IMG/VR virus record: IMGVR_UViG_3300032007_000006
Coordinates: 185,360-249,359 of that record
DNA length: 64,000 nucleotides
Reading direction: 5' to 3' (one strand)
Origin: a virus
Taxonomy: Duplodnaviria; Heunggongvirae; Uroviricota; Caudoviricetes
Part shown: one piece after another, positions 1-64,000 of the stretch
How positions within the stretch are numbered: the stretch's first letter is position 1
Layout: each line of letters begins with the position of its first letter
The notes under the pieces: generated by a model
The model's database searches: none
What the model saw: only the letters and a program-made list of their open reading frames with translations
What the model was told of the DNA's origin: nothing
Position numbers and translations under genes: made by a program

Positions 1-63
1 TCCAGAAACGTATACTTCAAAGGCCTTGAAGGCCAGATTTATTTCAGTTCCAGCAATTCTCAT
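1..63 (-). CDS. Partial CDS running off the left edge (N-terminal 21 aa). Possibly the anaerobic RNR activase NrdG: MRIAGTEINLAFKAFEVYVSG resembles the NrdG N-terminus ...F.VSGC.
   Basis: ATG at 63 preceded by GGAGG; sits immediately downstream of nrdD on the same strand; only 21 aa visible. Confidence 0.3.
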   Translation of the reverse strand, partial: MRIAGTEINLAFKAFEVYVSG

Positions 64-88
64 GCCTGCCTCCATATGAAACTCAAAA

Positions 89-111
89 GGGGAGAAGAAA
101 TGCTTCTCCCC
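89..111 (-). terminator. Stem-loop ggggagaag/cttctcccc followed by a T-run on the minus strand, downstream of nrdD
   Basis: Perfect 9-bp stem, 5-nt loop, TTTTGAGT after it on the minus strand. Confidence 0.5.
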
Positions 112-134
112 TTTCATTCATTTTATTCTAGATT

Positions 135-3134
135 CTAGGCTACATCCTTTTCCTTTGCAGATTCAATGGCTTCATGCTCCACTTCATCAGTATAGAACTG
201 CCTCTGTGGGAAGTCAAATGTCCTTCTTACAGGATGCCAGTTGGCAACCGTGGTCAAAAATCCAACCACCCTTGTCATATGATTGACGCAAGGCCTTCCG
301 CAGGTAGGACAGGTTTCTCCACCAACCCAGAGGTGCTTTTCTTCACAGCAATTGAGCAGATAGTTGATGGCCCAGTAGACAACGCCACATTTGGCCGCAT
401 ACTCCATCAGGGAGACCATCACCTTAGGATCCTTTATCTTCTCGCCAACATTGATGTGGGCAATGGCTCCACCAGAGAGGTGACGATCAAAGAGTCCCTG
501 CAGCTTCAGTCTGTCAAGCATGTCGGCCTTGACAATGAGTGGAATGAACTGATTGCTGTATAATGGAACGCCAATGTCATAGCCAAGCATCTTGTCCTTG
601 CTGGCCAGCTTGATTGCGGAAGTCTCTGCAGGAACCTGCTCTACATTGTGGGGAGCCTTGTACTGAGCTTCGGCGCGGTCGATCCATTTGTTGATGTTTT
701 TGAGAATCCTTAGAACAAGATTCTGTCCTTCTTCCGTGAGAATGTCCTTGCCAAGCAATTGAACGGCTTCATTGATTCCAACAACTCCAAATGTGCTGTA
801 CTGCTTACTGAGATCCATGTAGCCTTGGGTGTAGAGAGGAGCGGCACCAAGTTCAATGCGTTTTCGTACCAGCCGACGCTTGCAGGCATTGATCTTTGCG
901 GCAACAGCATAGATTTCCTCAAGACCTTCCATGAACTTGTCTACATCTCCCTTGGCCTTGTATGCAATGCGAGGAAGATTTGCAGTCACCACGCCAAGAG
1001 AGCCAATCTTGGTTGAACCTGCGCCAAAGGAGTTAAAGTATGGATTGTCCTTGTTTGAGCGCAGACGACAGCAGGAAGACAATGTGGACGTGTCTCCGTT
1101 GTATATGTTGATCCAGCCGTATTCAAGATTTGCATTGGCAATAAAGTTGAGGAACTCCTTGTCCTTGATAGAGCCGTCTTCCTCCTTGCAGAAACAGGCT
1201 GTAGTTACAGGGAACGTGATTGGACTTCTGGCCAGCTCCTCATTCATCACTTCAACATATATCTTCTGAAGAAGCTTCACAGTCTCTTTCTTGGCATTGT
1301 AGTCTGGGCAGAGGGAGTCAAGGAAGGTGTCATCATAGAGGGATATATTTGTGAATGCGGACTGATTTCCTCTAAACTCCCAGTTGACCGTGTAGACAAA
1401 TGCAGTCAATCTCTCCTTGATGTACTGCTCTGGGTTGCCAATCACTGTATGGCCATCCATTCCATTTTCAAGCAGAAGGTCTACATAGCGGGAAGCAACC
1501 AACAGAAGATCAGCGAAGCCAGTGGCTCCAAGAGTGGAATTTGCGGCTACTACAACAAACTGCTCAACCTGTCGTAGGAAAGTATCGAGTGATTTTGGTG
1601 GAAATACTCTAATTCGTTTAGAAATGCTGTCCAATCCATTGAATGCAATGTCATTTGTGCTGTAGTTAAAGCAGTTGTGGCCAATTATTCCATTGGTATA
1701 GAATCTGCCACTGGAAGTGGTGATGTCATAGACATACTTGTCGTTGAAATCAACTTCTTCCTTCTTTAAAACATGCATTGTTTCAAAACGACCATCAACT
1801 GCACGTTTCTTGAACAGCACGTCAACATGATCCTTTAGCTTGTAGGACATGTCAACAATGGAGTCATTTTCATCTGGAATAGAAAATGAAACTCTGTACA
1901 TTGGCTGCAGCTGGTCAATACGAGTATTTCCTCTTGCTGGAGCAACGCATGAAGTGCGAACACGATTCATTCCGATTCTAGTTGCAATTTCTGCAATTTG
2001 CTGCACCATCCCAAGACTAATCACGCGAATGTCCACAACGCCAGTATGCTTGTTTACCGTTCCATCAGTATCAATCAAACCAGCAACAAGAGCCTTTAAG
2101 GCATCAGTTTTCCAAATCAGACAGTCGCTTGGAAGTCTTTTGTTGAATGCACGAGTGCCAATGTTGACGGCATGCCAGAGTGCATCTTCCCTATGACCAA
2201 AATCTACAGAACGAACTGAATCTACATCATCAACCTTTCCAGTTGTAATGTTGTCATAAAGTTTTTCTATATGCTCCATGTAGGAACTTTCAAGAATGTT
2301 CTTTTGATGGAGAGTAAGCGTTGTTGGATTAAGGGAACCATCGCCAATCAAGGCTCCAGTAAGATAGGCTCTATTGAAGTCAACATCCATTGCATTTTGC
2401 ACAACATCAGCTGATGCAACGTCACATCCAAGGATTTCATCACCAATTTCAACATCGGAAGCAAACTTTTCGCTTCCATCAGCAAGAATGCAGGGATGAT
2501 CCTCGGTTACGCTAAAAACAGTACCTTTCTTCGTTTCAAAGCGGTACATCTTCTTTTTGTTCTTGTGACGAACTACTCGTTCAAGAGCAACCCATTTTCT
2601 GTCTTCATAGACTTCCAGTTCCAATGGCTTCAAGTCGGCTTCTTCCCAGTCCTCCTTTTTTACAACATAAGCCATGTTTTCAAAGAATAACTGTTCCAAA
2701 GTCATCATTCTAACTTTTTTGCCATCTTTGACAAGAATAGTTGTTCCAGGATGGTATGAATACGGACTGGCAATATCCGTAAAGTCGTTGATATAGATGT
2801 CGCCAGTCAACTGAGCTTCAATGATGTCATTTGCCGTTTCAAGACCATAGGCCTTCTTCAGCTCCTTCCACAGCAGAAAGTAGCTGTTGTAGCGTTTCAG
2901 TGGCTTTGGAAGTTCAAAGTTGTACTCAATGCCAGTCTTTGCCACGACATTGGCATTTGCATCAACAGACACGTCGGCTGATGGACCATTGGAGTTGAAG
3001 AAGTTCTTGCTGAACTTGTTCAAGTCCATCTGCTCTCCTATTCCATCAAGCGTGAACAGCTCCTTTCCATATTTCGACCAGAGATGCATCATCAAAGTGT
3101 CGAAGTCTGTGTCCCAAGAAATGCGAAAGTACAT
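135..3134 (-). CDS. nrdD: Anaerobic ribonucleoside-triphosphate reductase NrdD (class III RNR) interrupted by an intein; 999 aa
   Basis: C-terminal glycyl-radical motif TRVVGFL and the Zn-ribbon CPTCG..C; the length excess over ~600-aa NrdD is explained by the intein; GGAGGA SD before the ATG at 3134. Confidence 0.85.
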   Translation of the reverse strand: MYFRISWDTDFDTLMMHLWSKYGKELFTLDGIGEQMDLNKFSKNFFNSNGPSADVSVDANANVVAKTGIEYNFELPKPLKRYNSYFLLWKELKKAYGLETANDIIEAQLTGDIYINDFTDIASPYSYHPGTTILVKDGKKVRMMTLEQLFFENMAYVVKKEDWEEADLKPLELEVYEDRKWVALERVVRHKNKKKMYRFETKKGTVFSVTEDHPCILADGSEKFASDVEIGDEILGCDVASADVVQNAMDVDFNRAYLTGALIGDGSLNPTTLTLHQKNILESSYMEHIEKLYDNITTGKVDDVDSVRSVDFGHREDALWHAVNIGTRAFNKRLPSDCLIWKTDALKALVAGLIDTDGTVNKHTGVVDIRVISLGMVQQIAEIATRIGMNRVRTSCVAPARGNTRIDQLQPMYRVSFSIPDENDSIVDMSYKLKDHVDVLFKKRAVDGRFETMHVLKKEEVDFNDKYVYDITTSSGRFYTNGIIGHNCFNYSTNDIAFNGLDSISKRIRVFPPKSLDTFLRQVEQFVVVAANSTLGATGFADLLLVASRYVDLLLENGMDGHTVIGNPEQYIKERLTAFVYTVNWEFRGNQSAFTNISLYDDTFLDSLCPDYNAKKETVKLLQKIYVEVMNEELARSPITFPVTTACFCKEEDGSIKDKEFLNFIANANLEYGWINIYNGDTSTLSSCCRLRSNKDNPYFNSFGAGSTKIGSLGVVTANLPRIAYKAKGDVDKFMEGLEEIYAVAAKINACKRRLVRKRIELGAAPLYTQGYMDLSKQYSTFGVVGINEAVQLLGKDILTEEGQNLVLRILKNINKWIDRAEAQYKAPHNVEQVPAETSAIKLASKDKMLGYDIGVPLYSNQFIPLIVKADMLDRLKLQGLFDRHLSGGAIAHINVGEKIKDPKVMVSLMEYAAKCGVVYWAINYLLNCCEEKHLWVGGETCPTCGRPCVNHMTRVVGFLTTVANWHPVRRTFDFPQRQFYTDEVEHEAIESAKEKDVA
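1674..2759 (-). mobile_element. Intein inside nrdD carrying a LAGLIDADG homing endonuclease; the N-terminal boundary is approximate
   Basis: Block A-like SYHPGTTILVKDGKK, Block B TEDH, two LAGLIDADG motifs (LTGALIGDGSL and LVAGLIDTDGTV), C-terminal IIGHN followed by +1 Cys (CFNYS). Confidence 0.65.
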
Positions 3135-3171
3135 TATCAGTCCTCCGAGAAACTGGAAGTTAGTAACGGCC

Positions 3172-3180
3172 TATTTACAA
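3172..3180 (-). promoter_or_regulatory. TTGTAAATA late-promoter-like motif about 40 nt upstream of the nrdD ATG
   Basis: Same 9-mer recurs upstream of other genes in this window (see findings). Confidence 0.35.
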
Positions 3181-3237
3181 ATTAGAGTGTAATTTTTAGA
3201 GACTATAAAAATAAGCCGTGTCAATGAAATCAATATG

Positions 3238-3552
3238 TTACTGTATAATCTTGGATTTCTCTTCAGACTTTTTTTCTAGCTTGTCTTTTGTACGATTCGC
3301 TATGTTGAAGGTCATTTCATAGGCTTTAAGTGCGCTTTCCTTGGCTTTCTCATACTCCGGAAAGAATTCCAGACCAAGATTGAAAAGATAGGCCAGGAAG
3401 TATCCCTGCAGGATGCTGTTCTTCCATTCAATCTCTGGAATGGCCACAACCCTGCTGTCTTTTCTTTGCAGGTCTGCTTCAGTTTCATAGTCTGAATTAG
3501 CCGCATATTCCTTTGTCAAGTTTTTTGACAGCATTTCAAGTTCATTTTCCAT
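3238..3552 (-). CDS. Hypothetical protein (104 aa)
   Basis: ORF with an internal ATG preceded by AGGAGGATACAT. Confidence 0.5.
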   Translation of the reverse strand: MENELEMLSKNLTKEYAANSDYETEADLQRKDSRVVAIPEIEWKNSILQGYFLAYLFNLGLEFFPEYEKAKESALKAYEMTFNIANRTKDKLEKKSEEKSKIIQ

Positions 3553-3569
3553 ATGTATCCTCCTAATGC

Positions 3570-3601
3570 AAAAAGGAGGAGGGTCAATGCGGCCCTCCTC
3601 C
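3570..3601 (-). terminator. Rho-independent terminator (stem ggaggaggg/ccctcctcc plus T-run)
   Basis: 9-bp GC-rich stem followed by TTTTT on the minus strand, downstream of the 3630-4427 gene. Confidence 0.55.
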
Positions 3602-3629
3602 AGCATTTAATACGCGATGCTAGCGAAGT

Positions 3630-4427
3630 CTATGCAAGACGATCTGCCCATTCGGCAGCAAGATCCCAGAGACCGCGGTTGAAGCTAATGCTCTGTCCAA
3701 TGGAAGAGATTCCTCTTGTGTGAAAGCGGCGCTTGGGAGAACGGCCAGCCACGCCACCCTTGAAGATGTTCTCCTGCACCTTGTTAAAGGTGCTCCAGAG
3801 AGAGTCGTTGTTGTGATCCTCGTTGTTTCTCGCTTCCAGAAAGTCGGAAGGCTTGAGATAGGAGCGGGAGCTTTCAATGAAGTGAAGCTTGAGAGCCGCT
3901 TCTGCAAAATTGACCTGGCTGAGATAGTCCATGTGAATGCCGCGCCACTGGTCAATCTGATCATTCACTTGGGTGCCATGCGCCACAAAGTTTTTGGTTG
4001 CTTCGGCAATGTTTTCAAAGAGGGAGTCGCGTCCCATGTGACGGATTCTGGCCTGGGCAAACTCATCGCCAACCATGAGGCCATTGGCGCACACAAAGCG
4101 ATAGAGACCATAGTAGAGCTTGTAGGACGACTTGGCATCATGGGAATTGACAAGCACTACCTGCCCAGTCACGCCATTTTCATTCTCTTTAGCATTTTCG
4201 GCCTGAAAGACAACCACATGGCGAACAACGTCCGGATTATTCTTGCGAGGCTTCACCTGATTGGCCGAAACGGGATTCCAGCCTAAGTCCTGCATCAGAT
4301 GCACGACTTCGTGAGTGGGAACGGTGTTGTACTTCTTGGATACGGTTCCCTCTTCAGGAGCGCCAAAAATGGCCGGAATGCGAGAGGGGTCAAAGGCCTT
4401 GGGATCGAGGTGGTTGTATCCGAACAT
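3630..4427 (-). CDS. Hypothetical protein (265 aa); possibly a DUF932-like phage/plasmid protein
   Basis: Start MFGYNHL preceded by AGGAGGAAAGGAG; no catalytic motif recognised. Confidence 0.5.
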   Translation of the reverse strand: MFGYNHLDPKAFDPSRIPAIFGAPEEGTVSKKYNTVPTHEVVHLMQDLGWNPVSANQVKPRKNNPDVVRHVVVFQAENAKENENGVTGQVVLVNSHDAKSSYKLYYGLYRFVCANGLMVGDEFAQARIRHMGRDSLFENIAEATKNFVAHGTQVNDQIDQWRGIHMDYLSQVNFAEAALKLHFIESSRSYLKPSDFLEARNNEDHNNDSLWSTFNKVQENIFKGGVAGRSPKRRFHTRGISSIGQSISFNRGLWDLAAEWADRLA

Positions 4428-4520
4428 ATTGGCTCCTTTCCTCCTCATGGAGGGGATGGGGTTCTCTCAACTGACGAATACAGACTATCAAAGGCCTGGC
4501 CAGATGTCAAGCGATTTCGA

Positions 4521-5063
4521 TCATTTTTTTCGCGACTGCCGGACGCGCCGGCCAGCCTGGCCGTGCCGCTTCAATGTTGAAGAGGACGCTGGCATGGAAT
4601 TAAGTCTTGCAAGCGCCTCTTCATCAACCATGTCTGACTTTTCTATGTCTATATGCGTATACAAATCTCTGGAATGCTCTGTGACATATCTCTTGAGAAT
4701 CTTGTCAAAATATTCTCTGGCGTCAACAACAGCGTTTTCAAACTTTTTGTCCTTGTCTATCAGAACCATTGCTGAACGTTCAAGATGCCTCTGAACTGCT
4801 GGAGAAGCCTCAACAGCATACCATTGCGCCACTTTTGGATAGTTGAACTTGATCCATCTTGTGGCGCAGAGCTTCAGAAACTTGGCCTCTTCTTCGGAAA
4901 TGCTTCCTTTTTGCAGATAGACGTTTATTTCCCTGACGAGTTCCAGATAGTGTCCTGCATCTATGCAGTCATCCATCTCAACGCTTTCATCGGTTGGTTC
5001 ATATTTCGGAATTTTTGCCTCCCTTTTCAAAGGGGCTTCCTTCATTTCAATATCCATTTCCAT
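4521..5063 (-). CDS. Hypothetical protein (180 aa), partner-protein paralog A of the duplicated module
   Basis: Shares a conserved core FLKLCA[TS]RWIKF.Y.K.AQWYA..AS.A...HLE.SAMVLID with the 6136-6546 product. Confidence 0.6.
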   Translation of the reverse strand: MEMDIEMKEAPLKREAKIPKYEPTDESVEMDDCIDAGHYLELVREINVYLQKGSISEEEAKFLKLCATRWIKFNYPKVAQWYAVEASPAVQRHLERSAMVLIDKDKKFENAVVDAREYFDKILKRYVTEHSRDLYTHIDIEKSDMVDEEALARLNSMPASSSTLKRHGQAGRRVRQSRKK

Positions 5064-5072
5064 CTCATTCTC

Positions 5073-6155
5073 CTAGAAAAAGTTGTCTATAGAAGAGGAA
5101 CTGAATGTGGCGTCTTCAACTATTTCACATTTTTCATCTAAAAAACTGAATTTTCTATCTTCCACTTCAAGAAATGAAGTGTCATTCATGCATTCAGTTT
5201 CGTAGACTAAAGGAACCTTCCTGCAGAAGGAATCATCAACCACAAGAGGACAGGTATAGGTCCAGTTGACGCAATGATGAACCCTTCTAAAGGTTACGCC
5301 CATGCACGATACGGACACGGAAGACGGACATAGAACAGCAGAAGGAATGCTTTTGACATATGTACCAAAAGTCCGATACATGTCTGTAATTCCACCACTG
5401 GCCTGTTGAGTTGGAGTCTGGTCTATTGATGGCATGTCAAGAGTCAACGAAAGCTGACCACGCTTTCCATTCAGAATGTAGGCATTCACGTCATCATTGA
5501 ACCGTCCATAATATCTGTATTCCTTTCTGGTGTCTCCAAAAAAGACGTTCATGGCCTTCCATCGGTAGGAATATCTGGCCATGACTGAACCAACGCCGCC
5601 GATGAAGTCTCCAATCTGTGAAAAGGCCGTAATGTACAGCCATGGAGCAGAATTGAGAAGATGGAAATACTTGAGACAGCAATGATCAAAAACAGACAGT
5701 CCTTCGCTTTCTTCACGAGCAAAAAGGGCGGCCCTGATTCTTGGAAAGAATGCTTCTCCAGTGCTCTTCTTTATCATGGCCCTACGCATGACCACGTCAA
5801 CGTAGTCGTCATCCAGAACAATGAACCATCGGTATCCAAGTTCTCTTGCAATGCGGAACTGTTCATTTCTGGCCCATACTGTAGCCTTTCTTGAAAGGCT
5901 TTTTCCCCAGTAGCAGTCCACAAGATCCATGTCATATCGCTTTTCCGCTTCTTCCTTGCTGAAGACATAGATGGAGTCATCTCCAAACGTCTTTCTGTAT
6001 TCGCGAATGGTTGGATCATCATCTGAAAGGACAACTACACGCTTTGCATGAGAATTGACCTCATCCAGAAGCGCCCAAGTATGAGTCTTTAGAAATTCAG
6101 GACGAGTATAGGACAGAATCAATATAACATAGTCTTTAGGACTTTGTGGTCTCAT
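5073..6155 (-). CDS. GT-A-like (DxD) putative glycosyltransferase with a Cys-rich C-terminal region, paralog 1
   Basis: N-terminal VILILSYTRPEF (GT2-like), VVVLSDDD, and YWGKS..TVWARN.F.IA..GYRWFIVLDDDY; start taken at MRPQSPKDYV with a GAGGAG SD. Confidence 0.5.
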   Translation of the reverse strand: MRPQSPKDYVILILSYTRPEFLKTHTWALLDEVNSHAKRVVVLSDDDPTIREYRKTFGDDSIYVFSKEEAEKRYDMDLVDCYWGKSLSRKATVWARNEQFRIARELGYRWFIVLDDDYVDVVMRRAMIKKSTGEAFFPRIRAALFAREESEGLSVFDHCCLKYFHLLNSAPWLYITAFSQIGDFIGGVGSVMARYSYRWKAMNVFFGDTRKEYRYYGRFNDDVNAYILNGKRGQLSLTLDMPSIDQTPTQQASGGITDMYRTFGTYVKSIPSAVLCPSSVSVSCMGVTFRRVHHCVNWTYTCPLVVDDSFCRKVPLVYETECMNDTSFLEVEDRKFSFLDEKCEIVEDATFSSSSIDNFF

Positions 6156-6546
6156 CTTTGCTGTACTCCTCAATGCTTCTGTCCGAAATGTCACGCTTTA
6201 GCACCTTGTCTATATGTCCAGCACCTTTGACTACTCCATATTCAACGGCCTTGTCCAAATCAATGAGAACCATTGCCGACTTTTCCAGCAAATGCTTCAT
6301 TGCTGAACTGGCTTTTGTTGCATACCATTGAGCAGTCTTTCCATAATGAAACTTGATCCATCTGGACGCACACAGCTTCAAAAACGTTGCTTCCGACTTT
6401 GAAATTTCTCCTTTTTTCAAGGAACTGTTGATATAGTTTAAAAGTTCAACATAATTGTCCACGTCAACGCAATCGTTTAGAGAATAGTCGGCGTCAGATG
6501 GTTCAAAAGGAGGAATTGCAAATTTTGTAGTATACTTTTCTTCCAT
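6136..6546 (-). CDS. Hypothetical protein (136 aa), partner-protein paralog B
   Basis: Paralog of the 4521-5063 product; its 3' end overlaps the start of the GT-like gene. Confidence 0.6.
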   Translation of the reverse strand: MEEKYTTKFAIPPFEPSDADYSLNDCVDVDNYVELLNYINSSLKKGEISKSEATFLKLCASRWIKFHYGKTAQWYATKASSAMKHLLEKSAMVLIDLDKAVEYGVVKGAGHIDKVLKRDISDRSIEEYSKDETTKS

Positions 6547-6558
6547 TTACCCTCTTCC

Positions 6559-7626
6559 TCAGCAGAAGTCATTGATTGACGCTTCTTCAAGAGACATGCT
6601 TTCAACAACCTCACACTGTCTGTCCATAATCCTGTATTTTTTCTTCCCGCTGGGAACAGTTTTATTATGCATGCATTCCGACTGAAAGTCAAGAGGTTTT
6701 TCTCTGCACAGAGATTCGTCCACAACCATTGGACAGGTAGTGGACCATTTAATAAGATGATGCACCCTAGGAACAACTGAACCCATGCATGAAACTGATA
6801 CCGATGATGGACATGCAACTACAGAAGTCAAGCTCTTGATATAAGTTCCAAATGTCTTGTAGATATCAGTTATTCCACCAGCAGATTTCTGCGTTGGCTC
6901 CTGATTTATTACCACCTGCATCATGGTCAAGGACATTTGGCCAAGTTTTCCATTCAGAATGTATCCATTAACGTCATCATTCAATTTTCCGTAGTATCGG
7001 TACTCCTTTTCCGTATCACAGAAAAAGACGTTCATTGCCTTCCATCGGTACGGTATCCTGGTAAAAATTGAATTTATTCCACCAACAAAGTCTCCACACT
7101 GGGCCGTGGCCGTCACATGCATCCATGGCGCTGAATTGAGAACATTGAAATACTTGACACAGCACTTGTCAAATATTGACCCATGTTCATCGGAAGGAGC
7201 GAAAATAAGTTCCTTGAACGTAGGGAAAAACTCGGTCTTGTCATCATTGCGGATCATCTTCTTCCGCATGACAATTTCTCTGTAGTCATCATCCAGTACA
7301 ATGAACCATCTGTATCCAAGACTTCTCGCAATCTCAAATTGAGCATTTCTGGCCCATACTGTGGCCTTTCTTGTAAGACTTTTTCCCCAGTAGCAGTCTA
7401 TCGTGTCTATGTCATACTTTCTTTCAATTTCTACTTTGCTGAAAACTGCTATATTCTCCTTTCCATACATTGTTTCATATTCAGGAATGGTTTTGTCGTC
7501 ATCAGACAGAACAACAACTCTTCTGGCCTTGGACTTGACCTTGTCCAGAATATGCCATGTATGACTCTTTAAAAATTCTGGACGTTCATGAGAAAGTATC
7601 AAAATGACGAAGTCCTTGCAGTCCAT
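6559..7626 (-). CDS. GT-A-like (DxD) putative glycosyltransferase with a Cys-rich C-terminal region, paralog 2
   Basis: Roughly 50% identical to the 5073-6155 product across its length, including the LDDDY and C-terminal CPSSVSVSCMG..HH...W..TCP motifs. Confidence 0.5.
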   Translation of the reverse strand: MDCKDFVILILSHERPEFLKSHTWHILDKVKSKARRVVVLSDDDKTIPEYETMYGKENIAVFSKVEIERKYDIDTIDCYWGKSLTRKATVWARNAQFEIARSLGYRWFIVLDDDYREIVMRKKMIRNDDKTEFFPTFKELIFAPSDEHGSIFDKCCVKYFNVLNSAPWMHVTATAQCGDFVGGINSIFTRIPYRWKAMNVFFCDTEKEYRYYGKLNDDVNGYILNGKLGQMSLTMMQVVINQEPTQKSAGGITDIYKTFGTYIKSLTSVVACPSSVSVSCMGSVVPRVHHLIKWSTTCPMVVDESLCREKPLDFQSECMHNKTVPSGKKKYRIMDRQCEVVESMSLEEASINDFC

Positions 7627-7651
7627 TGATTGTCATATCTCCATCGCTTAC

Positions 7652-8056
7652 TTATGTGTACACCTTGCGCTTTTTAAGCCACCACCAGAAATCCCATGAC
7701 AGTTTTCTGCTGGGCATCTGTCGTTTTGCTACTGTTATCCAAGGAACGTCATCAAAGTTTGCATGAGTGAGAATGCCCCAGTCCATATATGCAATCTCGC
7801 TCAACCATCCATTGGGATAGTTGCCACCCCATATCCTCCAATAGCGTTCCCATTTCCAGTGAACGCCAAAATGCTCCTTGCAGAGTATCCATCCTCTGTA
7901 TCCACTCCAGTCAATCTGATTTGTGGTGTCCATTATCTCCTTGAGATATATGTCTGCTATTTCGGAATATTCATGCTTTCTGGGAGAAATGAATATTTCA
8001 AGGCCTAGCATGCTTCTGGCTCCATAGGCTTTTCTATGCGATCTCCAATCTGCCAT
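7652..8056 (-). CDS. Hypothetical Trp-rich protein (134 aa)
   Basis: ORF only. Confidence 0.4.
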   Translation of the reverse strand: MADWRSHRKAYGARSMLGLEIFISPRKHEYSEIADIYLKEIMDTTNQIDWSGYRGWILCKEHFGVHWKWERYWRIWGGNYPNGWLSEIAYMDWGILTHANFDDVPWITVAKRQMPSRKLSWDFWWWLKKRKVYT

Positions 8057-8226
8057 CCATTGAACAGCCTGTTGTTGAAGACTGGTGCCTTGACGCCGCT
8101 GCAGGATGTCAGCGTCTTTACTGGACCTTCTGGATGAACTTCAAGACATCCAATTTCAAGATGCTTTCCTGTCCATATCCAGTAGTATCCATTTTCATCA
8201 GGAAGATGTTCTGTCCAGCTCGTCAT
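8005..8226 (-). CDS. Hypothetical small protein (73 aa)
   Basis: Internal ATG preceded by AAGGAGG. Confidence 0.35.
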   Translation of the reverse strand: MTSWTEHLPDENGYYWIWTGKHLEIGCLEVHPEGPVKTLTSCSGVKAPVFNNRLFNGWQIGDRIEKPMEPEAC

Positions 8227-8290
8227 TTTCTCTACCTCCTTAAACTGCATGTCAAGCATGCTTCATGCTAGAGTTTTTGTCAAGCAAAAT

Positions 8291-9220
8291 CTAGATTTTC
8301 AGGTTTGAAACTTGTGGCTTCAAGTCGGAAGTCATTTTGCAGCATGTACATCCAATCTTCTTCCATTGATCACTAATCTTGTCTAAATTTGCGGGAAGAT
8401 GAATGTCTGCTATGCAGACCTGCTTCATCTTCATCTTCTTGGCATACTGAAGAAGCGATGCAGCTAGTCCATCAAGAATGTCCTTGTTCAAGTCATCTGG
8501 ATTCATGTTGAACGCTGGAATGTACAGTTCCGAATCCCTGCAATGAGCAAAGACAACGCATTCAAACTTTTCAAAGGAGCAGATTGAAAATGGCCTGAAC
8601 ATTTTTCTGTTGTCATACCATTCGCGGACCATTTCAATCTCTTCTGGAAGATTGACGCTTTTGTCCAGATAGAGAGTCATTTCATTCCAGATGCGATTCC
8701 AGCTGGCTTCATCAAACTCCCTGCATCGAATGGGCAGACGCTTCGCATTCTTTTCATTGCCTGCAAGAATGTAAGTTGCATCTGAAATCTTGTAGCCTTC
8801 GCTGGCATAGAAGGCCATTCCTTCGCTGTTTGCAGCCACGCATCCAAGATTGATTTTCAATGCATTCCTTTCGCGGCAGATTTTATAGAACTCCTTCATT
8901 AAACTGTATCCAATGCATTTGCGCCTGAAATTTTTGTCAACATACAGTTCCTCAATGCGAAATACGCTTTCTGAAGGAATATACTTCAAGTATCCAATCA
9001 CTCTGCCTGTGTCTAAATCTCTTGCATAAACTACGCCAAAATGCTTTCCTGGTTCAGTAGATTCCTCTTTCTCTTCTTTGTCTTCAACATCTGCTGAAAT
9101 GGAATCAAGCAGTCGATCAGTTTCTTCATTCAGTTTTTGACTTAATTCCTGCAACTGATCAAGCAATGCATCATCTGTAGTGTGGCTTCCAGGATGCAGA
9201 CTTCCAATAGTCAATTTCAT
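8291..9220 (-). CDS. GNAT-family N-acetyltransferase domain protein with an about 150-aa C-terminal extension (309 aa)
   Basis: GNAT core VIGYLKY...ELYVDKNFRRKCIGYSLMKEFYKICRERNALKINLGC. Confidence 0.55.
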   Translation of the reverse strand: MKLTIGSLHPGSHTTDDALLDQLQELSQKLNEETDRLLDSISADVEDKEEKEESTEPGKHFGVVYARDLDTGRVIGYLKYIPSESVFRIEELYVDKNFRRKCIGYSLMKEFYKICRERNALKINLGCVAANSEGMAFYASEGYKISDATYILAGNEKNAKRLPIRCREFDEASWNRIWNEMTLYLDKSVNLPEEIEMVREWYDNRKMFRPFSICSFEKFECVVFAHCRDSELYIPAFNMNPDDLNKDILDGLAASLLQYAKKMKMKQVCIADIHLPANLDKISDQWKKIGCTCCKMTSDLKPQVSNLKI

Positions 9221-9231
9221 TCGCTCTCCTT

Positions 9232-9269
9232 GAATAAAAAGAAAGGCTCCCTTCCCGTTGGGAGCCTTT
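9232..9269 (-). terminator. Rho-independent terminator after the OMP gene
   Basis: Stem aaaggctccc/gggagccttt plus T-run on the minus strand. Confidence 0.55.
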
Positions 9270-9300
9270 CAGTGCATCTTTCTATCTGCTGACGTTCAGA

Positions 9301-9945
9301 CTAGAAAGTAAAGCGGAAGGCAAGCTGAGTGTCAATGCCGCGAATCTCGGCCTTGGTGTGGCGCTTTTCAATGCGGCCAAGGTCAACATAGCGGGCAGAC
9401 AGGTCAATGCCGAAGTTTTCAGTAACGGGAACATAGAAGCCGCCACCAGCATTCCAAGCGAAGGTCGTGGCGCTGTGAGTGCCAGAGAACCAGTTGGCGC
9501 CAAGGCCAGCGGTGATGTAGGGCTTCACATAGGGAACAGTGTCAAAGTCATATGCGGCGTTGAAGAAGACAGTGTGGCTGTCAAAGTCAACGGAAGTGCG
9601 ATCAAGATTGATCTTGGTGTTGCCAGTGTAGAGATATTCAACTTCCAGACGGAAGGGAAGGTCATACTTCGGACGGAAATTGTAGCCTACGGAGAGACCA
9701 GTGTTCCACTGGTTGGTGTAGCCGTGACGCCAGGACTGCGTGAGTGCGCCACGCACGTCATCCTGCATCTGGAAAGTCACGCCGACTTTTGGTGCAATGT
9801 AGAAGCCCCATACGTTGGAAGCAGGTTCAGCAGAAACTGCGGCAGGCTGAGCATTCTTTTCCCAGCAGTAGTTCTCGGCCTGAGCGGCCACGGAAGTGAA
9901 AACAAGAGTGGCCACGATGGCCAGAACACTAAAAATGCGTTTCAT
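9301..9945 (-). CDS. Phage-encoded outer-membrane beta-barrel protein (OmpW/OmpX/Ail-Lom-like), 214 aa
   Basis: Signal peptide MKRIFSVLAIVATLVFTSVAAQA; alternating amphipathic beta-strands; C-terminal ...LAFRFTF with a terminal aromatic. Confidence 0.7.
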   Translation of the reverse strand: MKRIFSVLAIVATLVFTSVAAQAENYCWEKNAQPAAVSAEPASNVWGFYIAPKVGVTFQMQDDVRGALTQSWRHGYTNQWNTGLSVGYNFRPKYDLPFRLEVEYLYTGNTKINLDRTSVDFDSHTVFFNAAYDFDTVPYVKPYITAGLGANWFSGTHSATTFAWNAGGGFYVPVTENFGIDLSARYVDLGRIEKRHTKAEIRGIDTQLAFRFTF

Positions 9946-10045
9946 TATGCAAATCTCCTATAATGATATGTTGTTCATTGTCCTGCTCGGTTAAAGATAT
10001 TGCACTTCAATCAAGCAAAGGTATTTATGAGTGAAAAATCTTGTA

Positions 10046-10288
10046 CTAGGTAGGTTTCATCCTGACCTCCTTTTGCGAAGCAAGATACTGCCTTAGAGCA
10101 ACTACGGCCAGATGAATGCATTGCCGCTGGACCTCCTTTTGATTTCCTTCTTCCATTGCCTTCACAACGTCAGCAAATTCGGCGGCAATGCATTCAAGGC
10201 CTTTGAAGCGTGGATGAACTTCAATGGCCTTGGCAAGATGTTTTTTCATCTCGCCAAGAAATCCATCAACATCCTCTTGACTAGACAT
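10046..10288 (-). CDS. Small all-alpha protein (80 aa), possibly a MazG/HisE-like NTP pyrophosphohydrolase
   Basis: E..AAEFADV.KAMEE pattern; its start overlaps the stop of the upstream gene (ATGTCTAG). Confidence 0.3.
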   Translation of the reverse strand: MSSQEDVDGFLGEMKKHLAKAIEVHPRFKGLECIAAEFADVVKAMEEGNQKEVQRQCIHLAVVALRQYLASQKEVRMKPT

Positions 10289-11846
10289 TCCCAATTCCAG
10301 CACGTTCAAGAATGCAGTTATAGTTGGAAAGCGTCTTGAGCATGAACTTCATCGGATTGATGTCGCCACCAACGATGTACTGGAAGAGAGTCGGACTAAA
10401 TCCAGACACAAGAATGGTGCCATATTCATCTCTGGACACAGGAACGTTGGCCTGTCTGGAGTTGACATTCCAGAACACCAGCGTAGGACGCTCAACCTTG
10501 GTCTTCTTGAAGAGAAGGTCAATCTTGTGGAAGAGAGTCTTCTTCCTTGCATCCAGCTTCTTCTTGGCCTCTTCCCGAGTATTGGAATACCACCACTCCT
10601 CTGGATTCTCTATCTCATCAAACTCCATGTCGGAGATGATGACCAGATTCTTCGGACAGTCCTCTGGATTGGAGTCCTGTGCCAGAGAAATGTAGAGCTT
10701 GAACATCTTCTCGATGTTGGTGTTAAGACCACCATGCCTTTCCATCTTCAAGAAACGGCTGTAGAGCGAATCTTCAGGATCCAGCTTGAGACATTCTGGA
10801 TGCTGAGAGAATGTAATCACGCAGTTCTTGAAAGGTCCCTTGGCCTTCTCAGCAAAGTACATTGCAAGAGACGTGGAAACAAAGATGGGTACAGGCTTGG
10901 AAGAGTTGTTAGCCATGCTTGTGCAATAGGTGCCATACATGGAGCCAGACACGTCTGCAACCACGAGAGAGGAAGTACCATTTGTCCAGTCGGGAAGAGC
11001 CTTCCACATCTCTTCAACGACAGAATCCCTTGCATTTACATTGCATTCCTTGCGTACAAGATCGTATGGCATCAGAGTGCCAGAGTTGATCTTCTCCTTT
11101 CCCTTGGAAACATTCTCAATGAATGCCCCATACCTCTCGCCGTCATGCTTCCAGAAGGCCTGACGATACTTGAGACCAGCACCAGAGGGAAGCTTGGAGT
11201 ATTCCACTTCATCCCACTTGCCTTCGGAGATCTTCTGCTCCACAACATTGATATACTTGCGGAGAGGAACGATCAACTTGCGAGCATTCCTATCGGAGCC
11301 ACAGCAGGCTTCAGAAATGCGTCTGGCATGACGGATGGCCTCTGGATTGTGCCTGTTGTTGGCCAGAGGAAACCACTTTGCAAGCAGGGAAATGCTCTTT
11401 TCCTCTTCCATGAGATCCCAGTCTTCCTTGATCTGATTCTTGACCACCCTGCAGGCCACGTCAAACCATTCAGGCTTTGCATCGTGCATGATGGAAAAGA
11501 GGTCGGACCAGCGGCCATACTCTCCAATCTCCTTGAAGAGGGACTCAACCACTTCTTCATCATCAATCTTATTCAGAAGAAACTTGAAGCACCTCACGAA
11601 GGAAGAGCGTTCGCCCATGCCGTTTCGCACGTCACGCAGAAAAAAGAGATTCTTGACTGCAAGAGGAAGGTCCTCATTGAGAGCCTTGGCATACAGCTCC
11701 TCAATGCGCGGATCTCCTCGCATGCCACCAGCCATGGAGAAAAAGTCGAGATTTGCGTCCGTGGTTGTATTAAGACAAACTGCACCATTTTCGGTGAAGG
11801 TCTTGGTGGCCTCTTCGGCAAAGTTCTGGGCGAAGGTATTCATCAT
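10281..11846 (-). CDS. vWA-domain protein (MIDAS DVSGSM) with an N-terminal TROVE/Ro60-like region (DUF2828-like), 521 aa
   Basis: LVVADVSGSMYG matches the vWA MIDAS D-x-S-G-S motif; a 444-aa antisense ORF was rejected. Confidence 0.55.
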   Translation of the reverse strand: MMNTFAQNFAEEATKTFTENGAVCLNTTTDANLDFFSMAGGMRGDPRIEELYAKALNEDLPLAVKNLFFLRDVRNGMGERSSFVRCFKFLLNKIDDEEVVESLFKEIGEYGRWSDLFSIMHDAKPEWFDVACRVVKNQIKEDWDLMEEEKSISLLAKWFPLANNRHNPEAIRHARRISEACCGSDRNARKLIVPLRKYINVVEQKISEGKWDEVEYSKLPSGAGLKYRQAFWKHDGERYGAFIENVSKGKEKINSGTLMPYDLVRKECNVNARDSVVEEMWKALPDWTNGTSSLVVADVSGSMYGTYCTSMANNSSKPVPIFVSTSLAMYFAEKAKGPFKNCVITFSQHPECLKLDPEDSLYSRFLKMERHGGLNTNIEKMFKLYISLAQDSNPEDCPKNLVIISDMEFDEIENPEEWWYSNTREEAKKKLDARKKTLFHKIDLLFKKTKVERPTLVFWNVNSRQANVPVSRDEYGTILVSGFSPTLFQYIVGGDINPMKFMLKTLSNYNCILERAGIGNV

Positions 11847-11913
11847 GCTGTTCCTCCTTGAACGAGAATTGATAAGAGCACTTTAGCCTATTCCGAAAGG
11901 GCTGTCAACCCCG

Positions 11914-12345
11914 CTAGGCATATTTTTTGTAGGTGTCAAGAAATGGCTTTCCGAGAACGTTTTCAATCGGCTGGCATTCGCTCCAGATTTCCGTTTCGTA
12001 GGAATTAAGACTTTCTGGCTCTGAAGCAATCTTCTCGGCTGAAACAAGCCTTTTTGTGGTGCAGTGCCTAATTCCTTCGGTACTGTGAAGCCAGTATCGA
12101 ATCTTCCACTCTTCATTTTCTGAATTTCTCACAAATACAGGCTGTCCAGGCTTGAATTTAGCCTCAATGCCTCTAGTGCCAAGAAGAGCTTCATTTCCAT
12201 TGTACGGAATGCAGTATTTCCAGCTGATGCCGTTAATGCACTTGAACGGACTTGTGGGTTCATTGTCATCTTCATACCCGAAAATGGTAAGATCCCAAGT
12301 AGAATTGCTGTGGTCTCTAACGAGAACAAGATCTCCAGTCTGCAT
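11914..12345 (-). CDS. Hypothetical protein (143 aa) with a repeated L/V-VR(D/N)S.N..W motif
   Basis: Start MQTGDLVLV with a GGAGGA SD, overlapping the upstream stop (TAATG); paralogous to the next gene. Confidence 0.45.
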   Translation of the reverse strand: MQTGDLVLVRDHSNSTWDLTIFGYEDDNEPTSPFKCINGISWKYCIPYNGNEALLGTRGIEAKFKPGQPVFVRNSENEEWKIRYWLHSTEGIRHCTTKRLVSAEKIASEPESLNSYETEIWSECQPIENVLGKPFLDTYKKYA

Positions 12346-12860
12346 TATGCCATATCCTCCTTCATTGAACAGGAAAATCCAGTTGCGGCGCACGGAACAA
12401 CCCTTGAATTGTATGGATTGGGATTTTCTGGTTCTGTATAGAATTTTGGAGTCCACCAGGACCATTCGCTTTCTGGTCTGGAAATATCGGCTTCCGGAAT
12501 AAGAAAGACATGCTTTTTCTCTTCCTCACGCTCTATGAAACTTGGAGGAATTGTGCATATCTCTACGCTTCCATCATCTGTCGTACCATAGTAGAATCCA
12601 ATCTTCTTCAAGCCATCAAGATCTCTGTAGCAGCACATGTCGCCTTTCTTCCAGCCATCGGCTGGAAGCGAAGTGTCCTGAAGATTTTCATGCCACTTGA
12701 GAGAAACCCATTCATTCCACTCGTTTCCCATGCTGTCTACGCATTTAATTTGATTTACCCAGGAAGTGTCAAACGTTTTAAAGACAGTCGTCTTCCATTG
12801 TTCATTTCTGGAATCCCTCACAAGAATGACTTCATTCGTTTTAATGTCGATTGAACTCAT
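12345..12860 (-). CDS. Hypothetical protein (171 aa), paralog of the 11914-12345 product
   Basis: ILVRDSRNEQWK versus LVLVRDHSNSTW and PVFVRNSENEEWK. Confidence 0.5.
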   Translation of the reverse strand: MSSIDIKTNEVILVRDSRNEQWKTTVFKTFDTSWVNQIKCVDSMGNEWNEWVSLKWHENLQDTSLPADGWKKGDMCCYRDLDGLKKIGFYYGTTDDGSVEICTIPPSFIEREEEKKHVFLIPEADISRPESEWSWWTPKFYTEPENPNPYNSRVVPCAATGFSCSMKEDMA

Positions 12861-12916
12861 TTAAACCTCCTTCCCTCAAGACGATATGGTAGTTATGCCA
12901 TACCCAGCGGAAAATG

Positions 12917-13315
12917 TCAACCCCTCTGCTCCTCCTGCTCCTCCTGCTCCTCCTGCTCCTCGCAGAGTTTTGGCAGACTGACCTGAAGCCTATGCTCAAG
13001 CTCAAGGACACGAGCTCCCTGTGCGTCCAGACGCTCTGTAGTTGCCGTCCATCTTATTCTGTTTAGAACATTTTCCTCTTTCAGAGCATCAATCTCCTCA
13101 TCCAGTTTTAAAAATTTAGATCTCTTCTGGATGGCAGATTCTCTTAATTTTTCTTCAATATCATGAATGAAATTATTGGCGTTTGCATACAGACTTTTTG
13201 CTTCCAGTTCAGCATGATCTATGTCTTTTCGGAGAGTTTTTACGCCAGCGGCAAAAAAGACTGCGGCGGTACAGGCTCCTACAGCCGCAGATATTGAACA
13301 AAGCAGTATTTCCAT
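12917..13315 (-). CDS. Membrane-anchored coiled-coil protein (132 aa) with a C-terminal EEQ repeat
   Basis: N-terminal TM segment (LCSISAAVGACTAAVFFAAG), heptad-like region, (EEQ)x4 encoded by a ctcctgctc repeat at 12926-12960. Confidence 0.5.
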   Translation of the reverse strand: MEILLCSISAAVGACTAAVFFAAGVKTLRKDIDHAELEAKSLYANANNFIHDIEEKLRESAIQKRSKFLKLDEEIDALKEENVLNRIRWTATTERLDAQGARVLELEHRLQVSLPKLCEEQEEQEEQEEQRG

Positions 13316-13469
13316 TTCTTCTCCTACTGTTCGGAAAATATTACCTTAGTCAGTTCATTGCATGTGTTAAAGGCCAAATTCAACGGAAGACGGTATTTCC
13401 ACTCTTCAGTCCTATAGTAGGTGTATGGATCCATCATAATCTGGTATCTCACATCTCACAAGATGAAAA

Positions 13470-13499
13470 AGCCTAGCATTTTCTGCTAGGCCTGTCAAG
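13470..13499 (-). promoter_or_regulatory. Sigma70-like promoter TTGACAGG-N16-TAGGCT overlapping a hairpin
   Basis: -35 TTGACA, 17-bp spacer, -10 TAGGCT on the minus strand, upstream of the 12917-13315 gene. Confidence 0.45.
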
Positions 13500-13517
13500 C
13501 GAAAAAATATTAAAGTT

Positions 13518-14336
13518 TTATGACTTGAACTTCTTTAGTTTAGTCACTGGAAATATCTTTGTAGCATCTCTCAAAATCTTAGTCAAATCGGCACGTCTGT
13601 ACTTCACTGTGCGGCTGATGACCTTCTTCTGAGCGACCTTGCCAATGTAGGCATTGACTGCTATTGCCCATTCAAAGTCAAAAGTCTTCGAGTTGTTGAA
13701 TCCATTTGGATGATGACGCATCAACCATGCCATATGATCGCTGTCGCCAGTCAAGGCTACTTCAAAAACAATGGTTCGAGACTTGTTTACAAACAAATGG
13801 GAAACCCAGGTCTCCTTCCAGTAAGATTTCATGTTGATCACGTCAACCACAGTAGAGGCCTTTTCAATATGAGTGAATGGCTCTCCAAAAAAGTTTGTCA
13901 AATGAGAAACGCATCCAAAAAAGTCTATTTTCTTGAGACATTTCAGAATGGCCTCATAAATTGGACCACGAGTCTTGAGAATGTCCTGTCTAAATGTCTC
14001 TCTATTGGCATCTCTTGCAGCCCTTGAAGTTTTAAACGTCTGACCAGCCTGTCTATAGGCCTGTGCATTTCCACGCATGCTTCCAGTTCCTGCTGAAGCG
14101 CCAGCAACAGTCTTGACAGACTTGCCAATATATTGCTTGAGAACGTCATTCGCGGCATTAATGTCCTGCATCTTTTCAAGGCTGCCACCTCTGTCTGGAT
14201 GGTTTGTCAATGCAAGCTTCTTGTGAAGCTGACGCAGTTCAATGGCCGTTTTTGGAAACTCCGAGAGTCCAAAGATTTTCAGTGCGGTCATTGGATCCAT
14301 TATGGCTTCTTCAAGCCACTCTTTAAAGCTTTTCAT
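13518..14336 (-). CDS. J-domain (DnaJ-like, HPD) protein with an N-terminal capsid-targeting-sequence-like peptide MKSFKEWLEE (272 aa)
   Basis: LHKKLALTNHPDRGGS is a canonical J-domain helix II plus HPD; the N-terminus matches the T4 CTS consensus MKTYQEFIAE; paralog of the 14392-15213 product. Confidence 0.7.
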   Translation of the reverse strand: MKSFKEWLEEAIMDPMTALKIFGLSEFPKTAIELRQLHKKLALTNHPDRGGSLEKMQDINAANDVLKQYIGKSVKTVAGASAGTGSMRGNAQAYRQAGQTFKTSRAARDANRETFRQDILKTRGPIYEAILKCLKKIDFFGCVSHLTNFFGEPFTHIEKASTVVDVINMKSYWKETWVSHLFVNKSRTIVFEVALTGDSDHMAWLMRHHPNGFNNSKTFDFEWAIAVNAYIGKVAQKKVISRTVKYRRADLTKILRDATKIFPVTKLKKFKS

Positions 14337-14391
14337 ATTCCTACCTTTGCCTCATTCATCCACTGTCTAGAATCTTTCATATGCAATCCAA

Positions 14392-15213
14392 CTACTTCAT
14401 TGGAATTCCGTAATATGCTGTCTTTATCTTTGATGGAGAAAGCAGCTTTTTTGGATCCTTTAAAATGGAAAGGTCTACACTTTTATATTTTTTCTTTCTT
14501 AAAACAACTTTCTTGTTTGAAGCCCTGCCTTTATAGAAATCAACGGCGATTGCCCATTCAAAGTCAAAATTCTTTGAATTTTCAAATCCATTGGAAGTAT
14601 TACGCATGCGCCAGGCCATGTGATCCGTATCGCCAGTTAATTCAATGCCAAAAACTTCCATTCCAGACTTGTCTGTAAAGACATAGCGAATCCAAGGCTC
14701 CTTGGCATGATCCTTCATTTTAACAATTTCTTCAACAGTGGATATTTTTGTAAGCGTATGTTCAAATTTTATACCCAATACCTCTGAAAAGTGCTTTGCG
14801 AATACAAAAGTAGGAAGTTTTTCAAGAAAAGCCGCAATCGCTCTATATATTGGTCCATGCGTCTTGAGAATGTCCTTCTCAAATTCGTCACGATTTGCAT
14901 TGGCTCTGGCTCTTGAGGTTTTAAACGTTTCTCCAGCCTGCCTATATGTTTGAGATGCGCTGGTCCTTGTTCCACTTCTAGCAATGCTCTTGACGGACTT
15001 GCCAATCCACTGCTTCAATACGTCGTTAGCCGCATTGATGTCCTTCATCTTTTCAAGACTTCCACCACGATCAGGATGGTTTGTCAAGGCAAGCTTCTTA
15101 TGCAAGTTTCTTAATTCAGTTGCAGTCTTTGGAAATTCGGAAAGACCAAAAATTTTCAACGCTGTTTTTGGATCCATAATGGCTTCAATAAGCCAATCTT
15201 TGAATGATTTCAT
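14392..15213 (-). CDS. J-domain (HPD) protein with N-terminal CTS-like MKSFKDWLIE (273 aa), paralog
   Basis: LHKKLALTNHPDRGGS; preceded by an AGTAAATAA motif 20 nt upstream. Confidence 0.7.
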   Translation of the reverse strand: MKSFKDWLIEAIMDPKTALKIFGLSEFPKTATELRNLHKKLALTNHPDRGGSLEKMKDINAANDVLKQWIGKSVKSIARSGTRTSASQTYRQAGETFKTSRARANANRDEFEKDILKTHGPIYRAIAAFLEKLPTFVFAKHFSEVLGIKFEHTLTKISTVEEIVKMKDHAKEPWIRYVFTDKSGMEVFGIELTGDTDHMAWRMRNTSNGFENSKNFDFEWAIAVDFYKGRASNKKVVLRKKKYKSVDLSILKDPKKLLSPSKIKTAYYGIPMK

Positions 15214-15222
15214 TTTCAGCCT

Positions 15223-15798
15223 TTAGATCAAATTATTTACTTTAAAATGATGATAGAGCATTGCATGGGAATCAACAACGTCGGAAACTGGACTGGATGA
15301 ATTTTTTCTATGCAGAAGACCAGCCATGTCCATGTCATACTTCTGCCTATAGGCCTCAACCATTGCATCCTTATCTGCATTGCCTTTTCCAGCGAAAGTC
15401 TTCTTTACAGTCGTTGGAGGATACTTGTGAAACTCTATTCCTATGGAATGCATCAAAGTTTTTAACGTTCCAGTGCATTCTGCTATGTTGAAAACCAGAC
15501 CAGACGCTCCAAGGGCATAGTCCTCCATGGCAACAACCTTAACGTCCTCAAGCACCATAATGGAAATGAACCAGTCGGCCAGAACAAAATAGCGTTCTTC
15601 TGGACATTCAATATTAAACTGCGTTTGAGGAAATACATTGGGAACGTCCCATTCCTTTCTCAGCAGTTCTTCCTTCTTTGAAACGTTGTTCTGGTTGAAC
15701 CAGTATCTGCATGTCTTGTGTTCAAATGGACCATCATCGTCATCATAAATGCACAAGGCTGGACAGTTGATTGAATAGTCTATTCCTCCATACACCAT
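15223..15798 (-). CDS. RuvC-like Holliday junction resolvase (191 aa)
   Basis: GIDYS (catalytic Asp region), VAMEDYA (Glu region), KKTFAGKGNADKDAMVEA (the KQ.V.G.G.A.K.QV equivalent), DVVDSHAML (DxxD); the ATG MVYGG was chosen because the ORF-track start is a TTG. Confidence 0.55.
   Translation of the reverse strand: MVYGGIDYSINCPALCIYDDDDGPFEHKTCRYWFNQNNVSKKEELLRKEWDVPNVFPQTQFNIECPEERYFVLADWFISIMVLEDVKVVAMEDYALGASGLVFNIAECTGTLKTLMHSIGIEFHKYPPTTVKKTFAGKGNADKDAMVEAYRQKYDMDMAGLLHRKNSSSPVSDVVDSHAMLYHHFKVNNLI
15233..15241 (-). promoter_or_regulatory. AGTAAATAA late-promoter-like motif upstream of the CTS J-domain gene
   Basis: Variant of the recurring TGTAAATA motif. Confidence 0.3.
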
Positions 15799-15856
15799 AT
15801 GGCCTCCATAAAAGAAGAGGAGGAGCAATAGCTCCTCCTTCAACCTCTAGACTAAT

Positions 15857-17404
15857 TTAGTCCTTGTTCATCCATATGTCAATGACCGTCTTGACCTTTT
15901 CCCATATCCGCTTTTCGCTAATTCGCCCTTCGTATTCCATCATGTACCATTCCTCAATTCTTTTCATGATGTTCTTCACGTCAAAGTTCTTGTTCATGAA
16001 CATCATGCGGACATTGGCATCAACAATGTCCCTATACTGCTTTTCAAGAAAGGCCATTATCATGCTGGGAGTGGACGAAGCGAACCAGTTCCTTACAAAT
16101 GTCTTGGCTTCATCTTCATCTTCATCGTTTATTCCCTTTCCAATGACTTTGAAGAACTCCCTTACAAGATCATCCAGTTCTTCTACACTGTCTTTTTCGG
16201 CAGATTCACTAGTCTTTTCAGTGTTCCAGTTGATTTTCCTGCTGGTTGGAGAAAGATCGAACCCAAACACTTCAGTCTGACAAACGTCTCCATCTTCATC
16301 GAGATACTTCACGACATAGACATTGGAACCGTAGTCAAAAGCCATCACCTGAACAACGTTTCCGTTGTAGAGTTCCGCATACTCTCCAGATTCAAATTTC
16401 CTTTCAGGCTCATTTCCATCGGAAATACGCTCAAGCAGATGATCCTTCTTGATCCACCATTCAACAGGTTCATACCCATCAAAGAAGCGGATCTTGTATG
16501 GATATCCAATTTCATCATTGGAATCAACTACAATCACGCGACCAATGACATTCTCTTCATCGGAATTTTCAAAGTCATATTCCTCAAGATTGGCTTTAAT
16601 CAAGTCTCCAACGCCAATTTCAGGAGTAAATTCTTCATCCTTCCAGACGGTTCTTTCCAGAGGAGCATTGATTTCCGAAACGACCTTGTAGCGGCAGCAT
16701 CTGGCCTTCGCATTGCCATAGTCATTCGGAATGGAAACAACGTCAGCCGGATTAATCTTGACCAGAACAAGCCTGTCGCCTAGACCAGAAAAAGACTTGA
16801 CATAGGAATAGGCGCAGAAGTGAAGTCCAGAAGAGCAGGTGTTGTTGGGATCATCATCAACTTCATTGCGTGGCATTTCCACTATAGCTCCAATGGAATT
16901 GTCAAACTTGCCAGTATGCTTATCCTTGAAATTGCCAGAAACTACCTTGTAGGCCATGATATCGCCATCTTCGGCGATTGTGAATCCACCTTCCTCCTGA
17001 CATGCTTCAATGAAAGCCCAAAGCTGATTTCTAATGCGATAGGAAGGATTTTCCCTCATCTTCCGCACGAAATTCACCATTGGATCAAGAGGCAGTCCTT
17101 CATCATGCATGGACTGTATCTGCCTGCAGAGAGAGCCATATATCGGTTCCCCGTCAATGTAGATGGTGTCGCTTCCGAAGCTGATGCCAGAACCTTCAAT
17201 ATTGGCCTTTTCGCACCACTCGCGAATTTCTTCATTATTCTTCACGTTAAGGACTTCCTTCAAGTCCTTCCAAGGAGCCTTTTTCTTGATAAGTTCAAGA
17301 ATTTTTTCACGCTTTTCGGAATCAGAATCGCCAATAAGCCAGGTTCTTCCTTCTCCACACACAAACAGCATGCTGCCAGTAGACATGTAGGTATATTCTT
17401 CCAT
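15857..17404 (-). CDS. rIIB: rIIB-like protein (about 280-aa rIIB core plus an about 230-aa C-terminal extension), 515 aa
   Basis: Core GLHFCAYSYVKSF...LVKINPADVVSIPNDYGNAKARCCRYKVV resembles the conserved rIIB C-terminal block as I recall it; AAGGAGG SD before MEEYTYM. Confidence 0.45.
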   Translation of the reverse strand: MEEYTYMSTGSMLFVCGEGRTWLIGDSDSEKREKILELIKKKAPWKDLKEVLNVKNNEEIREWCEKANIEGSGISFGSDTIYIDGEPIYGSLCRQIQSMHDEGLPLDPMVNFVRKMRENPSYRIRNQLWAFIEACQEEGGFTIAEDGDIMAYKVVSGNFKDKHTGKFDNSIGAIVEMPRNEVDDDPNNTCSSGLHFCAYSYVKSFSGLGDRLVLVKINPADVVSIPNDYGNAKARCCRYKVVSEINAPLERTVWKDEEFTPEIGVGDLIKANLEEYDFENSDEENVIGRVIVVDSNDEIGYPYKIRFFDGYEPVEWWIKKDHLLERISDGNEPERKFESGEYAELYNGNVVQVMAFDYGSNVYVVKYLDEDGDVCQTEVFGFDLSPTSRKINWNTEKTSESAEKDSVEELDDLVREFFKVIGKGINDEDEDEAKTFVRNWFASSTPSMIMAFLEKQYRDIVDANVRMMFMNKNFDVKNIMKRIEEWYMMEYEGRISEKRIWEKVKTVIDIWMNKD

Positions 17405-17598
17405 TACTTGCCCGCCTCCTTTATTTTCTTGTAGAGTGCCCGCAGAATTGCTTCGTCTTCTTCCGATACGTCGTTGCACATGGCCTGCATGAAGTCAACG
17501 AGATCATCGGCAGAATCAAAATTAGCAAGATCAACAGGCCTCTGGCTTTTTGCAGGCGTTATCACAGTTCCATCAACCTGATACTTGTCTTTGTCCAT
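17404..17598 (-). CDS. Hypothetical small protein (64 aa)
   Basis: ORF only. Confidence 0.35.
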   Translation of the reverse strand: MDKDKYQVDGTVITPAKSQRPVDLANFDSADDLVDFMQAMCNDVSEEDEAILRALYKKIKEAGK

Positions 17599-17720
17599 TG
17601 CCTTCTCCTAAAAAATGTCTGGCAGGGATGGGCTGATTTGAACAGCCGAGTGACGGAGTCAAAGTCCGTTGCCTTAACCAGCTTGGCTACATCCCCACAT
17701 TCTGCATTTAATGCAGTTCC

Positions 17721-18011
17721 CTAGCCATCAAAGACGCATGCTTCAATGGTATGTACGTTGTCAATGCGAAAGGCGCGCCAGTCATCCTTTTCAAGGTCAT
17801 ACACATTCAGAACCTCATCATTGGCACGACGGCCAGAATTTTTGAGCTCGACATCCTTTTCTTCTAGAACACGACGTTCAAGAGTGCAAATCATTTCACG
17901 AATGGTGCCATCCTTCTTAGTAAAGACAACCTTTGCCGGACCATTGTGAAGAATGTCGCGGATAAAAGCCTTGTTTTGGGAACAAGTGTGGTTCTTGTGA
18001 TCAATCTTCAT
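17721..18011 (-). CDS. Hypothetical protein (96 aa)
   Basis: ORF only. Confidence 0.4.
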   Translation of the reverse strand: MKIDHKNHTCSQNKAFIRDILHNGPAKVVFTKKDGTIREMICTLERRVLEEKDVELKNSGRRANDEVLNVYDLEKDDWRAFRIDNVHTIEACVFDG

Positions 18012-18087
18012 GGAATTGCTCCTTGGTTTAATGTTGGATGCCGTTTTCTCTTGACAGGTTCATTTCTAGCATAGGACGCCAAAGGTG

Positions 18088-18417
18088 TCAAGAGAAATCT
18101 TCAATGCTTTTCGCAAGCCGGCAAGACGCACCCAAAGCATCAGCCAACCCTTTGAAATCATTGATGAAAAGACTGCTCCCATTTAGCCGGATTGATGCAG
18201 AAAATAAACCATCCATTTTGGCTTCAAGCAGAACTTCTCCATCTCGGTCTAAAACGTGTCGAACTGTTCCCTTTCTTCCTTCAATGTCAATCTCTTCATC
18301 TATGGAAAAAGGCTTTTCTTCATCAAAGGCCCGCTTCAGAAGAAATGGATTGAAAACGCCAGTTGCGGCAATCTGTTTCATCAATGCATCTCTGTTGACT
18401 ACAATATAGACTGGCAT
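18088..18417 (-). CDS. Hypothetical protein (109 aa)
   Basis: ORF only. Confidence 0.4.
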   Translation of the reverse strand: MPVYIVVNRDALMKQIAATGVFNPFLLKRAFDEEKPFSIDEEIDIEGRKGTVRHVLDRDGEVLLEAKMDGLFSASIRLNGSSLFINDFKGLADALGASCRLAKSIEDFS

Positions 18418-18465
18418 GTTTCATTCCTGCTTCAGTTTTCCAGCCAGTCTATTGAAAAAGGTCCT

Positions 18466-18723
18466 TCAAGTTGAAGGTTCTTCCTTAACTTCTTCCTTGT
18501 CAAAAAAGAACTGATTCCATTCTTCAACAGTCACTTCTGCACATTTCTTTTCCTCGCCAAAGGGGCATGAAAAGCATCCAACAGGACAGTGCGCCTTAGG
18601 ATCAGTGCATAGACTGGCCAGTTCAGCAGGTTCCACAAGCATGTCAAAAACTCTGGCCTTTGCTCCAATAATTCCAGATGGCCAAAATGACAGTCTCATT
18701 TCAATGCCTTCGCTCATTGTCAA
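18466..18723 (-). CDS. Small Cys-rich protein (85 aa), CPVG...CPF family
   Basis: C-x6-C-x3-C-x2-C pattern (CTDPKAHCPVGCFSCPF); paralog of the next gene. Confidence 0.4.
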   Translation of the reverse strand: MTMSEGIEMRLSFWPSGIIGAKARVFDMLVEPAELASLCTDPKAHCPVGCFSCPFGEEKKCAEVTVEEWNQFFFDKEEVKEEPST

Positions 18724-19028
18724 TGCACCTCGCTAGTTTCTCTATCAAGAATTTCAAAAAGTTCCATCCAGTCTTCAACACGAACGTCCTCACACCATAT
18801 AGGACGTTCGCCTTTATGCTTGTCTGTGTAGGATTTCCATTTAAATGGACACTGTACTATATTTCCAACAGGACATCCACCACCTTTCTTTACATCCTCT
18901 CGACAAGTTTTAGCCAAAAAGACCATATTCAATTTGGCATCAAGATACAAGCAATTTTCACTGTTATCAAGACCAATGCAGACCTTGATTTTTACATCAG
19001 ACTTTTTATCCATTTGCGTCAACTCCAA
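18720..19028 (-). CDS. Small Cys-rich protein (102 aa), CPVG...CPF family paralog
   Basis: GGCPVGNIVQCPF...EDW..F motif shared with the 18466-18723 product. Confidence 0.4.
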   Translation of the reverse strand: MELTQMDKKSDVKIKVCIGLDNSENCLYLDAKLNMVFLAKTCREDVKKGGGCPVGNIVQCPFKWKSYTDKHKGERPIWCEDVRVEDWMELFEILDRETSEVH

Positions 19029-19219
19029 ATAAAATTAAGCATTGCCGCACAGAAGGCCACAACGATTCCAGTTCTGAATAGACCTCTTGAAAGTGCAATG
19101 TGACTTGAACTTTTTTCATCATCTCTAGCGGCATAAGCCAAAATTCTATGAATGACCGAAGCGGTTAGAGCAGATCCAGAAAAAAGCATCATCAAGAATA
19201 ATATGATTGAAGTCATCAT
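19019..19219 (-). CDS. Small hydrophobic membrane protein (66 aa)
   Basis: Two predicted TM helices. Confidence 0.35.
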   Translation of the reverse strand: MMTSIILFLMMLFSGSALTASVIHRILAYAARDDEKSSSHIALSRGLFRTGIVVAFCAAMLNFIWS

Positions 19220-19428
19220 TCCTTAAACCCGCATTTTTCCATCATTAATGAAAAAAGAAAATCAAGCAGAGAAAATACAGAAAAAAACAGTATAGCAAGA
19301 GGACTTAAAATTGCTCCTGCAAGAAACATGACAAGAAAAATAATGATTGTCGCTAAAGTCATAAAGACAAGCCTCAACCTATTATTTGAGAAATCTGCCT
19401 CTTTTCGCAACCGAATAATTTTTAGCAT
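19216..19428 (-). CDS. Small hydrophobic membrane protein (70 aa)
   Basis: TM helices; 4-nt overlap with the downstream gene. Confidence 0.35.
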   Translation of the reverse strand: MLKIIRLRKEADFSNNRLRLVFMTLATIIIFLVMFLAGAILSPLAILFFSVFSLLDFLFSLMMEKCGFKE

Positions 19429-19469
19429 GCCTTCATGGAAGAGTCAAGCAAAAAATTGGACAAGAAGAA

Positions 19470-19502
19470 GGCGGCTTGGTTGAATCCAGACCGCCTTCTG
19501 CT
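19470..19502 (-). terminator. Hairpin gaaggcggc...gccgccttc downstream of the 19522-19941 gene
   Basis: 9-bp stem; weak T-run. Confidence 0.3.
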
Positions 19503-19521
19503 CTCCTAGACTTGCATTGTC

Positions 19522-19941
19522 TTAAATGAGCTGTGCAACAATGGTGAACTTGAGATCCGAATCTTTCACGTCTACAGGCTTGATAACAATTCTAAGGGAA
19601 TCAAGCACCTCCTTAGTGAAATGGTATCCCTCAATGTATTCGCTGTTGTAGACGCCCACAATGTGGCGACCAATTGCCGTTTCAAAGCCAGAACAGAAAA
19701 CGTAGATAAAGCTTTTTTGATCATCAGTCAGCGTAGACATAAACTCATCAATATGCTCCTTCGCAAAAGCATTTCTCATATAGTCAAGAAATGGATTCTT
19801 TTCTTCAGGAGTTTCTATGCCGGCCTGGGTTTCAACGGCTTCCTGGGCTTCTTTGGCTTCAGAGGTCGTTTCGGTTTCCTGGGGTTCTTTAACGACATTT
19901 TCTTGAATCTCTTCAACAGCAGAATCTTTAACTTCTTCCAT
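19522..19941 (-). CDS. Hypothetical protein with an acidic N-terminus (139 aa)
   Basis: ORF only. Confidence 0.45.
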   Translation of the reverse strand: MEEVKDSAVEEIQENVVKEPQETETTSEAKEAQEAVETQAGIETPEEKNPFLDYMRNAFAKEHIDEFMSTLTDDQKSFIYVFCSGFETAIGRHIVGVYNSEYIEGYHFTKEVLDSLRIVIKPVDVKDSDLKFTIVAQLI

Positions 19942-19964
19942 AATGCTCCTCCTATTAGTTTGAT

Positions 19965-20666
19965 TTATACGCTTTTGTAGAACTTCTTCGTGCAGTGGAA
20001 ATGACTGCTTCCATCAGCAGAAGTGTGATCAATTTTAAATTCGTAGTCGTTGGGGTCATTCTTGACAATATCCACTTTAGTTGTTTTGTCATTTACCTGA
20101 TCCTTAGGGAAGAAATCTAAAACCTTTTTAATCTCATCATTAACGATGTCACATCCAGTGCATTTTCTTGCTGGAGTTTTTTCTTTCTCTTCCTTCTTCT
20201 TTGTTTCACATCCGCACTGACATTTTTCACTGCTGGACTTTTTGGAAGAATTGCGCCAGTCAATCCAGCAAGGCATGCCAAAATCCTTGAACAAAGAATC
20301 TTCAAAAAATCTATTGAATGGACGCAACATGTCCTTCCAGTCTCTCACTGGAGATACCCAATCATCAAAAAACGAATTAACAGCAGGAATATTGTCCTTT
20401 TTGTCTTCCTTTTTTGATTCTACAGACTTTTCCACATTCTTTCTGGAAGCAAGAATGTAGGCATCTTCTGGACTGAGACCATATTTGAAAATGTAGTCAT
20501 CATACATCTTTCTGCATTCATCGCTCATTTTTCTGGATGGGCAGAAGGCTTCTCTAGTAAGATTAAGCGCCTTGGTAGAATCAAGACCTTTGCTAAGGTA
20601 GTCATTATACATCTTGTTGAACTTTTCATACTCGGCTACGTTTTCAAAAACTCTTTTCTCAATCAT
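19965..20666 (-). CDS. Hypothetical protein (233 aa) with a CQCGC...CTGC cluster
   Basis: ORF only. Confidence 0.45.
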   Translation of the reverse strand: MIEKRVFENVAEYEKFNKMYNDYLSKGLDSTKALNLTREAFCPSRKMSDECRKMYDDYIFKYGLSPEDAYILASRKNVEKSVESKKEDKKDNIPAVNSFFDDWVSPVRDWKDMLRPFNRFFEDSLFKDFGMPCWIDWRNSSKKSSSEKCQCGCETKKKEEKEKTPARKCTGCDIVNDEIKKVLDFFPKDQVNDKTTKVDIVKNDPNDYEFKIDHTSADGSSHFHCTKKFYKSV

Positions 20667-20683
20667 GACTGTTCTCCTTCAAT

Positions 20684-21802
20684 CTATTGATTTTGGAAGA
20701 CATAGTATGTATCGTTGAATTCCGCCAGCTTGACTTCCGTATCTGGAGCAATGACTGCATCAGTAGGAGCAAGAGCCGTTACTTCCTTTCCCTTTGCATC
20801 TTCCAGAATGACAACGTTTACGCTCATTCCAAGAATGAGCAGAGGCATCTTGACATGCTTTACCTTTGTGGCCTTGAATTTGTGAAACTTCAGAAAGCCA
20901 TTTTCCTCGCATATGTATGATACCACTCTTGAACCTTGGACGCATAGGAAATTCTTGTAGCCAGCATTGAAAAGACTTATGAATCTCTTGTCATCAAACA
21001 GTTCAGGACGCTTGAGAATAAAGGCCTTTTCAATTGTGACTACCATCACTGGGAGTTCATCTTCAACCCAAATCTCGCAAATCTGAGGATAGTCGATGCC
21101 AGCAAAATTCAGCGATGGTTGGCTAGTCTTCTTTATAAAATCTAATATAACACTGGCCTTCTTTTTGTCAAGCATTTTTTTCTTGTCAAAAATAATATTT
21201 CCTATCTTCCAGTACATTTTAAGCTTCTTCACTGGAAGACAGGTCTTGGTGAACTTGAGCACCTTGTCATGCTTGTGATTCATTGCGAAGGAAAACAGAG
21301 AATGAACTTCCCTGGCCAGATGTCCATTCTCGTACATCTTCTTCAGGCATGGAAGAATTTCCTTAGCATACTTCTTGAATACGCAGTTGACAGCAAATTC
21401 ATATTCATCCTGGGAAAGCGTTTCGGCCATGTATCTTACAAAATATTCACGATGCTTTTTCTCGGAGAAAAGACCACGGTCAAAATAGGACATGAACATA
21501 TTGAGAATGGTCAATTCATTGATTGAACCGTGACGATACTTGAGATCCTTGAGATTGTTTCTTTCCTCCGCAAGCAGTTCATCCGATGGAATAATGTCGG
21601 AAGCCATGATGCATATGCCATAGTAGGCCCACCAGGCATTTCTAAGCAGAACGCGCATGAAGGCCTCAAATCTGTCCTGCTCTTGAGACGCTTCAAGCAG
21701 ATAGTCAAACACCAGCGTATGCGAAATGCTGTTGATGCGTTTTGGACCTTCCATAATTTCCAGAAGGCTGTACTTTATTTCATCCTTTTCCATATTCCTC
21801 AT
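20684..21802 (-). CDS. Hypothetical protein (372 aa)
   Basis: ORF only. Confidence 0.45.
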   Translation of the reverse strand: MRNMEKDEIKYSLLEIMEGPKRINSISHTLVFDYLLEASQEQDRFEAFMRVLLRNAWWAYYGICIMASDIIPSDELLAEERNNLKDLKYRHGSINELTILNMFMSYFDRGLFSEKKHREYFVRYMAETLSQDEYEFAVNCVFKKYAKEILPCLKKMYENGHLAREVHSLFSFAMNHKHDKVLKFTKTCLPVKKLKMYWKIGNIIFDKKKMLDKKKASVILDFIKKTSQPSLNFAGIDYPQICEIWVEDELPVMVVTIEKAFILKRPELFDDKRFISLFNAGYKNFLCVQGSRVVSYICEENGFLKFHKFKATKVKHVKMPLLILGMSVNVVILEDAKGKEVTALAPTDAVIAPDTEVKLAEFNDTYYVFQNQ

Positions 21803-21829
21803 CTCCTAACTAGCCAATTAAGGCTTGCA

Positions 21830-22711
21830 CTACAATTTAAAGTCATCAATTCTTGCAAGCTGCTCCTTCAGCCCATTTTTGGCCAGATATGTGAACAGCT
21901 TCATTCCGCCACCCTTTGGCCTGCTTTCCTTCCATACATCTAGAACTTTCTCAACATATTCTTCTGGAATGCAGTCAAAAGAAATAAGCGTTTCGTTCTC
22001 CTTATATCTAGTCTTCTGACTTTCTGTAAGAAATGCAGTTCCAGAAGAAAATATGCCACTCATAAGGTCTCTAGACACTGGCTTCTGTCTGGCTCCATCA
22101 ACAAAGGAGTTTATATTTGAATTGATGTTTGGAATTCCATCAGCCTTGTCTCCATGCACTATCAAGTCTATCAAGGCATGTTCAGGATCCATTTCCTTCG
22201 ATGTTGTTCCCTTGCGTGGAAGATACTGTGAAATCCACGGAAGCTTCTGAAGCTGGGCATAGTCCTTGTCATTAGACACAATAATTGTCTTTTCAACGTC
22301 TTCAAAAAGATTTACATGGCCAATCTTTTCCATGTTTCTGGCCAGAATGGCAATAACGTCATCAGCCTCAAGTCCTCTAATCTGCATGAACTTCCATGGA
22401 GTAACTTCCCTAAGTTCATCTGTAATCTGATTCATGTTTTTGAAGACTTCTTCCCAGTCTATTCCAGAATCAATTCTAGCCTTGGCTCTTCCAGCCTTGT
22501 AGTTTGGAAATATTTCCTTTCTCCAGCATGAACCACCTTCAAGACATATGACCATTTCTCCATAGTCTTCCTTGAACTTTTTGTAATAGGAACGAAGCTG
22601 ATTCAAAAGACAATGCCGAAGAAACTTTATGTCGCATTTTGCGCCTGGATTTCTGGCCAGTTCAACATGCAATGCACTGAACATTGAACCAGAATAGTCA
22701 ACCAGTATCAT
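21830..22711 (-). CDS. rnh: 5'-3' exonuclease / flap endonuclease (T4 RNase H-like), 293 aa
   Basis: FPNYKAGRAKAR (the YKA.R motif), GLEADDVIAIL (EADD), VSNDKDYAQL (DKD..QL): the 5' nuclease family signature. Confidence 0.8.
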   Translation of the reverse strand: MILVDYSGSMFSALHVELARNPGAKCDIKFLRHCLLNQLRSYYKKFKEDYGEMVICLEGGSCWRKEIFPNYKAGRAKARIDSGIDWEEVFKNMNQITDELREVTPWKFMQIRGLEADDVIAILARNMEKIGHVNLFEDVEKTIIVSNDKDYAQLQKLPWISQYLPRKGTTSKEMDPEHALIDLIVHGDKADGIPNINSNINSFVDGARQKPVSRDLMSGIFSSGTAFLTESQKTRYKENETLISFDCIPEEYVEKVLDVWKESRPKGGGMKLFTYLAKNGLKEQLARIDDFKL

Positions 22712-22734
22712 TCATCCTCCCGATGTCCAAAGAA

Positions 22735-22986
22735 CTACATCATTCTATGGCCATTCCCAGTCATGTTTTTGCAGATTGCAATAAGAGAATTCAAGGCCAT
22801 TCCCAAAGATTCAATTCTCTGCTCCATTTTGTCCATTCTCTGCTCAATCTCATTCAGTCTGGAAAATATTACATCCTTTTCTTCCTTTCTCTTGTTTTTG
22901 AGAAGCAGTCTCTTCTTTGCATTTCCATATCCAACTTCATCATCATTGATCAATGATCCATCACTCGCTCTTTTCCATTGATCCAT
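22735..22986 (-). CDS. Hypothetical small coiled-coil protein (83 aa)
   Basis: ORF with a GAAGGAG SD. Confidence 0.35.
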   Translation of the reverse strand: MDQWKRASDGSLINDDEVGYGNAKKRLLLKNKRKEEKDVIFSRLNEIEQRMDKMEQRIESLGMALNSLIAICKNMTGNGHRMM

Positions 22987-23563
22987 CGGCATTATCTCCT
23001 TCATTTAGGAAGTCTTCAATAGTTTTAGGCCTGTTCTTCTTGGCTTCTTCCAGCTTCTCTCTTTGAGCCTTTGAATATCCCTTTCTATAGAAAGGAGCCT
23101 TCTTTGGTCCCTTTGCTATCGTGTCCATATAGGACTTGTTTCTGGCATTGATGGCATTGTATTTTGAATTTTCTTCATCATCCGTTTCAATTGGAATGTC
23201 ATAGAGAACTTCAAGCTGCCTTCGATATTCCAGATGGGTATTCAGTTTTTCCTTTTCAGTTTTGATTCTGGCCACAAAGGCATTGTATGCAATCTGCGTA
23301 TAGAACGCAAATGGATTCTGTGACTTTTCTGGATTAAAATTGCGACAGAATTGTATGCAGGCCAGAATTGCATCCGAAATCATTTCCTGCTTCCAGGTAT
23401 ATCCAGCAAATCTGCCAGATCTGGCCAGATTTTCGCATATTCTCATGATAGCCAGTGCTATCTTGTCTGGTATCTTTTCCTGACCAGATTCGCGCCACTT
23501 TACAATCTCTTCATAAAATTCCTTATTATTAACATAATTATGTGATACTCGCTTTCCTGCCAT
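22961..23563 (-). CDS. 55: Late-transcription sigma factor, T4 gp55 homolog (200 aa)
   Basis: HNYVNNKEF, ALAIMRI, AGYTWKQEMISDAILA, NPFAFYTQIAYNAFVARIKTEKEK align block-by-block with T4 gp55 (YNYVNNKEL ... GLAIM ... SGYT.SWKQEMI ... [21 protein letters not shown]). Confidence 0.85.
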   Translation of the reverse strand: MAGKRVSHNYVNNKEFYEEIVKWRESGQEKIPDKIALAIMRICENLARSGRFAGYTWKQEMISDAILACIQFCRNFNPEKSQNPFAFYTQIAYNAFVARIKTEKEKLNTHLEYRRQLEVLYDIPIETDDEENSKYNAINARNKSYMDTIAKGPKKAPFYRKGYSKAQREKLEEAKKNRPKTIEDFLNEGDNADGSMEKSE

Positions 23564-23622
23564 CTGTTTCCTCCATTAATGAAAATATAATCCATTTGAC
23601 AGAAAAAGGCAAGCAGAAATTT

Positions 23623-24117
23623 TTAGTCTGTTGGAATTTTCACTCTGTCCATTTCATAGGTCTTTTGAAGAAACTTGGATACAAGTTCTGGAAATTTTTG
23701 ATAGACAAACTTCTTTCCCTTTATCATTCTACCTATCATGCCAAACGTTGAAGTTGGACGAGTTGGAAGAGTCCATATGGTATCATGTTCATCTACGAAA
23801 ATAATGCAGTTCTGCTTGTATTTTCTTCCATAATAGTAGAAAAAGCGTTTCAACATTTCCAAATCTATGTCATCTGAAGGAAAGGACACCATGCATTCAA
23901 TCTCTTCAAGATTTTCAGCGTACTTTCCCGTAATTTTCAGTATGTCTAGATCTAATTCATCCTTCATGGCCCTTCTAAGAAACTTTGTATTTGTCAAATT
24001 TTGACTGTATGGAAGTCCACCTTGCCAGGCTGAATTGATAATAAATCTTGTTCCATGATTCCATCTGGCCTTAAACTCATAGTCATAAACTTCATTAAGC
24101 AGAATATCATTCATCAT
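23623..24117 (-). CDS. Hypothetical protein (about 164 aa)
   Basis: ORF only. Confidence 0.4.
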   Translation of the reverse strand: MMNDILLNEVYDYEFKARWNHGTRFIINSAWQGGLPYSQNLTNTKFLRRAMKDELDLDILKITGKYAENLEEIECMVSFPSDDIDLEMLKRFFYYYGRKYKQNCIIFVDEHDTIWTLPTRPTSTFGMIGRMIKGKKFVYQKFPELVSKFLQKTYEMDRVKIPTD

Positions 24118-25234
24118 AGACACGTCCACTCTTCATTGATATTGTGCTTGCACCAAGAATGGATATGAGATTTGCCGACTTGTTCAAGGCATAGTCAATT
24201 TTAGAAACCATTGTTCTGTCATTTGACCATATCTGAACAACATGGCGTCCATCCTGCAGCTGTGTGGATGCGGCTTCAAGCAGTCCAGATGCTCCCATGG
24301 CCTGACATGACAGCACAACAGAAGACCACTCTGCATTGGAAGCAATTTCGGCCTTGACCTTCAAGGCCGCGGCGCATCTGTTTTCATCATACTCAATTCC
24401 AACAACACCATCTTGATTAAGATACAAGATTCTTTCCGTATCCGGCTCTTCATTAATCATTTGCGTAAGCAGAGACAGAGTGGCTGGAGAAGCGTCATAA
24501 ACAAGATCGCCATTGAGGCTTGAATCAACGGCTTTTGCCGAGGCCGCCTTGTAGTTGTCAATAATCTGCGTATTCTCTACGATTTCAAGCAGTATTCTGG
24601 AATGAATGAATGTTGCACGATAGACAATGAAAGTGCCAGGAAGAAGAAGGGTGCTTTTTGGACTGCCAATGTCAGACCATTCCACATTTGGATAAATGGA
24701 ATTGTTCACAAAGCTAAAATCATTTCCAGCATAGGAAACATGCATTTCCTGCAAGGCCTTAATTGATATCAGCTTTTCAGAAAACCATGATGGATCTGGA
24801 CTGGCGGCAAGAGTAATAAGAACGTCACTTCTAGCATCAACGCACTGCACATCTGGAGAGTTCTTTGTTACCTTGACTTCTCCAGTGCTGGTTGAAATAG
24901 ATGCATCCGATGTTGTAAAGACTGCCTTTTTGACTACGCTGTCGGCTGAAATCTCGCGAACGTTCATGTCCACTTCTTCAGCATCATAGTCCGGAAGAAC
25001 TCCCCATTTGACTCCATCAAGATATTTCTTGTCGGTGGACTCCATAAATCCAAACACGTTTGAATATGTTGGATCATTTGGAGCAACCGCAGGATGGTCA
25101 ACAATGTTGCATACGTCAATAATTCTGTTCAACATGTTGAGCCAAGAGTGAACAGTGTCGCTTATCTTGATAGGCTCCAGCATTCTGGCTGCAGTCAACT
25201 TGTCTTCAATCAACGCTCTTGTTTGTTCATTCAT
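24107..25234 (-). CDS. Hypothetical protein (375 aa)
   Basis: ORF only. Confidence 0.45.
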   Translation of the reverse strand: MNEQTRALIEDKLTAARMLEPIKISDTVHSWLNMLNRIIDVCNIVDHPAVAPNDPTYSNVFGFMESTDKKYLDGVKWGVLPDYDAEEVDMNVREISADSVVKKAVFTTSDASISTSTGEVKVTKNSPDVQCVDARSDVLITLAASPDPSWFSEKLISIKALQEMHVSYAGNDFSFVNNSIYPNVEWSDIGSPKSTLLLPGTFIVYRATFIHSRILLEIVENTQIIDNYKAASAKAVDSSLNGDLVYDASPATLSLLTQMINEEPDTERILYLNQDGVVGIEYDENRCAAALKVKAEIASNAEWSSVVLSCQAMGASGLLEAASTQLQDGRHVVQIWSNDRTMVSKIDYALNKSANLISILGASTISMKSGRVYDE

Positions 25235-25300
25235 TCCTTTTGCTCTTCTTCGTCTATGCAGTCAAAATATTTATTTTATATGCTGGAGCCTATCTAAATG

Positions 25301-25642
25301 CTATTCTTCTACCGTTTCATCTTCTGCCACTTCCTTGAACATGGGAATGTCGTGCTCAAGGAAGACAACGCCAGTAAACACCCTGGAAATTATTCTTCCA
25401 TCAGCGCCACGAAGCTTTATTGAAAATGATGTATGATTGTTCTTTGCAATGTTGTACATGATTTCTGCCATTCTATTGTATGCGGCACATGCTTCCTGAT
25501 CGTTCAGAAGAGTAGTTATCTTGAATTGATATGGCGTTCCGCCAAACCAGCACATTACGTCTATGTGATATACCTTGCAGTCTTCAAGTCCTGGAGGAAT
25601 TTCCTTAACTTCTTCATATGGAAGTTCATCCTTTGTCCACAT
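25301..25642 (-). CDS. Hypothetical protein (114 aa)
   Basis: Start MWTKDEL with a GGAGAAAAG SD immediately after the dUTPase stop. Confidence 0.4.
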   Translation of the reverse strand: MWTKDELPYEEVKEIPPGLEDCKVYHIDVMCWFGGTPYQFKITTLLNDQEACAAYNRMAEIMYNIAKNNHTSFSIKLRGADGRIISRVFTGVVFLEHDIPMFKEVAEDETVEE

Positions 25643-25646
25643 TGAT

Positions 25647-26129
25647 CTACTTTTCTCCAGTAGATCCAAAGCCGTTGCTGCCTCTTTCTCTGTCATTGTT
25701 TCTCCTCCAGTATTCTTCTTCCGTCATCTCTTCAATTTCTGTCATTCCGATTGGAATAAGCATAAACTGAGCGATTTTGTCGCCAGGACATATTTTCGCT
25801 GGCGCATCTCCAATGTTGACAAGATGAATGCCAAGTTCGCCAGTGTATCCAGAATCAACAAGCTTTGCACCAAGAGTGAGTTTCTTTTTAGTTGCAACTC
25901 CAGACTTGTTCACGCCCAGAAGAGCCCATCCCTTTGGCACTCCAACTCTTACTCCAGTTTGAACGAGATAGTCCTTTCCTGGAAGAAGTGTCACTTCATC
26001 CATGTCCTCTGGTGCAAAAAAATCAAAACCGGCATCATCGACATGCGCCTTCACTGGAATTTTTCCCTTCCTTCCTTCAATAAGGCAGACTTGAAGTCTT
26101 TCCTTGACATCTTTTGCCGTAAATTCCAT
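25647..26129 (-). CDS. dut: dUTP diphosphatase (dUTPase), 160 aa
   Basis: All five dUTPase motifs: DAGFDFFA, GVNKSGVATKK, KLVDSGYTGELG, DKIAQFML, RERGSNGFGSTG. Confidence 0.88.
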   Translation of the reverse strand: MEFTAKDVKERLQVCLIEGRKGKIPVKAHVDDAGFDFFAPEDMDEVTLLPGKDYLVQTGVRVGVPKGWALLGVNKSGVATKKKLTLGAKLVDSGYTGELGIHLVNIGDAPAKICPGDKIAQFMLIPIGMTEIEEMTEEEYWRRNNDRERGSNGFGSTGEK

Positions 26130-26137
26130 TGTTCCTC

Positions 26138-28339
26138 CTATTCGCAGCAGTATTTTAAATTCCAGCCAACATTGCTGGAAACGTATCTTTCTACAAAATG
26201 CACCGCATCTTTCGTGGCAATGTCTTTATGCAGACCAAATCCGTCATGCATAGGAACGCCAAATCCATATTTTGTTTCCCTAACAGGCATGCCTTCCATT
26301 TCAAGACCATTCATTATGTTCCATAAAAGCATGGATTCAGCCCCTTGATATATATGGGCCAGCTTCTGTCCAAAGGTAACTCTTCTGGACTTTATGTCCA
26401 TCTCCTCTCCCCACGAATTGACAAGTACAGGACGTCCTCCTGCATATTTCTTCATTTTTCCAAACAGAAAATTTCCACCATTCTGCATTTCATTCCAGAG
26501 CGCCGTCACTCTTTCATTTGAAGCCCAGGACGCAATCTGCATCAATCTTATTGGATCGCTTATTCCAGCCACAAGAGCCGAACCAGGAGAATAATGATAG
26601 GTGTCATACAGAGTTGGCATTATTCCATAAGTCTCAACAAGCCAATTCCATTCAGCGGCATTGACAATCCGATCAATGTTCATTGTGCATCCATATCCAA
26701 TCATTGTCAAGAAGTCCTTGACATTTTCCAATGAAATGTCATGGCTTTCATCAACAAGAGACTTTCTGTAGGAATCCTTGTCCTTGACCATTGCATCTAT
26801 TTCTGGAGTATTCTCTGAATAGCCGTACGAATCCAGCAGGCTCTTCATTATTGAAAATACCGCACAGTTGAGATCTATTGAAGAATAGGATGGGAAAACC
26901 TTTTTTCTAAGCCATTTTGGAAACATTTGAACGCAGTTTCCATAGCCATAGAATCTTCCATGCGTTCTTCTTCTAAAATGAAGTCGCATCCATCTTCTGC
27001 CTTCATCCTTCAGTCCATTAGCCAGCATTCCCTCAAGCTGACCAGCAATTTGAGAATTCAATGGTCTTTCTAAATCATTCAATGCATTTTCAATGCCATC
27101 TGGATCAAACTCAACGTTGATCTGCATTTCCGACGTTCCAATGAACTGTGGCTTTGGCTTTTCCTCAATGAGAATGAGAGGCAAATCTACCCTTTGATGT
27201 CCATTAAATTCGCTTTCGTGCATTTCTTGAAGAGTCATTCCTCTTTTAGATCCAATGAAGAGACCTCTTGCTATTTTTTCTATATGCGTAGTCCAGAAAA
27301 GCCTTTCTTCGGCAATGTCTTGTCCATGAATTTTGAAAGCTTCGGAAAATGATGAATATTTTTCAACTGGAGCAGTGGAATCATTCAATGGCCTAAGACC
27401 AGTCCATTCCTTCCATACTTCAGGAAAATCCTTTCTTGCATTGATTTTTAGTCCCTTCTTTAATTTTCCATTGGAATGATTGACATAGCATTGAATGAAC
27501 CATTCCTTTAAAACTCTTGCATCAAGTTCAATAAAACGAATCTGCCCAAGTCTAGCCCTATGAACCAGCCATTTCATTGCAGATGTGGCCGTATAAAGAT
27601 TCTTTCTTCCTATCCAGTGCTTTTCCTGCTTCCAGACATTTGAAATGCCGTCAAATCTCAAAACCGTCTTTGTAATGTTGTTTACTTTTTCATGCACTCT
27701 AACATATGAACCAGATATGTTTCCATTAGACCATCTTTCCTTTGGAGTCATTTCCTGTGATTTTTCAATAAACGCCAAAGTGTTGTAGCTGCTGGCATTA
27801 TATTCGGATAAAAGTCTTGAATCCTTTATGAGATGCCTGCATCCCTTTCCCTCAAGTCCACTGAATGGAAACAGTATGCTTCTAGGAAGACAGTTTCCAA
27901 GAGAAAATGGAGCATCTATAAATGATGGTTCCCTGCAGGCCAAGGCCAAGGCAATGGTTGAAACCATGGCCATGGATACAATTGCATTTTTTATCTTCCA
28001 CTGCTGCCACGTTTTTGTATATCCATGAGAATCCAGAACCCGCTTCAAATCTTCATAAAGACATTCCTTTTCCATGAATATTTCAGGGCAGATGAATATT
28101 CTTGTACATCCACTTTCACCAACGTCTCCCTCCATTAATGGATCAAAAAATGACTGTGGACGCCATCCCTCTGGAATATCGTTTTTCCATTTTTCTACCG
28201 ACATAAGCCAGTCTTTCTCGGAAGGAAGAAAGGCCTTACTCGGAGATTCTTCCAATGCGGAAAGCTTCTTCCGAAGACTTTCAATTGTCCAAAGTTCAGC
28301 ATCATGATGCTGAACTAACGATGCAACGACACTAGACAT
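26138..28339 (-). CDS. Large hypothetical protein (733 aa), function unassigned
   Basis: Long uninterrupted ORF in the gene block; only weak, unconvincing polymerase-like fragments (see the rejected list). Confidence 0.5.
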   Translation of the reverse strand: MSSVVASLVQHHDAELWTIESLRKKLSALEESPSKAFLPSEKDWLMSVEKWKNDIPEGWRPQSFFDPLMEGDVGESGCTRIFICPEIFMEKECLYEDLKRVLDSHGYTKTWQQWKIKNAIVSMAMVSTIALALACREPSFIDAPFSLGNCLPRSILFPFSGLEGKGCRHLIKDSRLLSEYNASSYNTLAFIEKSQEMTPKERWSNGNISGSYVRVHEKVNNITKTVLRFDGISNVWKQEKHWIGRKNLYTATSAMKWLVHRARLGQIRFIELDARVLKEWFIQCYVNHSNGKLKKGLKINARKDFPEVWKEWTGLRPLNDSTAPVEKYSSFSEAFKIHGQDIAEERLFWTTHIEKIARGLFIGSKRGMTLQEMHESEFNGHQRVDLPLILIEEKPKPQFIGTSEMQINVEFDPDGIENALNDLERPLNSQIAGQLEGMLANGLKDEGRRWMRLHFRRRTHGRFYGYGNCVQMFPKWLRKKVFPSYSSIDLNCAVFSIMKSLLDSYGYSENTPEIDAMVKDKDSYRKSLVDESHDISLENVKDFLTMIGYGCTMNIDRIVNAAEWNWLVETYGIMPTLYDTYHYSPGSALVAGISDPIRLMQIASWASNERVTALWNEMQNGGNFLFGKMKKYAGGRPVLVNSWGEEMDIKSRRVTFGQKLAHIYQGAESMLLWNIMNGLEMEGMPVRETKYGFGVPMHDGFGLHKDIATKDAVHFVERYVSSNVGWNLKYCCE

Positions 28340-28353
28340 TAATATGTCCCCTG

Positions 28354-28590
28354 CTACATATGGGCGTCAAGTAGTCTCTTGGCTACTGCGTTCATTAAAA
28401 CAATCTTGAATCGGTTTGATGGACGATTTGGTTCCCTGTCTAGAGAACTGGCCAGTGAAGTTGGCCATCTGCTTGAAGGAGCGTCTTCCCACCCAAGCGA
28501 ATCTCCATCATATATGCTTTCCATTTCCATGTCCATTGGAGACGACTTGTATGGAAGTCTCTCCATCAATGGTCTCTTTTCCTTCGGCAT
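28354..28590 (-). CDS. Hypothetical small protein (78 aa)
   Basis: Start MPKEKRPL with an AAGGAGGG SD. Confidence 0.3.
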   Translation of the reverse strand: MPKEKRPLMERLPYKSSPMDMEMESIYDGDSLGWEDAPSSRWPTSLASSLDREPNRPSNRFKIVLMNAVAKRLLDAHM

Positions 28591-28766
28591 GAATGCCCTC
28601 CTTAGCAACTTTCTCATACGTCTAGGATTTTGTCAAGCATTCGTGGACTGGTCCACAACCTCAGTCAAGTTTGCATTTCATCGCTGCTGTCTGTCAATAG
28701 TTTTATTTGTTCCGGACAGAAAGTTGCACAGAGAGCGGAAAAGGTGCAACCTCTTGAAATAATGGA

Positions 28767-28877
28767 AGAAGCACCTCTAATTGATCTTAATAGAGAGAAA
28801 AGAGAAAAAATATTCTCTCTAAAAGGCAAGATGCTAGAATCATTGTAGAAGCACCTCTAATTGATCTTAATAGAGAG
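28767..28877. repeat. Two perfect 31-bp direct repeats (agaagcacctctaattgatcttaatagagag) 80 bp apart
   Basis: Repeat copies at 28767-28797 and 28847-28877, inside the divergent intergenic region. Confidence 0.7.
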
Positions 28878-28914
28878 GAAGAGAGAAATTTTTATGGAAA
28901 GCTGTAAAGAAGAT

Positions 28915-29058
28915 GTGGTGGCTGAACGCAGTGAAGCCACCACATGGCCACGAAGTGGCCATGATGCAGAACATTGAAGAAATTTCATAGATGGATTTGA
29001 TCACAGAATGCTGACGCATTCTGTGATGGATATGGCCTCACTCCGTTCGGCCATATCC
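28915..29058 (+). other. Four consecutive stem-loops (9, 7, 11 and 10 bp stems) in 144 nt; candidate structured ncRNA, terminator/processing cluster or origin-related region
   Basis: gtggtggct..agccaccac; atggcca..tggccat; atcacagaatg..cattctgtgat; ggatatggcc..ggccatatcc followed by gcgttttc. Confidence 0.4.
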
Positions 29059-29103
29059 GCGTTTTCTTCAGGGAAATAAATATTTTGATGCTGCTTATAA
29101 AAA

Positions 29104-29451
29104 ATGAGCCTGCCTAGTTTTGCTGACTACATGAATCTCTTGACCACCTTGGAATCTATTGTTGAAGAATCTACATACATAGAAGATGTGCTGGAAGCAA
29201 TGACTTCCAGCGGAATAGGAGTAGCGTCTGTCACTACATCGGACATAGGTGGCGTGGTGCTTCCATTAGGCACTTTGGCTCGAAGAAGTCCTATTGATGA
29301 AGAGGGATTAAAGAACAGCAAGGAAGCACAGGACTTTCTGTCTAAACATATTAGACAGTACAAGTCTATCTGGAAAAGTGCTGGAGAAATGGTGGCAAAA
29401 AGCGTTGCCGAACATTTATTTCTGAAAAAGCCAATATTGTCGGCAGTCTAG
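29104..29451 (+). CDS. Hypothetical protein (115 aa)
   Basis: ORF at the start of a plus-strand block; N-terminus MSLPSFADYMN is weakly CTS-like. Confidence 0.4.
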   Translation: MSLPSFADYMNLLTTLESIVEESTYIEDVLEAMTSSGIGVASVTTSDIGGVVLPLGTLARRSPIDEEGLKNSKEAQDFLSKHIRQYKSIWKSAGEMVAKSVAEHLFLKKPILSAV

Positions 29452-29457
29452 GAGTTA

Positions 29458-29994
29458 TTGATGAAAAAACTAACTACAAGAGTTAAGAATAGGTATGATT
29501 CTTCCTACAACTGGAAAACAATCAATCCAGTGCTTCTGGAGGGAGAATTCGGCGTAGATGAATATGGACGTGTAAAAGCTGGAGATGGCACAACAGCATG
29601 GAACAGTCTGCCATATGTAATGGATTCATTTCGTCTGGAGCCACTTTACAGCGTTGACTACGATGATGGAATAGTTCCAGTTTCTCCGCTGTCTGATCAG
29701 GTTCTCTATATTCTTGCGGAAGAAAATCTAGAACTTGACTTTGAGAAGGTATGGATTGATGGCGAAGTTGACAAGCTGTACTTCACGCAAAAGAAGATAT
29801 ACATTGAAAATATTGGAGAGACTAGGATTACGCTTGGCATTAGAAATGCTGAATGGGCCAACGACATTAATTCTCCAGAATGGGGAGATCCACAGATGCA
29901 TCTCTACATTCTAGCCACATGGATTGGTGGAAGAATCATTCTTGACATAGTGGACAATGATCAATTGGCCGACAATGTAGCAAACATGCCGTAA
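29458..29994 (+). CDS. Tail-fibre-associated protein with a conserved N-terminal module of the prophage hyaluronidase (HylP) / tail-fibre type, 178 aa
   Basis: RYDSSYNWKTINPVLLEGEFGVDEYGRVKAGDGTTAWNSLPY matches the R.D....W...N.VL..GE.G.E.....K.GDG.T.W..L.Y module. Confidence 0.45.
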   Translation: MMKKLTTRVKNRYDSSYNWKTINPVLLEGEFGVDEYGRVKAGDGTTAWNSLPYVMDSFRLEPLYSVDYDDGIVPVSPLSDQVLYILAEENLELDFEKVWIDGEVDKLYFTQKKIYIENIGETRITLGIRNAEWANDINSPEWGDPQMHLYILATWIGGRIILDIVDNDQLADNVANMP

Positions 29995-30004
29995 TTCAAG
30001 ATAA

Positions 30005-30036
30005 GAAAAAAGGCGGGAATTTCCCGCCTTTTTTGT
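30005..30036. terminator. Bidirectional rho-independent terminator (aaaaaaggcgggaatttcccgcctttttt) between convergent genes
   Basis: 9-bp GC stem flanked by an A-run and a T-run. Confidence 0.7.
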
Positions 30037-30049
30037 GCATATTAGTTGA

Positions 30050-31096
30050 CTAGAATGGATTGTTGGTTGAAAAGGCGTTTGGCTCGTAAGTGTCATTGCA
30101 GTAGATGCCAAGAAGATTCTGAGGCGTTCCTGCATTGCCAGAATTGTTGTAGTATGTGATGTTGAATGTGCCCTGCTTTGGAAGATCGGCAAGGGTATAT
30201 TCTGATATATTGGACTTGTTTGACCATAATGGCGTAAGATGGTGTCTTGGACTGTCTTCAAGAGTATCATCTGCTGATTCCAGATGGCCATAGAGGTGAA
30301 TGTAGTTTCCTGCTGGCTTTATTCCAGTGATTTGGCCTATGACTGCCGTAGTGAAGAAGTCAAATCTATTGATGGCCTGAATAAGCCATGGACATTCCTG
30401 CACTACAAGGGCAATGGCCTTCATTGCCGTATTGCGAGCATTGAACAGCCATCTGGAGCAGTCTTCACCACGAACAGTAGTATATGGAACGCCATAGGAA
30501 TTGAATATAGTTTTGGCGCTTTCAACCATCAAACTGATGTCCTGGACAATGTTTTCTGCACTGACTGATCCATGCGAACCAGAAGCTACAGAACCATTTG
30601 CATTCTGCATAATGAATGGATCAGCAGACTGCACTCTAAGGGCGTCTTGGGCTGAAAGAGTTAGTCCGCTCTTTATTTTGGTTGATGCGTTGTTGATAGG
30701 AGTCTGAAGTCCCTTCTCCGATGAAAGGAGATGATTGTATACTGGATGTTTTGTGGTTGATCCTTGTACAGTAGGAACATTTTCAGATGGCCAGTATGGC
30801 GTTTTTCCAAGAGTAAACAATGGAGAATTGGAAGCTTTGAAGAGAGTTCCATCAAGCGTTGAAGCCGATTCATAGAATGCAGTTAATTCTCTAATGGCTT
30901 TTGTCGTGTTGCGCTTAATGTTCTCGTCTTCCTGAGCATTTGTTGTGGATGGCTTGAATGAATCTACCAGAAGATGCCAGGAACTTCTATTGCGTCTAAA
31001 ATATTCAATTCTCCAGAGAAGTTCCTTGAAGGCAAGGGGAAGTTCCATCTTTACCTGATATTTTCCATTCAGCTGCTTTTCGTAGTATGTTGCCAT
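30050..31096 (-). CDS. Hypothetical protein (348 aa), probably structural (tail-fibre module)
   Basis: ORF convergent with the tail-fibre-like gene; TTGTAAATA motif 35 nt upstream. Confidence 0.45.
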   Translation of the reverse strand: MATYYEKQLNGKYQVKMELPLAFKELLWRIEYFRRNRSSWHLLVDSFKPSTTNAQEDENIKRNTTKAIRELTAFYESASTLDGTLFKASNSPLFTLGKTPYWPSENVPTVQGSTTKHPVYNHLLSSEKGLQTPINNASTKIKSGLTLSAQDALRVQSADPFIMQNANGSVASGSHGSVSAENIVQDISLMVESAKTIFNSYGVPYTTVRGEDCSRWLFNARNTAMKAIALVVQECPWLIQAINRFDFFTTAVIGQITGIKPAGNYIHLYGHLESADDTLEDSPRHHLTPLWSNKSNISEYTLADLPKQGTFNITYYNNSGNAGTPQNLLGIYCNDTYEPNAFSTNNPF

Positions 31097-31130
31097 ATTT
31101 CTTGTCCTAGCTAGGGAAAGTGTACTGAAA

Positions 31131-31139
31131 TATTTACAA
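31131..31139 (-). promoter_or_regulatory. TTGTAAATA late-promoter-like motif upstream of the 30050-31096 gene
   Basis: CATTGTAAATATTTCAG context identical to the copy at 53692-53700. Confidence 0.4.
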
Positions 31140-31390
31140 TGCTAGCCAAGAAAGCGGTCGTTGCTGAAGAATGACCGATGAATTGGCTTCATCGCATATA
31201 AGTAACTGTGCATCGTCAATAGATGTCTATGTACGGAACGCACAAAAGTGACGCCTGCTAGACATGATGCAGTCAGACCTGAAGGATATATGGTTGGAAT
31301 AGAACTTCCGTAAAATCCTCTGGGCGACATCAGAGCAGGAAGTTTCCATTCTTTAGCGACGGAAATAGTTCATATCTATAAGTTTAAGAC

Positions 31391-31480
31391 CATAGAAAAC
31401 GGGAGGGACACAAGTCCCTCCCGTCTAGGAGAGGAGGTACGCCTCCCGAGGCAGGAGGTGGGACCTCGGGAGGCTCTCAA
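31391..31480. other. GC-rich double hairpin (gggaggg..ccctccc; cctcccgagg..cctcgggagg) in an AT-rich intergenic region
   Basis: Two adjacent perfect stems; local GC far above the window average. Confidence 0.35.
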
Positions 31481-31520
31481 CCCTAGGGCAGCATATATTT
31501 AATGTTGCGAAAAATTTTTC

Positions 31521-31549
31521 TTGACAGATTTCTCCGCATAGACTAGACT
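31521..31549 (+). promoter_or_regulatory. Sigma70-like promoter TTGACAGA-N16-TAGACT
   Basis: -35 TTGACA, 17-bp spacer, -10 TAGACT, 52 nt upstream of the SPFH gene. Confidence 0.5.
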
Positions 31550-31600
31550 TGCTGGCAGGAGCGGGAAGTCTGTTCGCTCATTTTTAAAGGAGGAGATGCA

Positions 31601-32458
31601 ATGAAGGAAATTAGACTGAATCCATTGAAGGCTGGACTGAAACTCTGTGGAGGCCTGCTGGCCATTGGCTTGATTTCTGGTTCATTCTACACTATCGAGC
31701 AGGGAGAGAGGGGCGTTCTTCTGCGTTTTGGAAAAGTTGTTGACGTTGAGGATTCTGGTCTGCATTTCAAAATTCCATTTGTGGACACAGTCAAGAAAAT
31801 GGCTGTTCGCACCATCAAGTGGACATTGAAGACGGCCGTCTATTCCAAAGACATACAGGGAGCGGAAGTCAAGATTTCCCTCAATTTCCACTTGAGTCCA
31901 GCAAGCGTTGGAAATATCTATGCCAATGCTGGCATGGAGTATGACGAGAAGCTGATTCTTCCTCAGCTTCTTTCCGTTTCAAAGGACGTTTTTGGCAAGT
32001 ACAACGCCGTTTCAATTGTTCAAGCTAGAGAGGAGCTTTCAAAGGAAATATGCAAGGCCCTTGAAACCAAGTTTGCTCCAATCGGCATTATTATAGAGTC
32101 TGTGCAGCTTGAAAACATTGACTTCTCGGATTCTTATGAAAAATCCGTTGAAGAGAGAATGAAGGCCGAGGTTGAAGTTCAGAAGGTCAAGCAGAATCTT
32201 GAGCGGGAAAAGATCAATGCCGACATGCTTCGTGCAAAGGCGCAGGGCGAGGCCGATGCAAAGATTGCACAGGCTGAAGCCAATGCAAAGTCAATTGAAC
32301 TGGTAGGCAAGGCAGAGGCAGAGGCCATCCGTGCAAAGTCTGACGCAATGAAGGCCAATCCAGACTATATTAGAATGCTTCAGGCCGAAAAGTGGGATGG
32401 GCGTCTTCCGCAGAGCATCGTTCCCTCTTCTTCCGTTCCAATTTTAAAGTTGCAGTAA
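31601..32458 (+). CDS. SPFH/band-7 (prohibitin/HflC-like) membrane protein, 285 aa
   Basis: N-terminal TM then IEQGERGVLLRFGKVV...FKIPFVDTV, a typical PHB-domain start, followed by a long Ala/Glu/Lys-rich coiled coil; AAGGAGGAG SD. Confidence 0.82.
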   Translation: MKEIRLNPLKAGLKLCGGLLAIGLISGSFYTIEQGERGVLLRFGKVVDVEDSGLHFKIPFVDTVKKMAVRTIKWTLKTAVYSKDIQGAEVKISLNFHLSPASVGNIYANAGMEYDEKLILPQLLSVSKDVFGKYNAVSIVQAREELSKEICKALETKFAPIGIIIESVQLENIDFSDSYEKSVEERMKAEVEVQKVKQNLEREKINADMLRAKAQGEADAKIAQAEANAKSIELVGKAEAEAIRAKSDAMKANPDYIRMLQAEKWDGRLPQSIVPSSSVPILKLQ

Positions 32459-32468
32459 GGTAGGTCAT

Positions 32469-32729
32469 ATGCTGAAAATAGTTGTTCCGATACATGCTTC
32501 GGGATGCAAGGAAGATGATGATGAACATGAAATTCTTGCCAAGATGTGCAGAAACTATGGAAATTCGCATAAGCTTAAGGACTTCTGCGCCTGTCCAGTT
32601 AGAGGAATAGATGACAAGAATTCTCTGCTCTACTGCCCGTTTTCTGGACGAATGTACATGAACTGCACAGAAGTTACAGTCATGGACTGGCATGGCGTAA
32701 TTTGTCTGGAGAAGGCGAATGGCAGTTGA
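32469..32729 (+). CDS. Small Cys-rich protein (86 aa)
   Basis: 7 Cys in 86 aa; immediately downstream of the SPFH gene. Confidence 0.4.
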   Translation: MLKIVVPIHASGCKEDDDEHEILAKMCRNYGNSHKLKDFCACPVRGIDDKNSLLYCPFSGRMYMNCTEVTVMDWHGVICLEKANGS

Positions 32730-32887
32730 CATGCACCAGGAAATTTGCTATTCTGCAAAGACTTCGGCAAGGGGGCTTTCGTTTAATGAGGCCTTTGCCG
32801 AAGTCTTGAATCAGTCTCCTGAGGAGATTGAAAAGGAAGAAATCGACTCCTTCATTTCTGAAGCATTTGAAACGTTCATGAAAATGG

Positions 32888-35371
32888 ATGCAGTCGCTAG
32901 AAACGCAAACCATAAAGCAAAGGGATTTTGCAATGCAGGTTTTTTCAAACAACGCTAGTTTTGAATCCAACATTAATGATGTCAAGGAATATACACTAGG
33001 TGATCCTAGAGTAATCTGCCGCATACTGTCCGACAATCTCTATTCAAACAAGATTGGAAGCATTGTGCGTGAACTGTCGGCCAATGCTCTGGACGCCCAT
33101 AGAATGGTTGGAAAGGAGAATGTTCCCTTTCAGGTATGTCTTCCTGGACTTGATGGACTTTTCAGAAAGGATGAAAGCGTCTTCTCCATTAGGGACTATG
33201 GTCCTGGTCTATGTGAAGAGGACATATACGCTCTTTACACTTCCTACGGTTCTTCATCCAAGCGTTCAGACAATAGTCAGATTGGTGGATTTGGCATCGG
33301 CTCCAAGTCTCCATTTGCCTATGCCGATATTTTCACGGTAACTTCGTGGAACTCTAGATTGATGTCGAAATACATCTGCTTTCTAAGTGGAGACGGTTCT
33401 CCCTGCATAAAGAAGATTGAAAGTGGAGTGTCGGACGAACCTTCTGGAATGTTGATTGAAATCGGCGTAAAGAACGCTGAAGATGCCGAGATTTTCAGGA
33501 ATGAGTGCAATATTCAGTATCCTTTCTATGACGTTGTTCCGAATGGAGGACCATGGAAGAAGAATATTCCAGTATATGAAAATGAATACGGAAAGATATA
33601 TTCTACGGATAATCGTGGATATTCCAGGAGTGGATGGAGTGGATGGCACAACTGGTCCGTGCTTTATGGCCATGTGAATAATTCCATCTATAGATTGGCC
33701 TGGGAATCTTCAGATAATTCCGACTACATGGGAATGAATTGTGGACGTATTGGATACATTACGCTTCCCTTTTTAAATTCCATCTGCATATTGAATATTT
33801 CTGGAACGGACATAGATCTTTCTGCTTCCCGAGAAGATCTGGCCTTTACAGAAAAAACTAAAACAACCATCATAGAGACCTGGAAGAAGTTTATTTCAAA
33901 AGTCTGGAATGAAATATTTTCCGACATCAATGAAGAATGCAAGGTTTCGAGATTTGAAACCTTCTATAAATGGAAGGAAAAGAAATTCAATTTCTCGGCT
34001 TTCAAGGAATGGATAGCCTCTGGAAGGGGAACTGTTGAAGCTATTGAAAAGTATGACGTAAAGACGAATTGTGGCGGAAAATATCTTCCGATATTCATTG
34101 TTGAAAGAGACGCTGTATGGCCAATGCTTGAAAATGGTCTTCGTGGATATGAAGCCACAATGTCATCTTCAAGATATGGAATTATATCCATCAACAAGAT
34201 AGTCAAGTCAATTCTAGCGTGTGGAAGAAGTGAAAACACCCTTGTATCTACTCTAAAAACAAATGCCAAGTCATTGATTGACGTATCCGGAAACAACGAA
34301 GCCTGTCTTTGGGAACTGCTGATAGAAGACAATATTGATTTTAAGCTGATTTTCTTCAACAAGGATGCCACCTTTGCCGCAATGAAGGAAAAGGCAAAGG
34401 AAATCATTGAAAAATCAACTACTCGTCTCTTAATCCACATGTATGCCATTGATGATGCGGAAATGAGAAAGAAGATAGTTGAAGCGTATGGCTGTCCAAA
34501 GGATGAAAGATGCATTGACATCCACATTGCAAAAAAGAAGAAGAATGTTGATGCCATTGCATATTCTGCTCGTAAAGAGCAGGTAAAGGCTAGAGTGAAC
34601 ATGGATGCCTTTGGCTATCAAAGAGGTGCATGTGGAATAGATGGAACTGAAGTGCTTCAGCAGATTCGTTCAAATCTAAAAGAAGAATGGATGACAAGAG
34701 ATGAAATTGAATCTCTAATGTCTTGTGGAGCGATTGTTGTCGTTACAAATGGAATATCGGTTTCCGAAAAGTACAACAACTGGCAGATTCCATTTCTTTC
34801 ATTCATTGGATGTATCTGTCCTTCAAAACTAAAGCGTCCCAGCAAATGGATTCTGCTGAATGAGGTCTCCTACCAGAAGCTACTGAATAGTGGATTCAAG
34901 CCTCTGGAAAAACTACAGGCTGTAAAGACAATCATGAACATACTAAAGGAGTGTGGTGTTGAATATATTGACTTTCTGAAATGGATGGTAATTGAGTCAT
35001 TGGGAGACAGTTTTGGATTTTCAAGACTTGAAGACGCTTGCGACTTTTCCATTACAATTGCTCCAAAGCATCCAGAAAGTGCCATTTCAAAGGCCATAAT
35101 GACATGGAGTCACGTCAAGAATACGCTGTCCTCGAAAATGAGTGGACTTAGCAGACTTCCATATAAAATGATTGAAGGAGAGCATTCATTCTATGTGGAT
35201 GAAGAGCGGAAGGATCTGATTCAGACACTCAAGAACGATTTGGCCTGGAACGAAATCAATGAATGGATAAAGAAGAATCCAATTGTTGAATTTGCCAGGC
35301 GCGTTTATGCTGATGATTCAAGAAAGAATCGAAACGTTGAAATACTGAATCACTATCTGAAATGGGACTAG
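32888..35371 (+). CDS. rIIA: rIIA-like protein with an N-terminal GHKL ATPase domain (827 aa; alternative start at 32933)
   Basis: PRVICRILSDNLYSNKIGSIVRELSANALDAH (N-box), IRDYGPGL (G1), IGGFGIGSKSPFAYADIFTVTSW (G2) match the T4 rIIA N-terminus ([42 protein letters not shown]). Confidence 0.78.
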   Translation: MQSLETQTIKQRDFAMQVFSNNASFESNINDVKEYTLGDPRVICRILSDNLYSNKIGSIVRELSANALDAHRMVGKENVPFQVCLPGLDGLFRKDESVFSIRDYGPGLCEEDIYALYTSYGSSSKRSDNSQIGGFGIGSKSPFAYADIFTVTSWNSRLMSKYICFLSGDGSPCIKKIESGVSDEPSGMLIEIGVKNAEDAEIFRNECNIQYPFYDVVPNGGPWKKNIPVYENEYGKIYSTDNRGYSRSGWSGWHNWSVLYGHVNNSIYRLAWESSDNSDYMGMNCGRIGYITLPFLNSICILNISGTDIDLSASREDLAFTEKTKTTIIETWKKFISKVWNEIFSDINEECKVSRFETFYKWKEKKFNFSAFKEWIASGRGTVEAIEKYDVKTNCGGKYLPIFIVERDAVWPMLENGLRGYEATMSSSRYGIISINKIVKSILACGRSENTLVSTLKTNAKSLIDVSGNNEACLWELLIEDNIDFKLIFFNKDATFAAMKEKAKEIIEKSTTRLLIHMYAIDDAEMRKKIVEAYGCPKDERCIDIHIAKKKKNVDAIAYSARKEQVKARVNMDAFGYQRGACGIDGTEVLQQIRSNLKEEWMTRDEIESLMSCGAIVVVTNGISVSEKYNNWQIPFLSFIGCICPSKLKRPSKWILLNEVSYQKLLNSGFKPLEKLQAVKTIMNILKECGVEYIDFLKWMVIESLGDSFGFSRLEDACDFSITIAPKHPESAISKAIMTWSHVKNTLSSKMSGLSRLPYKMIEGEHSFYVDEERKDLIQTLKNDLAWNEINEWIKKNPIVEFARRVYADDSRKNRNVEILNHYLKWD

Positions 35372-35381
35372 GAGGCAAGTC

Positions 35382-35717
35382 ATGAGCGTTGAGTTTTCTG
35401 TGGAAGCACAGGCCTATGTCAAGGTTGACTTGAAGAAGGTTCTTGAAGGATGGATTGAAGAATTTGTTTCAAAACTTCCTATGCCTGATGGAATAGATGA
35501 CATATTCATTGATCCAAAGACCAGGAAAGCCAGCGCCTCATGGAATTTTGGAACGGAGGAGAATCCATTTGTTGAAATTGGAAGCATATCTGCTTCATGC
35601 AAGGATGTTGTTGTGTATGAAATGGTGAAGAATCTTCTCTATGTTCTTTCAATGTCGGACTCAGACAGTAAATTTCTTGTAGAGTCTGGCATAATAGATG
35701 AAGAGTCTGAAAATTGA
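35382..35717 (+). CDS. Hypothetical protein (111 aa)
   Basis: AGGAGG SD. Confidence 0.45.
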   Translation: MSVEFSVEAQAYVKVDLKKVLEGWIEEFVSKLPMPDGIDDIFIDPKTRKASASWNFGTEENPFVEIGSISASCKDVVVYEMVKNLLYVLSMSDSDSKFLVESGIIDEESEN

Positions 35718-35751
35718 TCTTGACGGCACTAGTCCGTCTATGATAGCATCA

Positions 35752-35803
35752 ATCATAAAGTGTTGATTTTGCGTATATTTCAACACTTTATGATTGATTT
35801 TTT
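35752..35803 (+). terminator. Perfect 15-bp inverted repeat (atcataaagtgttga / tcaacactttatgat) plus T6 run in the 5' leader of the clamp-loader gene; terminator/attenuator or operator
   Basis: 15-bp stem, 14-nt loop, TTTTTT 2 nt downstream; the SD AAGGAGAG follows. Confidence 0.45.
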
Positions 35804-35815
35804 AAGGAGAGTAAT

Positions 35816-36760
35816 ATGAGTGAAGACATTTCCCTCTGGTTTGAAAAGTACCGTCCATCATGTCTTGAGGAATGCATTCTTCCAAAGGCCATGATGAAGA
35901 TATTCAAAGGCTATGTTGAAAAGAAGGAGATGCCAAACCTGATGCTAACTGGCTTTCAGGGCACTGGCAAAACAACTCTCGCGAAGGTGATGGTCAAGGA
36001 ATTGAATGCAGATTCCATGTTTGTTGACTGTTCAACAGACAATGGCAAGGCCATGATTGAAACGCAGGTTGTACCATTTGCAAGCACAATGTCGTTGGGA
36101 AATCAGGAATCCGTCAAGATAATCATATGCGATGAAGCTGATGGACTGTCTGCCGCGGCTCAGAAATCTTTCAGGCCGATTATAGAAAAATATGCTCTTA
36201 CCACTAGGTTTATCTTCACGGCCAACTATCCAGAAAAGATTATTCCAGCCTTGAAGTCCAGATGCGCCTGCTTCGACTTTTCCCAGAAGAAGACGGAGAA
36301 GCCGCAGATGATGGCGGCAACAATGAAGCGTTGCAAGCATATTCTGGATGACAACAAGATCAAGTATGATGCCAAGGTGCTTGGCATGTTTATTGCAAAA
36401 TGGCATCCAGACTTCAGACGCATATTGAATGAACTTCAGTCCTATGCCACTGGAAATGGGGCAATAGATGAAGGTATTTTGACTGCAGGAACAAAGAATG
36501 ACATTGCGGATCAGCTTTATCCTCTCATTCTGGCCAGCGAGTTCACAAAATGCAAGCAGTGGGTTGCAGATTCCATAGACAGTCCAGAAGACATATTTGC
36601 GGCTCTCTATAACAGAATGAACGACTATGTCAAGCCAGAGCATCAGTCCGAATGCATTATCCAGCTGGCCGCATATCAGGAATATTCCAGCCATGTAATG
36701 AATCAGCAGATAAACACCATGGCCTTGCTTGTGGAGCTGATGAACACAATTGGAGGCTAG
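35816..36760 (+). CDS. 44: Clamp-loader AAA+ subunit (T4 gp44 / RFC-like), 314 aa
   Basis: Walker A GFQGTGKTT, Walker B IIICDEAD, sensor SRC (KSRCACFDF). Confidence 0.82.
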   Translation: MSEDISLWFEKYRPSCLEECILPKAMMKIFKGYVEKKEMPNLMLTGFQGTGKTTLAKVMVKELNADSMFVDCSTDNGKAMIETQVVPFASTMSLGNQESVKIIICDEADGLSAAAQKSFRPIIEKYALTTRFIFTANYPEKIIPALKSRCACFDFSQKKTEKPQMMAATMKRCKHILDDNKIKYDAKVLGMFIAKWHPDFRRILNELQSYATGNGAIDEGILTAGTKNDIADQLYPLILASEFTKCKQWVADSIDSPEDIFAALYNRMNDYVKPEHQSECIIQLAAYQEYSSHVMNQQINTMALLVELMNTIGG

Positions 36761-37277
36761 AATGGATGACGACAAATATGAAGACCTCTGTGAAATAGAT
36801 CCAAATGCACAGGAAGAACTGGAGGAAAACGTAGAGCCGCAGTTGTCTATCTTTGATATGGCCAATGACATCTTCAGCCATGGGACATTGATTGAGAAAT
36901 GGGTTGAGCAGAAGGGAGAGATGCCTCCTCAATGGTCAAATTTCATGATATTGAGAATCATGTCCGAGCATCCAGACTGCATATTCTTTGCCAATGAACT
37001 TAACAAGCACTGGCAGCTTCCAGATGAAATGCAGTGGAGATTTCTCAAAAATCTGGTTATAAAGAAGAAGAGATATGGATGGACAAAGAAGACTAGAGTT
37101 GAAGAGGAGAAGGAGCCCATTGTTCTGCTGGCTGAATACTTTCACTGCACAGAAAAGGAGATGCGAAAGAACATCCATGCCATTCCAAGGGAGAAATTGA
37201 TGCATCTGCTGGAAACTCTGGATCCTGAAAGATACAAGCCAAAGAAGACAAAAGGAAGAAAGAAAAAGGAGAAATAG
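36750..37277 (+). CDS. 62: Clamp-loader small subunit, gp62-like (175 aa)
   Basis: Position immediately after the gp44 homolog; FFANELNKHWQLPDEMQWRFLKNLVIKKKRYGWTKK resembles the T4 gp62 ...HFNYLMAAVPRGKRYGKW block. Confidence 0.5.
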   Translation: MEARMDDDKYEDLCEIDPNAQEELEENVEPQLSIFDMANDIFSHGTLIEKWVEQKGEMPPQWSNFMILRIMSEHPDCIFFANELNKHWQLPDEMQWRFLKNLVIKKKRYGWTKKTRVEEEKEPIVLLAEYFHCTEKEMRKNIHAIPREKLMHLLETLDPERYKPKKTKGRKKKEK

Positions 37278-37751
37278 ATGGAAGCGCAGCTTGTTGCAGT
37301 GGATTCTGAAGGAAACATCCAGGATGCCTATGTGCTTGACGTTTCATGGAGAAGCATCAAGGAATCATTTCTTAGTCCAAGAGGAAGGGAAATGATGGCA
37401 AATGAATTGATTGATGAAAGAATAGACAGAACTCCCATGCCTCTGAATGCAGAAATGAAGATTGCATTGGCGGCTTACAAGGCCTCAATGCTCACAAACG
37501 AGACGAAATGGAGTCGAACGCAGAAAGTTGAAGCAATGAAATGGATGGCCAGAGAATGGAATCCTTCCCTAAAATGGAAGGATTTCTGTGATGAAGCTAA
37601 AATGAAGTTCAAAATCATCCCTTGTGGAGCATTGGATGAATACAACTGGTTCTCATGCTGTCTTTTTTTGAAGCAGCTGCTTGACTTTGCATTAAGAAAT
37701 CAAGATTTGAAATGTGTAGTTGCTCCAGTTGCTCCATTGGAAAATGAATAA
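37278..37751 (+). CDS. Hypothetical protein (157 aa)
   Basis: ORF only. Confidence 0.45.
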   Translation: MEAQLVAVDSEGNIQDAYVLDVSWRSIKESFLSPRGREMMANELIDERIDRTPMPLNAEMKIALAAYKASMLTNETKWSRTQKVEAMKWMAREWNPSLKWKDFCDEAKMKFKIIPCGALDEYNWFSCCLFLKQLLDFALRNQDLKCVVAPVAPLENE

Positions 37752-37781
37752 AAACGGGGAGGGCTTTTGCCCTCCCTTTTA
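37751..37781. terminator. Bidirectional rho-independent terminator (aaaaacggggagggcttttgccctccctttt)
   Basis: 9-bp GC stem flanked by A- and T-runs, between convergent genes. Confidence 0.7.
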
Positions 37782-37782
37782 T

Positions 37783-38514
37783 CTATTTCCAGCAGTGTGC
37801 AAATGGATGATGTGGATATTCCACCGTCTTTCTGTCTTCTCTGGCCTGAAGTCTTTGGTTTTTTGAAAACATGAATGATGGATATTCAAAGGGAATGTGA
37901 AGATCCTGTGATAGATAGTCCACTTTATAGGAGTAGTATGTCAATGTAGAGGTCCAAATGATTGGTTCGGCTGATTGGCTTTCAAATGGAACAGTGTCTA
38001 TGGATGTTGGAAGAACCGAATGAAACATCATTCTGATGATTGGAACTTTGGCATTGTTGAGAATGACCAGCATCATTCTGGTGTAGCAGTCTTCATTGTA
38101 GAATCTGTATTGATTCTCAAACATCCATTTGTATAAGGTGAAGTATGAGGTGAAATTTTCATCCATTATGAATGAAAGCATCAAGTCTTCATAGGTCATT
38201 GAATGGGCAAAGACTGGAAGCTTGTCTGCTCCCTGTGGACGTTCAATGTTGATGTTCTTGGCCGTGACACCAGGAAGATTGAACTTCTGGAGAAAGTAGA
38301 CTATGTTGGGAATGTTCTCAAAGACGCAGTAGAAGTTGGAAATTGAAGCGGCCGAGATGTCCATAATGTCATTCTCGCTCAACCATGAAGTGTCTTCTTC
38401 TGTTGCGGCGCATTCCACATTTCCTTCACACATTTTTGGCTCCACATATGAAGGAGCCATCAGTCGTCCCTTTCCTTTCTTCTTTCCGAACTGTATTTGA
38501 TTTTTTGGAGCCAT
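37783..38514 (-). CDS. Hypothetical protein (243 aa), probably structural
   Basis: ORF only; alternative start MAPSYVEPKM. Confidence 0.4.
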   Translation of the reverse strand: MAPKNQIQFGKKKGKGRLMAPSYVEPKMCEGNVECAATEEDTSWLSENDIMDISAASISNFYCVFENIPNIVYFLQKFNLPGVTAKNINIERPQGADKLPVFAHSMTYEDLMLSFIMDENFTSYFTLYKWMFENQYRFYNEDCYTRMMLVILNNAKVPIIRMMFHSVLPTSIDTVPFESQSAEPIIWTSTLTYYSYKVDYLSQDLHIPFEYPSFMFSKNQRLQAREDRKTVEYPHHPFAHCWK

Positions 38515-38525
38515 GGCTTTATATT

Positions 38526-38554
38526 GAAAAGGGAGGGCAGTTTCTGCCCTCCCA
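38526..38554 (-). terminator. Rho-independent terminator (gggagggcag..ctgccctccc)
   Basis: 10-bp stem, T-run on the minus strand. Confidence 0.6.
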
Positions 38555-38585
38555 ATGTCATTTCTATGCTATTTACGCCGCAATA

Positions 38586-39800
38586 CTATTCAGCAGGAAT
38601 GGATGCTTTTTGAACGGTAGGAGCTGCAGCGTATTCAACATTGAGAGTTGGATATTTGGCGGCATCATATGCTACAAGGCCACCCTTGTCGCGGTAGACA
38701 TAGCAGAGCTGAGTGCCGATGCCAGTCTGGCAGTAGTCTGCGGCAGTCTCGCCTTCAGCAAACTGAATTGGTCCCTTTGGTCCACGGCAATTCTTGATGT
38801 TGATCTTGATTTTTGCAGGAGCAAAGAGATTGTTGGTGTCGGCTTCGGCTGCACTCTTTGAAGTGTAGTCCTGGCAGATGCAGAGGCCAGCCCAGTCATT
38901 CTTGGACTCGGCAGTGGCAGTCTCGCCTTCCCAATGCTCAATCACGCAGTTCTCGAAGTTAATGGTGACGTTGGTGGCATTGGTGATGTTGGAAAGACGA
39001 AGTACATTTGACACAGTGTCGAACCAGCAGTTCTTCACGGTGATGACGGAATTGTTGGCGCATCCATAAACATTGATGGCATTGTTGGTGAACTTGCCAA
39101 GAAGCTGGCAGTTTTCAAACACAATGTTCTTGGTGTCGGTTCCGCCCCAAACTTCAAGGCCATTGTAGAGATAGTTGACGCCAACCAGATTGTTAGCATC
39201 GGCTCTATTGGCATACACTTTGACGTCCTTCATGGCAACAGACTTTGGATTGCATCCATAAACCTTCAGTGCACTGTTGCTGCTGTTGTTGACTTTTGCA
39301 ATGCTTCCATCGCGGTTGTCAAGAACGACGCCTTCGGCAACGATTGGACCATCTGACTTGAGAGTGACAGCGACCTTGTCTGAAATATTGGCATCATAAA
39401 GGGAAATGCTCTTGCCGGTGACAGTCTGAGCGGAAGCGGCAGGAATCTGCACTTCCTGGCCATCTACAATCTGCGTTGTGGTGGCTTTGGATTCAAATGT
39501 GCCACCAATGACGACAGTTGGCTTCTCAACGTCCGTATTGATATCAAGAGCGGCGCCATTGTAGGATGGCTCAAGGCCTTTGCCTTCATCAAGAGTCTGA
39601 AGCATGGCGCAGGCGCCTGCTCCAGTAAGCACATACTCATTGCCATCAATGGTTGCTGAGGTGGATTTTACGTTGCCAAGCATTTTGGCGAACTTTTTGG
39701 AAATGGTTTTGGAGAGACCAAGATCGTCAACAGGAAGAACGTTGTTTTCCTGGCCAATATTGGCAACGAAGTTTTCAACTAAAGTGGTATTAAGTGCCAT
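38586..39800 (-). CDS. Right-handed parallel beta-helix (pectate-lyase-like) protein (404 aa); putative tail spike, depolymerase or fibre component
   Basis: Periodic N..NV.G/NC repeats (VYGCNPKSV..., NAINVYGCANNSVITVKNCWFDTVSNV, NVTINFENCVIEH). Confidence 0.5.
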   Translation of the reverse strand: MALNTTLVENFVANIGQENNVLPVDDLGLSKTISKKFAKMLGNVKSTSATIDGNEYVLTGAGACAMLQTLDEGKGLEPSYNGAALDINTDVEKPTVVIGGTFESKATTTQIVDGQEVQIPAASAQTVTGKSISLYDANISDKVAVTLKSDGPIVAEGVVLDNRDGSIAKVNNSSNSALKVYGCNPKSVAMKDVKVYANRADANNLVGVNYLYNGLEVWGGTDTKNIVFENCQLLGKFTNNAINVYGCANNSVITVKNCWFDTVSNVLRLSNITNATNVTINFENCVIEHWEGETATAESKNDWAGLCICQDYTSKSAAEADTNNLFAPAKIKINIKNCRGPKGPIQFAEGETAADYCQTGIGTQLCYVYRDKGGLVAYDAAKYPTLNVEYAAAPTVQKASIPAE

Positions 39801-39846
39801 TTTGCAAAATAGATGATTTGTTATATTTAGTTTTTGTCTGTTTGTT

Positions 39847-39855
39847 TTGTAAATA
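39847..39855 (+). promoter_or_regulatory. TTGTAAATA late-promoter-like motif 21 nt upstream of the 39877 ATG
   Basis: Recurring motif. Confidence 0.35.
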
Positions 39856-39876
39856 ATTTCATTCTTCTGCTGTTCA

Positions 39877-40734
39877 ATGAGTGACGTTTATGTATCCAAG
39901 TATCTAAGAACAGATATACCAGCTTCCAGAAGAAAACCAAAAACGCCTGAAGTGTATGATCCGCATGCGTCAAGGTGTCTTCGTGGACTTAATCCATATC
40001 TTTCCTTTAATAATGAGAATTATGACACTTCAAATGAACAGGAAATAGTCAAGCGGCTCCAGGAAGAGCAAATTCAGATGTTTGGCTACAAAGGCCTTTA
40101 CATTCTTAAAGGACATAATACAGTAGACAAATTGTTTGGAGAAGACATTGGTGCATCATATGACTACTGCTTTCCTATTGAGTTCTTTCCTGAGGATGGT
40201 GATGGTCCAGAAAATTCCTGGGCTGTTGAGATGTATGGATTCTCACAGCTTGATACAATTGCAATACATATTGCCTACGACAGACTGAATGAAGAGATTG
40301 CAAGACTTGGCGACAAGGACAGAAAATTTCCTCTTCCAGGAGATCTGTTTAGATATAATTTGACAAAGCAGCTTTTTGAAATTAAATGGGTTTCTGGAAG
40401 ACTTCACAAGTTTATGAAGGGATGTCCAACAATGTACAAGATTGAAATGCAGCTCTTCAATGTAGGTCAGGAAACGTTCAATACTGGAAATGAAGATATT
40501 GACTTTCTCAATACATTCAATCAAACATATCAATATCCCAATGGAGACAATGAAGAAATTAGAAAGGAATCCGCTGAACTGGCACAACCAGAACCAAATA
40601 TATGGAATCTCAATCTTCAAAATCCTGTTTCATATGAACCAGAACTTGAACCAAGACATTCAAAAAAGATTGAACGTCTTGAACCACAAAAAAGACGCAT
40701 AGGAAATAAAATTCGTTTTGAAAAAGTAAAATAA
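39877..40734 (+). CDS. Hypothetical protein (285 aa), probably virion-associated
   Basis: ORF in a late-type context. Confidence 0.45.
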   Translation: MSDVYVSKYLRTDIPASRRKPKTPEVYDPHASRCLRGLNPYLSFNNENYDTSNEQEIVKRLQEEQIQMFGYKGLYILKGHNTVDKLFGEDIGASYDYCFPIEFFPEDGDGPENSWAVEMYGFSQLDTIAIHIAYDRLNEEIARLGDKDRKFPLPGDLFRYNLTKQLFEIKWVSGRLHKFMKGCPTMYKIEMQLFNVGQETFNTGNEDIDFLNTFNQTYQYPNGDNEEIRKESAELAQPEPNIWNLNLQNPVSYEPELEPRHSKKIERLEPQKRRIGNKIRFEKVK

Positions 40735-40756
40735 ATATTTCTAGAGGCTAAGTGCA

Positions 40757-41143
40757 ATGAAATCATTTTTAGAATACTGCTACGACAAAAAGATGGAGTC
40801 AAATGTTGGATCAATTAAGGAAGAGGCCGACTTTGGCGAAATCAATATAGGTGGATTCATTGAACCAGTAATGAGGAAGATGGCTTCTCTCATTGGCGAT
40901 GAAGGACTGCAGGCTGTCATAGACGTTGTGAGTGGATATGGAAATGAATCGCCTGCCGACTATAAAACGGCTAAGAAAGATCTTATGAAGGCTCTCTGGA
41001 GTTCTGACATTCCAGATGACTGCAGCTGGGCCGAAAAGCAGTTTCCTTTCTGGGCTGGATGTCTTGGCAGAGCCTGCAAGGAGAATGATCCTTCAATTCT
41101 GGCCAAGGTACTTACAGATTTGCAGAAAGAGGTGAAAAAATAA
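40757..41143 (+). CDS. Putative internal (capsid-targeted) protein with N-terminal CTS-like MKSFLEY (128 aa)
   Basis: N-terminal CTS-like peptide; AATAAATAT motif upstream. Confidence 0.45.
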   Translation: MKSFLEYCYDKKMESNVGSIKEEADFGEINIGGFIEPVMRKMASLIGDEGLQAVIDVVSGYGNESPADYKTAKKDLMKALWSSDIPDDCSWAEKQFPFWAGCLGRACKENDPSILAKVLTDLQKEVKK

Positions 41144-41634
41144 TGAAAACATTCAAGGAATATCTTCAAGAGCATGATGAATCATGTCGTATTGATGAGG
41201 GAATGTTTGACAAGCTTTTCCAGAAAGCCATGGAAAAACTGGCCATTCTCATCGGTCCAAACAGAATGGCCACTCTTGAAAAGATTCTTTCCAGATGGAA
41301 AGGAAAGGACATAGACAAGAGAACATTGAAAAATGAACTTGAGGCTTCCTTTAAGACTTTTAAGCTTGATCCTGCGGCTTCAAAGGAAATTCAATCTGAA
41401 TGCGTAGATGAAGATGAAGAGCCAGTTGATGAAAGCATTGTTGATCTGCTCATTTGCGCCAATTATGGTTTTTGGACTGCAATCATGGTAAAGGCCGCTC
41501 TTGGTCTTGGAATTCCGATTGTTCTTGGCATTATTCGTGCCGCTATTCAAGCTTCTGCTTCTGCAAAACGCAAGAAAAATGCTTTTGCTAAAGCCAAACA
41601 GGATTTGGATCAACTAAACAAGCAGCTGCGGTAA
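41143..41634 (+). CDS. Putative internal protein with N-terminal CTS MKTFKEYLQE (163 aa); C-terminal hydrophobic segment
   Basis: Near-perfect match to the T4 CTS MKTYQEFIAE. Confidence 0.5.
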   Translation: MKTFKEYLQEHDESCRIDEGMFDKLFQKAMEKLAILIGPNRMATLEKILSRWKGKDIDKRTLKNELEASFKTFKLDPAASKEIQSECVDEDEEPVDESIVDLLICANYGFWTAIMVKAALGLGIPIVLGIIRAAIQASASAKRKKNAFAKAKQDLDQLNKQLR

Positions 41635-41655
41635 AGTCTAGAAATTTTTTTGAGA

Positions 41656-41681
41656 CAGCCTCCCTTTGGGGAGGCTTTTTT
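41656..41681 (+). terminator. Rho-independent terminator (gcctccctttggggaggc plus T6)
   Basis: Stem plus TTTTTT. Confidence 0.65.
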
Positions 41682-41683
41682 AT

Positions 41684-41712
41684 TGACAGGTTTTAAATGA
41701 TGATGTAGACTC
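41684..41712 (+). promoter_or_regulatory. Sigma70-like promoter TTGACAGG-N16-TAGACT
   Basis: -35, 17-bp spacer, -10 TAGACT; upstream of the HD-hydrolase gene. Confidence 0.5.
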
Positions 41713-41735
41713 TAAAAAAATAAGAGGAGGAACTT

Positions 41736-42476
41736 ATGGCTAGAAGAAAGAAAAAGACTGAAGAATCTATAGAGGAAAATCTTGAGCAGAGTCAAGATGC
41801 TGTTCTTTCTGTAGAAAAGGAAGAACCCAAGGAAGAACCCAAGGAAGAACCCAAGGAAGAACCCAAGGAAGAATCCAAGGAAGAATCCAAGGAAGAACCC
41901 AAGGAAGAACCCAAGGAAGAACAAAAAAAGTCTGCAAGAAAAAATCCAGAGACCATAAAGAATGAGCTTATGGAAGAATATGCCGATGCCATTGAGTGGA
42001 TGACAACTTTGCATGAAGGAGATGTAGACAAGATTGGCGTTCCATACTGGACGCATCCGATGGCCGTTGCCATTCGTGTCAAGTCACTAGCCAAGCAGGC
42101 AGGCGTGAATGTCAAGCTGGCCGTTGTTTCAGCCCTTCTGCATGATGTTGTTGAAGATGGCCATGCTTCTATCAAAGAAGTTGAAGCTAGATACGGAAAG
42201 GACGTGGCCAAGGTTGTCGGCATCTTGACAAGAGACCCAAAGTTGAGCTATATGGAGTATATCAAGGAGATTGTGGCTTCGGCAAGCAAGTCGGCCATGA
42301 TAGTCAAGTATGCAGATTTGCTTCATAATACTAGTCCTAGGCGTTTAGCCAATCTTTCTACACAAGATCGTGCCCGCTTGACAAAAAAGTATGAACCAGC
42401 AAAGAGAATACTTGAAAATGCATTTCCATTGCTGAAGTCTCTTGTTTTAAAGCCTTTAAAGAGAAAACAGTCTTAA
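41736..42476 (+). CDS. SpoT/RelA-type HD-domain (p)ppGpp hydrolase (small alarmone hydrolase-like) with an N-terminal KEEP tandem repeat, 246 aa
   Basis: VPYWTHPMAVAIRV ... ALLHDVVEDG matches the SpoT hydrolase HD signature (H...HD.VED); AAGAGGAGG SD. Confidence 0.7.
   Translation: MARRKKKTEESIEENLEQSQDAVLSVEKEEPKEEPKEEPKEEPKEESKEESKEEPKEEPKEEQKKSARKNPETIKNELMEEYADAIEWMTTLHEGDVDKIGVPYWTHPMAVAIRVKSLAKQAGVNVKLAVVSALLHDVVEDGHASIKEVEARYGKDVAKVVGILTRDPKLSYMEYIKEIVASASKSAMIVKYADLLHNTSPRRLANLSTQDRARLTKKYEPAKRILENAFPLLKSLVLKPLKRKQS
41817..41924 (+). repeat. 12-bp tandem repeat x9 (aaggaagaaccc) encoding (KEEP)9
   Basis: Nine near-perfect copies, two with c->t (KEES). Confidence 0.8.
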
Positions 42477-42501
42477 ACCCACAAGTAAAAGGATGCATTC
42501 T

Positions 42502-43551
42502 ATGTTCAGAATGGTTGAGACAGACAAGGCAAAGGCCGTATTTTCTGATGAATTCAACTCCATTTTTGACAAAAAAAGTGGAGAGACGGCCTACTGGGGA
42601 TGCAATTTAGAGAATGATCCTGAGTGCGCCCCATTTCCCATGATTCTTGACATGGAAATAACGACTTCATGCTATGGAATTGGAACTGTCCATGGCAGGA
42701 AGAAGGATGCCGCTCTGAAGTCCAATCCGTGTCCATTTTGCTACAAGGCCAATCATCCAGAAGGGAAGTCCATGTCTCTGGACATGGCTAGAAACATTCT
42801 GGACAAGCTTCCCAAAGGACTAACGCAGATTGCCTATGGTGCAGACGCTTCCCTTGTTGGCAATCCAGAATGGTACAGCATATTCAGTCTCTCCAGAAAG
42901 ATGGGATTCATTCCTAATGTCACTGTTGCCGACATTTCTGATGAAACTGCGGAGAAGCTGGCTTCAGTCTGTGGTGCTGTGGCTGTTTCCTGGTATGGAG
43001 ACAAGGAATGCTGCTTTGGCTCTGTTGAGGCACTTCACAGATATGGACTAAAGCATGTCAATATTCACTGCATGCTGTCCAAGGAGACGCTTGCAAGGAC
43101 GTTTGAAGTCATTGACTGCATTGCAACGGATCCACGTCTCAAGGATCTTTATGCCATTGTCTTTCTTTCCTTGAAAAGAAAAGGAAGGGGAGAGCGTTTT
43201 CACAGGCTTTCCAGCGAAGAGTTCAATCAGGTTGTAGAGAAGTGCAGGAAACTTGGCATTTCCTTCGGATTTGACTCCTGCTCTGCATCCAAGTATCTGT
43301 CCTATGCCAAGGACAATGGTCTTGAATGGACTGAGTCCTACTGCGACATGTGCGAATCTGGCAGGATGTCCTACTACATCAACGTAGACGGAATGGGCTA
43401 TCCCTGCTCTTTCTCCGAAGGAATCATAAAGCCGATTGACGTGTGCAAGGCCAGATTTTTCATTGATGACGTATGGAATCATCCAATCACCCAGTGCTTC
43501 AGGGAACTGTCGTTGATGAATGGATGCAGATGCACCCTCTACAATGTTTAG
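42502..43551 (+). CDS. Cys-rich protein (349 aa), possible Fe-S / radical-SAM-like enzyme; unassigned
   Basis: More than 20 Cys including TSCYGIG...NPCPFCY and YCDMCESG; no canonical CxxxCxxC. Confidence 0.45.
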   Translation: MFRMVETDKAKAVFSDEFNSIFDKKSGETAYWGCNLENDPECAPFPMILDMEITTSCYGIGTVHGRKKDAALKSNPCPFCYKANHPEGKSMSLDMARNILDKLPKGLTQIAYGADASLVGNPEWYSIFSLSRKMGFIPNVTVADISDETAEKLASVCGAVAVSWYGDKECCFGSVEALHRYGLKHVNIHCMLSKETLARTFEVIDCIATDPRLKDLYAIVFLSLKRKGRGERFHRLSSEEFNQVVEKCRKLGISFGFDSCSASKYLSYAKDNGLEWTESYCDMCESGRMSYYINVDGMGYPCSFSEGIIKPIDVCKARFFIDDVWNHPITQCFRELSLMNGCRCTLYNV

Positions 43552-43591
43552 AAGGTCATTTTCGTGTAAATACCTATAGGAGAAATGCACC

Positions 43592-43939
43592 ATGAGCAAA
43601 ACTATTGATGCTTTGAAAACAGCCATTGACTCTATGGCCAAAATCATTGATGACTTGAAGTCTGAAAATGAAAGGCTGAAAAATGAGAACATGTGGCTGA
43701 AAGGCAAGGTGGAGATGTATGAATTGAAGGAGAAGGGGCGTCAGACTCCATACAGTCCTACATTTCCAACACTGCCGTCAGTGCCTACATGGCCCTCCAT
43801 TCCTCCGTGGAACAAAGAGCCAATCATAACATGGACCGACAACCATGTCGAGCCATCTTCCACTTTCAGAAAGAGTTCCTCCAGCATTGAATTGGGCCAG
43901 GCACAAGAGAACATCAAAGTCTCGTGCTGCATTCAATAA
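43592..43939 (+). CDS. Coiled-coil / Pro-rich protein (115 aa)
   Basis: AGGAG SD; heptad repeats then a PTFPTLPSVPTWPSIPPW segment. Confidence 0.45.
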   Translation: MSKTIDALKTAIDSMAKIIDDLKSENERLKNENMWLKGKVEMYELKEKGRQTPYSPTFPTLPSVPTWPSIPPWNKEPIITWTDNHVEPSSTFRKSSSSIELGQAQENIKVSCCIQ

Positions 43940-43949
43940 TGGAGTATAG

Positions 43950-44582
43950 ATGGATAATCTTTCAACCGATAATTTTGAAGCAGGAAAGACTGTTGAGAAG
44001 CCTAAACGCTGCATAAAGTGTCTTTCCTGGATTCTATTGATTGTGATAGGATCATTTCTGCTCTTCTTTATTGGAGATTTCATATGCCGGAATTTCTGCG
44101 ACAGAGGAGTGGCTTTTGCGGCTTCGACAAACGATGTTGCTGGAGTTCACAATGTCATGGATCATGCCTATCCAAAGCTGTCTGATGCAAAGCGTCAAAA
44201 GTATCTGGACAGCATTCTCAAATGGTCCAGGGAATATGATCTCTGTCCAGTAACTGTAGCGTCAATTATCTGGAAGGAAAGCAAATTCAATGAAAAATGC
44301 CGATATCAGGGAGCAATTGGTCCAATGCAGACTATTCCTAGATATCATAGACAGAGAATGGCCAGTGCAGGAATCAGGCACTCGGATCTTGATACCATAG
44401 ACAAGGGAGTGCAGATCGGCTGCATTGTGTTCAGGCACTATATGGACAAGTCCAGAGGAAATGTCTCAAAAGCCTTGAAATACTACAATGGATGCGTAAA
44501 TGCCAAGAATCCAAAGTATGTTCGAGACATTATTGGAATGCGAGACAAGTCCAAATCTAAAAGGACAAAAAGGAAGTCCTAA
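43950..44582 (+). CDS. Membrane-anchored lytic transglycosylase (SLT domain), 210 aa
   Basis: N-terminal TM (LSWILLIVIGSFLLFFIG); catalytic E-S plus AIGPMQT (WKESKFNEKCRYQGAIGPMQ). Confidence 0.75.
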   Translation: MDNLSTDNFEAGKTVEKPKRCIKCLSWILLIVIGSFLLFFIGDFICRNFCDRGVAFAASTNDVAGVHNVMDHAYPKLSDAKRQKYLDSILKWSREYDLCPVTVASIIWKESKFNEKCRYQGAIGPMQTIPRYHRQRMASAGIRHSDLDTIDKGVQIGCIVFRHYMDKSRGNVSKALKYYNGCVNAKNPKYVRDIIGMRDKSKSKRTKRKS

Positions 44583-44607
44583 TTTTTCATAGTCAAGGAG
44601 GTGCTTT

Positions 44608-44913
44608 ATGGCTAACGTAAAAATAATGAAGCTGGTGTCATCCGAGGAGATCATTTGTGATTTGGTTGAGGAGAAGGAAGACTGCTATGTAGTTAAAAAT
44701 CCTTTCTGCATTGCTCCAACTCTTTCTACAAATGCTGGAAAGGTTTCCGTTTTTCCCTGGAGTCTTGCAACCATGCAGTTTAGTGAAACTGAATATCCAA
44801 TAGGAAAACGATTTGTAATGCTTTTTGCTGACGCCCCAGAAAGTCTGGCCGCATCATACATTGGACAGGCCACTGGACTTTCTGTTCCGACTGGCGGACT
44901 GATTACCGGCTAA
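44608..44913 (+). CDS. Hypothetical protein (101 aa)
   Basis: AAGGAGG SD. Confidence 0.45.
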   Translation: MANVKIMKLVSSEEIICDLVEEKEDCYVVKNPFCIAPTLSTNAGKVSVFPWSLATMQFSETEYPIGKRFVMLFADAPESLAASYIGQATGLSVPTGGLITG

Positions 44914-44921
44914 AACGTGAA

Positions 44922-44946
44922 TGGGGAGCATATGCTCCCCATTTTC
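44922..44946 (+). terminator. Rho-independent terminator (tggggagcatatgctcccca plus ttttc)
   Basis: 10-bp palindromic stem. Confidence 0.65.
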
Positions 44947-45154
44947 ATGTCATTCAACTAGATTGGCTTTAGGTCCTTCTGTCCAGTCAAAATTTGGCTT
45001 TGGACTTTCTTCCTTCAGTATTGGCCGATCTGGAGTTCCAATGACCATAGTTGGAGGACATCTTCTCATGAGACAGTTTTCCTTGAGACATGTCCTGCAG
45101 TCCTTTTCACAAATGAGTTCCATAATGGCTTCTTTCCTGGTGATATTTTAATGC

Positions 45155-45183
45155 TTGACAGACATTTAAAAAATAGATAGTAT
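45155..45183 (+). promoter_or_regulatory. Sigma70-like promoter TTGACAGA-N16-TAGTAT
   Basis: -35, 17-bp spacer, -10 TAGTAT upstream of 45215. Confidence 0.5.
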
Positions 45184-45214
45184 GCATTTCTGCACAGAGT
45201 TGAGGGAGCATTGA

Positions 45215-45619
45215 ATGACTGTTGAAGAATATGAAGCCGAAGCCTTGAATGATCTTCAAATTGACGTAACAAAACTGGAAGACTGTGCCAGAATTTTAGG
45301 CCTGAAAAAGGCTAAATGGGCCAGATATCTTTATGATGAGGAATGCATCTTAGCGGAAACGGAAGAACGTCTGAATGAGATGTACCGCGACAAGTTTCAT
45401 TTTTATATGTATGAATTTGATCAGAAAATAGAGAAAAAATCCATAGAGATATACGTCAAGGGAGATCCTACATACAAGGAAGCCGAAAAAATGTACAAAA
45501 AGCAGAAGGCCAAGCTGAAGCTTGTGGAACAGGTCATTGCGGCGCTTGACAAGCAGAGTTTTTCAATGAACATTATCTTGAAGCATATGGCCTGGGAATC
45601 TGGCGCTTCTGCAACATAG
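45215..45619 (+). CDS. Hypothetical protein (134 aa)
   Basis: ORF only. Confidence 0.45.
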   Translation: MTVEEYEAEALNDLQIDVTKLEDCARILGLKKAKWARYLYDEECILAETEERLNEMYRDKFHFYMYEFDQKIEKKSIEIYVKGDPTYKEAEKMYKKQKAKLKLVEQVIAALDKQSFSMNIILKHMAWESGASAT

Positions 45620-45646
45620 GCAAATATTTTTAATATGGAATAAAAA

Positions 45647-45913
45647 ATGAATTTAATATACAGGGAATATCGCAAATGGCTTGATGGCATTGAGGCCAAC
45701 ATCAGAATGAACTTTCCTGGATGGAATGTGGAACTGCGAGAGCATCGCAAGGGAATATTTGCTCTCTACTTCGGAAATCCATTGGCTAGTCAATGTGACA
45801 GAACCTTCTATCTCAACATGGAGCAGGTAGAATTTCTTGAAACGGCCAGAGAACTTGATCTAGCCAAATTTTTTGAGGATGGCACGTTCTGTCGTCATCC
45901 ATTGGGAGCGTAG
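45647..45913 (+). CDS. Hypothetical protein (88 aa)
   Basis: ORF only. Confidence 0.4.
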   Translation: MNLIYREYRKWLDGIEANIRMNFPGWNVELREHRKGIFALYFGNPLASQCDRTFYLNMEQVEFLETARELDLAKFFEDGTFCRHPLGA

Positions 45914-45932
45914 AGTGATTGGAATCCATAAG

Positions 45933-46958
45933 ATGAATGAGTCCTATGCCAGGATGGAATATGATGAGGACAAGGAATTAAGTCTCATATACAATGCTCT
46001 GAGCTACTATCCAGAAAACTACAGGTTTATGCCAGCATTCAAGAATGGCATGTGGGATGGACAGATTCATCTTATGGATGCCTCTACTGGAGCATTTCCC
46101 CTTGGCTTGACAAGACATGTTCTCAAGACGGCCAAGGAGCTTGGCATCGAGTTCAAAGTGGACTCTGAAGTGGCCAGATGCTTTGTAGACATGGGATTCA
46201 ATGAGGCGCACTTTCAGTCATTTCTGGACGCCACAAGGTTTTTCTCTGGAGGAAAGGAGATATTCCCAAGAGACGATCAAATTGAAGCAACCAGACGCGC
46301 ACTGGAAAGCAGACGATGCATCAATCTCTGTCCCACTTCATTCGGCAAGTCGCTGTCCATTACAATGGAATGCCTCTATCTTGTTCAGCAGGGAAAGACT
46401 TGCATCATTGTCGTGCCAACAAAGGGACTTGTGGAGCAGTTTGCGAATGATATCAAGGACTATGCCACCAATGAAAAGGGAGAACTTGAGTCATGGATGC
46501 CGAAGCTTCAGTTGATATATGGTGGAAAAGACAAGGATCTCAAGGATGACACTCAAATCTGCATATCAACCTGGCAGTCTCTGTACAGCATCTGGAAAAG
46601 CGACAAGAAGTACATGAACCAGTTTGACTGCATATGCTTGGATGAGTGTTTTGATGGAGAATCGTTAGTAGCAATGGCTGATGGTTCTTGTAAAAAAATA
46701 AAAGATATTGTCGTTGGAGATAAAATCTTAAACTATTCTGAAGATAAAAAGATTTTTAAAGAAGATATTGTTGAATCTGTACATAAAAATCTGTATGTTT
46801 CAATGAAAGAAAAAATGCTTGAATTGTTGTTTGATAATGGAACTATCATTCAATGCACAGCAAATCACAAGTTTTTAACAAAAAGAGGATGGAAGCGAGC
46901 AGATGAATTAAATGGAGATGATGAAATTGTAGAGCATGTCGCACCATCGACCATATAG
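45933..46958 (+). CDS. SF2 (DExH, UvsW-like) helicase N-terminal extein fused to a split-intein N-fragment (IntN about 103 aa)
   Basis: Helicase motif I CPTSFGKS, Ia, motif II LDE then the intein CFDGESLVAMADGS (Block A) ... TANHKF (Block B), then a stop. Confidence 0.7.
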   Translation: MNESYARMEYDEDKELSLIYNALSYYPENYRFMPAFKNGMWDGQIHLMDASTGAFPLGLTRHVLKTAKELGIEFKVDSEVARCFVDMGFNEAHFQSFLDATRFFSGGKEIFPRDDQIEATRRALESRRCINLCPTSFGKSLSITMECLYLVQQGKTCIIVVPTKGLVEQFANDIKDYATNEKGELESWMPKLQLIYGGKDKDLKDDTQICISTWQSLYSIWKSDKKYMNQFDCICLDECFDGESLVAMADGSCKKIKDIVVGDKILNYSEDKKIFKEDIVESVHKNLYVSMKEKMLELLFDNGTIIQCTANHKFLTKRGWKRADELNGDDEIVEHVAPSTI

Positions 46959-47962
46959 CAAAATTAAAGAATCTTCTAATGCAATTTTAGAAAGTAACAA
47001 TCAATACACAAGAATCGAATTTATCAATCGCGAAAGAATCGAATTAAACAATGGATTAAAACTGACTGGAACAGAAAAACAAAAGTTTTTAAAGATAATT
47101 ACACATTTAAAAACTGAAATGTGGAGAGAAAGTGTTGACTATATTGTAAATGGAGATTTTAATGAACGATATGAAGAAATTAGAAAGAAAGTCAACTATA
47201 AGAATAATTCTGAATTATTAAAACATCGAATAGCAACAGGACAATTAGATCCGAGAACATGCTTAGGAAAAGATCCTTGGAATAAAGGAAAGCATTATAA
47301 AAGAAAAGTGCCGTTTAGTGATATTGAACGACAGCGTCATAGAGAATGCAAGCTTGGAACAAAAAATCCAATGTATGGTGTGTTACATTCTCAAGAATAT
47401 AAGAAAATCGTATCGGATAGAATGAAAGAAAAGATTTTAAAAGGAGAGTTTACACCCAATACAAACAATAGATATACACATTTTGATGTAACATACAGAG
47501 GAAAGGTATTTCGTTCTTCATGGGAAGCAGTGTTTTATTGCAAATATCATGAAACTTATCAGTATGAAAAATTAAGGATTCCGTATACCTTTGATAATGA
47601 AAATCACATTTATATTGTTGATTTCATTAATGAGCAAGATAAAATCGCTGTAGAAATAAAGCCATCTAGCATTCTAGAGCGTAATAGCAAAGAACAAGCC
47701 AAATTAAACGCTTTAAAGACATGGTGCATCAACAATGAATATAAATTATGGGTTGTCGATGAAAATGACATTAGAAATATTGTATATGAATTGAATAGTT
47801 TAGAGGAATTTGACTACTCCACACAGCAAAAACTAATAAAGCAATTTGGAGTTAAAAATGAGACTTCTAGCTGTTAAAGAGATTGAAAAACCCAATACGG
47901 TATATAATCTTTCTGTAAAAAATGATCACAACTATATTGTTAATGGTGCAGTAGTTTCAAAC
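46647..47962 (+). mobile_element. Split intein plus free-standing HE cassette fracturing the helicase gene
   Basis: IntN 46647-46955, HE 46936-47877, IntC 47846-47962; strongly AT-rich relative to the exteins. Confidence 0.65.
46936..47877 (+). CDS. Free-standing homing endonuclease (PD-(D/E)xK C-terminal domain) located between the split-intein halves, 313 aa
   Basis: HIYIVDF...IAVEIKP (D...E.K), GTKNPMYG motif shared with the second free-standing HE; different frame from both helicase fragments; AT-rich. Confidence 0.55.
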   Translation: MSHHRPYSKIKESSNAILESNNQYTRIEFINRERIELNNGLKLTGTEKQKFLKIITHLKTEMWRESVDYIVNGDFNERYEEIRKKVNYKNNSELLKHRIATGQLDPRTCLGKDPWNKGKHYKRKVPFSDIERQRHRECKLGTKNPMYGVLHSQEYKKIVSDRMKEKILKGEFTPNTNNRYTHFDVTYRGKVFRSSWEAVFYCKYHETYQYEKLRIPYTFDNENHIYIVDFINEQDKIAVEIKPSSILERNSKEQAKLNALKTWCINNEYKLWVVDENDIRNIVYELNSLEEFDYSTQQKLIKQFGVKNETSSC

Positions 47963-48790
47963 TGCCATCGAGGCAGTGGTCGTGCGATTCAGGCTGTAAT
48001 GACTTCAGCAAAGGACGTTGGAATTCGTACAGGATGGACTGGAACTCTGGCCAATGAGCAGATAAATGAAATGCTCATTCGTGGACTTTTTGGAGAGCCG
48101 AGACAGATTGTCACCACGATTGAATTGATGGACAAGAAAATAGTGGCTCAGCTGAAGATAAGCATAATGAAACTGATTTATCCTGATGGATGGGGAAGGT
48201 CATTCAAGCTGCTGGACTATGCAAATCAATGCAAGTATTTTGAGGAGCTGCAGGAGAGAACGGATGCCATAGCAGGAATGGCTTTGAACAGAAACGAAAC
48301 TGGCTTGATGCTCTACAGAAAGATTGCCCATGGAGAAGCAATCTTTGAAGCATTAAAACGTATGGCTCCCGAAAGAAACATATATCTTGTCCATTCTGGC
48401 CATTTTCAGAGAAATGAAGAGAAGTTCAAGTCTTTTGAAGACTTAAAGCCGTTGCTTGAGCAGGAAAAGGATGCAGTGCTTGTCGCAAACTATCAGCTGG
48501 TCGGCACTGGCGTATCAATCAAGAACCTTCATTTCGTGATGTTTGCCGCTCCAATCAAGTCCTACATCACCACAATTCAGAGTATTGGACGTGGTCTTAG
48601 AGTGTCAGCCACGAAAAAGAGCGTTGAACTGATAGACATAGTGGATGACATGTCCTATAGGGCCAGAGTGAACATAGTTCAGAACTATGCCTTGAAGCAT
48701 TATGCCGAACGATACAAGATATACGCGGCAAATGGATTTGACTGCTCCATGGATTCCATGCACATAGAGCCAAAGGAAAAGACATTCTAG
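47846..48790 (+). CDS. Split-intein C-fragment (IntC 39 aa) fused to the helicase C-terminal extein
   Basis: VYNLSVKNDHNYIVNGAVVSN (Blocks F/G) then +1 Cys; CH completes motif II LDE|CH; motif VI QSIGRGLR. Confidence 0.7.
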   Translation: MELKMRLLAVKEIEKPNTVYNLSVKNDHNYIVNGAVVSNCHRGSGRAIQAVMTSAKDVGIRTGWTGTLANEQINEMLIRGLFGEPRQIVTTIELMDKKIVAQLKISIMKLIYPDGWGRSFKLLDYANQCKYFEELQERTDAIAGMALNRNETGLMLYRKIAHGEAIFEALKRMAPERNIYLVHSGHFQRNEEKFKSFEDLKPLLEQEKDAVLVANYQLVGTGVSIKNLHFVMFAAPIKSYITTIQSIGRGLRVSATKKSVELIDIVDDMSYRARVNIVQNYALKHYAERYKIYAANGFDCSMDSMHIEPKEKTF

Positions 48791-48798
48791 AAATAAGA

Positions 48799-48828
48799 AG
48801 GGAGCCTTTTGGCTCCCTATATTTTTAC
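48799..48828. terminator. Bidirectional terminator (agggagccttttggctccct plus atattttta)
   Basis: 8-bp stem, T-rich tail. Confidence 0.6.
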
Positions 48829-49379
48829 TTTATCTTGAATGAAACCAATTTTCCATCCTTGAACTTGGCTCGAAGTTTTCCCGCCATGGAGCAGGAGATA
48901 TTAATTCTTGAAGTGCCATCATCCTTCTTTTTCTTGAGATAGATGTCCATTAGCATGGACTTGTCCATCTGCGTCTTAAAGATGCTTTCCTTGGGAGCGT
49001 TTTCATCCTCCCTCCATTCGATAAAGTCTTCAGACTGAAGCATCTTGGCCAGATCATTGACAGCGGTGTCAATAGTTTCTCCAATTTCAAGGACTTCCCT
49101 CAGATTCTGAAGGATTCCAAACCAGTGAAGAGCAAAGGATTTCTTTCGCTCATAGTCATTAAGGATTTCAAGGATTTTTTCGTTTGGATTGTTGACATTT
49201 GTCTGCATTTCGGAGGCCAGCTTGTCTCCAGCGGCAAACAGTTCAATCAAGTCATTTTCAGACTTTTCCTTCCAGAATGTTTCTGGATGGTTGCTCTTCA
49301 TCCAGGCCTTCAAGGCTCTGGCAGAGGCTGTTGGATCATGTACTAGGGCTTCTGTGAGCCATTTCTGGAATGAAGTCAT
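48825..49379 (-). CDS. Putative internal protein with N-terminal CTS MTSFQKWLTE (184 aa)
   Basis: CTS-like N-terminus; AGGAG SD. Confidence 0.5.
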   Translation of the reverse strand: MTSFQKWLTEALVHDPTASARALKAWMKSNHPETFWKEKSENDLIELFAAGDKLASEMQTNVNNPNEKILEILNDYERKKSFALHWFGILQNLREVLEIGETIDTAVNDLAKMLQSEDFIEWREDENAPKESIFKTQMDKSMLMDIYLKKKKDDGTSRINISCSMAGKLRAKFKDGKLVSFKIK

Positions 49380-49387
49380 GGATTCTC

Positions 49388-49951
49388 CTAAAAGTAGAAG
49401 TTCTTTACTTTGCCATTGGCAAAGATGATATTGAAGTTGACGCCTCCATTAAGTTTCACCATTCCCTTGTAGGTGTCAATTTGACGGAGAATGTCTTTTT
49501 CGTTGACGTCGTCAAAGAATGGAACGGTAAATTTTCCCTGTTCCATGTTGTAATACTTGTGCTTCTTTGCAAAGGCCACAAGTTTCTTGATCGCCTCTTC
49601 CTGACTGTCACCTTTTGAAATGCAGGAAAGAACATCCATTAGATTTTTGGAATATATCATGTATCTTCCCTTGATCATTTCATATCTGTCGGCCATTTTC
49701 AAGGCCTGCCTGCATTCAATCTGCCAGCGTCCAGCGTGGTCTTTCTTGGCAAAGGCCACCATATTGGCGACATGCTTGTCCATTTTGGTGAAGAACTTGC
49801 CAATGGGCTTGCCTGCATAGATGAGGTCATCAACTTCATCAATATAGAGCGAAGTTCTGTCAGTGACATACTGAACGGCCGACATGTCGGAAAGAAACTT
49901 GGTATATTCTCTGTCTGCGGATTCAGCAAGATATGTAGAAAATGATTTCAT
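49388..49951 (-). CDS. Putative internal protein with N-terminal CTS MKSFSTYLAE (187 aa)
   Basis: Internal ATG of the ORF-track ORF; CTGTAAATA motif 24 nt upstream. Confidence 0.5.
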   Translation of the reverse strand: MKSFSTYLAESADREYTKFLSDMSAVQYVTDRTSLYIDEVDDLIYAGKPIGKFFTKMDKHVANMVAFAKKDHAGRWQIECRQALKMADRYEMIKGRYMIYSKNLMDVLSCISKGDSQEEAIKKLVAFAKKHKYYNMEQGKFTVPFFDDVNEKDILRQIDTYKGMVKLNGGVNFNIIFANGKVKNFYF

Positions 49952-49974
49952 TTTATAATTTGACATAGTAGAGA

Positions 49975-49983
49975 TATTTACAG
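49975..49983 (-). promoter_or_regulatory. CTGTAAATA late-promoter-like motif
   Basis: Upstream of the CTS gene at 49951. Confidence 0.35.
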
Positions 49984-50040
49984 TAGTAGATAGTCTATGT
50001 GTGCAGTTTTTTTGTGTTTGAATAATTTGTTGGAAGTATC

Positions 50041-50128
50041 TTTTCCATGCTCCATCAACTTTGATGTAGCAATCGCTAGCGGAATTTATAGTTTTCTGGG
50101 AATATGAGACTTTAATATGCGTAGCCAT
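50041..50128 (-). pseudogene. Truncated duplicate of the 5' end of the 50200-50757 gene
   Basis: MATHIKVSYSQKTINSASDCYIKVDGAWKRYF versus MPAYVKVSNAYKTVNSEYDCYIKVNGAWKICDQ; the reading frame then runs into the unrelated CTS gene. Confidence 0.4.
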
Positions 50129-50199
50129 AAAAGCTTCCGAAATTTAGAGTTAGTCTATTGGTTCGGCTCACCCTCTCTTTATAACATTATCCTTCTATA

Positions 50200-50757
50200 T
50201 TAGGTTCTTTCTGTATATTCAATTCTGTCATCTTGAATGTTAAATCCCCATTGACTAAGACCACTATATGAACTACCTTGTCTTGGCCAGGTAATTTCAA
50301 ATGAAGGATTTGATGATGTGGCAGTATACTGCAATGATACCCATTTTTGATATCGTCTATCTATGTCAACATAATAGAGATCACCATAATTATTTTGATT
50401 ATAAAGCCAGACATTATTTCCAGATGCATATGCTCCATATGCTTTCACAAACATCGAATTTCTTAGAACTGTTCCTTGTACTCCACTATCGCCAGCTGCT
50501 ATCCAAACTTTTGCATTGAAGCAAATCGTTATAACGCTTCCAACCGGTACACTTGAAAGATAATTTGTTCCATCATCTCTATGAATTATTCCCCATTTAG
50601 TTGCAGGACGAGTTTTTGTATAGCATATTTTCCATGCTCCATCAACCTTTACATAAATTTGATCACAAATTTTCCATGCTCCATTGACTTTTATATAGCA
50701 GTCGTATTCAGAGTTGACAGTTTTATATGCATTTGAAACCTTTACATATGCTGGCAT
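50200..50757 (-). CDS. Hypothetical protein (185 aa) adjacent to the tail fibre; putative distal fibre or assembly component
   Basis: Internal repeat YIKVNGAWKIC / YVKVDGAWKIC. Confidence 0.45.
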   Translation of the reverse strand: MPAYVKVSNAYKTVNSEYDCYIKVNGAWKICDQIYVKVDGAWKICYTKTRPATKWGIIHRDDGTNYLSSVPVGSVITICFNAKVWIAAGDSGVQGTVLRNSMFVKAYGAYASGNNVWLYNQNNYGDLYYVDIDRRYQKWVSLQYTATSSNPSFEITWPRQGSSYSGLSQWGFNIQDDRIEYTERT

Positions 50758-50766
50758 AATATTCTC

Positions 50767-53670
50767 CTAGTTGATGTACTTGAAGTATATGTCGCCATCA
50801 TTGCCACCAGACGGATCACCTGTTCCATAGCGTATTGTCGCTCCAGCAGTAATTGCTCCAGAATTTAGATATGTCAACTGATGTGCTCCGCCAACATTTG
50901 CATTTGAAGCAGTCAATGTTCCACCATTCATGTACATTAACTGCGTTGTAGAACCAACTGTATCTCCAGATGCAGTTAATGTTCCTGCATTGAGATATAT
51001 CGGTTTCTTTGCACTTCCAACTGTATCTCCAGATGCTGTTATCTTTCCACCACTTAGATATACTGGATTTTTGGCATTGCCAACATTGGACGTTGATTTT
51101 GTAAGTTTTCCTGAACTTAGGAATATAGGCTCTGTTCCGGAACCAACTGTTGTTGTGGTCTTTGTCAGTGTTCCTCCAGTCAGATATATGGGTTCGGTTT
51201 CTGAACCGACTGTGGATGTAGATGCAGTTATTGTTCCACCTGTCAGATATACTGGCTTTATTCCTGAACCAACTGTTGAATTTGAAACACTAATTGCTCC
51301 ATTGTTGAGATATACTGGCTTTATTCCGGAACCAACTGTTGATGTTGATGCCGTTGCAACGCCTTTATTGAGATAAATCGGAACAATTCCAGAACCGATT
51401 GTGGAGAGACCAAGTTTTGATGCAGTAGTTGCTATATGATTAAGCTGCTTTTTGTCGCCGCGAATATAGTATATTTTTCCAGTGAATTCATTGGAAGCAA
51501 TGCGTCCGTGACCAATTGTTTCGTATATTTCGTTGATGCAATGTGCATTGCTTGTAGATACATACTGTCCGCTTGCATTTGCTTCCCAGCGAATGTCATT
51601 TTTGATGTCATAGACAATGGCATCCTTGATGTTTTTAGAATTCAGAGCGGCAATGGTAACTTCAGCATCTTCAGTTGATTCGCAGACGTATACGCCTTTT
51701 ACCATATAGTCGGCCTGCCAGGCCTGATCTGCTGGATTTCGCTTGCTTTTTGCTCCAAACAGCATCATTCCTTCATCCATCATGTGGATGACGTTCATTG
51801 GATTTGTTGCTGGATCAATTGGAATAAGTGGAGTCGGTTCTGGAACTGGATCATTCTGACGTTCTATGTATTGAACATAGGATTCTCCAAGAAAGTCCGT
51901 TATATTTTTTATTTCTTCAAATATGGAATTTCCTACGAGACTTTTCAGTCCTCTGCAAAGTTCCTCTGGTGCCATGGAACCAAATAAAAGTTCCTTTAGA
52001 TTGTGTGGACCAGATTTTGGTTCATCTTCATCAACGCATACTGGAGCTGAATTAAACAAGTCAATAAGATCTTCTCCAATGGCATCTTTAAGAAGAATTG
52101 TTTCCTTTAGCAAGGAGCCTGTAGACATTCTTTTCCAGATGCTGCACATTGTTTCGTTGACTGCCAGATCTCCAAATAGAAGATCTCCAATGTCTACTGG
52201 ACTTGGATCAGATGAAGATATTTTCCAGCTGTCATTCTTGCTTTCTTCAAGAAGACACGTTTTTGTTTTAGATGCAGATTCGCTGGAAGAAACTGAATAT
52301 GTTACGTCCTGATAAATTCCTGGAACAATTGTATCGTATGTTGCTTCAATAAGACTCCAGGAATTTCCAGAATATGCAAAAAGGCCGGTCTTGCTGCATT
52401 CAAATTCCGAATCAAAGAATCCAGAGTTGACATTCAGTTTTACAGCAATGCATGCGGCATCTCCTTCCTTTGGTGAAGGAACCATTGTTCTTATTGGAGA
52501 TGGATTTCCTCCTCCGCCATTTAAGGCATACTTGATGAATTCCTGCTTGATAAGCGATTCCATTGTTGTAACGCTGGAATTGCCAGAAACAGTCTTTATT
52601 GCTGCAGTAGATGAAGGATTTTCAGCCTGCTGTGCAGTAGTTGACGTTAGTGTTGATGGATAGAGATACTGCTTGGAATTGTATGTAGGAACTGGAAGAT
52701 TATACTCATTTTGAGAATGGCCTTTATAGTCATATCTCGTTTGATTTAATCTGGCCCAGTTTCCATTTAAGCGTCTCCAAAGCTGCTGTCGTTTAGTTGT
52801 AGATTCAACCATGCATCTTTTATTAGTGTCTGTTAGCCACTCATAAAATGGAAGACCAATGCGGTCGATTATTTTGACTGTTTCTGTAGCCAGTCCACCA
52901 GTTGTAAATCTATCCCATACTTCTGAAAAATTTGCATTGCCATTAAAGAAAAACTGCCGCAGTCCTCCAATTGGACGACTTCCTTGAACAGGAGACAATT
53001 TGTCCAGCCAGTCATAGAAGGCTGAACTAAAAATGTCTTCTATGACATGCATCAATGAATTAGCCAGTCCTTGTGAATCTCCATGCAGATTGCGACAGGC
53101 TCGTCCAAATATGTCATCTGTATCTGCATCGGTTCTATCTCTTGCACCGAATAGCATTTCGGCCAGATCGGCTGGTTCTCCAATGCTTGTACCAGTTTTT
53201 AGCGTATTATCTGGATTATGAGTCTTGTTGTAAAAGTAGGAATAAAGACTTCCCCAGGTATTGATATTTCTTTGAAGCAGCTTGTCTATGCTCTGTACAA
53301 GACCAAACTTGTGGGCCTTTATTCTTTTCGTTTCTGTGCCATCAAACGTTGTGCCAGTTCCACCAACCTTTGAAACTCTTGAGTTTTCTGGAACATCTGT
53401 TCCATCTGGCTTTTTCGTGGCGATCTCCTCTTCAAAGAATGGAGATCTCTTTCGCCCAGGAATTGGAGTAGTCCATGCAATAGTAACTGGAGTATCATGC
53501 GTTTCGGTTAATCCGAGCGTGTATATAAGATCATTAATTCTCTGCCACCATTCCCCCATAATGTTTGTATAGTCAAGTGGAGTGACGGCATATATTTCCT
53601 TCAATTGAGTGCATCCTTTAATGAATTCGCTCAATCTAGATTTGGTTGAATTATTTCCTGCGTCAGGCAT
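50767..53670 (-). CDS. Tail fibre protein (967 aa) with nine C-terminal 19-aa repeats
   Basis: Repeats VGSG.KP.YL..G..T.S.ST x9 at about 50800-51400; TTGTAAATA 22 nt upstream. Confidence 0.6.
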   Translation of the reverse strand: MPDAGNNSTKSRLSEFIKGCTQLKEIYAVTPLDYTNIMGEWWQRINDLIYTLGLTETHDTPVTIAWTTPIPGRKRSPFFEEEIATKKPDGTDVPENSRVSKVGGTGTTFDGTETKRIKAHKFGLVQSIDKLLQRNINTWGSLYSYFYNKTHNPDNTLKTGTSIGEPADLAEMLFGARDRTDADTDDIFGRACRNLHGDSQGLANSLMHVIEDIFSSAFYDWLDKLSPVQGSRPIGGLRQFFFNGNANFSEVWDRFTTGGLATETVKIIDRIGLPFYEWLTDTNKRCMVESTTKRQQLWRRLNGNWARLNQTRYDYKGHSQNEYNLPVPTYNSKQYLYPSTLTSTTAQQAENPSSTAAIKTVSGNSSVTTMESLIKQEFIKYALNGGGGNPSPIRTMVPSPKEGDAACIAVKLNVNSGFFDSEFECSKTGLFAYSGNSWSLIEATYDTIVPGIYQDVTYSVSSSESASKTKTCLLEESKNDSWKISSSDPSPVDIGDLLFGDLAVNETMCSIWKRMSTGSLLKETILLKDAIGEDLIDLFNSAPVCVDEDEPKSGPHNLKELLFGSMAPEELCRGLKSLVGNSIFEEIKNITDFLGESYVQYIERQNDPVPEPTPLIPIDPATNPMNVIHMMDEGMMLFGAKSKRNPADQAWQADYMVKGVYVCESTEDAEVTIAALNSKNIKDAIVYDIKNDIRWEANASGQYVSTSNAHCINEIYETIGHGRIASNEFTGKIYYIRGDKKQLNHIATTASKLGLSTIGSGIVPIYLNKGVATASTSTVGSGIKPVYLNNGAISVSNSTVGSGIKPVYLTGGTITASTSTVGSETEPIYLTGGTLTKTTTTVGSGTEPIFLSSGKLTKSTSNVGNAKNPVYLSGGKITASGDTVGSAKKPIYLNAGTLTASGDTVGSTTQLMYMNGGTLTASNANVGGAHQLTYLNSGAITAGATIRYGTGDPSGGNDGDIYFKYIN

Positions 53671-53691
53671 GGCTTCTGCAAAATGTCTTGA

Positions 53692-53700
53692 TATTTACAA
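53692..53700 (-). promoter_or_regulatory. TTGTAAATA late-promoter-like motif upstream of the tail-fibre gene
   Basis: CATTGTAAATATCAAG context. Confidence 0.4.
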
Positions 53701-53759
53701 TGATTGAAGATAGACGACTGTTTTATAAAATGTAAATAATCGAACATAAAACATCTCAT

Positions 53760-54062
53760 ATGCCTTCAAATCCAGCAGTTCCAGGTGCAACGGCAACGCA
53801 TGTGCATGGAATTCCAAAAACAGTTACAGCCACTAATCTTCCAGGAACAGTAATGTTTGGAAAACTGTATCCTCTTCATATGGGAGATCCATGGTTTGTG
53901 CATTATGTTCCTGAATGGGAATCGGCCCATCCAACAGTTGTATCGAATGGAGCACCAAACGTTCTCTGCGATAAGAGACCGCTAGCCATTACGGAATTGT
54001 CAAATGTTCAGTGTGGACAAATAACGCTGTCGCCGATGCAGATAGTTATCATAAAACCCTAG
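53760..54062 (+). CDS. Hypothetical protein (100 aa)
   Basis: ATGTAAATAAT motif 21 nt upstream. Confidence 0.35.
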   Translation: MPSNPAVPGATATHVHGIPKTVTATNLPGTVMFGKLYPLHMGDPWFVHYVPEWESAHPTVVSNGAPNVLCDKRPLAITELSNVQCGQITLSPMQIVIIKP

Positions 54063-54083
54063 ATTGGCAGATATAGGGATGGG

Positions 54084-54112
54084 TTGACAGGACCACAGAA
54101 ATCTGCTATTTT
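54084..54112 (+). promoter_or_regulatory. Sigma70-like promoter TTGACAGG-N16-TATTTT
   Basis: Upstream of the endolysin gene and CTS gene cluster. Confidence 0.45.
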
Positions 54113-54255
54113 CTTCATGTTTGAGGAGAAAAGGACATTTTCTGACAAGGAGTCCTGACGTGGCGAAGTTAAATATTTTGCAGTGCATCCTGAAGACGCC
54201 GATGGGTGGAGCATTCTCCGTCGTTGTTCTGTCGGTGCTTCTGGGTGGAGATTAT

Positions 54256-54774
54256 ATGGCAAAGCAAATTACCGAGAATTTCACTCTCGAAGAAATGTAT
54301 CGTTCCGCTACGGCAGAATCTAGAAGAATTGACAATCGTCCTTCAAAGGAAATTGAAGAAAATCTAACGCATCTGGTAAAGAACGTTCTTCAGCCTCTTA
54401 GAGATCATTTTGGAGTTGCCATCAGAGTAACTTCAGGATATCGTTCTCCCGCATTAAATCGCGCAATTGGTGGTTCTCCGTCATCCTGGCATTCTCATGG
54501 ATGCGCCGCCGACATTCAAATTCCATCTGGAAAGGTGTCCCTCAAGACTATTTTTGAGTACATCTACAACAATCTTCCATACACGGAACTCATTGCAGAA
54601 GGCATTGACAGAAATGGAAGAGTTTCATGGGTTCATGTGGCTCTTGTAAAGGGACGCGAAGCCAAGAACAATCTTGATCCCGCTGGTCGTCTCTGCACGA
54701 AATACATGAAATCATCTGAAGGGGCAGTCTACAGGGCTTCCTTTGACAAAATCAGGGGAATGATGAAAATCTAG
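54256..54774 (+). CDS. Peptidase M15 (VanY / L-Ala-D-Glu peptidase-like) endolysin, 172 aa
   Basis: SGYRSPALNRAIGGSPSSWHSHGCAADI, the M15 Zn-binding H...D...H signature. Confidence 0.7.
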   Translation: MAKQITENFTLEEMYRSATAESRRIDNRPSKEIEENLTHLVKNVLQPLRDHFGVAIRVTSGYRSPALNRAIGGSPSSWHSHGCAADIQIPSGKVSLKTIFEYIYNNLPYTELIAEGIDRNGRVSWVHVALVKGREAKNNLDPAGRLCTKYMKSSEGAVYRASFDKIRGMMKI

Positions 54775-54788
54775 TAGGAGATTGTTTG

Positions 54789-55124
54789 ATGAAATCGTTT
54801 GCAGACTATGTAAATGAAGCAGGAATCACTGATGGACCACAAAAGGCCAAGTGGATCATTGACAAGAAGCGTCGTGGAGAGATTATTCTGAAGGCTGGAA
54901 CCAAGATGCTTTTCAGAATGTGCAAGTATCAAAACATGATTGAACCATACTCCGTCAAAATGATTTACTCTACCACGCGGAAAAATCCTGGTAAGCTCTT
55001 CCCAACATTGAAGGATGCTATGGCCCATATTGACAAGATGTTCGCCTATGCAATCCTTGAAAAGTACATTGTAGAGCCTATGTCTAAGGATGTTCAAGAC
55101 TGGCTTGAAAAATGCGTATTCTAG
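54789..55124 (+). CDS. Putative internal protein with CTS MKSFADYVNE (111 aa)
   Basis: First gene of a 5-gene tandem CTS cluster. Confidence 0.5.
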   Translation: MKSFADYVNEAGITDGPQKAKWIIDKKRRGEIILKAGTKMLFRMCKYQNMIEPYSVKMIYSTTRKNPGKLFPTLKDAMAHIDKMFAYAILEKYIVEPMSKDVQDWLEKCVF

Positions 55125-55138
55125 TCAAGGATGCTTAA

Positions 55139-55465
55139 ATGAACACATTCAACGACTATATTCTTGGTAAACCAGTTAAATCTTCCAAAAGAAAGGCCAA
55201 GTGGAGCATAGACAGGAAAAATCCAAACTATGTCAAGCTGAAATGCGGTCAAAAAGTCTTGTATGTGCTGAACAAGATTGTAGGTCGCAAAACTGACAGA
55301 CCTTATATGGTTTCACTTTCATCTGGAGGCGCAAATGCCTGCAGAACGTTCAATGATGCAATGACTTTTATAGAGCATATGCTGACTACAGCAAACTTTG
55401 ATCTATATGAAGTGGAACCAATGAAGATGGAAGTGAAGAATTGGCTTGAAAGAGTTGAAAATTAG
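55139..55465 (+). CDS. Putative internal protein with CTS-like MNTFNDYILG (108 aa)
   Basis: Paralogous architecture to its neighbours (C-terminal ...W.E(K/R)...). Confidence 0.5.
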   Translation: MNTFNDYILGKPVKSSKRKAKWSIDRKNPNYVKLKCGQKVLYVLNKIVGRKTDRPYMVSLSSGGANACRTFNDAMTFIEHMLTTANFDLYEVEPMKMEVKNWLERVEN

Positions 55466-55474
55466 GAAAAGTGT

Positions 55475-55963
55475 ATGAATACGTTCAAGGAATACATTAA
55501 AAATCATCTAACTGAAGATAGTATAGACAATCCGTGGTCTAAAATAAGAACTTTGGGCATTTCTTCGGAAAATCGTCAAATTTCTCCATCTCAGTTTGAA
55601 GAATGGATTAGAGCATGGAAGAAGCTGGCCAGTGAAGGCAATTACAGCGACATGCAGTGGAAAAAGGGAAATCGAGTCGGTGCTGTTGTTGTTAGGCGTG
55701 GAAACAAGTCTTATTTCACGTTGAAAAAGTTTCCTGCCTCATCTATCGGAGATGCCTTCTATCGCTTGGAACTTAGTTATGGACTAAAGGTTTCTGCATC
55801 CTTCAAAAGGCCGCATTGGGATTTCAAGACGCTGGAAGATGCTTTGATGGTAGCGCAAAGATGCAAAGAACAGGATCGCAGCGCCGATGGTCTTGCATTT
55901 CCTGCTTCAATGCCTGGCACTATCAAGGACTGGCTGGAAAAAGACATTACAGGGGAAAAGTAG
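55475..55963 (+). CDS. Putative internal protein with CTS MNTFKEYIKN (162 aa)
   Basis: CTS-like N-terminus. Confidence 0.5.
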   Translation: MNTFKEYIKNHLTEDSIDNPWSKIRTLGISSENRQISPSQFEEWIRAWKKLASEGNYSDMQWKKGNRVGAVVVRRGNKSYFTLKKFPASSIGDAFYRLELSYGLKVSASFKRPHWDFKTLEDALMVAQRCKEQDRSADGLAFPASMPGTIKDWLEKDITGEK

Positions 55964-55965
55964 AT

Positions 55966-56553
55966 ATGAATACGTTTAAGGAATATATTCTAGGGGAAGA
56001 GGTTGAGAAGAATGACCTTTTCATTGGAATGCCTGTTCTGAAATGGGAAAAAAGCGATCCTTTCACTATTCTTCTTAAAGGAGAGTTTCTTAACTGCCAG
56101 TCTAAAGAGACTAGGCAGAAACTGAAAGCAGACATGGAGTCTGGACGTCTAAGCAAGACGCAAATAGCCAGAGCAAAGAAGCAGGCTATTGAATTTATTG
56201 GTTCTGTTGTCAATGCATCCATGATGGCCAATCAGTACAGTCTCTCCATTTCAGAATATGCCAAGCAGATTTCAAGAAACGGAGTTCTTCTTGCTCCAGC
56301 AACGGATGAAACTTCCTATTTTGTCTGCGCCCATAGAAGCGTTTCTGGAATGGATGCAAAGGCTGTTCTTCCAGTCAAGGATTTAAAGAATATTCAGTCT
56401 GACATGACAAAGGTTCTTGTCTCTGAACTGAAAACAGGCAAAAATCCATTTCTGTGTCTTGACAGGGCGGCAAAGCCGAAAGACATTGTCGTTCCCAAGC
56501 CATCAAAAACCATGATTGACTGGATTGGCGAACCATACGTTAAAAACATATAA
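55966..56553 (+). CDS. Putative internal protein with CTS MNTFKEYILGEE (195 aa)
   Basis: Internal ATG 3 nt after the upstream stop. Confidence 0.5.
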   Translation: MNTFKEYILGEEVEKNDLFIGMPVLKWEKSDPFTILLKGEFLNCQSKETRQKLKADMESGRLSKTQIARAKKQAIEFIGSVVNASMMANQYSLSISEYAKQISRNGVLLAPATDETSYFVCAHRSVSGMDAKAVLPVKDLKNIQSDMTKVLVSELKTGKNPFLCLDRAAKPKDIVVPKPSKTMIDWIGEPYVKNI

Positions 56554-56556
56554 CGA

Positions 56557-56565
56557 TTGTAAATA
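56557..56565 (+). promoter_or_regulatory. TTGTAAATA late-promoter-like motif 21 nt upstream of the 56586 ATG
   Basis: GATTGTAAATATCAAAAC context. Confidence 0.4.
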
Positions 56566-56585
56566 TCAAAACAATATCTTGCAAG

Positions 56586-57710
56586 ATGAATACATTCAAC
56601 GAATATATTTTTGAAGCTGGAGCCACTACGGCAGAACCTCTTCACTGGGCCATTGATCCACATGTGGACAGATGCATTCTTCTGAAGCGTGGCAGAAAGT
56701 CCATTCTTGGAATTGACTTTGATGGAAAGAACTACACCGTAATGACAGATCCAAAGGACAAGTCTTCCATGGGATGTCAGAAGAGCAAGTTTGTGGACGC
56801 CTTTGCCATGGCGCAGGAACTGCTCAATGACAAGCTGGAAGGTGCCTTGATTCCAGCATGTCCTTCCAATATCCGTCGCTGGCTCAAGCGTGGACCAGAA
56901 AAGTCCGAAGATGATGGAATTGAAATGTCTAATGAAAGCGTTTCGGAATCTTCAGATGAATGGGAAACTGCAACGTCTTCCATTCCCAAGGACTATTTTG
57001 AATGGATCAAGGGAAAGAACGAAGGCGAAGTTGTTTTAAGACGCCGCAGGAAAAACTACATTAAAGTGTGCAAAAGAATTCCTGATCCAGCAAATTCCAA
57101 GTTTTTTAAGGAATGGATTAAGGAAAAGCCATACTGCATGAAGATGTATGCCTATTCCATGGAGAATAAGTCACATCTTAAACTGGAATACGCCACCCTT
57201 GAAGAACTGTTGAAGAGTGCCGAATCCTACAAAAAAATGGACTACAGTGCCAACGCATTGAACTTTCCTGCCATGCCAGACGATGTCAAGGAATGGCTGG
57301 AAAAAGGATACAAGAATCCAAGCTCGGAAGTTGTTTCTGAGGCTGCAGAACATGTATTCAGATGGGAAATATTCAAGAAGTATGCCAACAAAGTGTCTCT
57401 CATTCTTGATGGCCGCTATGAAGTGGCCTCTATCTATAGAAACTTTGGAAAGAGTGCAGACGTTCTTCCTTATGCTATTGAAATCTATTCCTTCAATCAT
57501 GCCTGCGAATTTGCTGGTCTTGAAAAGACCATCGCGGATGCAGTGGCCAGAGTTGCAAAGGAGCTTATCCATCCAATCAAGCTGAAAGGCGATCCTCAAA
57601 TGGCTGGCGTATCTGCCGCCGATGTCAAGATTCCTCCAATGCCTACTTCTGCAAGGCTGTGGCTTGACAAGTCATTTGACGAAGCAACCATTCTATCCGA
57701 GAAAAAGTAG
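56586..57710 (+). CDS. Putative internal protein with CTS MNTFNEYIFE (374 aa)
   Basis: Largest member of the cluster. Confidence 0.55.
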   Translation: MNTFNEYIFEAGATTAEPLHWAIDPHVDRCILLKRGRKSILGIDFDGKNYTVMTDPKDKSSMGCQKSKFVDAFAMAQELLNDKLEGALIPACPSNIRRWLKRGPEKSEDDGIEMSNESVSESSDEWETATSSIPKDYFEWIKGKNEGEVVLRRRRKNYIKVCKRIPDPANSKFFKEWIKEKPYCMKMYAYSMENKSHLKLEYATLEELLKSAESYKKMDYSANALNFPAMPDDVKEWLEKGYKNPSSEVVSEAAEHVFRWEIFKKYANKVSLILDGRYEVASIYRNFGKSADVLPYAIEIYSFNHACEFAGLEKTIADAVARVAKELIHPIKLKGDPQMAGVSAADVKIPPMPTSARLWLDKSFDEATILSEKK

Positions 57711-57820
57711 CATTTCTTTAAATATTAAGCTTTATAGCATATAAGGGGGTGGGACTGTTGTGTCCTGCTCCCTTTCTTTCTTGTCGCTTCCTTTTGGACT
57801 TTTCCACGGAGGAAACTGAA

Positions 57821-59266
57821 ATGCAAATGGTCAAGGAAATGCTTGAGTTCATTGTAGACACAAGGCTTGCTGGAGAAGACAACGTCAAGACTGGAATTCC
57901 ATTCCACCTCCAAAAGCAGGAAGCCACATTGATTGTAATGTGGGGAGACAAGACGCATTCCATCCTGTCGGCCGACAAGTATTCCGATTCTGATGCCCTT
58001 GCTTCCGTCCATGAATATCCTGCTCCTGGAGAATATAAAATCTCCATCTATGTCGAATCTCCATACTCCTGGTCGGATGTATACATCTCTACGCTTGACT
58101 GCCAGGATGCCATATTCAACTGCATTCCTTCCCTGTTCAACGAGAAAACAGAATGCATGCGATACTTCAAGCAGACTTTGGTGGAGCTTCCAACTCCGCT
58201 GCCGCGAATGAAGGGATCCATTCAGTTCACTCTGTCCAATCCCGCAACTGGATGCAATGGAATAAAATTGAATGAAAACTTCTCGTTCCTCTTCATTCAC
58301 TGCAGCTCCTTAAGAAAGATTCATCCAAAGCTGTTCTCCAGCAACAAGCATTCCATCAGCTTCTCCTACTGCTTCTATGGATGCAGCAAGCTTGAAGAGC
58401 TTCATAATGAGATGTTCAAGGGATGCTCCACTGTTCTGTCCTATGCCTTCTGCTTCTTTGGATGCTATGAATTGAAGACTATCCCAAGCGATCTGTTCAA
58501 GGACTCGTTCAAGGCGCAGGGATTTAGAGGCGTGTTCAAGGACTGCCTTGGCCTGCGGTCCATTCCAGAAAACCTTTTCAGTGGATCTTGCTCGGCCGAA
58601 CTGTTTTCCGAAGCATTTCAGAACTGCATTTCCCTTCAAAGCATTCCAGAGAGACTGTTCTCCAGATGTCCAAACGTAGTTGGATTCTCCTCCACCTTCG
58701 AAAATTGCATATGCGTGACAAGCGTTCCAGAAAACCTCTTCAAGTGGTGTCCGAGAGTGCTGCACTTTAGATCCACCTTTTCCAAGAGCGGATTGAAGCA
58801 TGTTCCAGAAGACCTGTTTGCCGACAAGAAGTATGTCTCTTCCTATTCCTACGTATTCAGCTGGTGTGACATCGAGGACGTGCCTGGAAAGCTGTTCAAG
58901 GACTCCATCTATGCTGTGGACTTTTCTGGATGCTTTTATGGATGCAACCATCTCAGAAGCGTTGGAAGGGAGCTGTTTGCCAATGCCATATATGCAAGAC
59001 GATTCAGCCACTGTTTTTATGGCTGCAAGAATTTAAAAAAGGCTACCATCGAAATTTCTTCAAGAACGGTAGACACGGCCTATCTTTTTATTGAAAAGAA
59101 GGAAGATGCTGAAATTACAGTTGTAGCGCAGCGATTGTCTTCTACTGCAAAAATGCTTACACTAAAAAGCGAAAAGCTTGGAATTACTGTTGAAGAAAAG
59201 TCATTTGTCAAGGCTACGCTCAGAGCACTCTGGGAGTCAATTCTAAAAATTATGAGACACGACTAG
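57821..59266 (+). CDS. BspA-type leucine-rich-repeat (LRR_5-like) protein, 481 aa
   Basis: About 12 repeats of the F..C..L..IP..LF pattern (SIPENLFSGSCSAELFSEAFQNCISLQSIPERLF...); GGAGGA SD. Confidence 0.6.
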   Translation: MQMVKEMLEFIVDTRLAGEDNVKTGIPFHLQKQEATLIVMWGDKTHSILSADKYSDSDALASVHEYPAPGEYKISIYVESPYSWSDVYISTLDCQDAIFNCIPSLFNEKTECMRYFKQTLVELPTPLPRMKGSIQFTLSNPATGCNGIKLNENFSFLFIHCSSLRKIHPKLFSSNKHSISFSYCFYGCSKLEELHNEMFKGCSTVLSYAFCFFGCYELKTIPSDLFKDSFKAQGFRGVFKDCLGLRSIPENLFSGSCSAELFSEAFQNCISLQSIPERLFSRCPNVVGFSSTFENCICVTSVPENLFKWCPRVLHFRSTFSKSGLKHVPEDLFADKKYVSSYSYVFSWCDIEDVPGKLFKDSIYAVDFSGCFYGCNHLRSVGRELFANAIYARRFSHCFYGCKNLKKATIEISSRTVDTAYLFIEKKEDAEITVVAQRLSSTAKMLTLKSEKLGITVEEKSFVKATLRALWESILKIMRHD

Positions 59267-59282
59267 CAGAGATAAATCCTCT

Positions 59283-59311
59283 TGACAGGTCCTCTAAATG
59301 TTGGTATGCTC
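59283..59311 (+). promoter_or_regulatory. Sigma70-like promoter TTGACAGG-N16-TATGCT
   Basis: -35, 17-bp spacer, -10 TATGCT upstream of the second LRR gene. Confidence 0.5.
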
Positions 59312-59343
59312 TTTCTGAAATGCCAGCATAGGAGGACCTTTTT

Positions 59344-60972
59344 ATGTCTGAAGAATTTGCCAGCAATGAATTTGCTATAGACGTTCTATGTGATGAAAAT
59401 GGCTTTGTCGCCCTTCCGTTCCGATGCCTTGAAGAGGAAGGCCTTGAAGTAGACTGGGGTGGAGAAGCAGAAACTCTTTCAAAAGGAAGACTGTTTCTTG
59501 CAGAGCACAGATATCCAGAATCAAAAACCTGGCACAGGATTGTGATTAGGTGTGATGACTGGTCGAAAGTATGGATGGTCGCGATTGATTCATCTGTAGA
59601 AATTTTAAGCCGACTTGCTCCACAGAATGCCGTCAGCAAGGCTAGACACTGTACATGGAGATTTTTAACTCCACTTCCTAAAGTGGCTGGAATGCTGGTG
59701 TATGACTGGACAGAACTTCCATGCGATGCAGATGACAATTTTATTGTACGCGACTTTGAAACAACCGAAGCTCCCAACTCGCTTGAGCATTCCATGTGCT
59801 TCTTTGGAAAGATAGAAGAAATTCCACACGACTTCTTCTCAAACATTGAGGCTTCGTCCTTCAAAGGAGCATTTCAAGGATGCATTATCAAGTGTTCTAT
59901 TCCATATTCTCTCTTTTCTAAACAAGGCTCTGCAAAGTCTTTTGCATCATGCTTTGAAGAAGTGGAGTTTAAAGTTCAATTTCCTCTATATGAAGAAATG
60001 TTTGGAGACTGCACATCGGCAGAAAATTTTACTGGACTGTTTAGAGGTTCCAATCTGAACTACATTCCTGAAGGACTGTTCAAGGGATGCAAAGCGGCCA
60101 AGTCCTATAAGTCCTGCTTTAGTAGAACCAGAATAAAAGAGATTCCCAATGTAAAACTCTTTGGAGATTCTCCAGAAGCAGAAAACTTTAGCTTCTGCTT
60201 CAATGGATGCCATGAAATTGAAGTCGCTCCATCAAGAATCTTTTCTGGAACAAATGGAAAGGATTTTTCCTACTGCTTTGCCAACTGCACTCAACTTGAA
60301 ACGGTCGAAGCTCCATTTGTAGACTGCAGCAATGCCGAAAACTTTTTCGGATGCTTTAAAAACTGCTCTTCTCTGCTGGCATTGAGTGGTGTCGTGTTTC
60401 TATCTGCAGGCAAGGCCACAGATTTTGGCGAATGCTTTGAAGGATGCGAAAAGCTTGCCACAGTGTCGGATACGCTGTTTCAAAATACGCATGCGGCTGA
60501 AAACTTTGATGCAGTGTTCAAGGACTGCAAAGGAATAAAGAGCCTTCCGAAAGGACTGTTCTCGAAATGTCCAAATGCCGCATACTTCAATGCATCATTT
60601 ATGAACTGCATTTCTCTTGATGAAATTGCGGCAGATATATTCAGAGGATGCAAGGAAGCGGAAGAATTTGAATCAACATTTCAGGGATGCATTAATCTTT
60701 TTGTAGTGCCAGTTACTTTGTTTGCATGGTGCGAAAATGTCATTACGTTCAAGAAATGTTTTGATGGATGCATCAATGCCTTTGACAGCATGAAACTGTA
60801 CATTGCTTCCTCCTATGTTGCAGACGCTTCTTATTTTGTTCCATCAAACGCAACGTTCTTGAAGAATGCTGGAACTGTAGTGTTGATTAAGGAAGGAACA
60901 AAGACAGAAAGGACATTCATGCTTGAAGAAAGAAAAAATCCATATCTCAAGATTGAAACTCTGCATGCGTAG
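59344..60972 (+). CDS. BspA-type leucine-rich-repeat protein, paralog (542 aa)
   Basis: Same repeat pattern (F.GC..L..IP..LF); AGGAGG SD. Confidence 0.6.
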   Translation: MSEEFASNEFAIDVLCDENGFVALPFRCLEEEGLEVDWGGEAETLSKGRLFLAEHRYPESKTWHRIVIRCDDWSKVWMVAIDSSVEILSRLAPQNAVSKARHCTWRFLTPLPKVAGMLVYDWTELPCDADDNFIVRDFETTEAPNSLEHSMCFFGKIEEIPHDFFSNIEASSFKGAFQGCIIKCSIPYSLFSKQGSAKSFASCFEEVEFKVQFPLYEEMFGDCTSAENFTGLFRGSNLNYIPEGLFKGCKAAKSYKSCFSRTRIKEIPNVKLFGDSPEAENFSFCFNGCHEIEVAPSRIFSGTNGKDFSYCFANCTQLETVEAPFVDCSNAENFFGCFKNCSSLLALSGVVFLSAGKATDFGECFEGCEKLATVSDTLFQNTHAAENFDAVFKDCKGIKSLPKGLFSKCPNAAYFNASFMNCISLDEIAADIFRGCKEAEEFESTFQGCINLFVVPVTLFAWCENVITFKKCFDGCINAFDSMKLYIASSYVADASYFVPSNATFLKNAGTVVLIKEGTKTERTFMLEERKNPYLKIETLHA

Positions 60973-60990
60973 AAGGAAACAGGAGTGCAT

Positions 60991-61749
60991 ATGAAAGTAG
61001 GCCAGGTTGGAGAAGGAAAGGTTTATCTGCTTAACAAGGGAGGCAAGGTCTGGACAGACATTGCCGCGAGGTTTGTCCGTTCTGAGAGGCCTGTAGAGGA
61101 GATCATACAGTCGGACTATGATCCAAAGATTGTTAGAAACATTCTGGAGTCTGGACACTATGCGGCGACAGAATTTGATCTTCTTCTTTTTGGAGTTGAA
61201 GGCTATTCCAGAGTATGCGAAGTGCAGCTTGTACGCAAGCGTCTTGCATCCTATCTCATCAAGTCTGGACGAGCTGAACTGCATGGGAAGAGGACTTTTT
61301 CAATTGTTGCTCCAGACAATGTGCTGGACAGAAAGTTCACTGTAGACGTGAAGGGAGAAAAAGTGGCGCTGTCTGGACGCGACCTGGCCAGCATCTCCGA
61401 GCAATGGTATGAGAGTGGTCTTGAAGCTGGACTTCCAGAGGAGGATCTGCGGTATTTCAAGCCACAGGCTACGGAATTCAAGGCCATCATAGGGATGAAT
61501 GTTCATGCCTTAAGGGACTGGCTGAAAATACGGATGTGCCAGAATGCACAGGCCGAGATAAGAGATCTGGCGACCAAAATGTGCCATCTGGCGAAGGAAG
61601 CCTATCCTGACCTGATAGAAGGAGCAGGACCATCCTGCAAGGTGCTTGGCTACTGTCCTGAAGGCAGACTCCAGAACGCCAAGTGTAGGGGAAAGATACC
61701 GCTGAAGGAAGACCTGCTTGAAGCATGGAAAGCATACAAGTCAAAGTAG
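60991..61749 (+). CDS. thyX: Flavin-dependent thymidylate synthase ThyX (253 aa)
   Basis: ThyX signature R-[HK]-R-x7-S (VRKRLASYLIKSGR) plus YAATEFDLLLFGVEGYSRVCEVQL; AGGAG SD before the ATG at 60991. Confidence 0.78.
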   Translation: MKVGQVGEGKVYLLNKGGKVWTDIAARFVRSERPVEEIIQSDYDPKIVRNILESGHYAATEFDLLLFGVEGYSRVCEVQLVRKRLASYLIKSGRAELHGKRTFSIVAPDNVLDRKFTVDVKGEKVALSGRDLASISEQWYESGLEAGLPEEDLRYFKPQATEFKAIIGMNVHALRDWLKIRMCQNAQAEIRDLATKMCHLAKEAYPDLIEGAGPSCKVLGYCPEGRLQNAKCRGKIPLKEDLLEAWKAYKSK

Positions 61750-61757
61750 AATGAAGA

Positions 61758-61779
61758 GGGAGAAGCATATGCTTCTCCC
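61758..61779 (+). terminator. Rho-independent terminator (gggagaagcatatgcttctccc) after thyX
   Basis: 11-bp palindromic stem followed by TTGTAAATATT. Confidence 0.55.
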
Positions 61780-61788
61780 TTGTAAATA
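61780..61788 (+). promoter_or_regulatory. TTGTAAATA late-promoter-like motif directly after the terminator, 32 nt upstream of the kinase gene
   Basis: Recurring motif. Confidence 0.4.
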
Positions 61789-61820
61789 TTGAATGATCTC
61801 CATAGCATAGAAATTAATCA

Positions 61821-62195
61821 ATGAAAGGATATATTGAGTGGCTTAATGAGAATAAGCTGTTTGAAAAGGCCTTGAATGTTGGTGCTAAAAGCGCAATGCC
61901 TAAAGAAAATCAAGCAGTTATCTTGTCTGGTGGTGCGGGATGCTTTGCCGCCACTACTATGGTCAAAACTTCTTCTGGCCACAAGGCAATAAAGGATGTT
62001 GCAGAAGGAGACATAGTTGAATCGTGGAATGAAGAAACTGGACAGCTTGAATGGAATCCAGTTCTAAAGGTCAATGTATTTCCACCTGTAAAAAGAATGA
62101 TGCGATTGACTTTTGACAATGGCGAGGAAGTCATTTGCACGGAAGATCACGAATTTCTGGTTGATGGAAAATGGGTGCAAGCTAAGGATTTATAG
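61821..62195 (+). CDS. P-loop NMP-kinase-like protein N-terminal extein (with CTS-like MKGYIEWLNE) fused to a split-intein N-fragment
   Basis: ...AVILSGGAG then the intein CFAATTMVKTSSG (Block A) ... TEDHEF (Block B), then a stop. Confidence 0.6.
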   Translation: MKGYIEWLNENKLFEKALNVGAKSAMPKENQAVILSGGAGCFAATTMVKTSSGHKAIKDVAEGDIVESWNEETGQLEWNPVLKVNVFPPVKRMMRLTFDNGEEVICTEDHEFLVDGKWVQAKDL

Positions 62196-63465
62196 CAATG
62201 ATAATTTATAGACATCGCAATAAACCAGAAAATATTATATTTGATAGTATTGATGTAAAAGATATTATTAAAGAAATAACACATTTATATGCGTTGTCTA
62301 ATCCAATGTTTATTCAATTTGGAGATTTATCTTTAACTGCTTTGAATATTTTTATTATTAATAATATAAACAAATCGTTTAACGATAATAAACTTATTAA
62401 AGAATGCACTAAAGCACTTAATGAAGTGTTGAAAGTTAATTATCAATGTAAACCATCAAGTAAATTTTTAAACTATGGATATTATATTGAATGTGGTCAT
62501 TCTGAAGAAGAAGCAAAAATAATAGTTTCTAATATTCAAAAAAGTCGTTCTAATAGATGTGTTGAATATTGGATCAATAAAGGATTTACTAATGAAGAAG
62601 CATTGATTAAAGTAAATCAAGTACAAAAGCAATATGCAGAAAAATCAGCAGAAAAATTATCTTTAGATTATTGGTTAAAATATGGATTATCTTATGATGA
62701 AGCAATTATTAAGCAAAAGGAATATAATTTAAAAATTGCATCTTCGTCAAAAGAGCATTTAAAACAAATTAATCATAAATCTGATGAAGAAATTGAACAG
62801 ATTAGAAAAGTACGATACAATACTAGAGATCCACAAATATGCGCTCTTCGTCATAATATTAGTATAGATGATGCAAAAGCAATTGTTAAAGATCGTATAG
62901 CACGTTCTACCTGTTGTGGAACAAAAAATGGAATGTACGGTCATAAATCTCCATTAAGATCTGGTGCAGCATATAGTGGTTATTATAAAGACTTTTATTT
63001 TAGAAGCTTTTCTGAATATTGTTTTATTAAACTTCATGAAAGTGAAGACATACATTCAGCCGAAGATAAATTTAAAGTTGTTTGGAAAGAGGGAAAAACT
63101 TATCGACCAGATTTTATTATTGGTGATACAATCTATGAGATAAAATGTGACTATATGTTGGATAATGATGAAACAAAACTTAAATTGAAAGCTTTAAAAG
63201 AAATGTATCCAGAATATAAAATTATTCTTGTTCCTGCAAAATCTATTCCTAAACCTCCAAAAGAAATTGTTTTGAATGATATTGAAAATGGAAATTTGCG
63301 TATAGTTGAGTCAAAAATGAAAAAGTTTAAACAGTTTATGGAGAAATATAAATGAAAGTTATAAAAAAGGAATACATAGACTGGAATGAAGATGTCTATG
63401 ACTTGGTCGTTGAAAGGGCTCACAGCTATGTCATTGGAACTAAATCTGACATCATTGTTCATAAC
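61941..63465 (+). mobile_element. Split intein plus free-standing HE cassette inserted in the P-loop of the kinase gene
   Basis: IntN 61941-62192, HE 62198-63355, IntC 63352-63465. Confidence 0.6.
62198..63355 (+). CDS. Free-standing homing endonuclease (PD-(D/E)xK) between the split-intein halves, 385 aa
   Basis: RPDFIIGDTIYEIKCDY (PD...E.K), GTKNGMYG motif shared with the HE at 46936-47877; extremely AT-rich. Confidence 0.5.
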   Translation: MIIYRHRNKPENIIFDSIDVKDIIKEITHLYALSNPMFIQFGDLSLTALNIFIINNINKSFNDNKLIKECTKALNEVLKVNYQCKPSSKFLNYGYYIECGHSEEEAKIIVSNIQKSRSNRCVEYWINKGFTNEEALIKVNQVQKQYAEKSAEKLSLDYWLKYGLSYDEAIIKQKEYNLKIASSSKEHLKQINHKSDEEIEQIRKVRYNTRDPQICALRHNISIDDAKAIVKDRIARSTCCGTKNGMYGHKSPLRSGAAYSGYYKDFYFRSFSEYCFIKLHESEDIHSAEDKFKVVWKEGKTYRPDFIIGDTIYEIKCDYMLDNDETKLKLKALKEMYPEYKIILVPAKSIPKPPKEIVLNDIENGNLRIVESKMKKFKQFMEKYK

Positions 63466-64000
63466 TCTGGAAAAGGAATGGTGTTGAACAACATCCTCAA
63501 CATTCCCAACGCCAGAGTGTTTGACGTAGACAAGTTAAAGAATGACATCATCAAGATGCGTCCAAAGTCCATGGCCGATGCATTTCTCAAGCAGACTGGA
63601 AAAAACCTGAAGCAGATCAATCTTGGCAATCCAGATGACGTGGCCTTGATACACAAGTTTGTCTCGGACAACAAGTACGACAAGAAAGTCATCAATCAGT
63701 TCTTTCTCAGCAATGGAGATGTCTGGCCTGATGGCACTCCAAAGCCAGAAAAGAACCTTCACAAGCCTAATGTAGTGTTCGACGTCACTCTCAAGGATGA
63801 AAAGAAGATGTTTGAACTTTGCAGGCTTCTTCAGTTCTATGGATGGGAGAAGAAGAACATTCATCTGGTATGGATTCTGAATGACTTCGAGATTGCTTCC
63901 ATGCAGAACCAGGAAAGGGACAGAAAGGTTCCGCAGGACATTCTGAAGCAGACTCATGTTGGCGCTTCGGACACCATGAGGGAGATCGTCACAAACTTCG
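63352..64000 (+). CDS. Split-intein C-fragment (38 aa) fused to the kinase C-terminal extein; partial, runs off the window
   Basis: VYDLVVERAHSYVIGTKSDIIVHN then +1 Ser; SGKGMV completes the Walker A GGAG|SGKG; no stop up to 64000. Confidence 0.6.
   Translation, partial: MKVIKKEYIDWNEDVYDLVVERAHSYVIGTKSDIIVHNSGKGMVLNNILNIPNARVFDVDKLKNDIIKMRPKSMADAFLKQTGKNLKQINLGNPDDVALIHKFVSDNKYDKKVINQFFLSNGDVWPDGTPKPEKNLHKPNVVFDVTLKDEKKMFELCRLLQFYGWEKKNIHLVWILNDFEIASMQNQERDRKVPQDILKQTHVGASDTMREIVTNF

Follow-up and report, generated by a model that had tools for sequence, protein, structure and literature searches.

What does a small alarmone hydrolase encoded by a T4-like jumbo phage act upon, and what is to be made of the repetitive, charged arm that precedes its catalytic domain and differs in length from one relative to the next? 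The gene that raises both questions lies within the window, by which is meant the whole 64,000-nucleotide stretch of viral DNA analysed here. The enzyme class, and its occurrence in phages, are already known; phage alarmone hydrolases are thought to disarm abortive infection of the toxSAS type, and automatic annotation mostly describes them as ppGpp hydrolases. What is new at this locus is a predicted specificity for adenosine nucleotides, to be set against that usual annotation, and an N-terminal arm, specific to one clade, in which a conserved cap is followed by hypervariable repeats.

Some background on the known enzymes is needed. CapRel and other toxSAS serve bacteria as abortive-infection effectors against phages (PMC9712102). 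The preliminary description of this locus was on familiar ground in stating that such enzymes let phages counter alarmone-based host responses, as phage small alarmone hydrolases (SAHs) are known to neutralise alarmone-type toxins (PMC7229694). The SAHs of the Salmonella phages PVP-SE1 (PbcSpo) and SSU5 (PaSpo) neutralise all five toxSAS tested (Jimmy et al. 2020, PMC7229694), and PaSpo has become a routine detoxifier of CapRel(SJ46) and FaRel2. The SAHs ATfaRel (C. marina) and MESH1 strip the 3'-pyrophosphate that FaRel2 puts on tRNA CCA ends (Kurata et al., bioRxiv 10.1101/2021.04.30.441581). Atd1, which is also cited as a phage alarmone-degrading enzyme, was set aside, being MazG-like and unrelated.

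The gene content of the window, with a gp14-type neck protein, UvsY, UvsW, a gp44 clamp loader, a T4-type RNase H, NrdD and ThyX, is that of a distantly related T4-like jumbo phage, and related contigs measure 224-384 kb. The distance is considerable, the clamp loader being at most 43% identical to that of any cultured phage (cyanophage and Pelagibacter T4-like phages), and a near-identity DNA search with positions 41000-44000 against 50,697 phage records gave no match; there is no cultured close relative. Scans of IMG/VR by protein, by family alignment and by the exact repeat-flank pattern found no relatives, and the exact repeat-flank pattern was absent from the JGI metagenomes. In all lineages compared the gene order is the same, namely neck protein, two small ORFs, HD hydrolase, a 352-aa protein (radical-SAM), (a coiled-coil protein) and SLT. 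The gene itself and the signals ahead of it are as follows.

41657..41676 (+): intrinsic-terminator-like hairpin, AGCCTCCC-TTTG-GGGAGGCT, G+C-rich and followed by a T-run
41683..41711 (+): sigma-70-type promoter-like site, TTGACA-17-TAGACT, 10/12 matches, immediately past the terminator
41724..41730 (+): Shine-Dalgarno sequence GAGGAGG, with the ATG 5 nt further on
41736..42476 (+): complete small alarmone hydrolase gene with an N-terminal extension, ATG start, 246 aa

The reading frame proposed earlier (41736-42476, + strand, ATG, 246 aa) was exact, and the minus-strand ORFs that run across the repeat (FFLG..., LPWV...) are shadow ORFs. The Shine-Dalgarno sequence was read directly from the DNA, and GGAGG-type sites are found in the relatives too. 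The hairpin and its T-run recur at the equivalent position in 8 related loci (a count that leaves out L014, the sequence of which begins too near its contig end), with stem sequences that differ, and the TTGAC(A) element has kept its position in 9 of the 9 lineages compared. Judged by these signals, the hairpin closes the upstream two-gene unit, and the promoter-like site suggests that the hydrolase gene is a separate unit read by the host sigma-70 RNA polymerase. The possession of a promoter of its own that matches the sigma-70 consensus would make early expression probable.

The assignment of the protein to a family depends on its catalytic domain, the main parts of which are these.

41943..42449 (+): all-helical HD hydrolase domain, aa ~70-238, AF2 pLDDT mostly >90
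42054..42056 (+): H107, metal ligand, in the HP motif
42141..42158 (+): H136-D137 (HD motif) and E140-D141 (catalytic ED pair)
42315..42329 (+): D194 (metal ligand, equivalent to Aph1 D110) and N198 (equivalent to Aph1 N114)

The AlphaFold2 model was built from 16 family sequences. Pfam HD_4 (PF13328) scores 36.8 bits against a cut-off of 27.2 and spans aa 85-173, Pfam HD scores 33.5 bits against a cut-off of 22, and the PHROGs match is phrog_990 'metal-dependent phosphohydrolase' (8.6e-36). Among PDB sequences the matches are MESH1/HDDC3, RelSeq, Lmo0812, SpoT and Aph1, with MESH1 and RelSeq having the best full-length E-values; PADLOC returned a noise-level match only. The 246 residues hold only HD-type domains, with no synthetase, TGS or ACT domain, and NCBIfam TIGR00691 (spoT_relA) reaches 59.2 bits against a cut-off of 499.2, with model positions 3-135 alone covered. 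By these criteria the protein is a stand-alone, single-domain SAH of the RelA/SpoT-homologue HD superfamily and not a multidomain SpoT-type enzyme, because it consists of an HD domain and a disordered arm and falls below the spoT_relA cut-off. This agrees with the preliminary description in so far as the latter had placed it among the RelA/SpoT HD hydrolases as a small alarmone hydrolase, and the two HD motifs quoted there are both present, as PYWTHPMAVAIRV and LLHDVVEDGH. The residues H107, H136-D137, D194, E140-D141 and N198 align to their counterparts in MESH1, RelSeq and Aph1. When 1.84 billion representatives were searched exhaustively, these residues also proved nearly invariant among the 161 nearest proteins: none of the 161 lacks H136, D137 or E140, 156 have D141, and H107, D194 and N198 are found in 160-161.

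The catalytic apparatus is thus one that the window protein has in common with the hydrolase domains of MESH1/HDDC3 and of Rel/SpoT (PDB 3nr1, 5vxa, 1vj7, 6s2t), with which it shares the fold and the H...HD...ED...D...N set. It differs from them in having Asp-Lys where they have Arg-Lys/Arg, in R203 and a KY signature that they do not possess, and, as far as the long RSHs are concerned, in having none of their synthetase, TGS and ACT domains. These differences lead to Aph1 (adenosine 3'-pyrophosphohydrolase 1), a (p)ppApp-specific hydrolase from a Bacteroides caccae prophage (Ahmad et al. 2023, PMC10083569). The Aph signature comprises D24, R96, D116, R119, K133 and Y134, and D24/K25/A26 of Aph1 stand where TtRel has the guanine-contacting R43/R44/S45; moreover, ppGpp activity of Aph1 is not detectable, and a D24R+R119A double mutant gains ppGpp hydrolysis (PMC10083569). 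Among PDB structures Foldseek places Aph1 (7smg, E-value 1.6e-6) first, ahead of MESH1, TtRel and RelSeq, with a target-normalised TM of 0.82-0.84, an rmsd of 2.1 A over ~144 columns (chains A, B) and an identity of 26-27%. Residue-level HMMER alignments to 7smg were made with half-domain profiles of the clade; these were needed, as phmmer with the C-terminal 76 aa alone did not retrieve Aph1 from the PDB. In the N-terminal half, Aph1 'KAHSGQIDKAGSAYIFHPIRVSN' was aligned to the clade profile 'alHegdvDKaGvPYWtHPliVsi' or, in a shorter view, Aph1 'HSGQIDKAGSAYIFHP' to 'HegdvDKaGvPYWtHP' (window: HEGDVDKIGVPYWTHP), which places D98-K99, and with the C-terminal half-domain profile Aph1 was the top PDB match. 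Three sites follow from these alignments.

42027..42032 (+): D98-K99, equivalent to Aph1 D24-K25, where Rel/SpoT have the R-K that contacts guanine
42342..42344 (+): R203, equivalent to the Aph1 specificity residue R119
42384..42392 (+): K217-K218-Y219, equivalent to Aph1 K133/Y134

The guanine-stacking Arg (RelSeq R44, TtRel R43) is Asp98 in the window protein, whereas in the same alignment output RelSeq, S. aureus Rel, the 8fr8 RelA chain and Lmo0812 all have R-K at the D98-K99 site. Every member of the clade has Asp at this position, as have 152/161 of the nearest proteins; R203 is likewise invariant in the clade, with R at that site in 153/161. K217 corresponds to K133 and Y219 to Y134, with a one-residue insertion between them; Y219 is invariant in the clade, Y is found there in 155 of the nearest proteins, and K or R at 218 in 157. 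The two remaining positions are less faithful. Aph1 D116 is S200 in the window protein, S, N or D in the clade, and most often D among the 161 nearest (D 64, S 31, N 22), while Aph1 R96 is E178, which adjoins K177, every clade member having Lys at either 177 or 178. Four of the six positions of the Aph signature are therefore matched, including both specificity-switch residues, and two (D116 and R96) are not. As Asp98 replaces the guanine-stacking Arg and Arg203 stands at the R119 position, adenosine 3'-pyrophosphates are predicted to be preferred, so that the substrate is likely of this kind rather than ppGpp; strict (p)ppApp specificity is uncertain because of the two unmatched positions.

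The resemblance to Aph1 extends to the single HD domain, to the metal and catalytic residues, to D24/K25, R119 and K133/Y134, and to a C-terminal motif, 'L(S/T)EKD..RL.K(K)Y', that is common to both proteins. It does not extend to overall sequence, as identity is ~27%, nor to S200 and E178, and to the compact Aph1 fold the window protein adds a 66-aa disordered arm, terminal helices (one of them at the N-terminal side) and a tail of basic residues (KRK) at the C-terminus. The settings differ as well: the window gene has no MuF-Apk toxin as neighbour, and Aph1 belongs to a temperate phage, whereas the window, in which no lysogeny gene was seen, comes from a T4-like jumbo phage.

The same substrate-site residues are encountered in cultured phages, DK...R...KY being common to all five homologues that were aligned.

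Cronobacter phage GAP31: gp029 (GAP31_029), annotated as similar to a PVP-SE1 protein, 32% identity to the window protein
Acinetobacter phage ABPH49: homologue with DK...R...KY
Streptococcus phage phiARI0455b: phiARI0455b_12, with a MuF-domain gene two genes upstream, as for Aph1
Stenotrophomonas phage S72: homologue with DK...R...KY
Streptomyces phage Quantum: homologue with DK...R...KY

PbcSpo and PaSpo are, like the window protein, stand-alone phage HD hydrolases, and the link to them passes through GAP31_029 at 32% identity. The hydrolase is best taken as Aph1-like and, on the basis of pairwise identity and motifs shared with GAP31_029, as probably PbcSpo-like as well. The sampled phage homologues, this jumbo-phage clade included, carry Aph1-type residues for adenosine specificity, and a host pathway different from the one implied by the usual annotation would be expected as their target.

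The account that we favour, and regard as on balance probable although far from secure, is that of an Aph1-like HD SAH that is made early, acts on adenosine 3'-pyrophosphate substrates and serves against toxSAS. A metal-dependent HD hydrolase would be produced early in infection from its own sigma-70-like promoter, and hydrolysis of the 3'-pyrophosphate ester would fall to its H107/H136-D137/D194 metal centre, aided by E140-D141 and N198. Its preferred substrates would be (p)ppApp and, plausibly, 3'-pyrophosphorylated tRNA-CCA, ppGpp not being the main substrate; we infer that an adenosine-selective hydrolase would suit both of these, because the terminal nucleotide of the tRNA is an adenosine. 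Its role would be to neutralise host toxSAS effectors (CapRel, PhRel, FaRel) and toxins of the Apk/Tas type. The length of the spacer would meanwhile drift by in-frame slippage of short repeats, with the protein never being switched off. Of this account, the fold, the catalytic and specificity-site residues, the variation of the repeat and the conservation of the regulatory signals are observed, whereas substrate, timing and anti-defence role are inferred.

Other substrates and other roles have to be weighed against this account. The preliminary description had called the protein a SpoT-type (p)ppGpp hydrolase, and one could envisage a SpoT/Mesh1-like enzyme that lowers host ppGpp and so stops the stringent response from restricting the phage. 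Restriction of phages by the stringent response, and phage countermeasures to it, are documented; the best full-length sequence matches in the PDB are MESH1 and RelSeq, the catalytic residues common with ppGpp hydrolases are all in place, and specificity might be relaxed, given that S200 and E178 are off the Aph1 signature. Such an enzyme would, however, have to act on ppGpp with an Asp in place of the guanine-stacking Arg, clade-wide and in 152/161 of the nearest proteins, and with an Arg at the R119 position. Aph1, to which the structure is closest, has the same residues, and its activity on ppGpp is below detection. We consider it unlikely, and the SpoT-type label itself does not survive a spoT_relA score of 59 bits against 499, Asp98 at the guanine-stacking position, the Aph1 signature and the structural match to Aph1.

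Two further proposals move away from the host alarmones altogether. The main substrate might be a nucleotide used in immune signalling or, on the model of MESH1, NADPH or PAPS. It is true that the leading Foldseek matches include MESH1 bound to NADPH and to PAPS, and that HD hydrolases are known to be promiscuous (PMC9765508); but the nearest proteins by signature and by fold are (p)ppApp hydrolases and SAHs that neutralise toxSAS, which makes this highly improbable. The enzyme might instead protect the infected cell from a (p)ppApp synthetase toxin of the phage itself, in the way that Aph1 is paired with the MuF-fused Apk2. The Aph signature residues that the window protein has in common with Aph1, and the position of the Aph1 and phiARI0455b_12 genes just downstream of MuF-domain genes, would be in keeping with such a pairing. 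In the window (64 kb of ~326 kb), however, a Pfam search of the 41 ORFs found no RelA_SpoT synthetase and no MuF domain, which argues against an Aph1-style toxin-immunity pair; the conserved neighbours are the neck protein, two small ORFs, the radical-SAM protein and SLT, and the gene has a promoter of its own. Of the readings considered here we hold this to be the least probable.

The second question concerns the arm. It occupies the first 66 residues, and its parts are the following.

41736..41933 (+): intrinsically disordered N-terminal extension, aa 1-66, a cap and then an acidic E/P/K-rich linker, AF2 pLDDT <50
41736..41765 (+): conserved polybasic cap at the N-terminus, MARRKKKTEE; net charge +5 over residues 1-8
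41817..41922 (+): in-frame tandem repeat, 12-bp x 8.8, unit AAGGAAGAACCC, encoding KEEP/KEES/KEEQ

Tandem Repeats Finder gives it 97% matches and scores it at 198, higher than any other array in the 64-kb window. Exact self-matches at period 12 reach 45 bases in the window, whereas in shuffles (n=50) they never exceeded 11. It had been described as (KEEP)9; the tandem 12-bp repeat is real, but it is not pure, as the peptide (aa 28-63) reads KEEP x4, KEES x2, KEEP x2 and KEEQ x1. Codons are identical across the units, so the repetition is one of the DNA itself. On/off phase variation was considered and rejected, as every repeat unit is a multiple of 3 bp, and changes in copy number therefore alter the length of the protein without ever switching the gene off.

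That such changes take place is evident from the relatives. A comparison of copy number had been suggested as a check; it gave 8.8 copies in the window and 6.8 in a second assembly, a 326-kb ENA contig (L001), the two being identical over 12,717 bases save for one 24-bp gap that corresponds to two repeat units. In sister lineages other in-frame E/P-rich repeats, with units of 6, 9, 12, 15 or 18 bp, occupy the same spot and vary in copy number.

L010, L011 and P0004: 12-bp unit GAGGAACCCAAG; 4.2, 5.2 and about 2 copies
L012, L014 and L013: 18-bp EPVKEP unit; 5.3, 6.4 and 11.7 copies
L015: 9-bp unit GAGCCTGCT and a 15-bp unit; 10.6 and 3.0 copies
L004: 6-bp (EP) unit adjoining a scaffold gap; at least 6.5 copies
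L002: no DNA repeat; 115-aa extension

In every one of the close pairs the HD domain has 0 indels, and the arm has 6-22 gap positions. The proposal that the repeat is a slippage-prone, length-variable linker is well supported by the 24-bp difference and by the repeats of the sister lineages, and it holds throughout the clade.

It may be objected that differences in repeat number arose during assembly, or that the linker has no function and its length varies without any effect on fitness. The copy numbers come from short-read assemblies, two of which fail at the repeat (the contig of an 89%-identical relative, L003, terminates within the same repeat, and the scaffold N-gap of L004 falls at it), so individual counts could be wrong, and arrays that exceed the read length may be miscounted, especially the 210-bp array of L013; in addition, the linker of L002 is long yet without any DNA repeat. 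The array in the window, at 106 bp, is nevertheless shorter than common read lengths, and differences in copy number recur in three separate lineages with different repeat units. As for neutrality, the composition of the linker, its net negative charge and the +5 cap have been kept while the sequence has not, which argues for constraint on the character of the linker and not on its exact length. Artefact or noise is an explanation that deserves to be taken seriously, and we think it rather unlikely.

The constraint can be described more closely. The cap, MAR(R/K)(K/R)(K/R)K, with +5 over residues 1-8, is found in all full-length relatives (43-60% identity), and as L004 uses different codons for it, the conservation is at the protein level. 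The order of parts in the relatives is likewise constant: cap, an acidic E/P-rich stretch of 27-89 aa, a short and mostly basic segment, the HD domain and a basic KRK tail. The linker of the window protein has a net charge of -15, and those of the relatives range from -8 to -21. The conserved cap and the constrained composition both argue that the arm is not junk. The MARRKKK cap and acidic linker are confined to this narrow clade, which alone matched the N-terminal profile positions when 1.84 billion representatives were searched; the next matches are SAHs of 140-190 aa without the arm, other N-terminal extensions among the matches are unrelated to it, and none of the five cultured-phage homologues aligned has an N-terminal extension.

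Spacers of this composition are known from quite different proteins, such as the (Glu-Pro)n(Lys-Pro)m region of TonB and the PEVK segments of titin, which are extended and rich in E, P and K. The arm is like them in composition (E, P, K, V), in its repetitive low complexity and in a likely extended, non-globular conformation; it is unlike them in that there is no homology, the resemblance being compositional only, and in that it is carried by a cytoplasmic phage enzyme. In the literature on phage proteins, a search brought up no relevant parallel to such a repeat linker.

Two possible uses of the arm were considered and found to lack support. The cap does not appear to be a shared targeting signal, as no other ORF in the window begins with a comparable polybasic N-terminus. 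Nor does anything support packaging into the capsid in the manner of T4 internal proteins, as the two ORFs upstream have CTS-like N-termini that the hydrolase does not resemble, and between them and its gene lie a terminator and a promoter.

Our best guess, to which we assign a low probability, is that the arm works electrostatically, as a tether or spacer that reaches out to something polyanionic (RNA, ribosome, membrane). In a more elaborate form of this idea, which we regard as quite improbable, the cap and E/P-rich spacer would make up a functional tether that docks the hydrolase where toxSAS act, with its reach retuned by in-frame slippage in the course of an arms race. If this were so, the arm would be a length-adjustable module on an anti-defence enzyme and not a passive linker; unless a tethering role is demonstrated, it is a curiosity and not a new principle. 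In either case an arm that is hypervariable in length and constrained in composition amounts to a natural experiment on the length of a disordered linker in a viral enzyme. Polyanionic sites at which a tether of this kind might dock include the ribosome, the tRNA pool and the membrane surface.

The HD protein, a small alarmone hydrolase, has diverged more quickly than the products of most surrounding genes, as judged from a comparison of two related loci of other phage lineages (L010 and L011) with positions 39877..44582 of the window. Identity is approximately 60% in the HD domain, as against 78% for the 163-aa ORF, 80% for the upstream gp14-type neck protein and 84% for the product of the downstream SLT gene, and reaches approximately 95% for a radical-SAM-like protein of 352 aa, which is far more conserved than the HD protein. 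The quick divergence of the HD protein is compatible with either arms-race pressure or gene replacement. The 352-aa protein is encoded as follows:

42493..43551, + strand: Cys-rich protein, 352 aa (phrog_7293)

This ORF lies directly 3' of the HD gene, which it abuts or overlaps in some relatives. The protein itself has no match in Pfam; it has at least 1,955 homologues, many of them labelled radical SAM or SPASM (PF13186, PF04055), and its candidate cluster motif, C-x19-C-x2-C, is unusual.

On the other side, across all the related loci, two small ORFs are placed between the neck and HD genes:

40757..41143, + strand: small ORF, N-terminus MKSFLEYCYD
41143..41634, + strand: small ORF (163 aa), N-terminus MKTFKEYLQE

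By eye these adjacent ORFs look paralogous, and their N-termini are similar to MKTYQEFIAE, the capsid-targeting sequence of T4 internal proteins; their products may be packaged and injected. The second carries a hydrophobic segment toward its C-terminal end. Neither ORF was matched in Pfam or PHROG, and a tblastn search of cultured phages with 41143..41634 found nothing.

Elsewhere in the window, the UvsW helicase gene is fractured (45873..48790, + strand), in a layout that resembles the split-intein 'fractured gene' arrangement:

45873..46958, + strand: N-terminal part of UvsW fused to a Hint/intein N-domain
46936..47877, + strand: free-standing NUMOD3/TnsA-like endonuclease ORF, in another frame, between the UvsW parts
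47846..48790, + strand: Helicase_C part of UvsW

In the related locus L002 UvsW is intact (519 aa). An intein that bears a LAGLIDADG domain interrupts another gene:

135..3134, - strand: NrdD, anaerobic ribonucleotide reductase, 999 aa

Coding tandem repeats also occur outside the HD gene. Diverged 63-bp (21-aa) repeats at 50954..51375 lie within an ORF that has no Pfam match and may encode a fibre or surface protein:

50767..53670, - strand: ORF of 967 aa

A perfect 9-bp x 4 repeat, CTGCTCCTC, at 12926..12961 within the ORF 12917..13315 (- strand), is a second in-frame coding microsatellite of this phage.

Other genes of the window are:

5073..6194, - strand: TET-associated glycosyltransferase (TAGT)
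6559..7626, - strand: TET-associated glycosyltransferase (TAGT)
9301..9945, - strand: outer-membrane beta-barrel protein, OmpA/Opacity-like
17620..17696, - strand: tRNA-Gln(TTG), a single tRNA gene

The two TAGT genes, which are paralogues, suggest that the DNA bases of this phage are hypermodified and glycosylated, and the phage-encoded beta-barrel protein implies a diderm host. The window additionally holds genes of the GNAT, DUF932, DUF2828/DUF7788 and SPFH/Band 7 types.

Follow-up and report, generated by a model that had tools for sequence, protein, structure and literature searches.

The cyanobacterial DnaE split inteins (Ssp and Npu) have Cys1 and a +1 Cys and consist of halves of about 102 and 36 aa. 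These are cellular inteins, and the genes for their two halves lie at distant places in the genome with no endonuclease gene between them. A different arrangement, the 'fractured gene', was described in 2009 from ocean-metagenome loci (gp41-1, NrdJ-1, IMPDH-1, DnaE, NrdA, ligase and terminase) by Dassa, London, Stoddard, Schueler-Furman and Pietrokovski (PMC2677866). In these loci IntN spans 88-105 aa and IntC 33-54 aa, and in 15 of them the 3' end of the endonuclease gene overlaps the downstream ORF by 6-69 bp. The nrdA gene of phage Aeh1 is also split by a free-standing endonuclease gene, but is reported to lack an intein, its halves assembling non-covalently (PMC3045599; Friedrich et al. 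2007).

Here we describe a locus in a 64,000-nucleotide stretch of a Caudoviricetes genome (IMG/VR record IMGVR_UViG_3300032007_000006, positions 185,360 to 249,359; hereafter the window). A uvsW-type gene for a DNA-repair SF2 helicase (45915-48790, + strand) is interrupted there by 1316 bp (46647-47962). We put at roughly 85% the probability that this is a 'fractured' uvsW, with a mobile insert in motif II for which trans-splicing and homing are proposed. Judged by its sequence, the locus is a real and probably functional new member of the class of Dassa et al. (2009). Current understanding is not overturned, the mechanism class having been known since 2009, although this combination of helicase and endonuclease appears to be undescribed. 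The features of the locus are as follows.

45904..45908, +: Shine-Dalgarno-like GGGAG, read from the sequence, 6 nt before the probable uvsW GTG
45915..46646, +: uvsW N-extein, covering UvsW_N and the helicase motifs from I into the first half of II; last residues CICLDE
46647..46958, +: IntN, 103 aa and TAG stop, Cys1 being TGT 46647-46649; from Pfam and mini-intein alignment
46936..47877, +: gene of the free-standing homing endonuclease (313 aa), in a frame of its own
47848..47851, +: Shine-Dalgarno GGAG, 6 nt before the IntC ATG, within the 3' end of the endonuclease gene
47858..47962, +: IntC, 35 aa (MRLLAVKEIEKPNTVYNLSVKNDHNYIVNGAVVSN), with blocks F and G and the terminal Asn
47963..48790, +: uvsW C-extein, with the +1 Cys (TGC 47963-47965) and motifs III-VI including QSIGRGLR, 275 aa and stop
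47963..48004, +: candidate endonuclease recognition or co-conversion region, the 42 nt directly 3' of the insertion point
48799..48818, no strand assigned: G+C-rich hairpin (AGGGAGCC-TTTT-GGCTCCCT), between uvsW and the convergent gene at 48825-49379

Three consecutive + strand ORFs in three different frames encode the helicase N half with IntN, the endonuclease, and IntC with the helicase C half. Retranslation returned the three ORFs of the preliminary description, with real stops and real starts. ORF1 ends at 46958 (TAG at 46956) and has candidate starts at TTG 45873, GTG 45915 and ATG 45933; ORF2 (46936-47877, TAA at 47875) shares 23 nt with the IntN ORF and 20 nt with the IntC ORF; ORF3 ends at 48790, with candidate starts at TTG 47846 and ATG 47858. 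None of the three contains an internal stop, and every part has significant matches among Pfam, PHROG and PDB entries, which, with the recurrence of the layout in many independent sequences, speaks against chance. The insert is AT-rich, as had been noted from the sequence, with a GC content of 29.9% against 45.4% in the N-extein, 44.2% in the C-extein and 42.1% in the whole window.

The identification of the host gene as UvsW-like, also made at the outset, is borne out by several lines of evidence. The N half matches UvsW_N (PF21241, 6e-11), DEAD (3.6e-12) and ResIII (1.2e-12) in Pfam, and the C half Helicase_C (3.3e-4) and phrog_9690 (6.7e-65). The spliced 513-aa sequence aligns with residues 16-505 of T4 UvsW (2OCA, E=6e-63), without a gap where NDECH meets LDECH, and is 97% identical to an uninterrupted 519-aa protein (P0121). 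A UvsY gene (PF11056) at 45215-45619 places uvsW in a recombination-gene neighbourhood, so that the features of the T4 UvsW type are all present: UvsW_N, the DExH core motifs I-VI and the neighbouring uvsY. ORF1 reads NQFDCICLDE before IntN; in ORF3, VYNLSVKNDHNYIVNGAVVSN comes first, then CHRGSG and, further on, motif VI (QSIGRGLR). The alignment to T4 UvsW sets the break in motif II (DECH) precisely after the E and before the C (LDE/CH), where the preliminary description had put it. The start given there, ATG 45933, fares less well. GTG 45915 is most likely the start codon, because GGGAG lies 6 nt upstream and relatives begin MIGIHKMNES and are 519 aa long; the intein-less P0121, P0122 and P0124 all start at the equivalent codon.

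IntN carries blocks A and B and is followed by a stop, as first described: block A reads CFDGESLV and block B TANHKFLT (TxxH), and PSTI precedes the stop. Its Pfam matches, Hint (6.9e-10) and Intein_splicing (1.4e-8), cover profile positions 1-93 only, whilst IntC matches Intein_splicing at positions 125-155. When the two are joined, they align over their whole length with solved mini-inteins, IntC falling at the C-termini of these: residues 4-138 align with the Npu DnaB mini-intein (4O1R), and the Ssp DnaB and Spl DnaX inteins are also matched (E about 1e-7). The residues of a class 1 intein are present (C1, T71-A-N-H74, N35 of IntC and the +1 Cys), as is the fractured-gene pattern of blocks A and B followed by a stop, then blocks F and G followed by the +1 nucleophile. 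The family alignment shows no variation at C1, H74 or T78. Furthermore, all examined loci that yielded both halves keep Cys1, the His and Thr of block B, the terminal Asn and the +1 Cys; the same residues were all found in the window on the re-inspection that the preliminary description had proposed as a check. Its IntC, VVSN followed by the +1 Cys, likewise stands, although its length of 39 aa from TTG 47846 does not: a 35-aa IntC from ATG 47858 is most likely, because GGAG (47848-47851) lies 6 nt upstream and IntC is of 35 aa in all homologues examined.

The commonest intein consensus has a penultimate His in block G and an Asp in block F, both common rather than universal. The intein of the window departs from it twice, with a penultimate Ser (VVSN) and a block F Asn (VYNL). 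Relatives have S, A or H in the penultimate position, and the block F Asn occurs in every aligned member of the family, contiguous forms included. The active Npu DnaE intein ends ASN, and its junction (ASN/C) resembles that of the window (VSN/C). Both departures are mitigated by this context; they lower confidence in fast splicing, not in class 1 membership. Charge complementarity between IntN and IntC has been described for other split inteins; here it is weak (net charge -4 and +1, respectively). The DnaE inteins are divided at the same position as the phage intein of the window, into halves of similar size, yet identity to Npu DnaE is only about 24% in an illustrative alignment.

ORF2 comprises an N-terminal DNA-binding region, a NUMOD3 motif (aa 140-157, about 47353-47406), typical of homing endonucleases (PMC2677866), and a C-terminal PD-(D/E)xK nuclease domain (aa about 185-275, about 47488-47760). 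D229, E240 and K242 are invariant and E197 nearly so, giving the classical D...ExK signature. The fold is restriction-endonuclease-like and TnsA-like, and its acidic residue, its Asp and its (D/E)xK are conserved. The Pfam matches are NUMOD3 and Tn7_TnsA-like_N (PF08722), the latter at 26.6 bits being borderline against a curated gathering cut-off of 26.5, and the precomputed matches of relatives are marked 'weak'. No PDB chain showed sequence similarity to ORF2 at E<=1. Its separate 313-aa gene in a third frame is as the preliminary description had it. Comparable restriction-fold enzymes are I-Bth0305I, I-Ssp6803I (PD-(D/E)xK) and the TnsA nuclease domain. ORF2 shares with I-Bth0305I (EDxHD/Vsr-like, PDB 3R3P) the order of a NUMOD-type DNA-binding region followed by a nuclease domain, but has the D...ExK signature in place of an EDxHD motif, there being no invariant His. 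Unlike TnsA, it has no transposition partners: neither TnsB, TnsC nor other transposition genes are adjacent.

A comparison with the loci of Dassa et al. brings out both likenesses and differences. The break falls at the canonical endonuclease-insertion loop, as in their fractured genes; the IntN of 103 aa and IntC of 35 aa lie within their ranges, and the 20-nt overlap of endonuclease and IntC is alike. By contrast, the host proteins that they list do not include UvsW, their endonucleases are GIY-YIG or Vsr-like (EDxHD) whereas that of the window is a canonical PD-(D/E)xK, TnsA-like enzyme, and no upstream hairpin was detected here. Empty-site and contiguous mini-intein alleles are, moreover, available for the window, unlike for those loci. 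With Aeh1 nrdA the window shares a conserved enzyme gene of T4-like phages that is divided by a free-standing endonuclease gene into two ORFs, the products of which have to reassemble. The window differs from Aeh1, however, in having complete intein halves with all nucleophiles, and covalent ligation is therefore predicted.

No DNA near-identical to the window was found in the phage collection. The three-ORF layout recurs in independent metagenome assemblies. It is present with endonucleases 97% (L004), 50% (L005), 43% (L008-L010) and 35% (L011-L015) identical to that of the window, the L011 type being indexed in 114 blocks of the collection, and a separate endonuclease gene is kept between the intein halves in at least eight diverged loci. 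Salmonella phage S16 (gp114/gp114.1/gp115, NC_020416), Proteus phage PM2 (gp180-182) and the Prevotella Lak megaphages (Lak-B2), which belong to phage lineages other than that of the window, have a homologous intein at the same DE/CH site, reading NDE/CFDGDTL...GNHKFLT, then a stop, and later MRLKSIKEIKKPDVVYNLHVKTNHNYFANGALAHN/CH, with a homologous endonuclease between the halves; the Lak copy has TAG-recoded codons. Relative to S16 and PM2 the intein of the window is 56-58% identical and the endonuclease 37-41%, the exteins only 31-36%. Among cluster representatives at least 45% identical to IntN, 60 of 76 end with IntN at the C-terminus, so the split is the majority form of this intein family. 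Thus the assignment to the 'fractured gene' class made at first reading holds, but not, for this family, its rarity.

Alleles of other kinds are found at the same position. The site is empty in L018 (P0121) and L021, and contiguous mini-inteins occupy it in more distant relatives (P0144, P0145, P0150), so that endonuclease and intein are together polymorphic in presence and absence at one precise site. The flanks in L018 match the window up to base 46645, with 97.5% DNA identity in the N-extein, and again from 48005. Between these limits, 47963..48004 is only 50% identical in L018, an otherwise about 97%-identical intein-less allele. The L018 patch (DEVHRCVGRSLQSVVMS) is also unlike the 88%-identical relative L021, which retains DECHRGSGRAIQ. 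Tentatively, this recoded stretch of 42 nt, which changes the +1 Cys to Val (DEVH), may be a resistance allele in a continuing target-site arms race.

The insert and its flanks have uncoupled evolutionary histories. At synonymous sites the insert has diverged from L004 by 0.072 and the exteins by 0.272 (Fisher p=8e-9), about a fourfold difference, which could partly be due to the different base composition. Across lineages the exteins are 23-36% identical, the intein 55-58% and the endonuclease 36-45%, and the insert keeps a GC content of 28-36% whatever that of the host gene (33-51%). Meanwhile, pN/pS against L004 is 0.25 for IntN, 0 for IntC (no nonsynonymous changes), 0.18 for the endonuclease, and 0 and 0.03 for the N- and C-exteins. 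The low divergence of the insert, together with a conservation across lineages exceeding that of the helicase, fits a mobile homing element under purifying selection.

Since uvsW is cut in two, the full enzyme can arise only by the joining of two proteins. We infer that the parts are co-transcribed and trans-spliced, and that the endonuclease cleaves a target within intein-less uvsW. The arrangement would have originated when a free-standing homing-endonuclease gene split the mini-intein itself at its canonical endonuclease-insertion loop. A single transcript would run over all three ORFs and end at the hairpin at 48799-48818, which is terminator-like and likely closes the transcription unit. 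The N half with IntN would be translated from GTG 45915, and the endonuclease at a low level from ATG 46936, which overlaps the end of the IntN ORF and has no good ribosome-binding site. The C half with IntC would be translated from ATG 47858 by way of the GGAG that the endonuclease gene carries within its 3' end. A search of the insert for promoters and hairpins gave no signal above chance, and this route of expression is consequently read from the packing of the ORFs only. IntN and IntC would then associate into one HINT fold and carry out class-1 trans-splicing, in which an N-S acyl shift at Cys1 is followed by trans-thioesterification to the +1 Cys, cyclisation of the terminal Asn and an S-N shift. 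The predicted product is a 519-aa UvsW with the DECH motif intact. In homing, the PD-(D/E)xK endonuclease would cut the intein-less uvsW of co-infecting phages near the DE/CH codons, and recombinational repair would copy the whole insert into the cut allele.

It is scarcely credible that assembly or sequencing frameshifts broke one continuous ORF, in which a large intein of the classical type would carry its endonuclease domain in frame. The ORFs do abut or overlap by about 20 nt, and two indels could in principle fuse them. However, the stops and restarts fall at homologous positions in independent assemblies and in the finished genomes of cultured phages, which argues against an artefact and answers the check for a contiguous-intein error set out in the preliminary description. 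The relative frames of the ORFs also differ between loci, some having IntN and endonuclease in the same frame, parted by a stop and a 28-nt spacer; a genuine TGA closes the IntN ORF of Lak-B2; IntC has its own ATG and GGAG; and among the sets examined no homologue of the endonuclease is joined to an intein half in one protein. Very improbable, too, is a dead gene, in which the insertion inactivated uvsW and left the halves and intein pieces as decaying, dispensable remnants. T4 uvsW is not strictly essential, and the two consensus departures, the Ser before the terminal Asn and the block F Asn, could be taken in the same sense. Yet the exteins are under strong purifying selection, which the pN/pS values extend to IntN, IntC and the endonuclease, internal stops are absent, the splicing residues are kept in lineages whose helicases are only 23-36% identical, and the split is the majority form of the family.

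We consider it unlikely that the helicase halves form a non-covalent complex, as the intein-less halves of Aeh1 NrdA do, and use the intein halves for dimerisation without splicing. Assembly without ligation is reported for split phage enzymes (PMC3045599), but here the break lies inside motif II, and the ATPase active site would be left with some 140 aa of intein lodged in it. Docking alone would need neither Cys1 nor the His and Thr of block B, nor the terminal Asn and +1 Cys, yet all of these are kept wherever both halves were recovered. Furthermore, the +1 position is A, C, V or T in intein-less relatives and always Cys where the intein is present. Improbable as well is that ORF2 is a nuclease with another role (for example as a transposon-type TnsA, in defence or anti-defence, or in repair) which lies in the intein by chance, even though its TnsA-like match barely reaches the cut-off and public genomes annotate the protein as 'hypothetical' or simply 'endonuclease'. 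Against this, the endonuclease invariably lies at a catalytic motif of a conserved phage gene (uvsW DE/CH, terminase IDE/C), it comes and goes with the intein, it bears the homing-type NUMOD3 motif, transposition genes do not adjoin it, and the insert has not diverged in step with the host gene.

On a more tentative reading, the empty, mini-intein and fractured alleles are evolutionary stages surviving side by side, which would directly support the gene-breaking model of Dassa et al. Together they form an unusually complete natural series in related phages, which bears on gene fracturing and the origin of split inteins, and the canonical PD-(D/E)xK TnsA-like enzyme is an addition to the endonuclease types in fractured genes. 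Tentatively, the UvsW motif-II intein may be proposed as a large undescribed split-intein family with a partner homing-endonuclease lineage not yet recognised. This TnsA-like partner, with NUMOD3 and variable N-terminal DNA-binding modules, may repeatedly target the Walker-B/DExH codons (DE/C) of phage ATPases (UvsW, gp17 terminase). Relatives of its nuclease domain lie between the gp17 terminase halves at Walker B (IDE/C) in Yersinia phage TG1 and the metagenome locus L016, both of which also have split-intein halves. Natural split inteins are rare and sought after as protein-ligation tools, and the family of the window, with an IntN of about 97-103 aa, an IntC of 35 aa, Cys1 and +1 Cys, and many diverged variants including contiguous ones, could supply new orthogonal pairs. 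In the literature searched we found no description of the S16, PM2 or Lak pieces as a split intein; public records label them 'DNA helicase', 'hypothetical protein' and 'DNA helicase', and recognition of the element corrects the annotation of S16 and PM2.

The interrupted uvsW gene of the window most probably houses a functional, mobile element made of a split intein and an endonuclease, the helicase being restored by trans-splicing; we give this reading a probability of roughly 0.85. The preliminary description had interpreted the locus as a fractured gene, and that interpretation is supported by features that are directly established: the anatomy, the homology found for each part, the conservation of catalytic residues, the polymorphism and the pattern of selection. 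Over 44.5-50.5 kb of the window, the ORF listing gives three successive + strand ORFs, each in a different frame. They and their neighbours are as follows.

Features of the interrupted uvsW locus (window coordinates)
45215-45619: UvsY homologue, just upstream of uvsW
45873, 45915 or 45933 (alternative starts) to 46958, + strand: ORF1, helicase N-half and IntN, TAG stop
46936-47877, + strand: ORF2, endonuclease, 313 aa
47846 or 47858 (alternative starts) to 48790, + strand: ORF3, IntC and helicase C-half
48799-48818: G+C-rich hairpin, closing the unit and facing a convergent gene

The ORF1 translation consists of a helicase N-half ending ...NQFDCICLDE, followed directly by CFDGESLVAMADG...TANHKFLTKRGWKRADEL...PSTI and the stop codon. 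That of ORF3 reads (L)ELKMRLLAVKEIEKPNTVYNLSVKNDHNYIVNGAVVSN, then CHRGSGRAIQ... and later QSIGRGLR. The insert spans 1316 bp, beginning with the Cys1 codon at 46647 and ending with the final IntC codon at 47962, and has a GC content of 29.9%, compared with 45.4% and 44.2% in the flanking exteins and 42.1% in the window. The locus had thus been described accurately as to its three ORFs and frames, its translations and its AT-rich insert; the IntN with its stop, the IntC with the +1 Cys (the first C-extein residue) and motif VI QSIGRGLR can all be read in the translations. Two details of that account change. The helicase gene stands, albeit with a start that is probably not 45933 but GTG 45915, since GGGAG lies 6 nt upstream of this codon and uninterrupted relatives start MIGIHKMNES. 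The IntC likewise stands, but at probably 35 aa rather than 39: ATG 47858 is the preferred start because GGAG lies 6 nt upstream and IntC is 35 aa long in all homologues examined.

The assignment of the host gene as a UvsW-like SF2 helicase is borne out by Pfam matches of ORF1 to UvsW_N, DEAD and ResIII and of ORF3 to Helicase_C, and by alignment of the insert-free 513-aa product with the sequence of the T4 UvsW crystal structure, 2OCA (residues 16-505, E=6e-63). This alignment is ungapped across NDECHLATGKSI / LDECHRGSGRAI. The break therefore falls exactly between the Glu and Cys of DECH, in agreement with the interruption of motif II at LDE|CH noted previously. ORF1 also matches Hint and Intein_splicing, over the N-terminal two-thirds only of the intein profile, whilst ORF3 matches the final 30 positions. 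In PHROGs the two interrupted halves already have families of their own, phrog_16259 for 'N-half plus IntN' and phrog_9690 for 'IntC plus C-half'.

When joined, IntN and IntC match solved mini-inteins end to end (Npu DnaB, 4O1R, residues 4-138; also Ssp DnaB and Spl DnaX). Wherever both halves were recovered from an examined locus, four features are kept, namely Cys1, the Thr/Ser-x-x-His of block B, a terminal Asn and the +1 Cys. The split lies in a loop that is left continuous (...EIISCNNDMKLIRRTEIEKP...) in three contiguous mini-intein UvsW proteins, P0144, P0145 and P0150, and this is the canonical position for endonuclease insertion and splitting. In the commonest intein consensus Asp is usual at the block F position; here the residue is Asn in every aligned family member, contiguous forms included. 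The penultimate IntC residue also departs from this consensus, being Ser in the window and Ser, Ala or His among relatives. Both departures are taken as family traits and not as signs of decay. Charge complementarity between IntN and IntC was weak and inconsistent across homologues, and was not used as evidence.

An exhaustive HMMER search with IntN returned 293 cluster representatives at E<=1e-10. The split form dominates, since IntN lies at the extreme C-terminus in 60 of the 76 representatives with at least 45% identity. These counts were preferred to those of a word-indexed protein search with IntN alone, which gave one match because the query is too short. A different host gene was considered for longer proteins (480-716 aa) with a C-terminal IntN, and no evidence for one was found: five of the eight scanned have UvsW helicase domains and the rest intein or endonuclease domains only. 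Several of the eight hint at a second, LAGLIDADG-type intein further upstream, and uvsW has the look of an insertion hotspot for inteins. Individual matches were also recorded to Hom_end_hint, from around aa 132-141 of P0249, P0255 and P0263 (UvsW N-halves with a C-terminal IntN), and to homing-endonuclease or LAGLIDADG domains in P0263 and P0278, metagenome proteins from the IntN search.

ORF2 matches the Pfam families Tn7_TnsA-like_N and NUMOD3. Residues D229, E240 and K242 are invariant in 51 homologues and E197, within the motif RSSWE, is nearly so; at the level of sequence these constitute the classical PD-(D/E)xK signature. Together with the Tn7_TnsA-like_N match, this upholds the earlier identification of a 313-aa PD-(D/E)xK endonuclease in its own frame. 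ORF2 has no sequence match among PDB chains and no conserved His across the 51 homologues. It is therefore not of the EDxHD/Vsr-like type described by Dassa et al. and Taylor et al. Two rows from GenBank loci were left out of the structure prediction. The N-terminal half, with NUMOD3 preceding, varies among homologues, some having duplicated modules and others Zn-ribbon-like CxxC pairs, which fits a putative modular DNA-recognition region. Homologues of 410-515 aa were considered as intein-endonuclease fusions; this was rejected, as they carry duplicated or Zn-ribbon N-terminal DNA-binding modules instead.

The nuclease domain was matched in 48 of 50,697 deposited phage records. It adjoins terminase genes in T4-like phages of E. 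coli, Salmonella, Shewanella and Pseudomonas, under the RefSeq label 'endonuclease'. Furthermore, a related nuclease is flanked by gp17 terminase halves, broken at Walker B (IYIDE|C...), at two loci:

1552-4401 of L022 (Yersinia phage TG1, NC_028820): fractured gp17
2824-6217 of L016 (a metagenome locus): fractured gp17

This terminase intein has a non-canonical split: IntN comprises about 41 aa, and IntC, which ends ...ESHN|CAF, about 107 aa. The same oddity, IntN being short and IntC long, was noted in the terminase locus of Dassa et al. (PMC2677866).

Two chance frameshift errors, breaking one continuous ORF, cannot explain the arrangement. The three-ORF layout recurs in independent metagenome assemblies; identity of their endonucleases to the window's is 97% (L004), 50% (L005), 43% (L008-L010) and 35% (L011-L015), and 114 blocks of the collection list the L011 type. 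It is also present in two cultured phages with finished genomes, Salmonella phage S16 (gp114/gp114.1/gp115) and Proteus phage PM2, and in Lak megaphages, where the IntN ORF stops at TGA. Moreover, the relative frames of the ORFs vary between loci and in some a stop and a 28-nt spacer separate them, for which a pair of frameshift errors cannot account. In Lak-B2 (Prevotella phage, MK250021; L017, about 2803-6050) the fractured UvsW-like helicase reads IIDE|CCHPDTL...GNHKVLT...TGA, and the IntN ORF is followed by the endonuclease and then by IntC, ...NDLCISN|CHHVG. Eight in-frame TAG codons lie in this endonuclease ORF and one in IntC. The selfish element thus relies on recoded TAG in this phage, a dependence that speaks for a long stay in the lineage.

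Relatives of uvsW were sought with the spliced protein. They include four uninterrupted 519-aa UvsW proteins, P0121-P0124 (97%, 88%, 87% and 82% identity), and the 651-668-aa proteins P0144, P0145 and P0150, in which a contiguous mini-intein of the same family occupies the same DE|CH site. Thus empty, mini-intein and fractured states coexist in related phages. The DNA of L018, an intein-less locus, follows that of the window as far as base 46645 (97.5% identity) and again from 48005 onwards (95% identity). Adjoining the insertion point on its 3' side is a 42-nt patch (window 47963-48004; L018 2349-2391) that is only 50% identical and encodes DEVHRCVGRSLQSVVMS in L018 as against DECHRGSGRAIQAVMTS in the window. 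Identity of the L018 patch is likewise about 50% against L021, an 88%-identical intein-less relative which retains DECHRGSGRAIQ, so that L018 is the odd one out. The patch turns DECH into DEVH, with loss of the +1 Cys required by the intein. It has the appearance of a patch left by recombination or conversion at what is presumed to be the target of the endonuclease, and may represent an intein-incompatible or, we infer, endonuclease-resistant allele, or else a conversion tract.

Synonymous divergence from L004, the closest intein-bearing relative, is 0.27 in the exteins and 0.07 in the insert (Fisher p=8e-9). In the same comparison pN/pS is 0.25 for IntN, 0 for IntC, 0.18 for the endonuclease and 0-0.03 for the exteins. 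Across distant lineages identity is 23-36% for the helicase halves, 55-58% for the intein and 36-45% for the endonuclease, and the GC content of the insert stays at 28-36% while that of the host gene spans 33-51%. Taken together, the empty-site polymorphism, the divergence contrast, the pN/pS values and the steady insert GC point to an element that passes from one phage genome to another, with function maintained in all three of its coding parts. Two further observations concern the mini-intein loci. P0145 (L019 3001-4977) has a Met exactly where the split-form IntC starts (...ISCNNDMKLIRRTEIEKP...), which would fit re-fusion of a once-split intein after loss of the endonuclease gene, or coincidence. 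A UvsX/RecA-like gene (494 aa; L019 6076-7560, L020 3953-5437) beside the contiguous mini-intein UvsW gives faint intein-domain matches and may contain another intein.

A mechanism for the element can be proposed. In the region scanned, terminator-like hairpins occur only downstream of the uvsW stop, and a single transcript would cover the three tightly packed ORFs. The endonuclease would be translated weakly or by coupling, since no good ribosome-binding site precedes its start, which lies in a 23-nt overlap with the IntN ORF. For the IntC-C-half, translation would use the GGAG and ATG within the endonuclease gene, near its 3' end (the ORFs overlap by 20 nt), as Dassa et al. proposed for loci of theirs (PMC2677866). 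IntN and IntC would then associate, and class-1 trans-splicing would restore DECH at the predicted junction ...YMNQFDCICLDE-CHR, whilst cleavage of empty alleles by the endonuclease would lead to homing. Promoter-like sites in the scanned region are at chance level (9 found, 9.4 +/- 2.5 expected), and RNA folding around the endonuclease start is no better than in shuffles (z=0.79); neither was used as evidence for or against anything.

The fractured-gene arrangement was defined in 2009 (PMC2677866), and the locus shares it with the fractured genes of Dassa et al. It differs from them in its host, UvsW, which is outside their listed hosts, and in its endonuclease, which is TnsA-like PD-(D/E)xK whereas theirs are GIY-YIG or EDxHD (PMC2677866). 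The class is known; the combination of UvsW host and TnsA-like endonuclease appears to be new. Homologous loci have been in GenBank since the deposition of phage S16, annotated only as helicase, hypothetical and helicase. No description of a UvsW split intein, or of phage S16 with an intein, was found in the literature searched, most subscription journals lying outside that search. New split inteins could be drawn from the uvsW locus, which also illustrates gene fracturing through a series of natural states.

On megablast, the locus had no near-identical DNA among the 50,697 phage records; the window's phage is not a deposited genome and has relatives at the protein level only. The phage itself is large and divergent, of T4-like or jumbo type, and lacks close relatives among deposited genomes. 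Besides NrdD, UvsY and UvsW, the window encodes rIIB-like (15857-17479, - strand) and rIIA-like (32888-35371, + strand) proteins and a phrog_850 'RNA-binding protein' (10281-11846, - strand), and many of its large ORFs (26138-28339, 38586-39800, 50767-53670) lack a PHROG or Pfam match. The gene for NrdD, the anaerobic ribonucleotide reductase (135-3134, - strand), is a 999-aa ORF with a contiguous intein at about 1674-2729 (aa about 136-487), which has a LAGLIDADG homing-endonuclease domain and the C-terminal junction ...NGIIGHN|CFNYS. A classical large intein and a fractured-gene split intein are thus found in one and the same phage genome.

Follow-up and report, generated by a model that had tools for sequence, protein, structure and literature searches.

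A leader resembling the T4 capsid-targeting sequence on a varied set of genes in a giant phage known from metagenomes

Introduction

Of all phage proteins, the internal proteins encounter host defences first. In phage T4, IPI inhibits the GmrSD restriction enzyme, infection of E. coli strain ECOR17 requires IPIII, and the capsid-targeting sequence of IPI, IPII and IPIII was reportedly described by Mullaney and Black in 1996. As read from NC_000866, this leader is MKTYQEFIAE in IPII and IPIII and MKTFKEF in IPI. Mutagenesis of the T4 leader mapped residues 4 and 7 to targeting and residues 8 and 10 to processing (PMC9026906). According to the textbook view, the internal proteins of T-even phages are diverse, with the capsid-targeting sequence as their only common feature (PMC3012670). 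Because only the leader is conserved, internal proteins beyond a few T-even examples are hard to recognise.

Two further systems bear comparison with the locus described here. In phiKZ and SPN3US, many internal head proteins carry N-terminal propeptides, which are removed by a gp21-related prohead protease (PMC5694885). The T4-related phage RB43 encodes a J-domain protein, Rki, which is expressed from an early promoter (PMC3486835).

Results

A T4-like leader at the start of window genes

The original prediction held that at least 13 genes in the window (the whole 64-kb stretch of DNA analysed here) begin with M-[KN]-[TS]-F-x-[ED]-[YW]-[ILV]-x-E. All 13 ORFs were located at their expected coordinates (Table 1), and a near-copy of the T4 internal-protein leader stands at the start of 12 of them, with F as a weak thirteenth case. 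For example, MKTFKEYLQE and MKSFKEWLEE in the window have MKTYQEFIAE and MKTFKEF as their T4 counterparts. The full pattern is present in only five ORFs (T1, T5, J1, J2 and C2), its first eight positions in eight, and a looser form, M[KNT][STG][FY]..[YWF][ILVMC], in 12. Aromatic residues at both positions 4 and 7 are found in the same number of ORFs, and in F (29104) only with a shift of two residues.

Enrichment of the motif at N-termini, proposed at the outset as a check, is pronounced in the window. Six-frame translation yielded eight matches to the strict form, compared with none in 100 shuffles, and 12 matches to the loose form, compared with a shuffle mean of 0.19; every match lies at an ORF start. 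The four positions critical in T4 (aromatic 4, aromatic 7, [ILVM] 8 and E 10) occur together in 8 of 74 N-termini, against 0.02 expected from the internal (non-N-terminal) rate. This match at residues 4, 7, 8 and 10 bears out the claim that the leader is essentially the T4 capsid-targeting sequence. The L/I-x-E cleavage site that was thought to come with it is less uniform: it occupies residues 8-10 in eight ORFs, counting T1 with V at position 8, while T2, T3, T4-gene and C1 are missing E at position 10. An [IL]-x-E is found displaced in T3, T4-gene, C1 and F (Table 1), and T2 has no [IL]-x-E cleavage motif.

The codons of the leader vary among members (Ser as TCG, TCA or AGC; Glu as GAA or GAG; Leu or Ile as CTT, CTC or ATT), and the DNA upstream of the leader genes is not conserved between them, which indicates that selection acts on the protein rather than on the DNA. 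In both predicted models (T5 and J1), the leader is a separate helix of low confidence. Seven of the leader proteins would be basic when mature (pI 9.1-10.0), as T4 IPII and IPIII also are.

Two more leader members lie just beyond the window end, in the same genome and within the next 10 kb. We rejected ORF 10281-11846 (MMNTFAQNF...) as a member: it carries a conserved domain (DUF2828 / phrog_850) that includes the N-terminus, and it also departs from the leader at positions 7 and 8.

Table 1. Leader genes, late-promoter-like motifs and associated genes in the window. In leader sequences, a slash follows residue 10.
Feature	Position	Strand	Description
J1	13518..14336	-	272 aa; MKSFKEWLEE/A directly before J domain with HPD motif
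J2	14392..15213	-	273 aa; MKSFKDWLIE/A; 60% identical to J1
gp55 homologue	22961..23563	-	T4-type late sigma factor; phrog_234, E = 5e-41
TAAATAT	29077..29083	+	21 nt before F
F	29104..29451	+	115 aa; weak member; MSLPSFADYMNLL, motif shifted two residues; IVE at 20-22
TAAATAT	40732..40738	+	19 nt before C1
C1	40757..41143	+	128 aa, acidic; MKSFLEYCYD; first [IL]-x-E is IKE at 19-21
C2	41143..41634	+	163 aa; MKTFKEYLQE/H
D1	48825..49379	-	184 aa; MTSFQKWLTE/A
D2	49388..49951	-	187 aa; MKSFSTYLAE/S; ORF open upstream to 50128
TAAATAT	49974..49980	-	23 nt before D2 MKSF start; same layout in L016
TAAATAT	54170..54176	+	25 nt before ATG 54202; heads peptidase-T1-T2-T3-T4-gene unit
Peptidase_M15_3	54202..54774	+	endolysin-like gene; hydrophobic N-terminus
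T1	54789..55124	+	111 aa; MKSFADYVNE/AG; mature pI 9.6; one T domain
T2	55139..55465	+	108 aa; MNTFNDYILG; T1 paralogue, 35% identity
T3	55475..55963	+	162 aa; leader MNTFKEYIKNHLTE; L-T-E at 12-14; T domain
T4-gene	55966..56553	+	195 aa; leader MNTFKEYILGEE; L-G-E at 9-11
TAAATAT	56560..56566	+	20 nt before T5; conserved in relatives
T5	56586..57710	+	374 aa; MNTFNEYIFE/AG; three T-domain repeats
TAAATAT	61783..61789	+	32 nt before E
E	61821..62195	+	124 aa; MKGYIEWLNE/N; N-extein (ends GGAG, P-loop start) and N half of intein

The proteins behind the leader

The bodies that follow the leader had been described as unrelated to one another. This does not hold throughout: one set of paralogues comprises T1, T2, T3 and T5, and another J1 and J2. 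Paralogy accounts for part of the sharing of the leader, which still spans at least six body classes. Neither Pfam nor PHROGs yielded a match for T1, T2, T3, T4-gene, T5, C1, C2, D1, D2 or F.

The T cluster belongs in large part to one unit, in which the Peptidase_M15_3 gene comes first and which runs on into T1, T2, T3 and T4-gene. A domain of about 100 aa, the T domain, is common to T1, T2, T3 and T5, and the body of T4-gene is unlike those of the other T proteins. Within T5, residues 172-180 form a leader-like stretch, KFFKEWIKE. Orthologues of T1 were found in loci L016, L151 and L214, and one of T4-gene in L016; the T2 orthologue in a 384-kb relative has the leader MNTFKEYIAE. At least 90% of the T5 orthologues retain E10, and distant ones carry other, shorter leaders, yet these end in L-N-E or I-S-E. 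The T5 model gave no significant match in PDB or BFVD, a search in which no enzyme or inhibitor fold matched the T domain. Against phage genomes, neither megablast with the T cluster nor tblastn with T5 found a match, and no relatives of T5 were found in IMG/VR. The small basic T proteins are likely counterparts of the T4 internal proteins.

The J domain named in the original prediction was recovered, with both the fold and the HPD motif of Hsp70 co-chaperones. The stretch NHPDRGG is invariant in the J-family alignment, the sequence matches the Tim14 J domain (E = 5.8e-7), and a superposition of the J1 model on 2guz_A aligns 56 columns at 1.7 A, of which 41% are identical; the Pfam DnaJ matches (19.7 and 22.4 bits) lie below the curated cut-off of 27.8. 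For the C-terminal domain of the J1 model, PDB and BFVD contained no significant match. At least 90% of J-family orthologues keep F4 and E10, down to 29% identity. By tblastn, J1 is 31% identical over residues 13-163 to J-domain proteins of RB43-type phages, and these related proteins have no leader. D1 weakly resembles the J proteins in their N-terminal part, and the D1 orthologue starts with MISFQKWLTE.

The other body that had been given a name, a 'kinase', corresponds to the ORF at 61821 (E). This ORF encodes the N-terminal portion of a P-loop protein that is split by an intein, and the intein's C half and the C-extein lie beyond the window. When the exteins were joined by hand, they formed a Walker A-like stretch, GGAGSGKG, and the joined sequence gave weak kinase-family matches below the cut-offs (CoaE, 4.3e-5; Zeta toxin, 1.8e-3). 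A 390-aa leader protein adjoining terminase had no Pfam or PDB match, and an impression that it is a nuclease was dropped as unsupported.

Late-promoter-like motifs upstream of the leader genes

Every leader gene lies in a unit headed by TAAATAT or, for the J1/J2 unit, by TAAATAA, which has one mismatch and stands upstream of J2; in a 224-kb relative, both J genes have the exact TAAATAT. The window contains 12 copies of TAAATAT, a total not above chance (7.9 expected), and only their placement is non-random. All are at or between gene boundaries, with none inside a gene body, and all are oriented toward a downstream gene. Ten of the 12 lie 19-34 nt before a start codon, or 11 if the peptidase starts at 54202. 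Downstream of them lie the tail-tube operon, six leader-gene units and the endolysin-like gene, whereas no recognised replication gene is preceded by the motif.

The D2 start at MKSF (49951) is supported by the TAAATAT inside the upstream extension of the ORF and by the orthologue in a relative. C1 lies immediately downstream of the neck-protein gene, and because the C2 start overlaps the C1 stop, the two are placed in one transcription unit.

The window contains no exact copy of the T4 late promoter, TATAAATA. Since TAAATAT shares its TAAATA core and the window encodes a gp55 homologue, the factor expected to read these motifs, nTAAATAT probably works like a late promoter, with the T4 consensus unmatched. 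The label 'late' as used here rests on the TAAATA core and on the genes that the motif precedes.

The same leader in uncultured viral contigs

We scanned IMG/VR with the pattern MK[ST]FK[ED][YWF]xxE, in which position 8 was left free, and analysed the first 124 matches. Nearly all (121) are ORF starts, and TAAATA is found within 50 nt upstream in 63%, compared with a background of 2.4%. Position 8 is L or I in 111 of these 124, and the bodies, from 120 loci, form 42 clusters. The leader thus occurs widely among contigs of uncultured viruses, including some that are demonstrably T4-like, and in other T4-like contigs it adjoins gp21. One such IMG/VR contig (L059) encodes two small, very basic proteins with the leader MKTFKDF between a portal-side gene and gp21, placed as T4 gp67 and gp68 are. 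A metagenome scan with MNTF[KN][ED]YI was noisy, with many matches inside prolyl-oligopeptidase-like genes.

The source genome and the prohead protease

The source genome is at least 363 kb long, and the phage is known only from metagenome assemblies. Judging from its rIIA, rIIB, gp55, clamp loader, neck and tail-tube genes, it belongs to the T4 superfamily. No close relatives were found in INPHARED or IMG/VR: clamp loaders of INPHARED phages reach no more than about 43% identity to its own, and only 30%-identical clamp loaders were found in IMG/VR. The lineage was not found in the genome-contig collection.

Within the window and its two flanks of about 10 kb each, no gp21, gp22 or gp23 gene was detected. 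A profile built from five diverse gp21 proteins was searched against a set of 5.8 billion proteins, and none of the best 120 of at least 7995 matches lies on the 326,324-bp or the 384,292-bp contig. Across INPHARED, gp21 is present in 2552 records and a T4-type clamp loader in 2677, with near-equal counts per host genus.

Discussion

We consider it likely that these window genes encode late proteins with a T4-type capsid-targeting sequence. Host RNA polymerase with the phage gp55 would transcribe them late, from the TAAATAT promoters. The first ten or so residues would form a short helix, with aromatic residues at 4 and 7, that binds the scaffolding core of the assembling prohead, and the protein, bound in this way, would be enclosed when the shell forms. 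A gp21-type prohead protease would then cleave after [I/L/V]-x-E. For most members the cut would fall at residue 10; in T3, T4-gene and C1 it would fall slightly further on, and T2 may escape cleavage. The mature protein would remain in the head of the virion with the DNA and enter the next host cell alongside it. An 'injected effector / anti-defence arsenal', as the original prediction put it, may be what such proteins amount to, and some members could instead be core or inner-body components.

Extended to the whole set, the latter possibility would make these leader-packaged proteins core, scaffold or inner-body components of a very large head, degraded at maturation or retained as structural filling, and not injected effectors. 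The pair of leader proteins near gp21 in L059 fits this account, as do the small, basic, tandemly repeated proteins of the T family, with a domain that matched no enzyme or inhibitor fold. It is also consistent with the internal protein body seen by bubblegram imaging in the coliphages phAPEC6 (350 kb) and 121Q (PMC7247149). However, structural filling would hardly account for a J domain and a P-loop protein, and T4 proteins with exactly this leader are injected (PMC3012670; bioRxiv 10.1101/2022.04.14.488369). We regard a purely structural role as unlikely, while giving it real weight.

Three other accounts seem to us far less probable. The common N-terminus might be a mere trace of gene duplication with no targeting role, as the paralogy among T1, T2, T3 and T5 and between J1 and J2, along with the weakly J-like D1, would suggest; but the leader is carried by at least six body classes without detectable mutual similarity and by 42 unrelated clusters among the IMG/VR matches listed, is more conserved than the body within families (F4 and E10 persist where identity has fallen to 29%) and is lacking from the RB43-type relatives of the J proteins, which makes duplication alone a highly improbable explanation. 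Nor do we find it credible, beyond a slight chance, that the signal lies in the nucleic acid, as a translation-initiation enhancer or as a homology block for recombinational cassette shuffling. The second codon is indeed AAA, AAT or AAC within an A/T-rich start, neighbouring members have about 21 of 24 nucleotides in common, and cassette shuffling is documented in T4-type genomes (PMC2839356); yet synonymous variation is free while the amino acids are kept, with Ser switching between AGC and TCN, the upstream regions are unconserved, and the conserved positions are those mapped as functional in the T4 peptide. A leader directed elsewhere than the prohead (to a membrane, a host factor, or a protease as a degron) would agree with its modelled form, a generic short amphipathic helix. 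It is very unlikely, however, given the near-identity to an experimentally defined capsid-targeting peptide, the co-occurrence with late promoters, and the position beside gp21 and head genes in other T4-like contigs.

Capsid targeting by a T4-type leader, the reading we prefer, is a known mechanism; the instance described here is new and enlarged, with a cargo that is unusually large and varied. A bolder version, which we put forward tentatively and with somewhat less than even confidence, is that the cargo loaded by means of the T4 capsid-targeting tag in this giant, rumen-type relative of T4 is of unusual size and enzymatic variety: injected J-domain co-chaperones, an intein-split P-loop protein, a basic repeat family and possibly dozens more proteins across at least 363 kb. 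Within the cargo, a host-directed activity is indicated by the J domain alone. J1 and J2 would enter the cell by injection rather than by early synthesis, and they would meet the host DnaK at the moment of infection. The window suggests that the host DnaK can be taken over by a J-domain protein that arrives in the cell already made. In this giant phage, a very distant relative of T4, the leader is nearly unchanged and is found on many different proteins, and leader plus late promoter therefore offers a practical search key for candidate injected proteins in metagenomes; if our reading is true, this combination is a searchable signature of unrecognised injected proteins in uncultured T4-like phages.

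Comparison with known systems

The closest described system is that of T4 IPI, IPII and IPIII. As in T4, a leader of about ten residues, M-K-T-[YF]-x-E-[FY]-[IL]-x-E, with aromatic residues at 4 and 7, I or L at 8 and E at 10, is found on otherwise unrelated proteins, several of which are small and basic in the window. The T4 cleavage sites lie at residues 8-10 in IPII and IPIII and at residue 19 in IPI, and a comparable displacement occurs here in T3, T4-gene and C1. The T cluster adjoins a lysis enzyme, as ipII and ipIII adjoin gene e. The repertoire is, as predicted, larger than that of T4, with at least 12 genes in 64 kb and two in the next 10 kb, compared with three in the entire T4 genome. 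At position 7, Y or W takes the place of the F of T4, and N is frequent at position 2. A J-domain protein and a P-loop protein split by an intein are among the cargo, the genome measures at least 363 kb, and packaging and cleavage are predicted from sequence.

The T4 late promoter, TATAAATA, which is read by gp55, resembles the window motif in its TAAATA core, short spacing to the start codon and intergenic-only location, with a gp55 homologue present in the window; the consensus differs, being nTAAATAT. The prohead core proteins gp67 and gp68, like other gp21 substrates of T4-like phages, are late proteins that enter the core and undergo cleavage at [LI]-x-E, as is proposed for the window proteins. 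In T4, gp67 and gp68 start with MEGLIE and MLLIPE, and the leader genes of the window are scattered through the replication and tail region, away from the head genes. In phiKZ and SPN3US, also giant phages, most of the propeptides span about 80 to 130 residues and do not form a common short tag, whereas the tag here is short and of the T4 type. Finally, Rki of RB43 is, like J1 and J2, a phage J-domain protein with an HPD motif; Rki has no leader and an early promoter, whereas J1 and J2 combine the leader with late-type promoters.

Leader genes in the window

All the ORFs that the original prediction had listed as carrying a capsid-targeting leader, an N-terminus of about ten residues like that of phage T4 internal proteins, exist in the window (13 starts read; see the table). 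In a six-frame translation of the window, a strict eight-residue motif occurred eight times, against none in 100 shuffles, and a looser motif 12 times, against a shuffle mean of 0.19; without exception, the matches were ORF starts. An aromatic residue at positions 4 and 7, one of I, L, V or M at position 8, and E at position 10 were jointly present at 8 of 74 N-termini, where the internal rate predicted 0.02. The leader as first noticed is real and strongly non-random. Codons of the leader differ freely among members and the DNA upstream is not conserved, indicating that the leader is kept at the protein level. From residue 11 onward, the sequence reads AGATTAEPLHWAIDPHVDR in T5, one of the tandem leader genes, and AIMDPMTALK in J1, one of two J-domain proteins. 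Two further members lie just past the window end in the same genome.

Orthologues retain the leader to varying degrees. Across a T5-family set of 13 proteins (47-99% identity), E10 is kept in at least 90%. Closer orthologues retain MNTF[KN]EYIxE, and distant ones carry other, shorter leaders (MKINLNE, MNFLNE, MNLISE) in which the [LI]-x-E end falls in the same column of the alignment; AEPLHW, a few residues past the leader, opens the conserved body. The J family conserves F4 and E10 at 90% or more, with identity falling as low as 29% (for example MKSFKTFLLE, VKNFRQFLKE and MNTFKEYIEE). RB43-type phages have a J protein without any leader. In T4-like phages of Aeromonas, the homologue starts MSKMFDQLLE (J-domain protein of Aswh_1, MH791414.1, L008 2995-4008) and sits just 3' of genes 3 and 1, the position of ipI in T4; it could be an internal protein that has escaped recognition in cultured phages of this group.

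Features of the window and its continuation (L006, same genome past the window end)
Feature	Location	Strand	Leader or remark
T1	start 54789	+	MKSFADYVNE
T2	start 55139	+	MNTFNDYILG
T3	start 55475	+	MNTFKEYIKN
T4-gene	start 55966	+	MNTFKEYILGEE
T5	start 56586	+	MNTFNEYIFE
J1	start 14336	-	MKSFKEWLEE
J2	start 15213	-	MKSFKDWLIE
C1	start 40757	+	MKSFLEYCYD
C2	start 41143	+	MKTFKEYLQE
D1	start 49379	-	MTSFQKWLTE
D2	start 49951	-	MKSFSTYLAE
E	start 61821	+	MKGYIEWLNE
F (weak member)	start 29104	+	MSLPSFADYMNL
390-aa leader protein	L006 14254-15426		MKTFKDFITE; adjoins terminase gene
218-aa leader protein	just past window end		MKSFKDYILS; own TAAATAT
Other TAAATAT copies	25267-25273, 31130-31136, 31495-31501, 39823-39829, 53691-53697	-
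Other TAAATAT copy	57719-57725	+	23 nt 5' of GTG at 57749
29-residue module, copy 1	50200-50757	-	N-terminus of 185-aa gene
29-residue module, copy 2	49952-50128	-	remnant in frame, 5' of D2; 62% identity
967-aa gene	50767-53670	-	adjacent to 29-residue module genes
Fractured UvsW	45879-48790		359 aa with Hint domain; 313-aa TnsA-like ORF; 310-aa ORF starting ...VYNLSVKNDHNYIVNG
Fractured P-loop protein E	61821-63355, continuing in L006 11155-12069
Terminase ORF past window	L006 15433-16806		begins with intein-like sequence
NrdD with intein	135-3134
Outer-membrane beta-barrel protein	9301-9945	-	PF13505
RNA-binding protein	10281-11846	-	DUF2828 / phrog_850
rIIB	15857-17404
Late sigma factor gp55	22961-23563		phrog_234, E = 5e-41
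rIIA	32888-35371
Clamp loader	35816-36760		at most 43% identity to any phage in collection
Tail-tube protein	37783-38514
Neck protein	39877-40734
Radical-SAM/SPASM-like protein	42493-43551	+	40% identical to RB43-type phage protein
Two LRR proteins	57821-60972	+	phrog_9915

A probable late-type promoter motif

With 12 copies in the window against 7.9 expected, TAAATAT is not above chance in number; its placement is far from random. The coding fraction of the window is ~89%, and gene bodies contain no copy at all: 11 copies fall between genes and the twelfth covers just the final 3 nt of the neck-protein gene. All 12 are oriented toward a downstream gene, and 10 lie 19-34 nt 5' of a start codon (11 if the endolysin-like gene begins at 54202). 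The copy at 57719 suggests that the LRR gene starts at 57749 rather than 57821. One copy heads the operon containing the tail-tube gene and another the M15 peptidase unit, after which T1, T2, T3 and the T4-gene come without gaps; others stand 5' of T5, C1 (then C2), D2 (then D1), E and F, as well as of genes for the 967-aa protein, an LRR protein and two products of unknown function. No recognised replication gene in the window has a copy in front of it. J2 has TAAATAA instead, and in a 224-kb relative, the exact TAAATAT is found 19-24 nt 5' of both J genes.

This arrangement suggests that TAAATAT behaves as a promoter motif. It has TAAATA in common with TATAAATA, the late promoter of T4; the window has no exact copy of that consensus. 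Given this common core and the presence of gp55, the best reading is that the units headed by TAAATAT would be transcribed late.

Bodies of the tagged proteins

The bodies behind the leaders had been described as unrelated. This fails for T1, T2, T3 and T5, which share a domain of ~100 aa (the T domain) ending P-x-M-P-x-x-V-x-x-W-L-E-K, present in three copies in T5, and for J1 and J2, which are 60% identical. That still leaves six body classes or more, drawn from the T domain, the T4-gene body, the J proteins, C1, C2, D2 and E; D1 is perhaps distantly J-like. The predicted J-domain is genuine in J1 and J2: the HPD motif is invariant in the family alignment, the sequence matches Tim14 (E = 5.8e-7), and the J1 model superposes on 2guz_A at 1.7 Å. 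T1, T2, T3, the T4-gene product, J1, J2 and D2 are basic, with a mature pI of 9.1-10.0. Like the leader, residues 172-180 of T5, KFFKEWIKE, show an aromatic, aromatic, I, x, E arrangement; all orthologues keep this stretch, which may represent a fossil of fused tandem leader genes or an internal protease site.

The D2 ORF stays open upstream as far as 50128, the start taken by gene callers. TAAATAT lies within this extension, 23 nt 5' of the MKSF codon, and the orthologue in a 384-kb relative lacks the extension. Near D2, an N-terminal module of 29 residues, M.x.[IV]KVSxxxKT[IV]NSxxDCYIKVxGAWK, is duplicated.

The body originally called a kinase belongs to E. The E gene encodes an extein stretch of 40 residues, with GGAG at its end, and then the N half of an intein; downstream are a separate 385-aa ORF and an ORF opening with the intein C half (...IVHN/SGKG...). 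The hand-joined exteins match P-loop kinase families, weakly. Several genes have this "fractured" layout, in which an N-extein with the intein N half, a free-standing ORF, and the intein C half with the C-extein follow one another. Inteins were also seen in NrdD and a DNA polymerase B fragment.

Source phage and relatives

The phage behind the window is an uncultured giant member of the T4 superfamily. Among the window's genes, those for rIIA, rIIB, the intein-bearing NrdD, the clamp loader, gp55, the tail-tube protein and the neck protein are of T4 type. A 326,324-bp ENA metagenome contig (ERZ27256887 k141_1848205) contains T5 and the genes around it, and the left end of the window carries on into a second, 37-kb contig of the same sample (ERZ27256887 k141_183908), giving a genome of at least ~363 kb. 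By coordinate arithmetic, the larger contig stops near window position 7592, so that positions 1-7591 fall outside it; since the window spans two contigs in ERZ27256887, its sequence comes from another assembly or a joined version. A 384-kb ENA scaffold (ERZ28653742 WILK20-1 scaffold_22), with a T5 protein 80% identical, and the 224-kb contig (JAEEGL011314933.1, GCA_016648615.1), with matching gene order, are relatives. No near DNA match was present among 50,697 phage genomes, and no close relative was found in IMG/VR.

The beta-barrel gene suggests a Gram-negative host. Two paralogous genes, 5073-6155(-) and 6559-7626(-), both match Pfam TAGT (PF20691), which we take to be a T4-type DNA glycosyltransferase family; if so, they would hint at hypermodified phage DNA. 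In T4, the internal protein IPI is of use where the DNA is modified.

In INPHARED, 2552 phage records contain T4 gp21, the prohead protease, and 2677 contain a T4-type clamp loader; broken down by host genus, the two sets of counts are almost identical. By this indirect, co-occurrence argument, a phage equipped for replication and late transcription as the window's phage is would very probably have gp21.

The leader in uncultured viruses

Scanning IMG/VR for DNA encoding MK[ST]FK[ED][YWF]xxE yielded at least 120 loci, with 124 matches listed. Among the matches listed, 121 of 124 are ORF starts; L or I occupies position 8, which the pattern leaves open, in 111 of 124, and S, A or N predominate at residue 11. 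TAAATA occurs within 50 nt upstream in 63% of the matches listed, compared with 2.4% of random 50-nt windows, and their bodies form 42 BLAST clusters. T4-type marker genes were present in 17 of the loci listed. The tag is therefore not peculiar to the window's lineage: it is widespread among uncultured viral contigs, and the typable ones are T4-like. In at least one contig it stands next to the protease gene; in that contig, L059, the genes of two proteins that start MKTFKDFLDE and MKDFKDFMEA, both small and very basic, are placed between the portal-side gene and gp21-gp22-gp23. Another locus (L040) has four tandem MKTFKEYLEE genes.

Leader proteins of 390-401 aa were also seen directly 5' of the large terminase gene, in L006 and twice in a relative (L016 17317-18522, 18534-19712), with the leaders MKTFKDFITE, MKSFQQYINE and MLSFIEFIAE. 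An IMG/VR family of ~190 aa with this leader has its gene flanked by those of the small and large terminase subunits (L020).

Comparison with phage T4 and RB43

As read from NC_000866, T4 IPII and IPIII begin MKTYQEFIAE/A and IPI begins MKTFKEFTSTTTPVSTITE/A. In T4, the first ten residues suffice for packaging, and amber suppression placed the targeting determinants at residues 4 and 7 and those for processing at residues 8 and 10 (PMC9026906). The positions kept in the window are exactly these four. In both structure models, of T5 and J1, the leader forms a separate short helix of low confidence. We consider capsid targeting the best explanation of the leaders, and a likely one.

T-even internal proteins form a diverse set with the leader alone in common (PMC3012670), are injected, and are able to counter host defences (PMC3012670; bioRxiv 10.1101/2022.04.14.488369). 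For the cargo described here, an anti-defence role is a conjecture, since no recognisable fold match was found for the T domain or the J1 C-terminal domain; a serious alternative is that the proteins are structural and belong to the core or to an inner body. For the J proteins, delivery by injection is plausible. RB43 synthesises its J protein, Rki, early, and Rki acts on DnaK at an early stage of infection (PMC3486835), whereas J1 and J2 have the leader and a putative late-type promoter; with these, a J protein would act in the same time window as Rki, by way of injection.

The mechanism is the known one of T4 and is not new. The novelty lies in the instance, since ~84 kb of this giant and very distant relative carry at least 14 tagged genes of at least seven body classes, J-domain proteins among them, and in the use of leader and late promoter as a search key across metagenomes.
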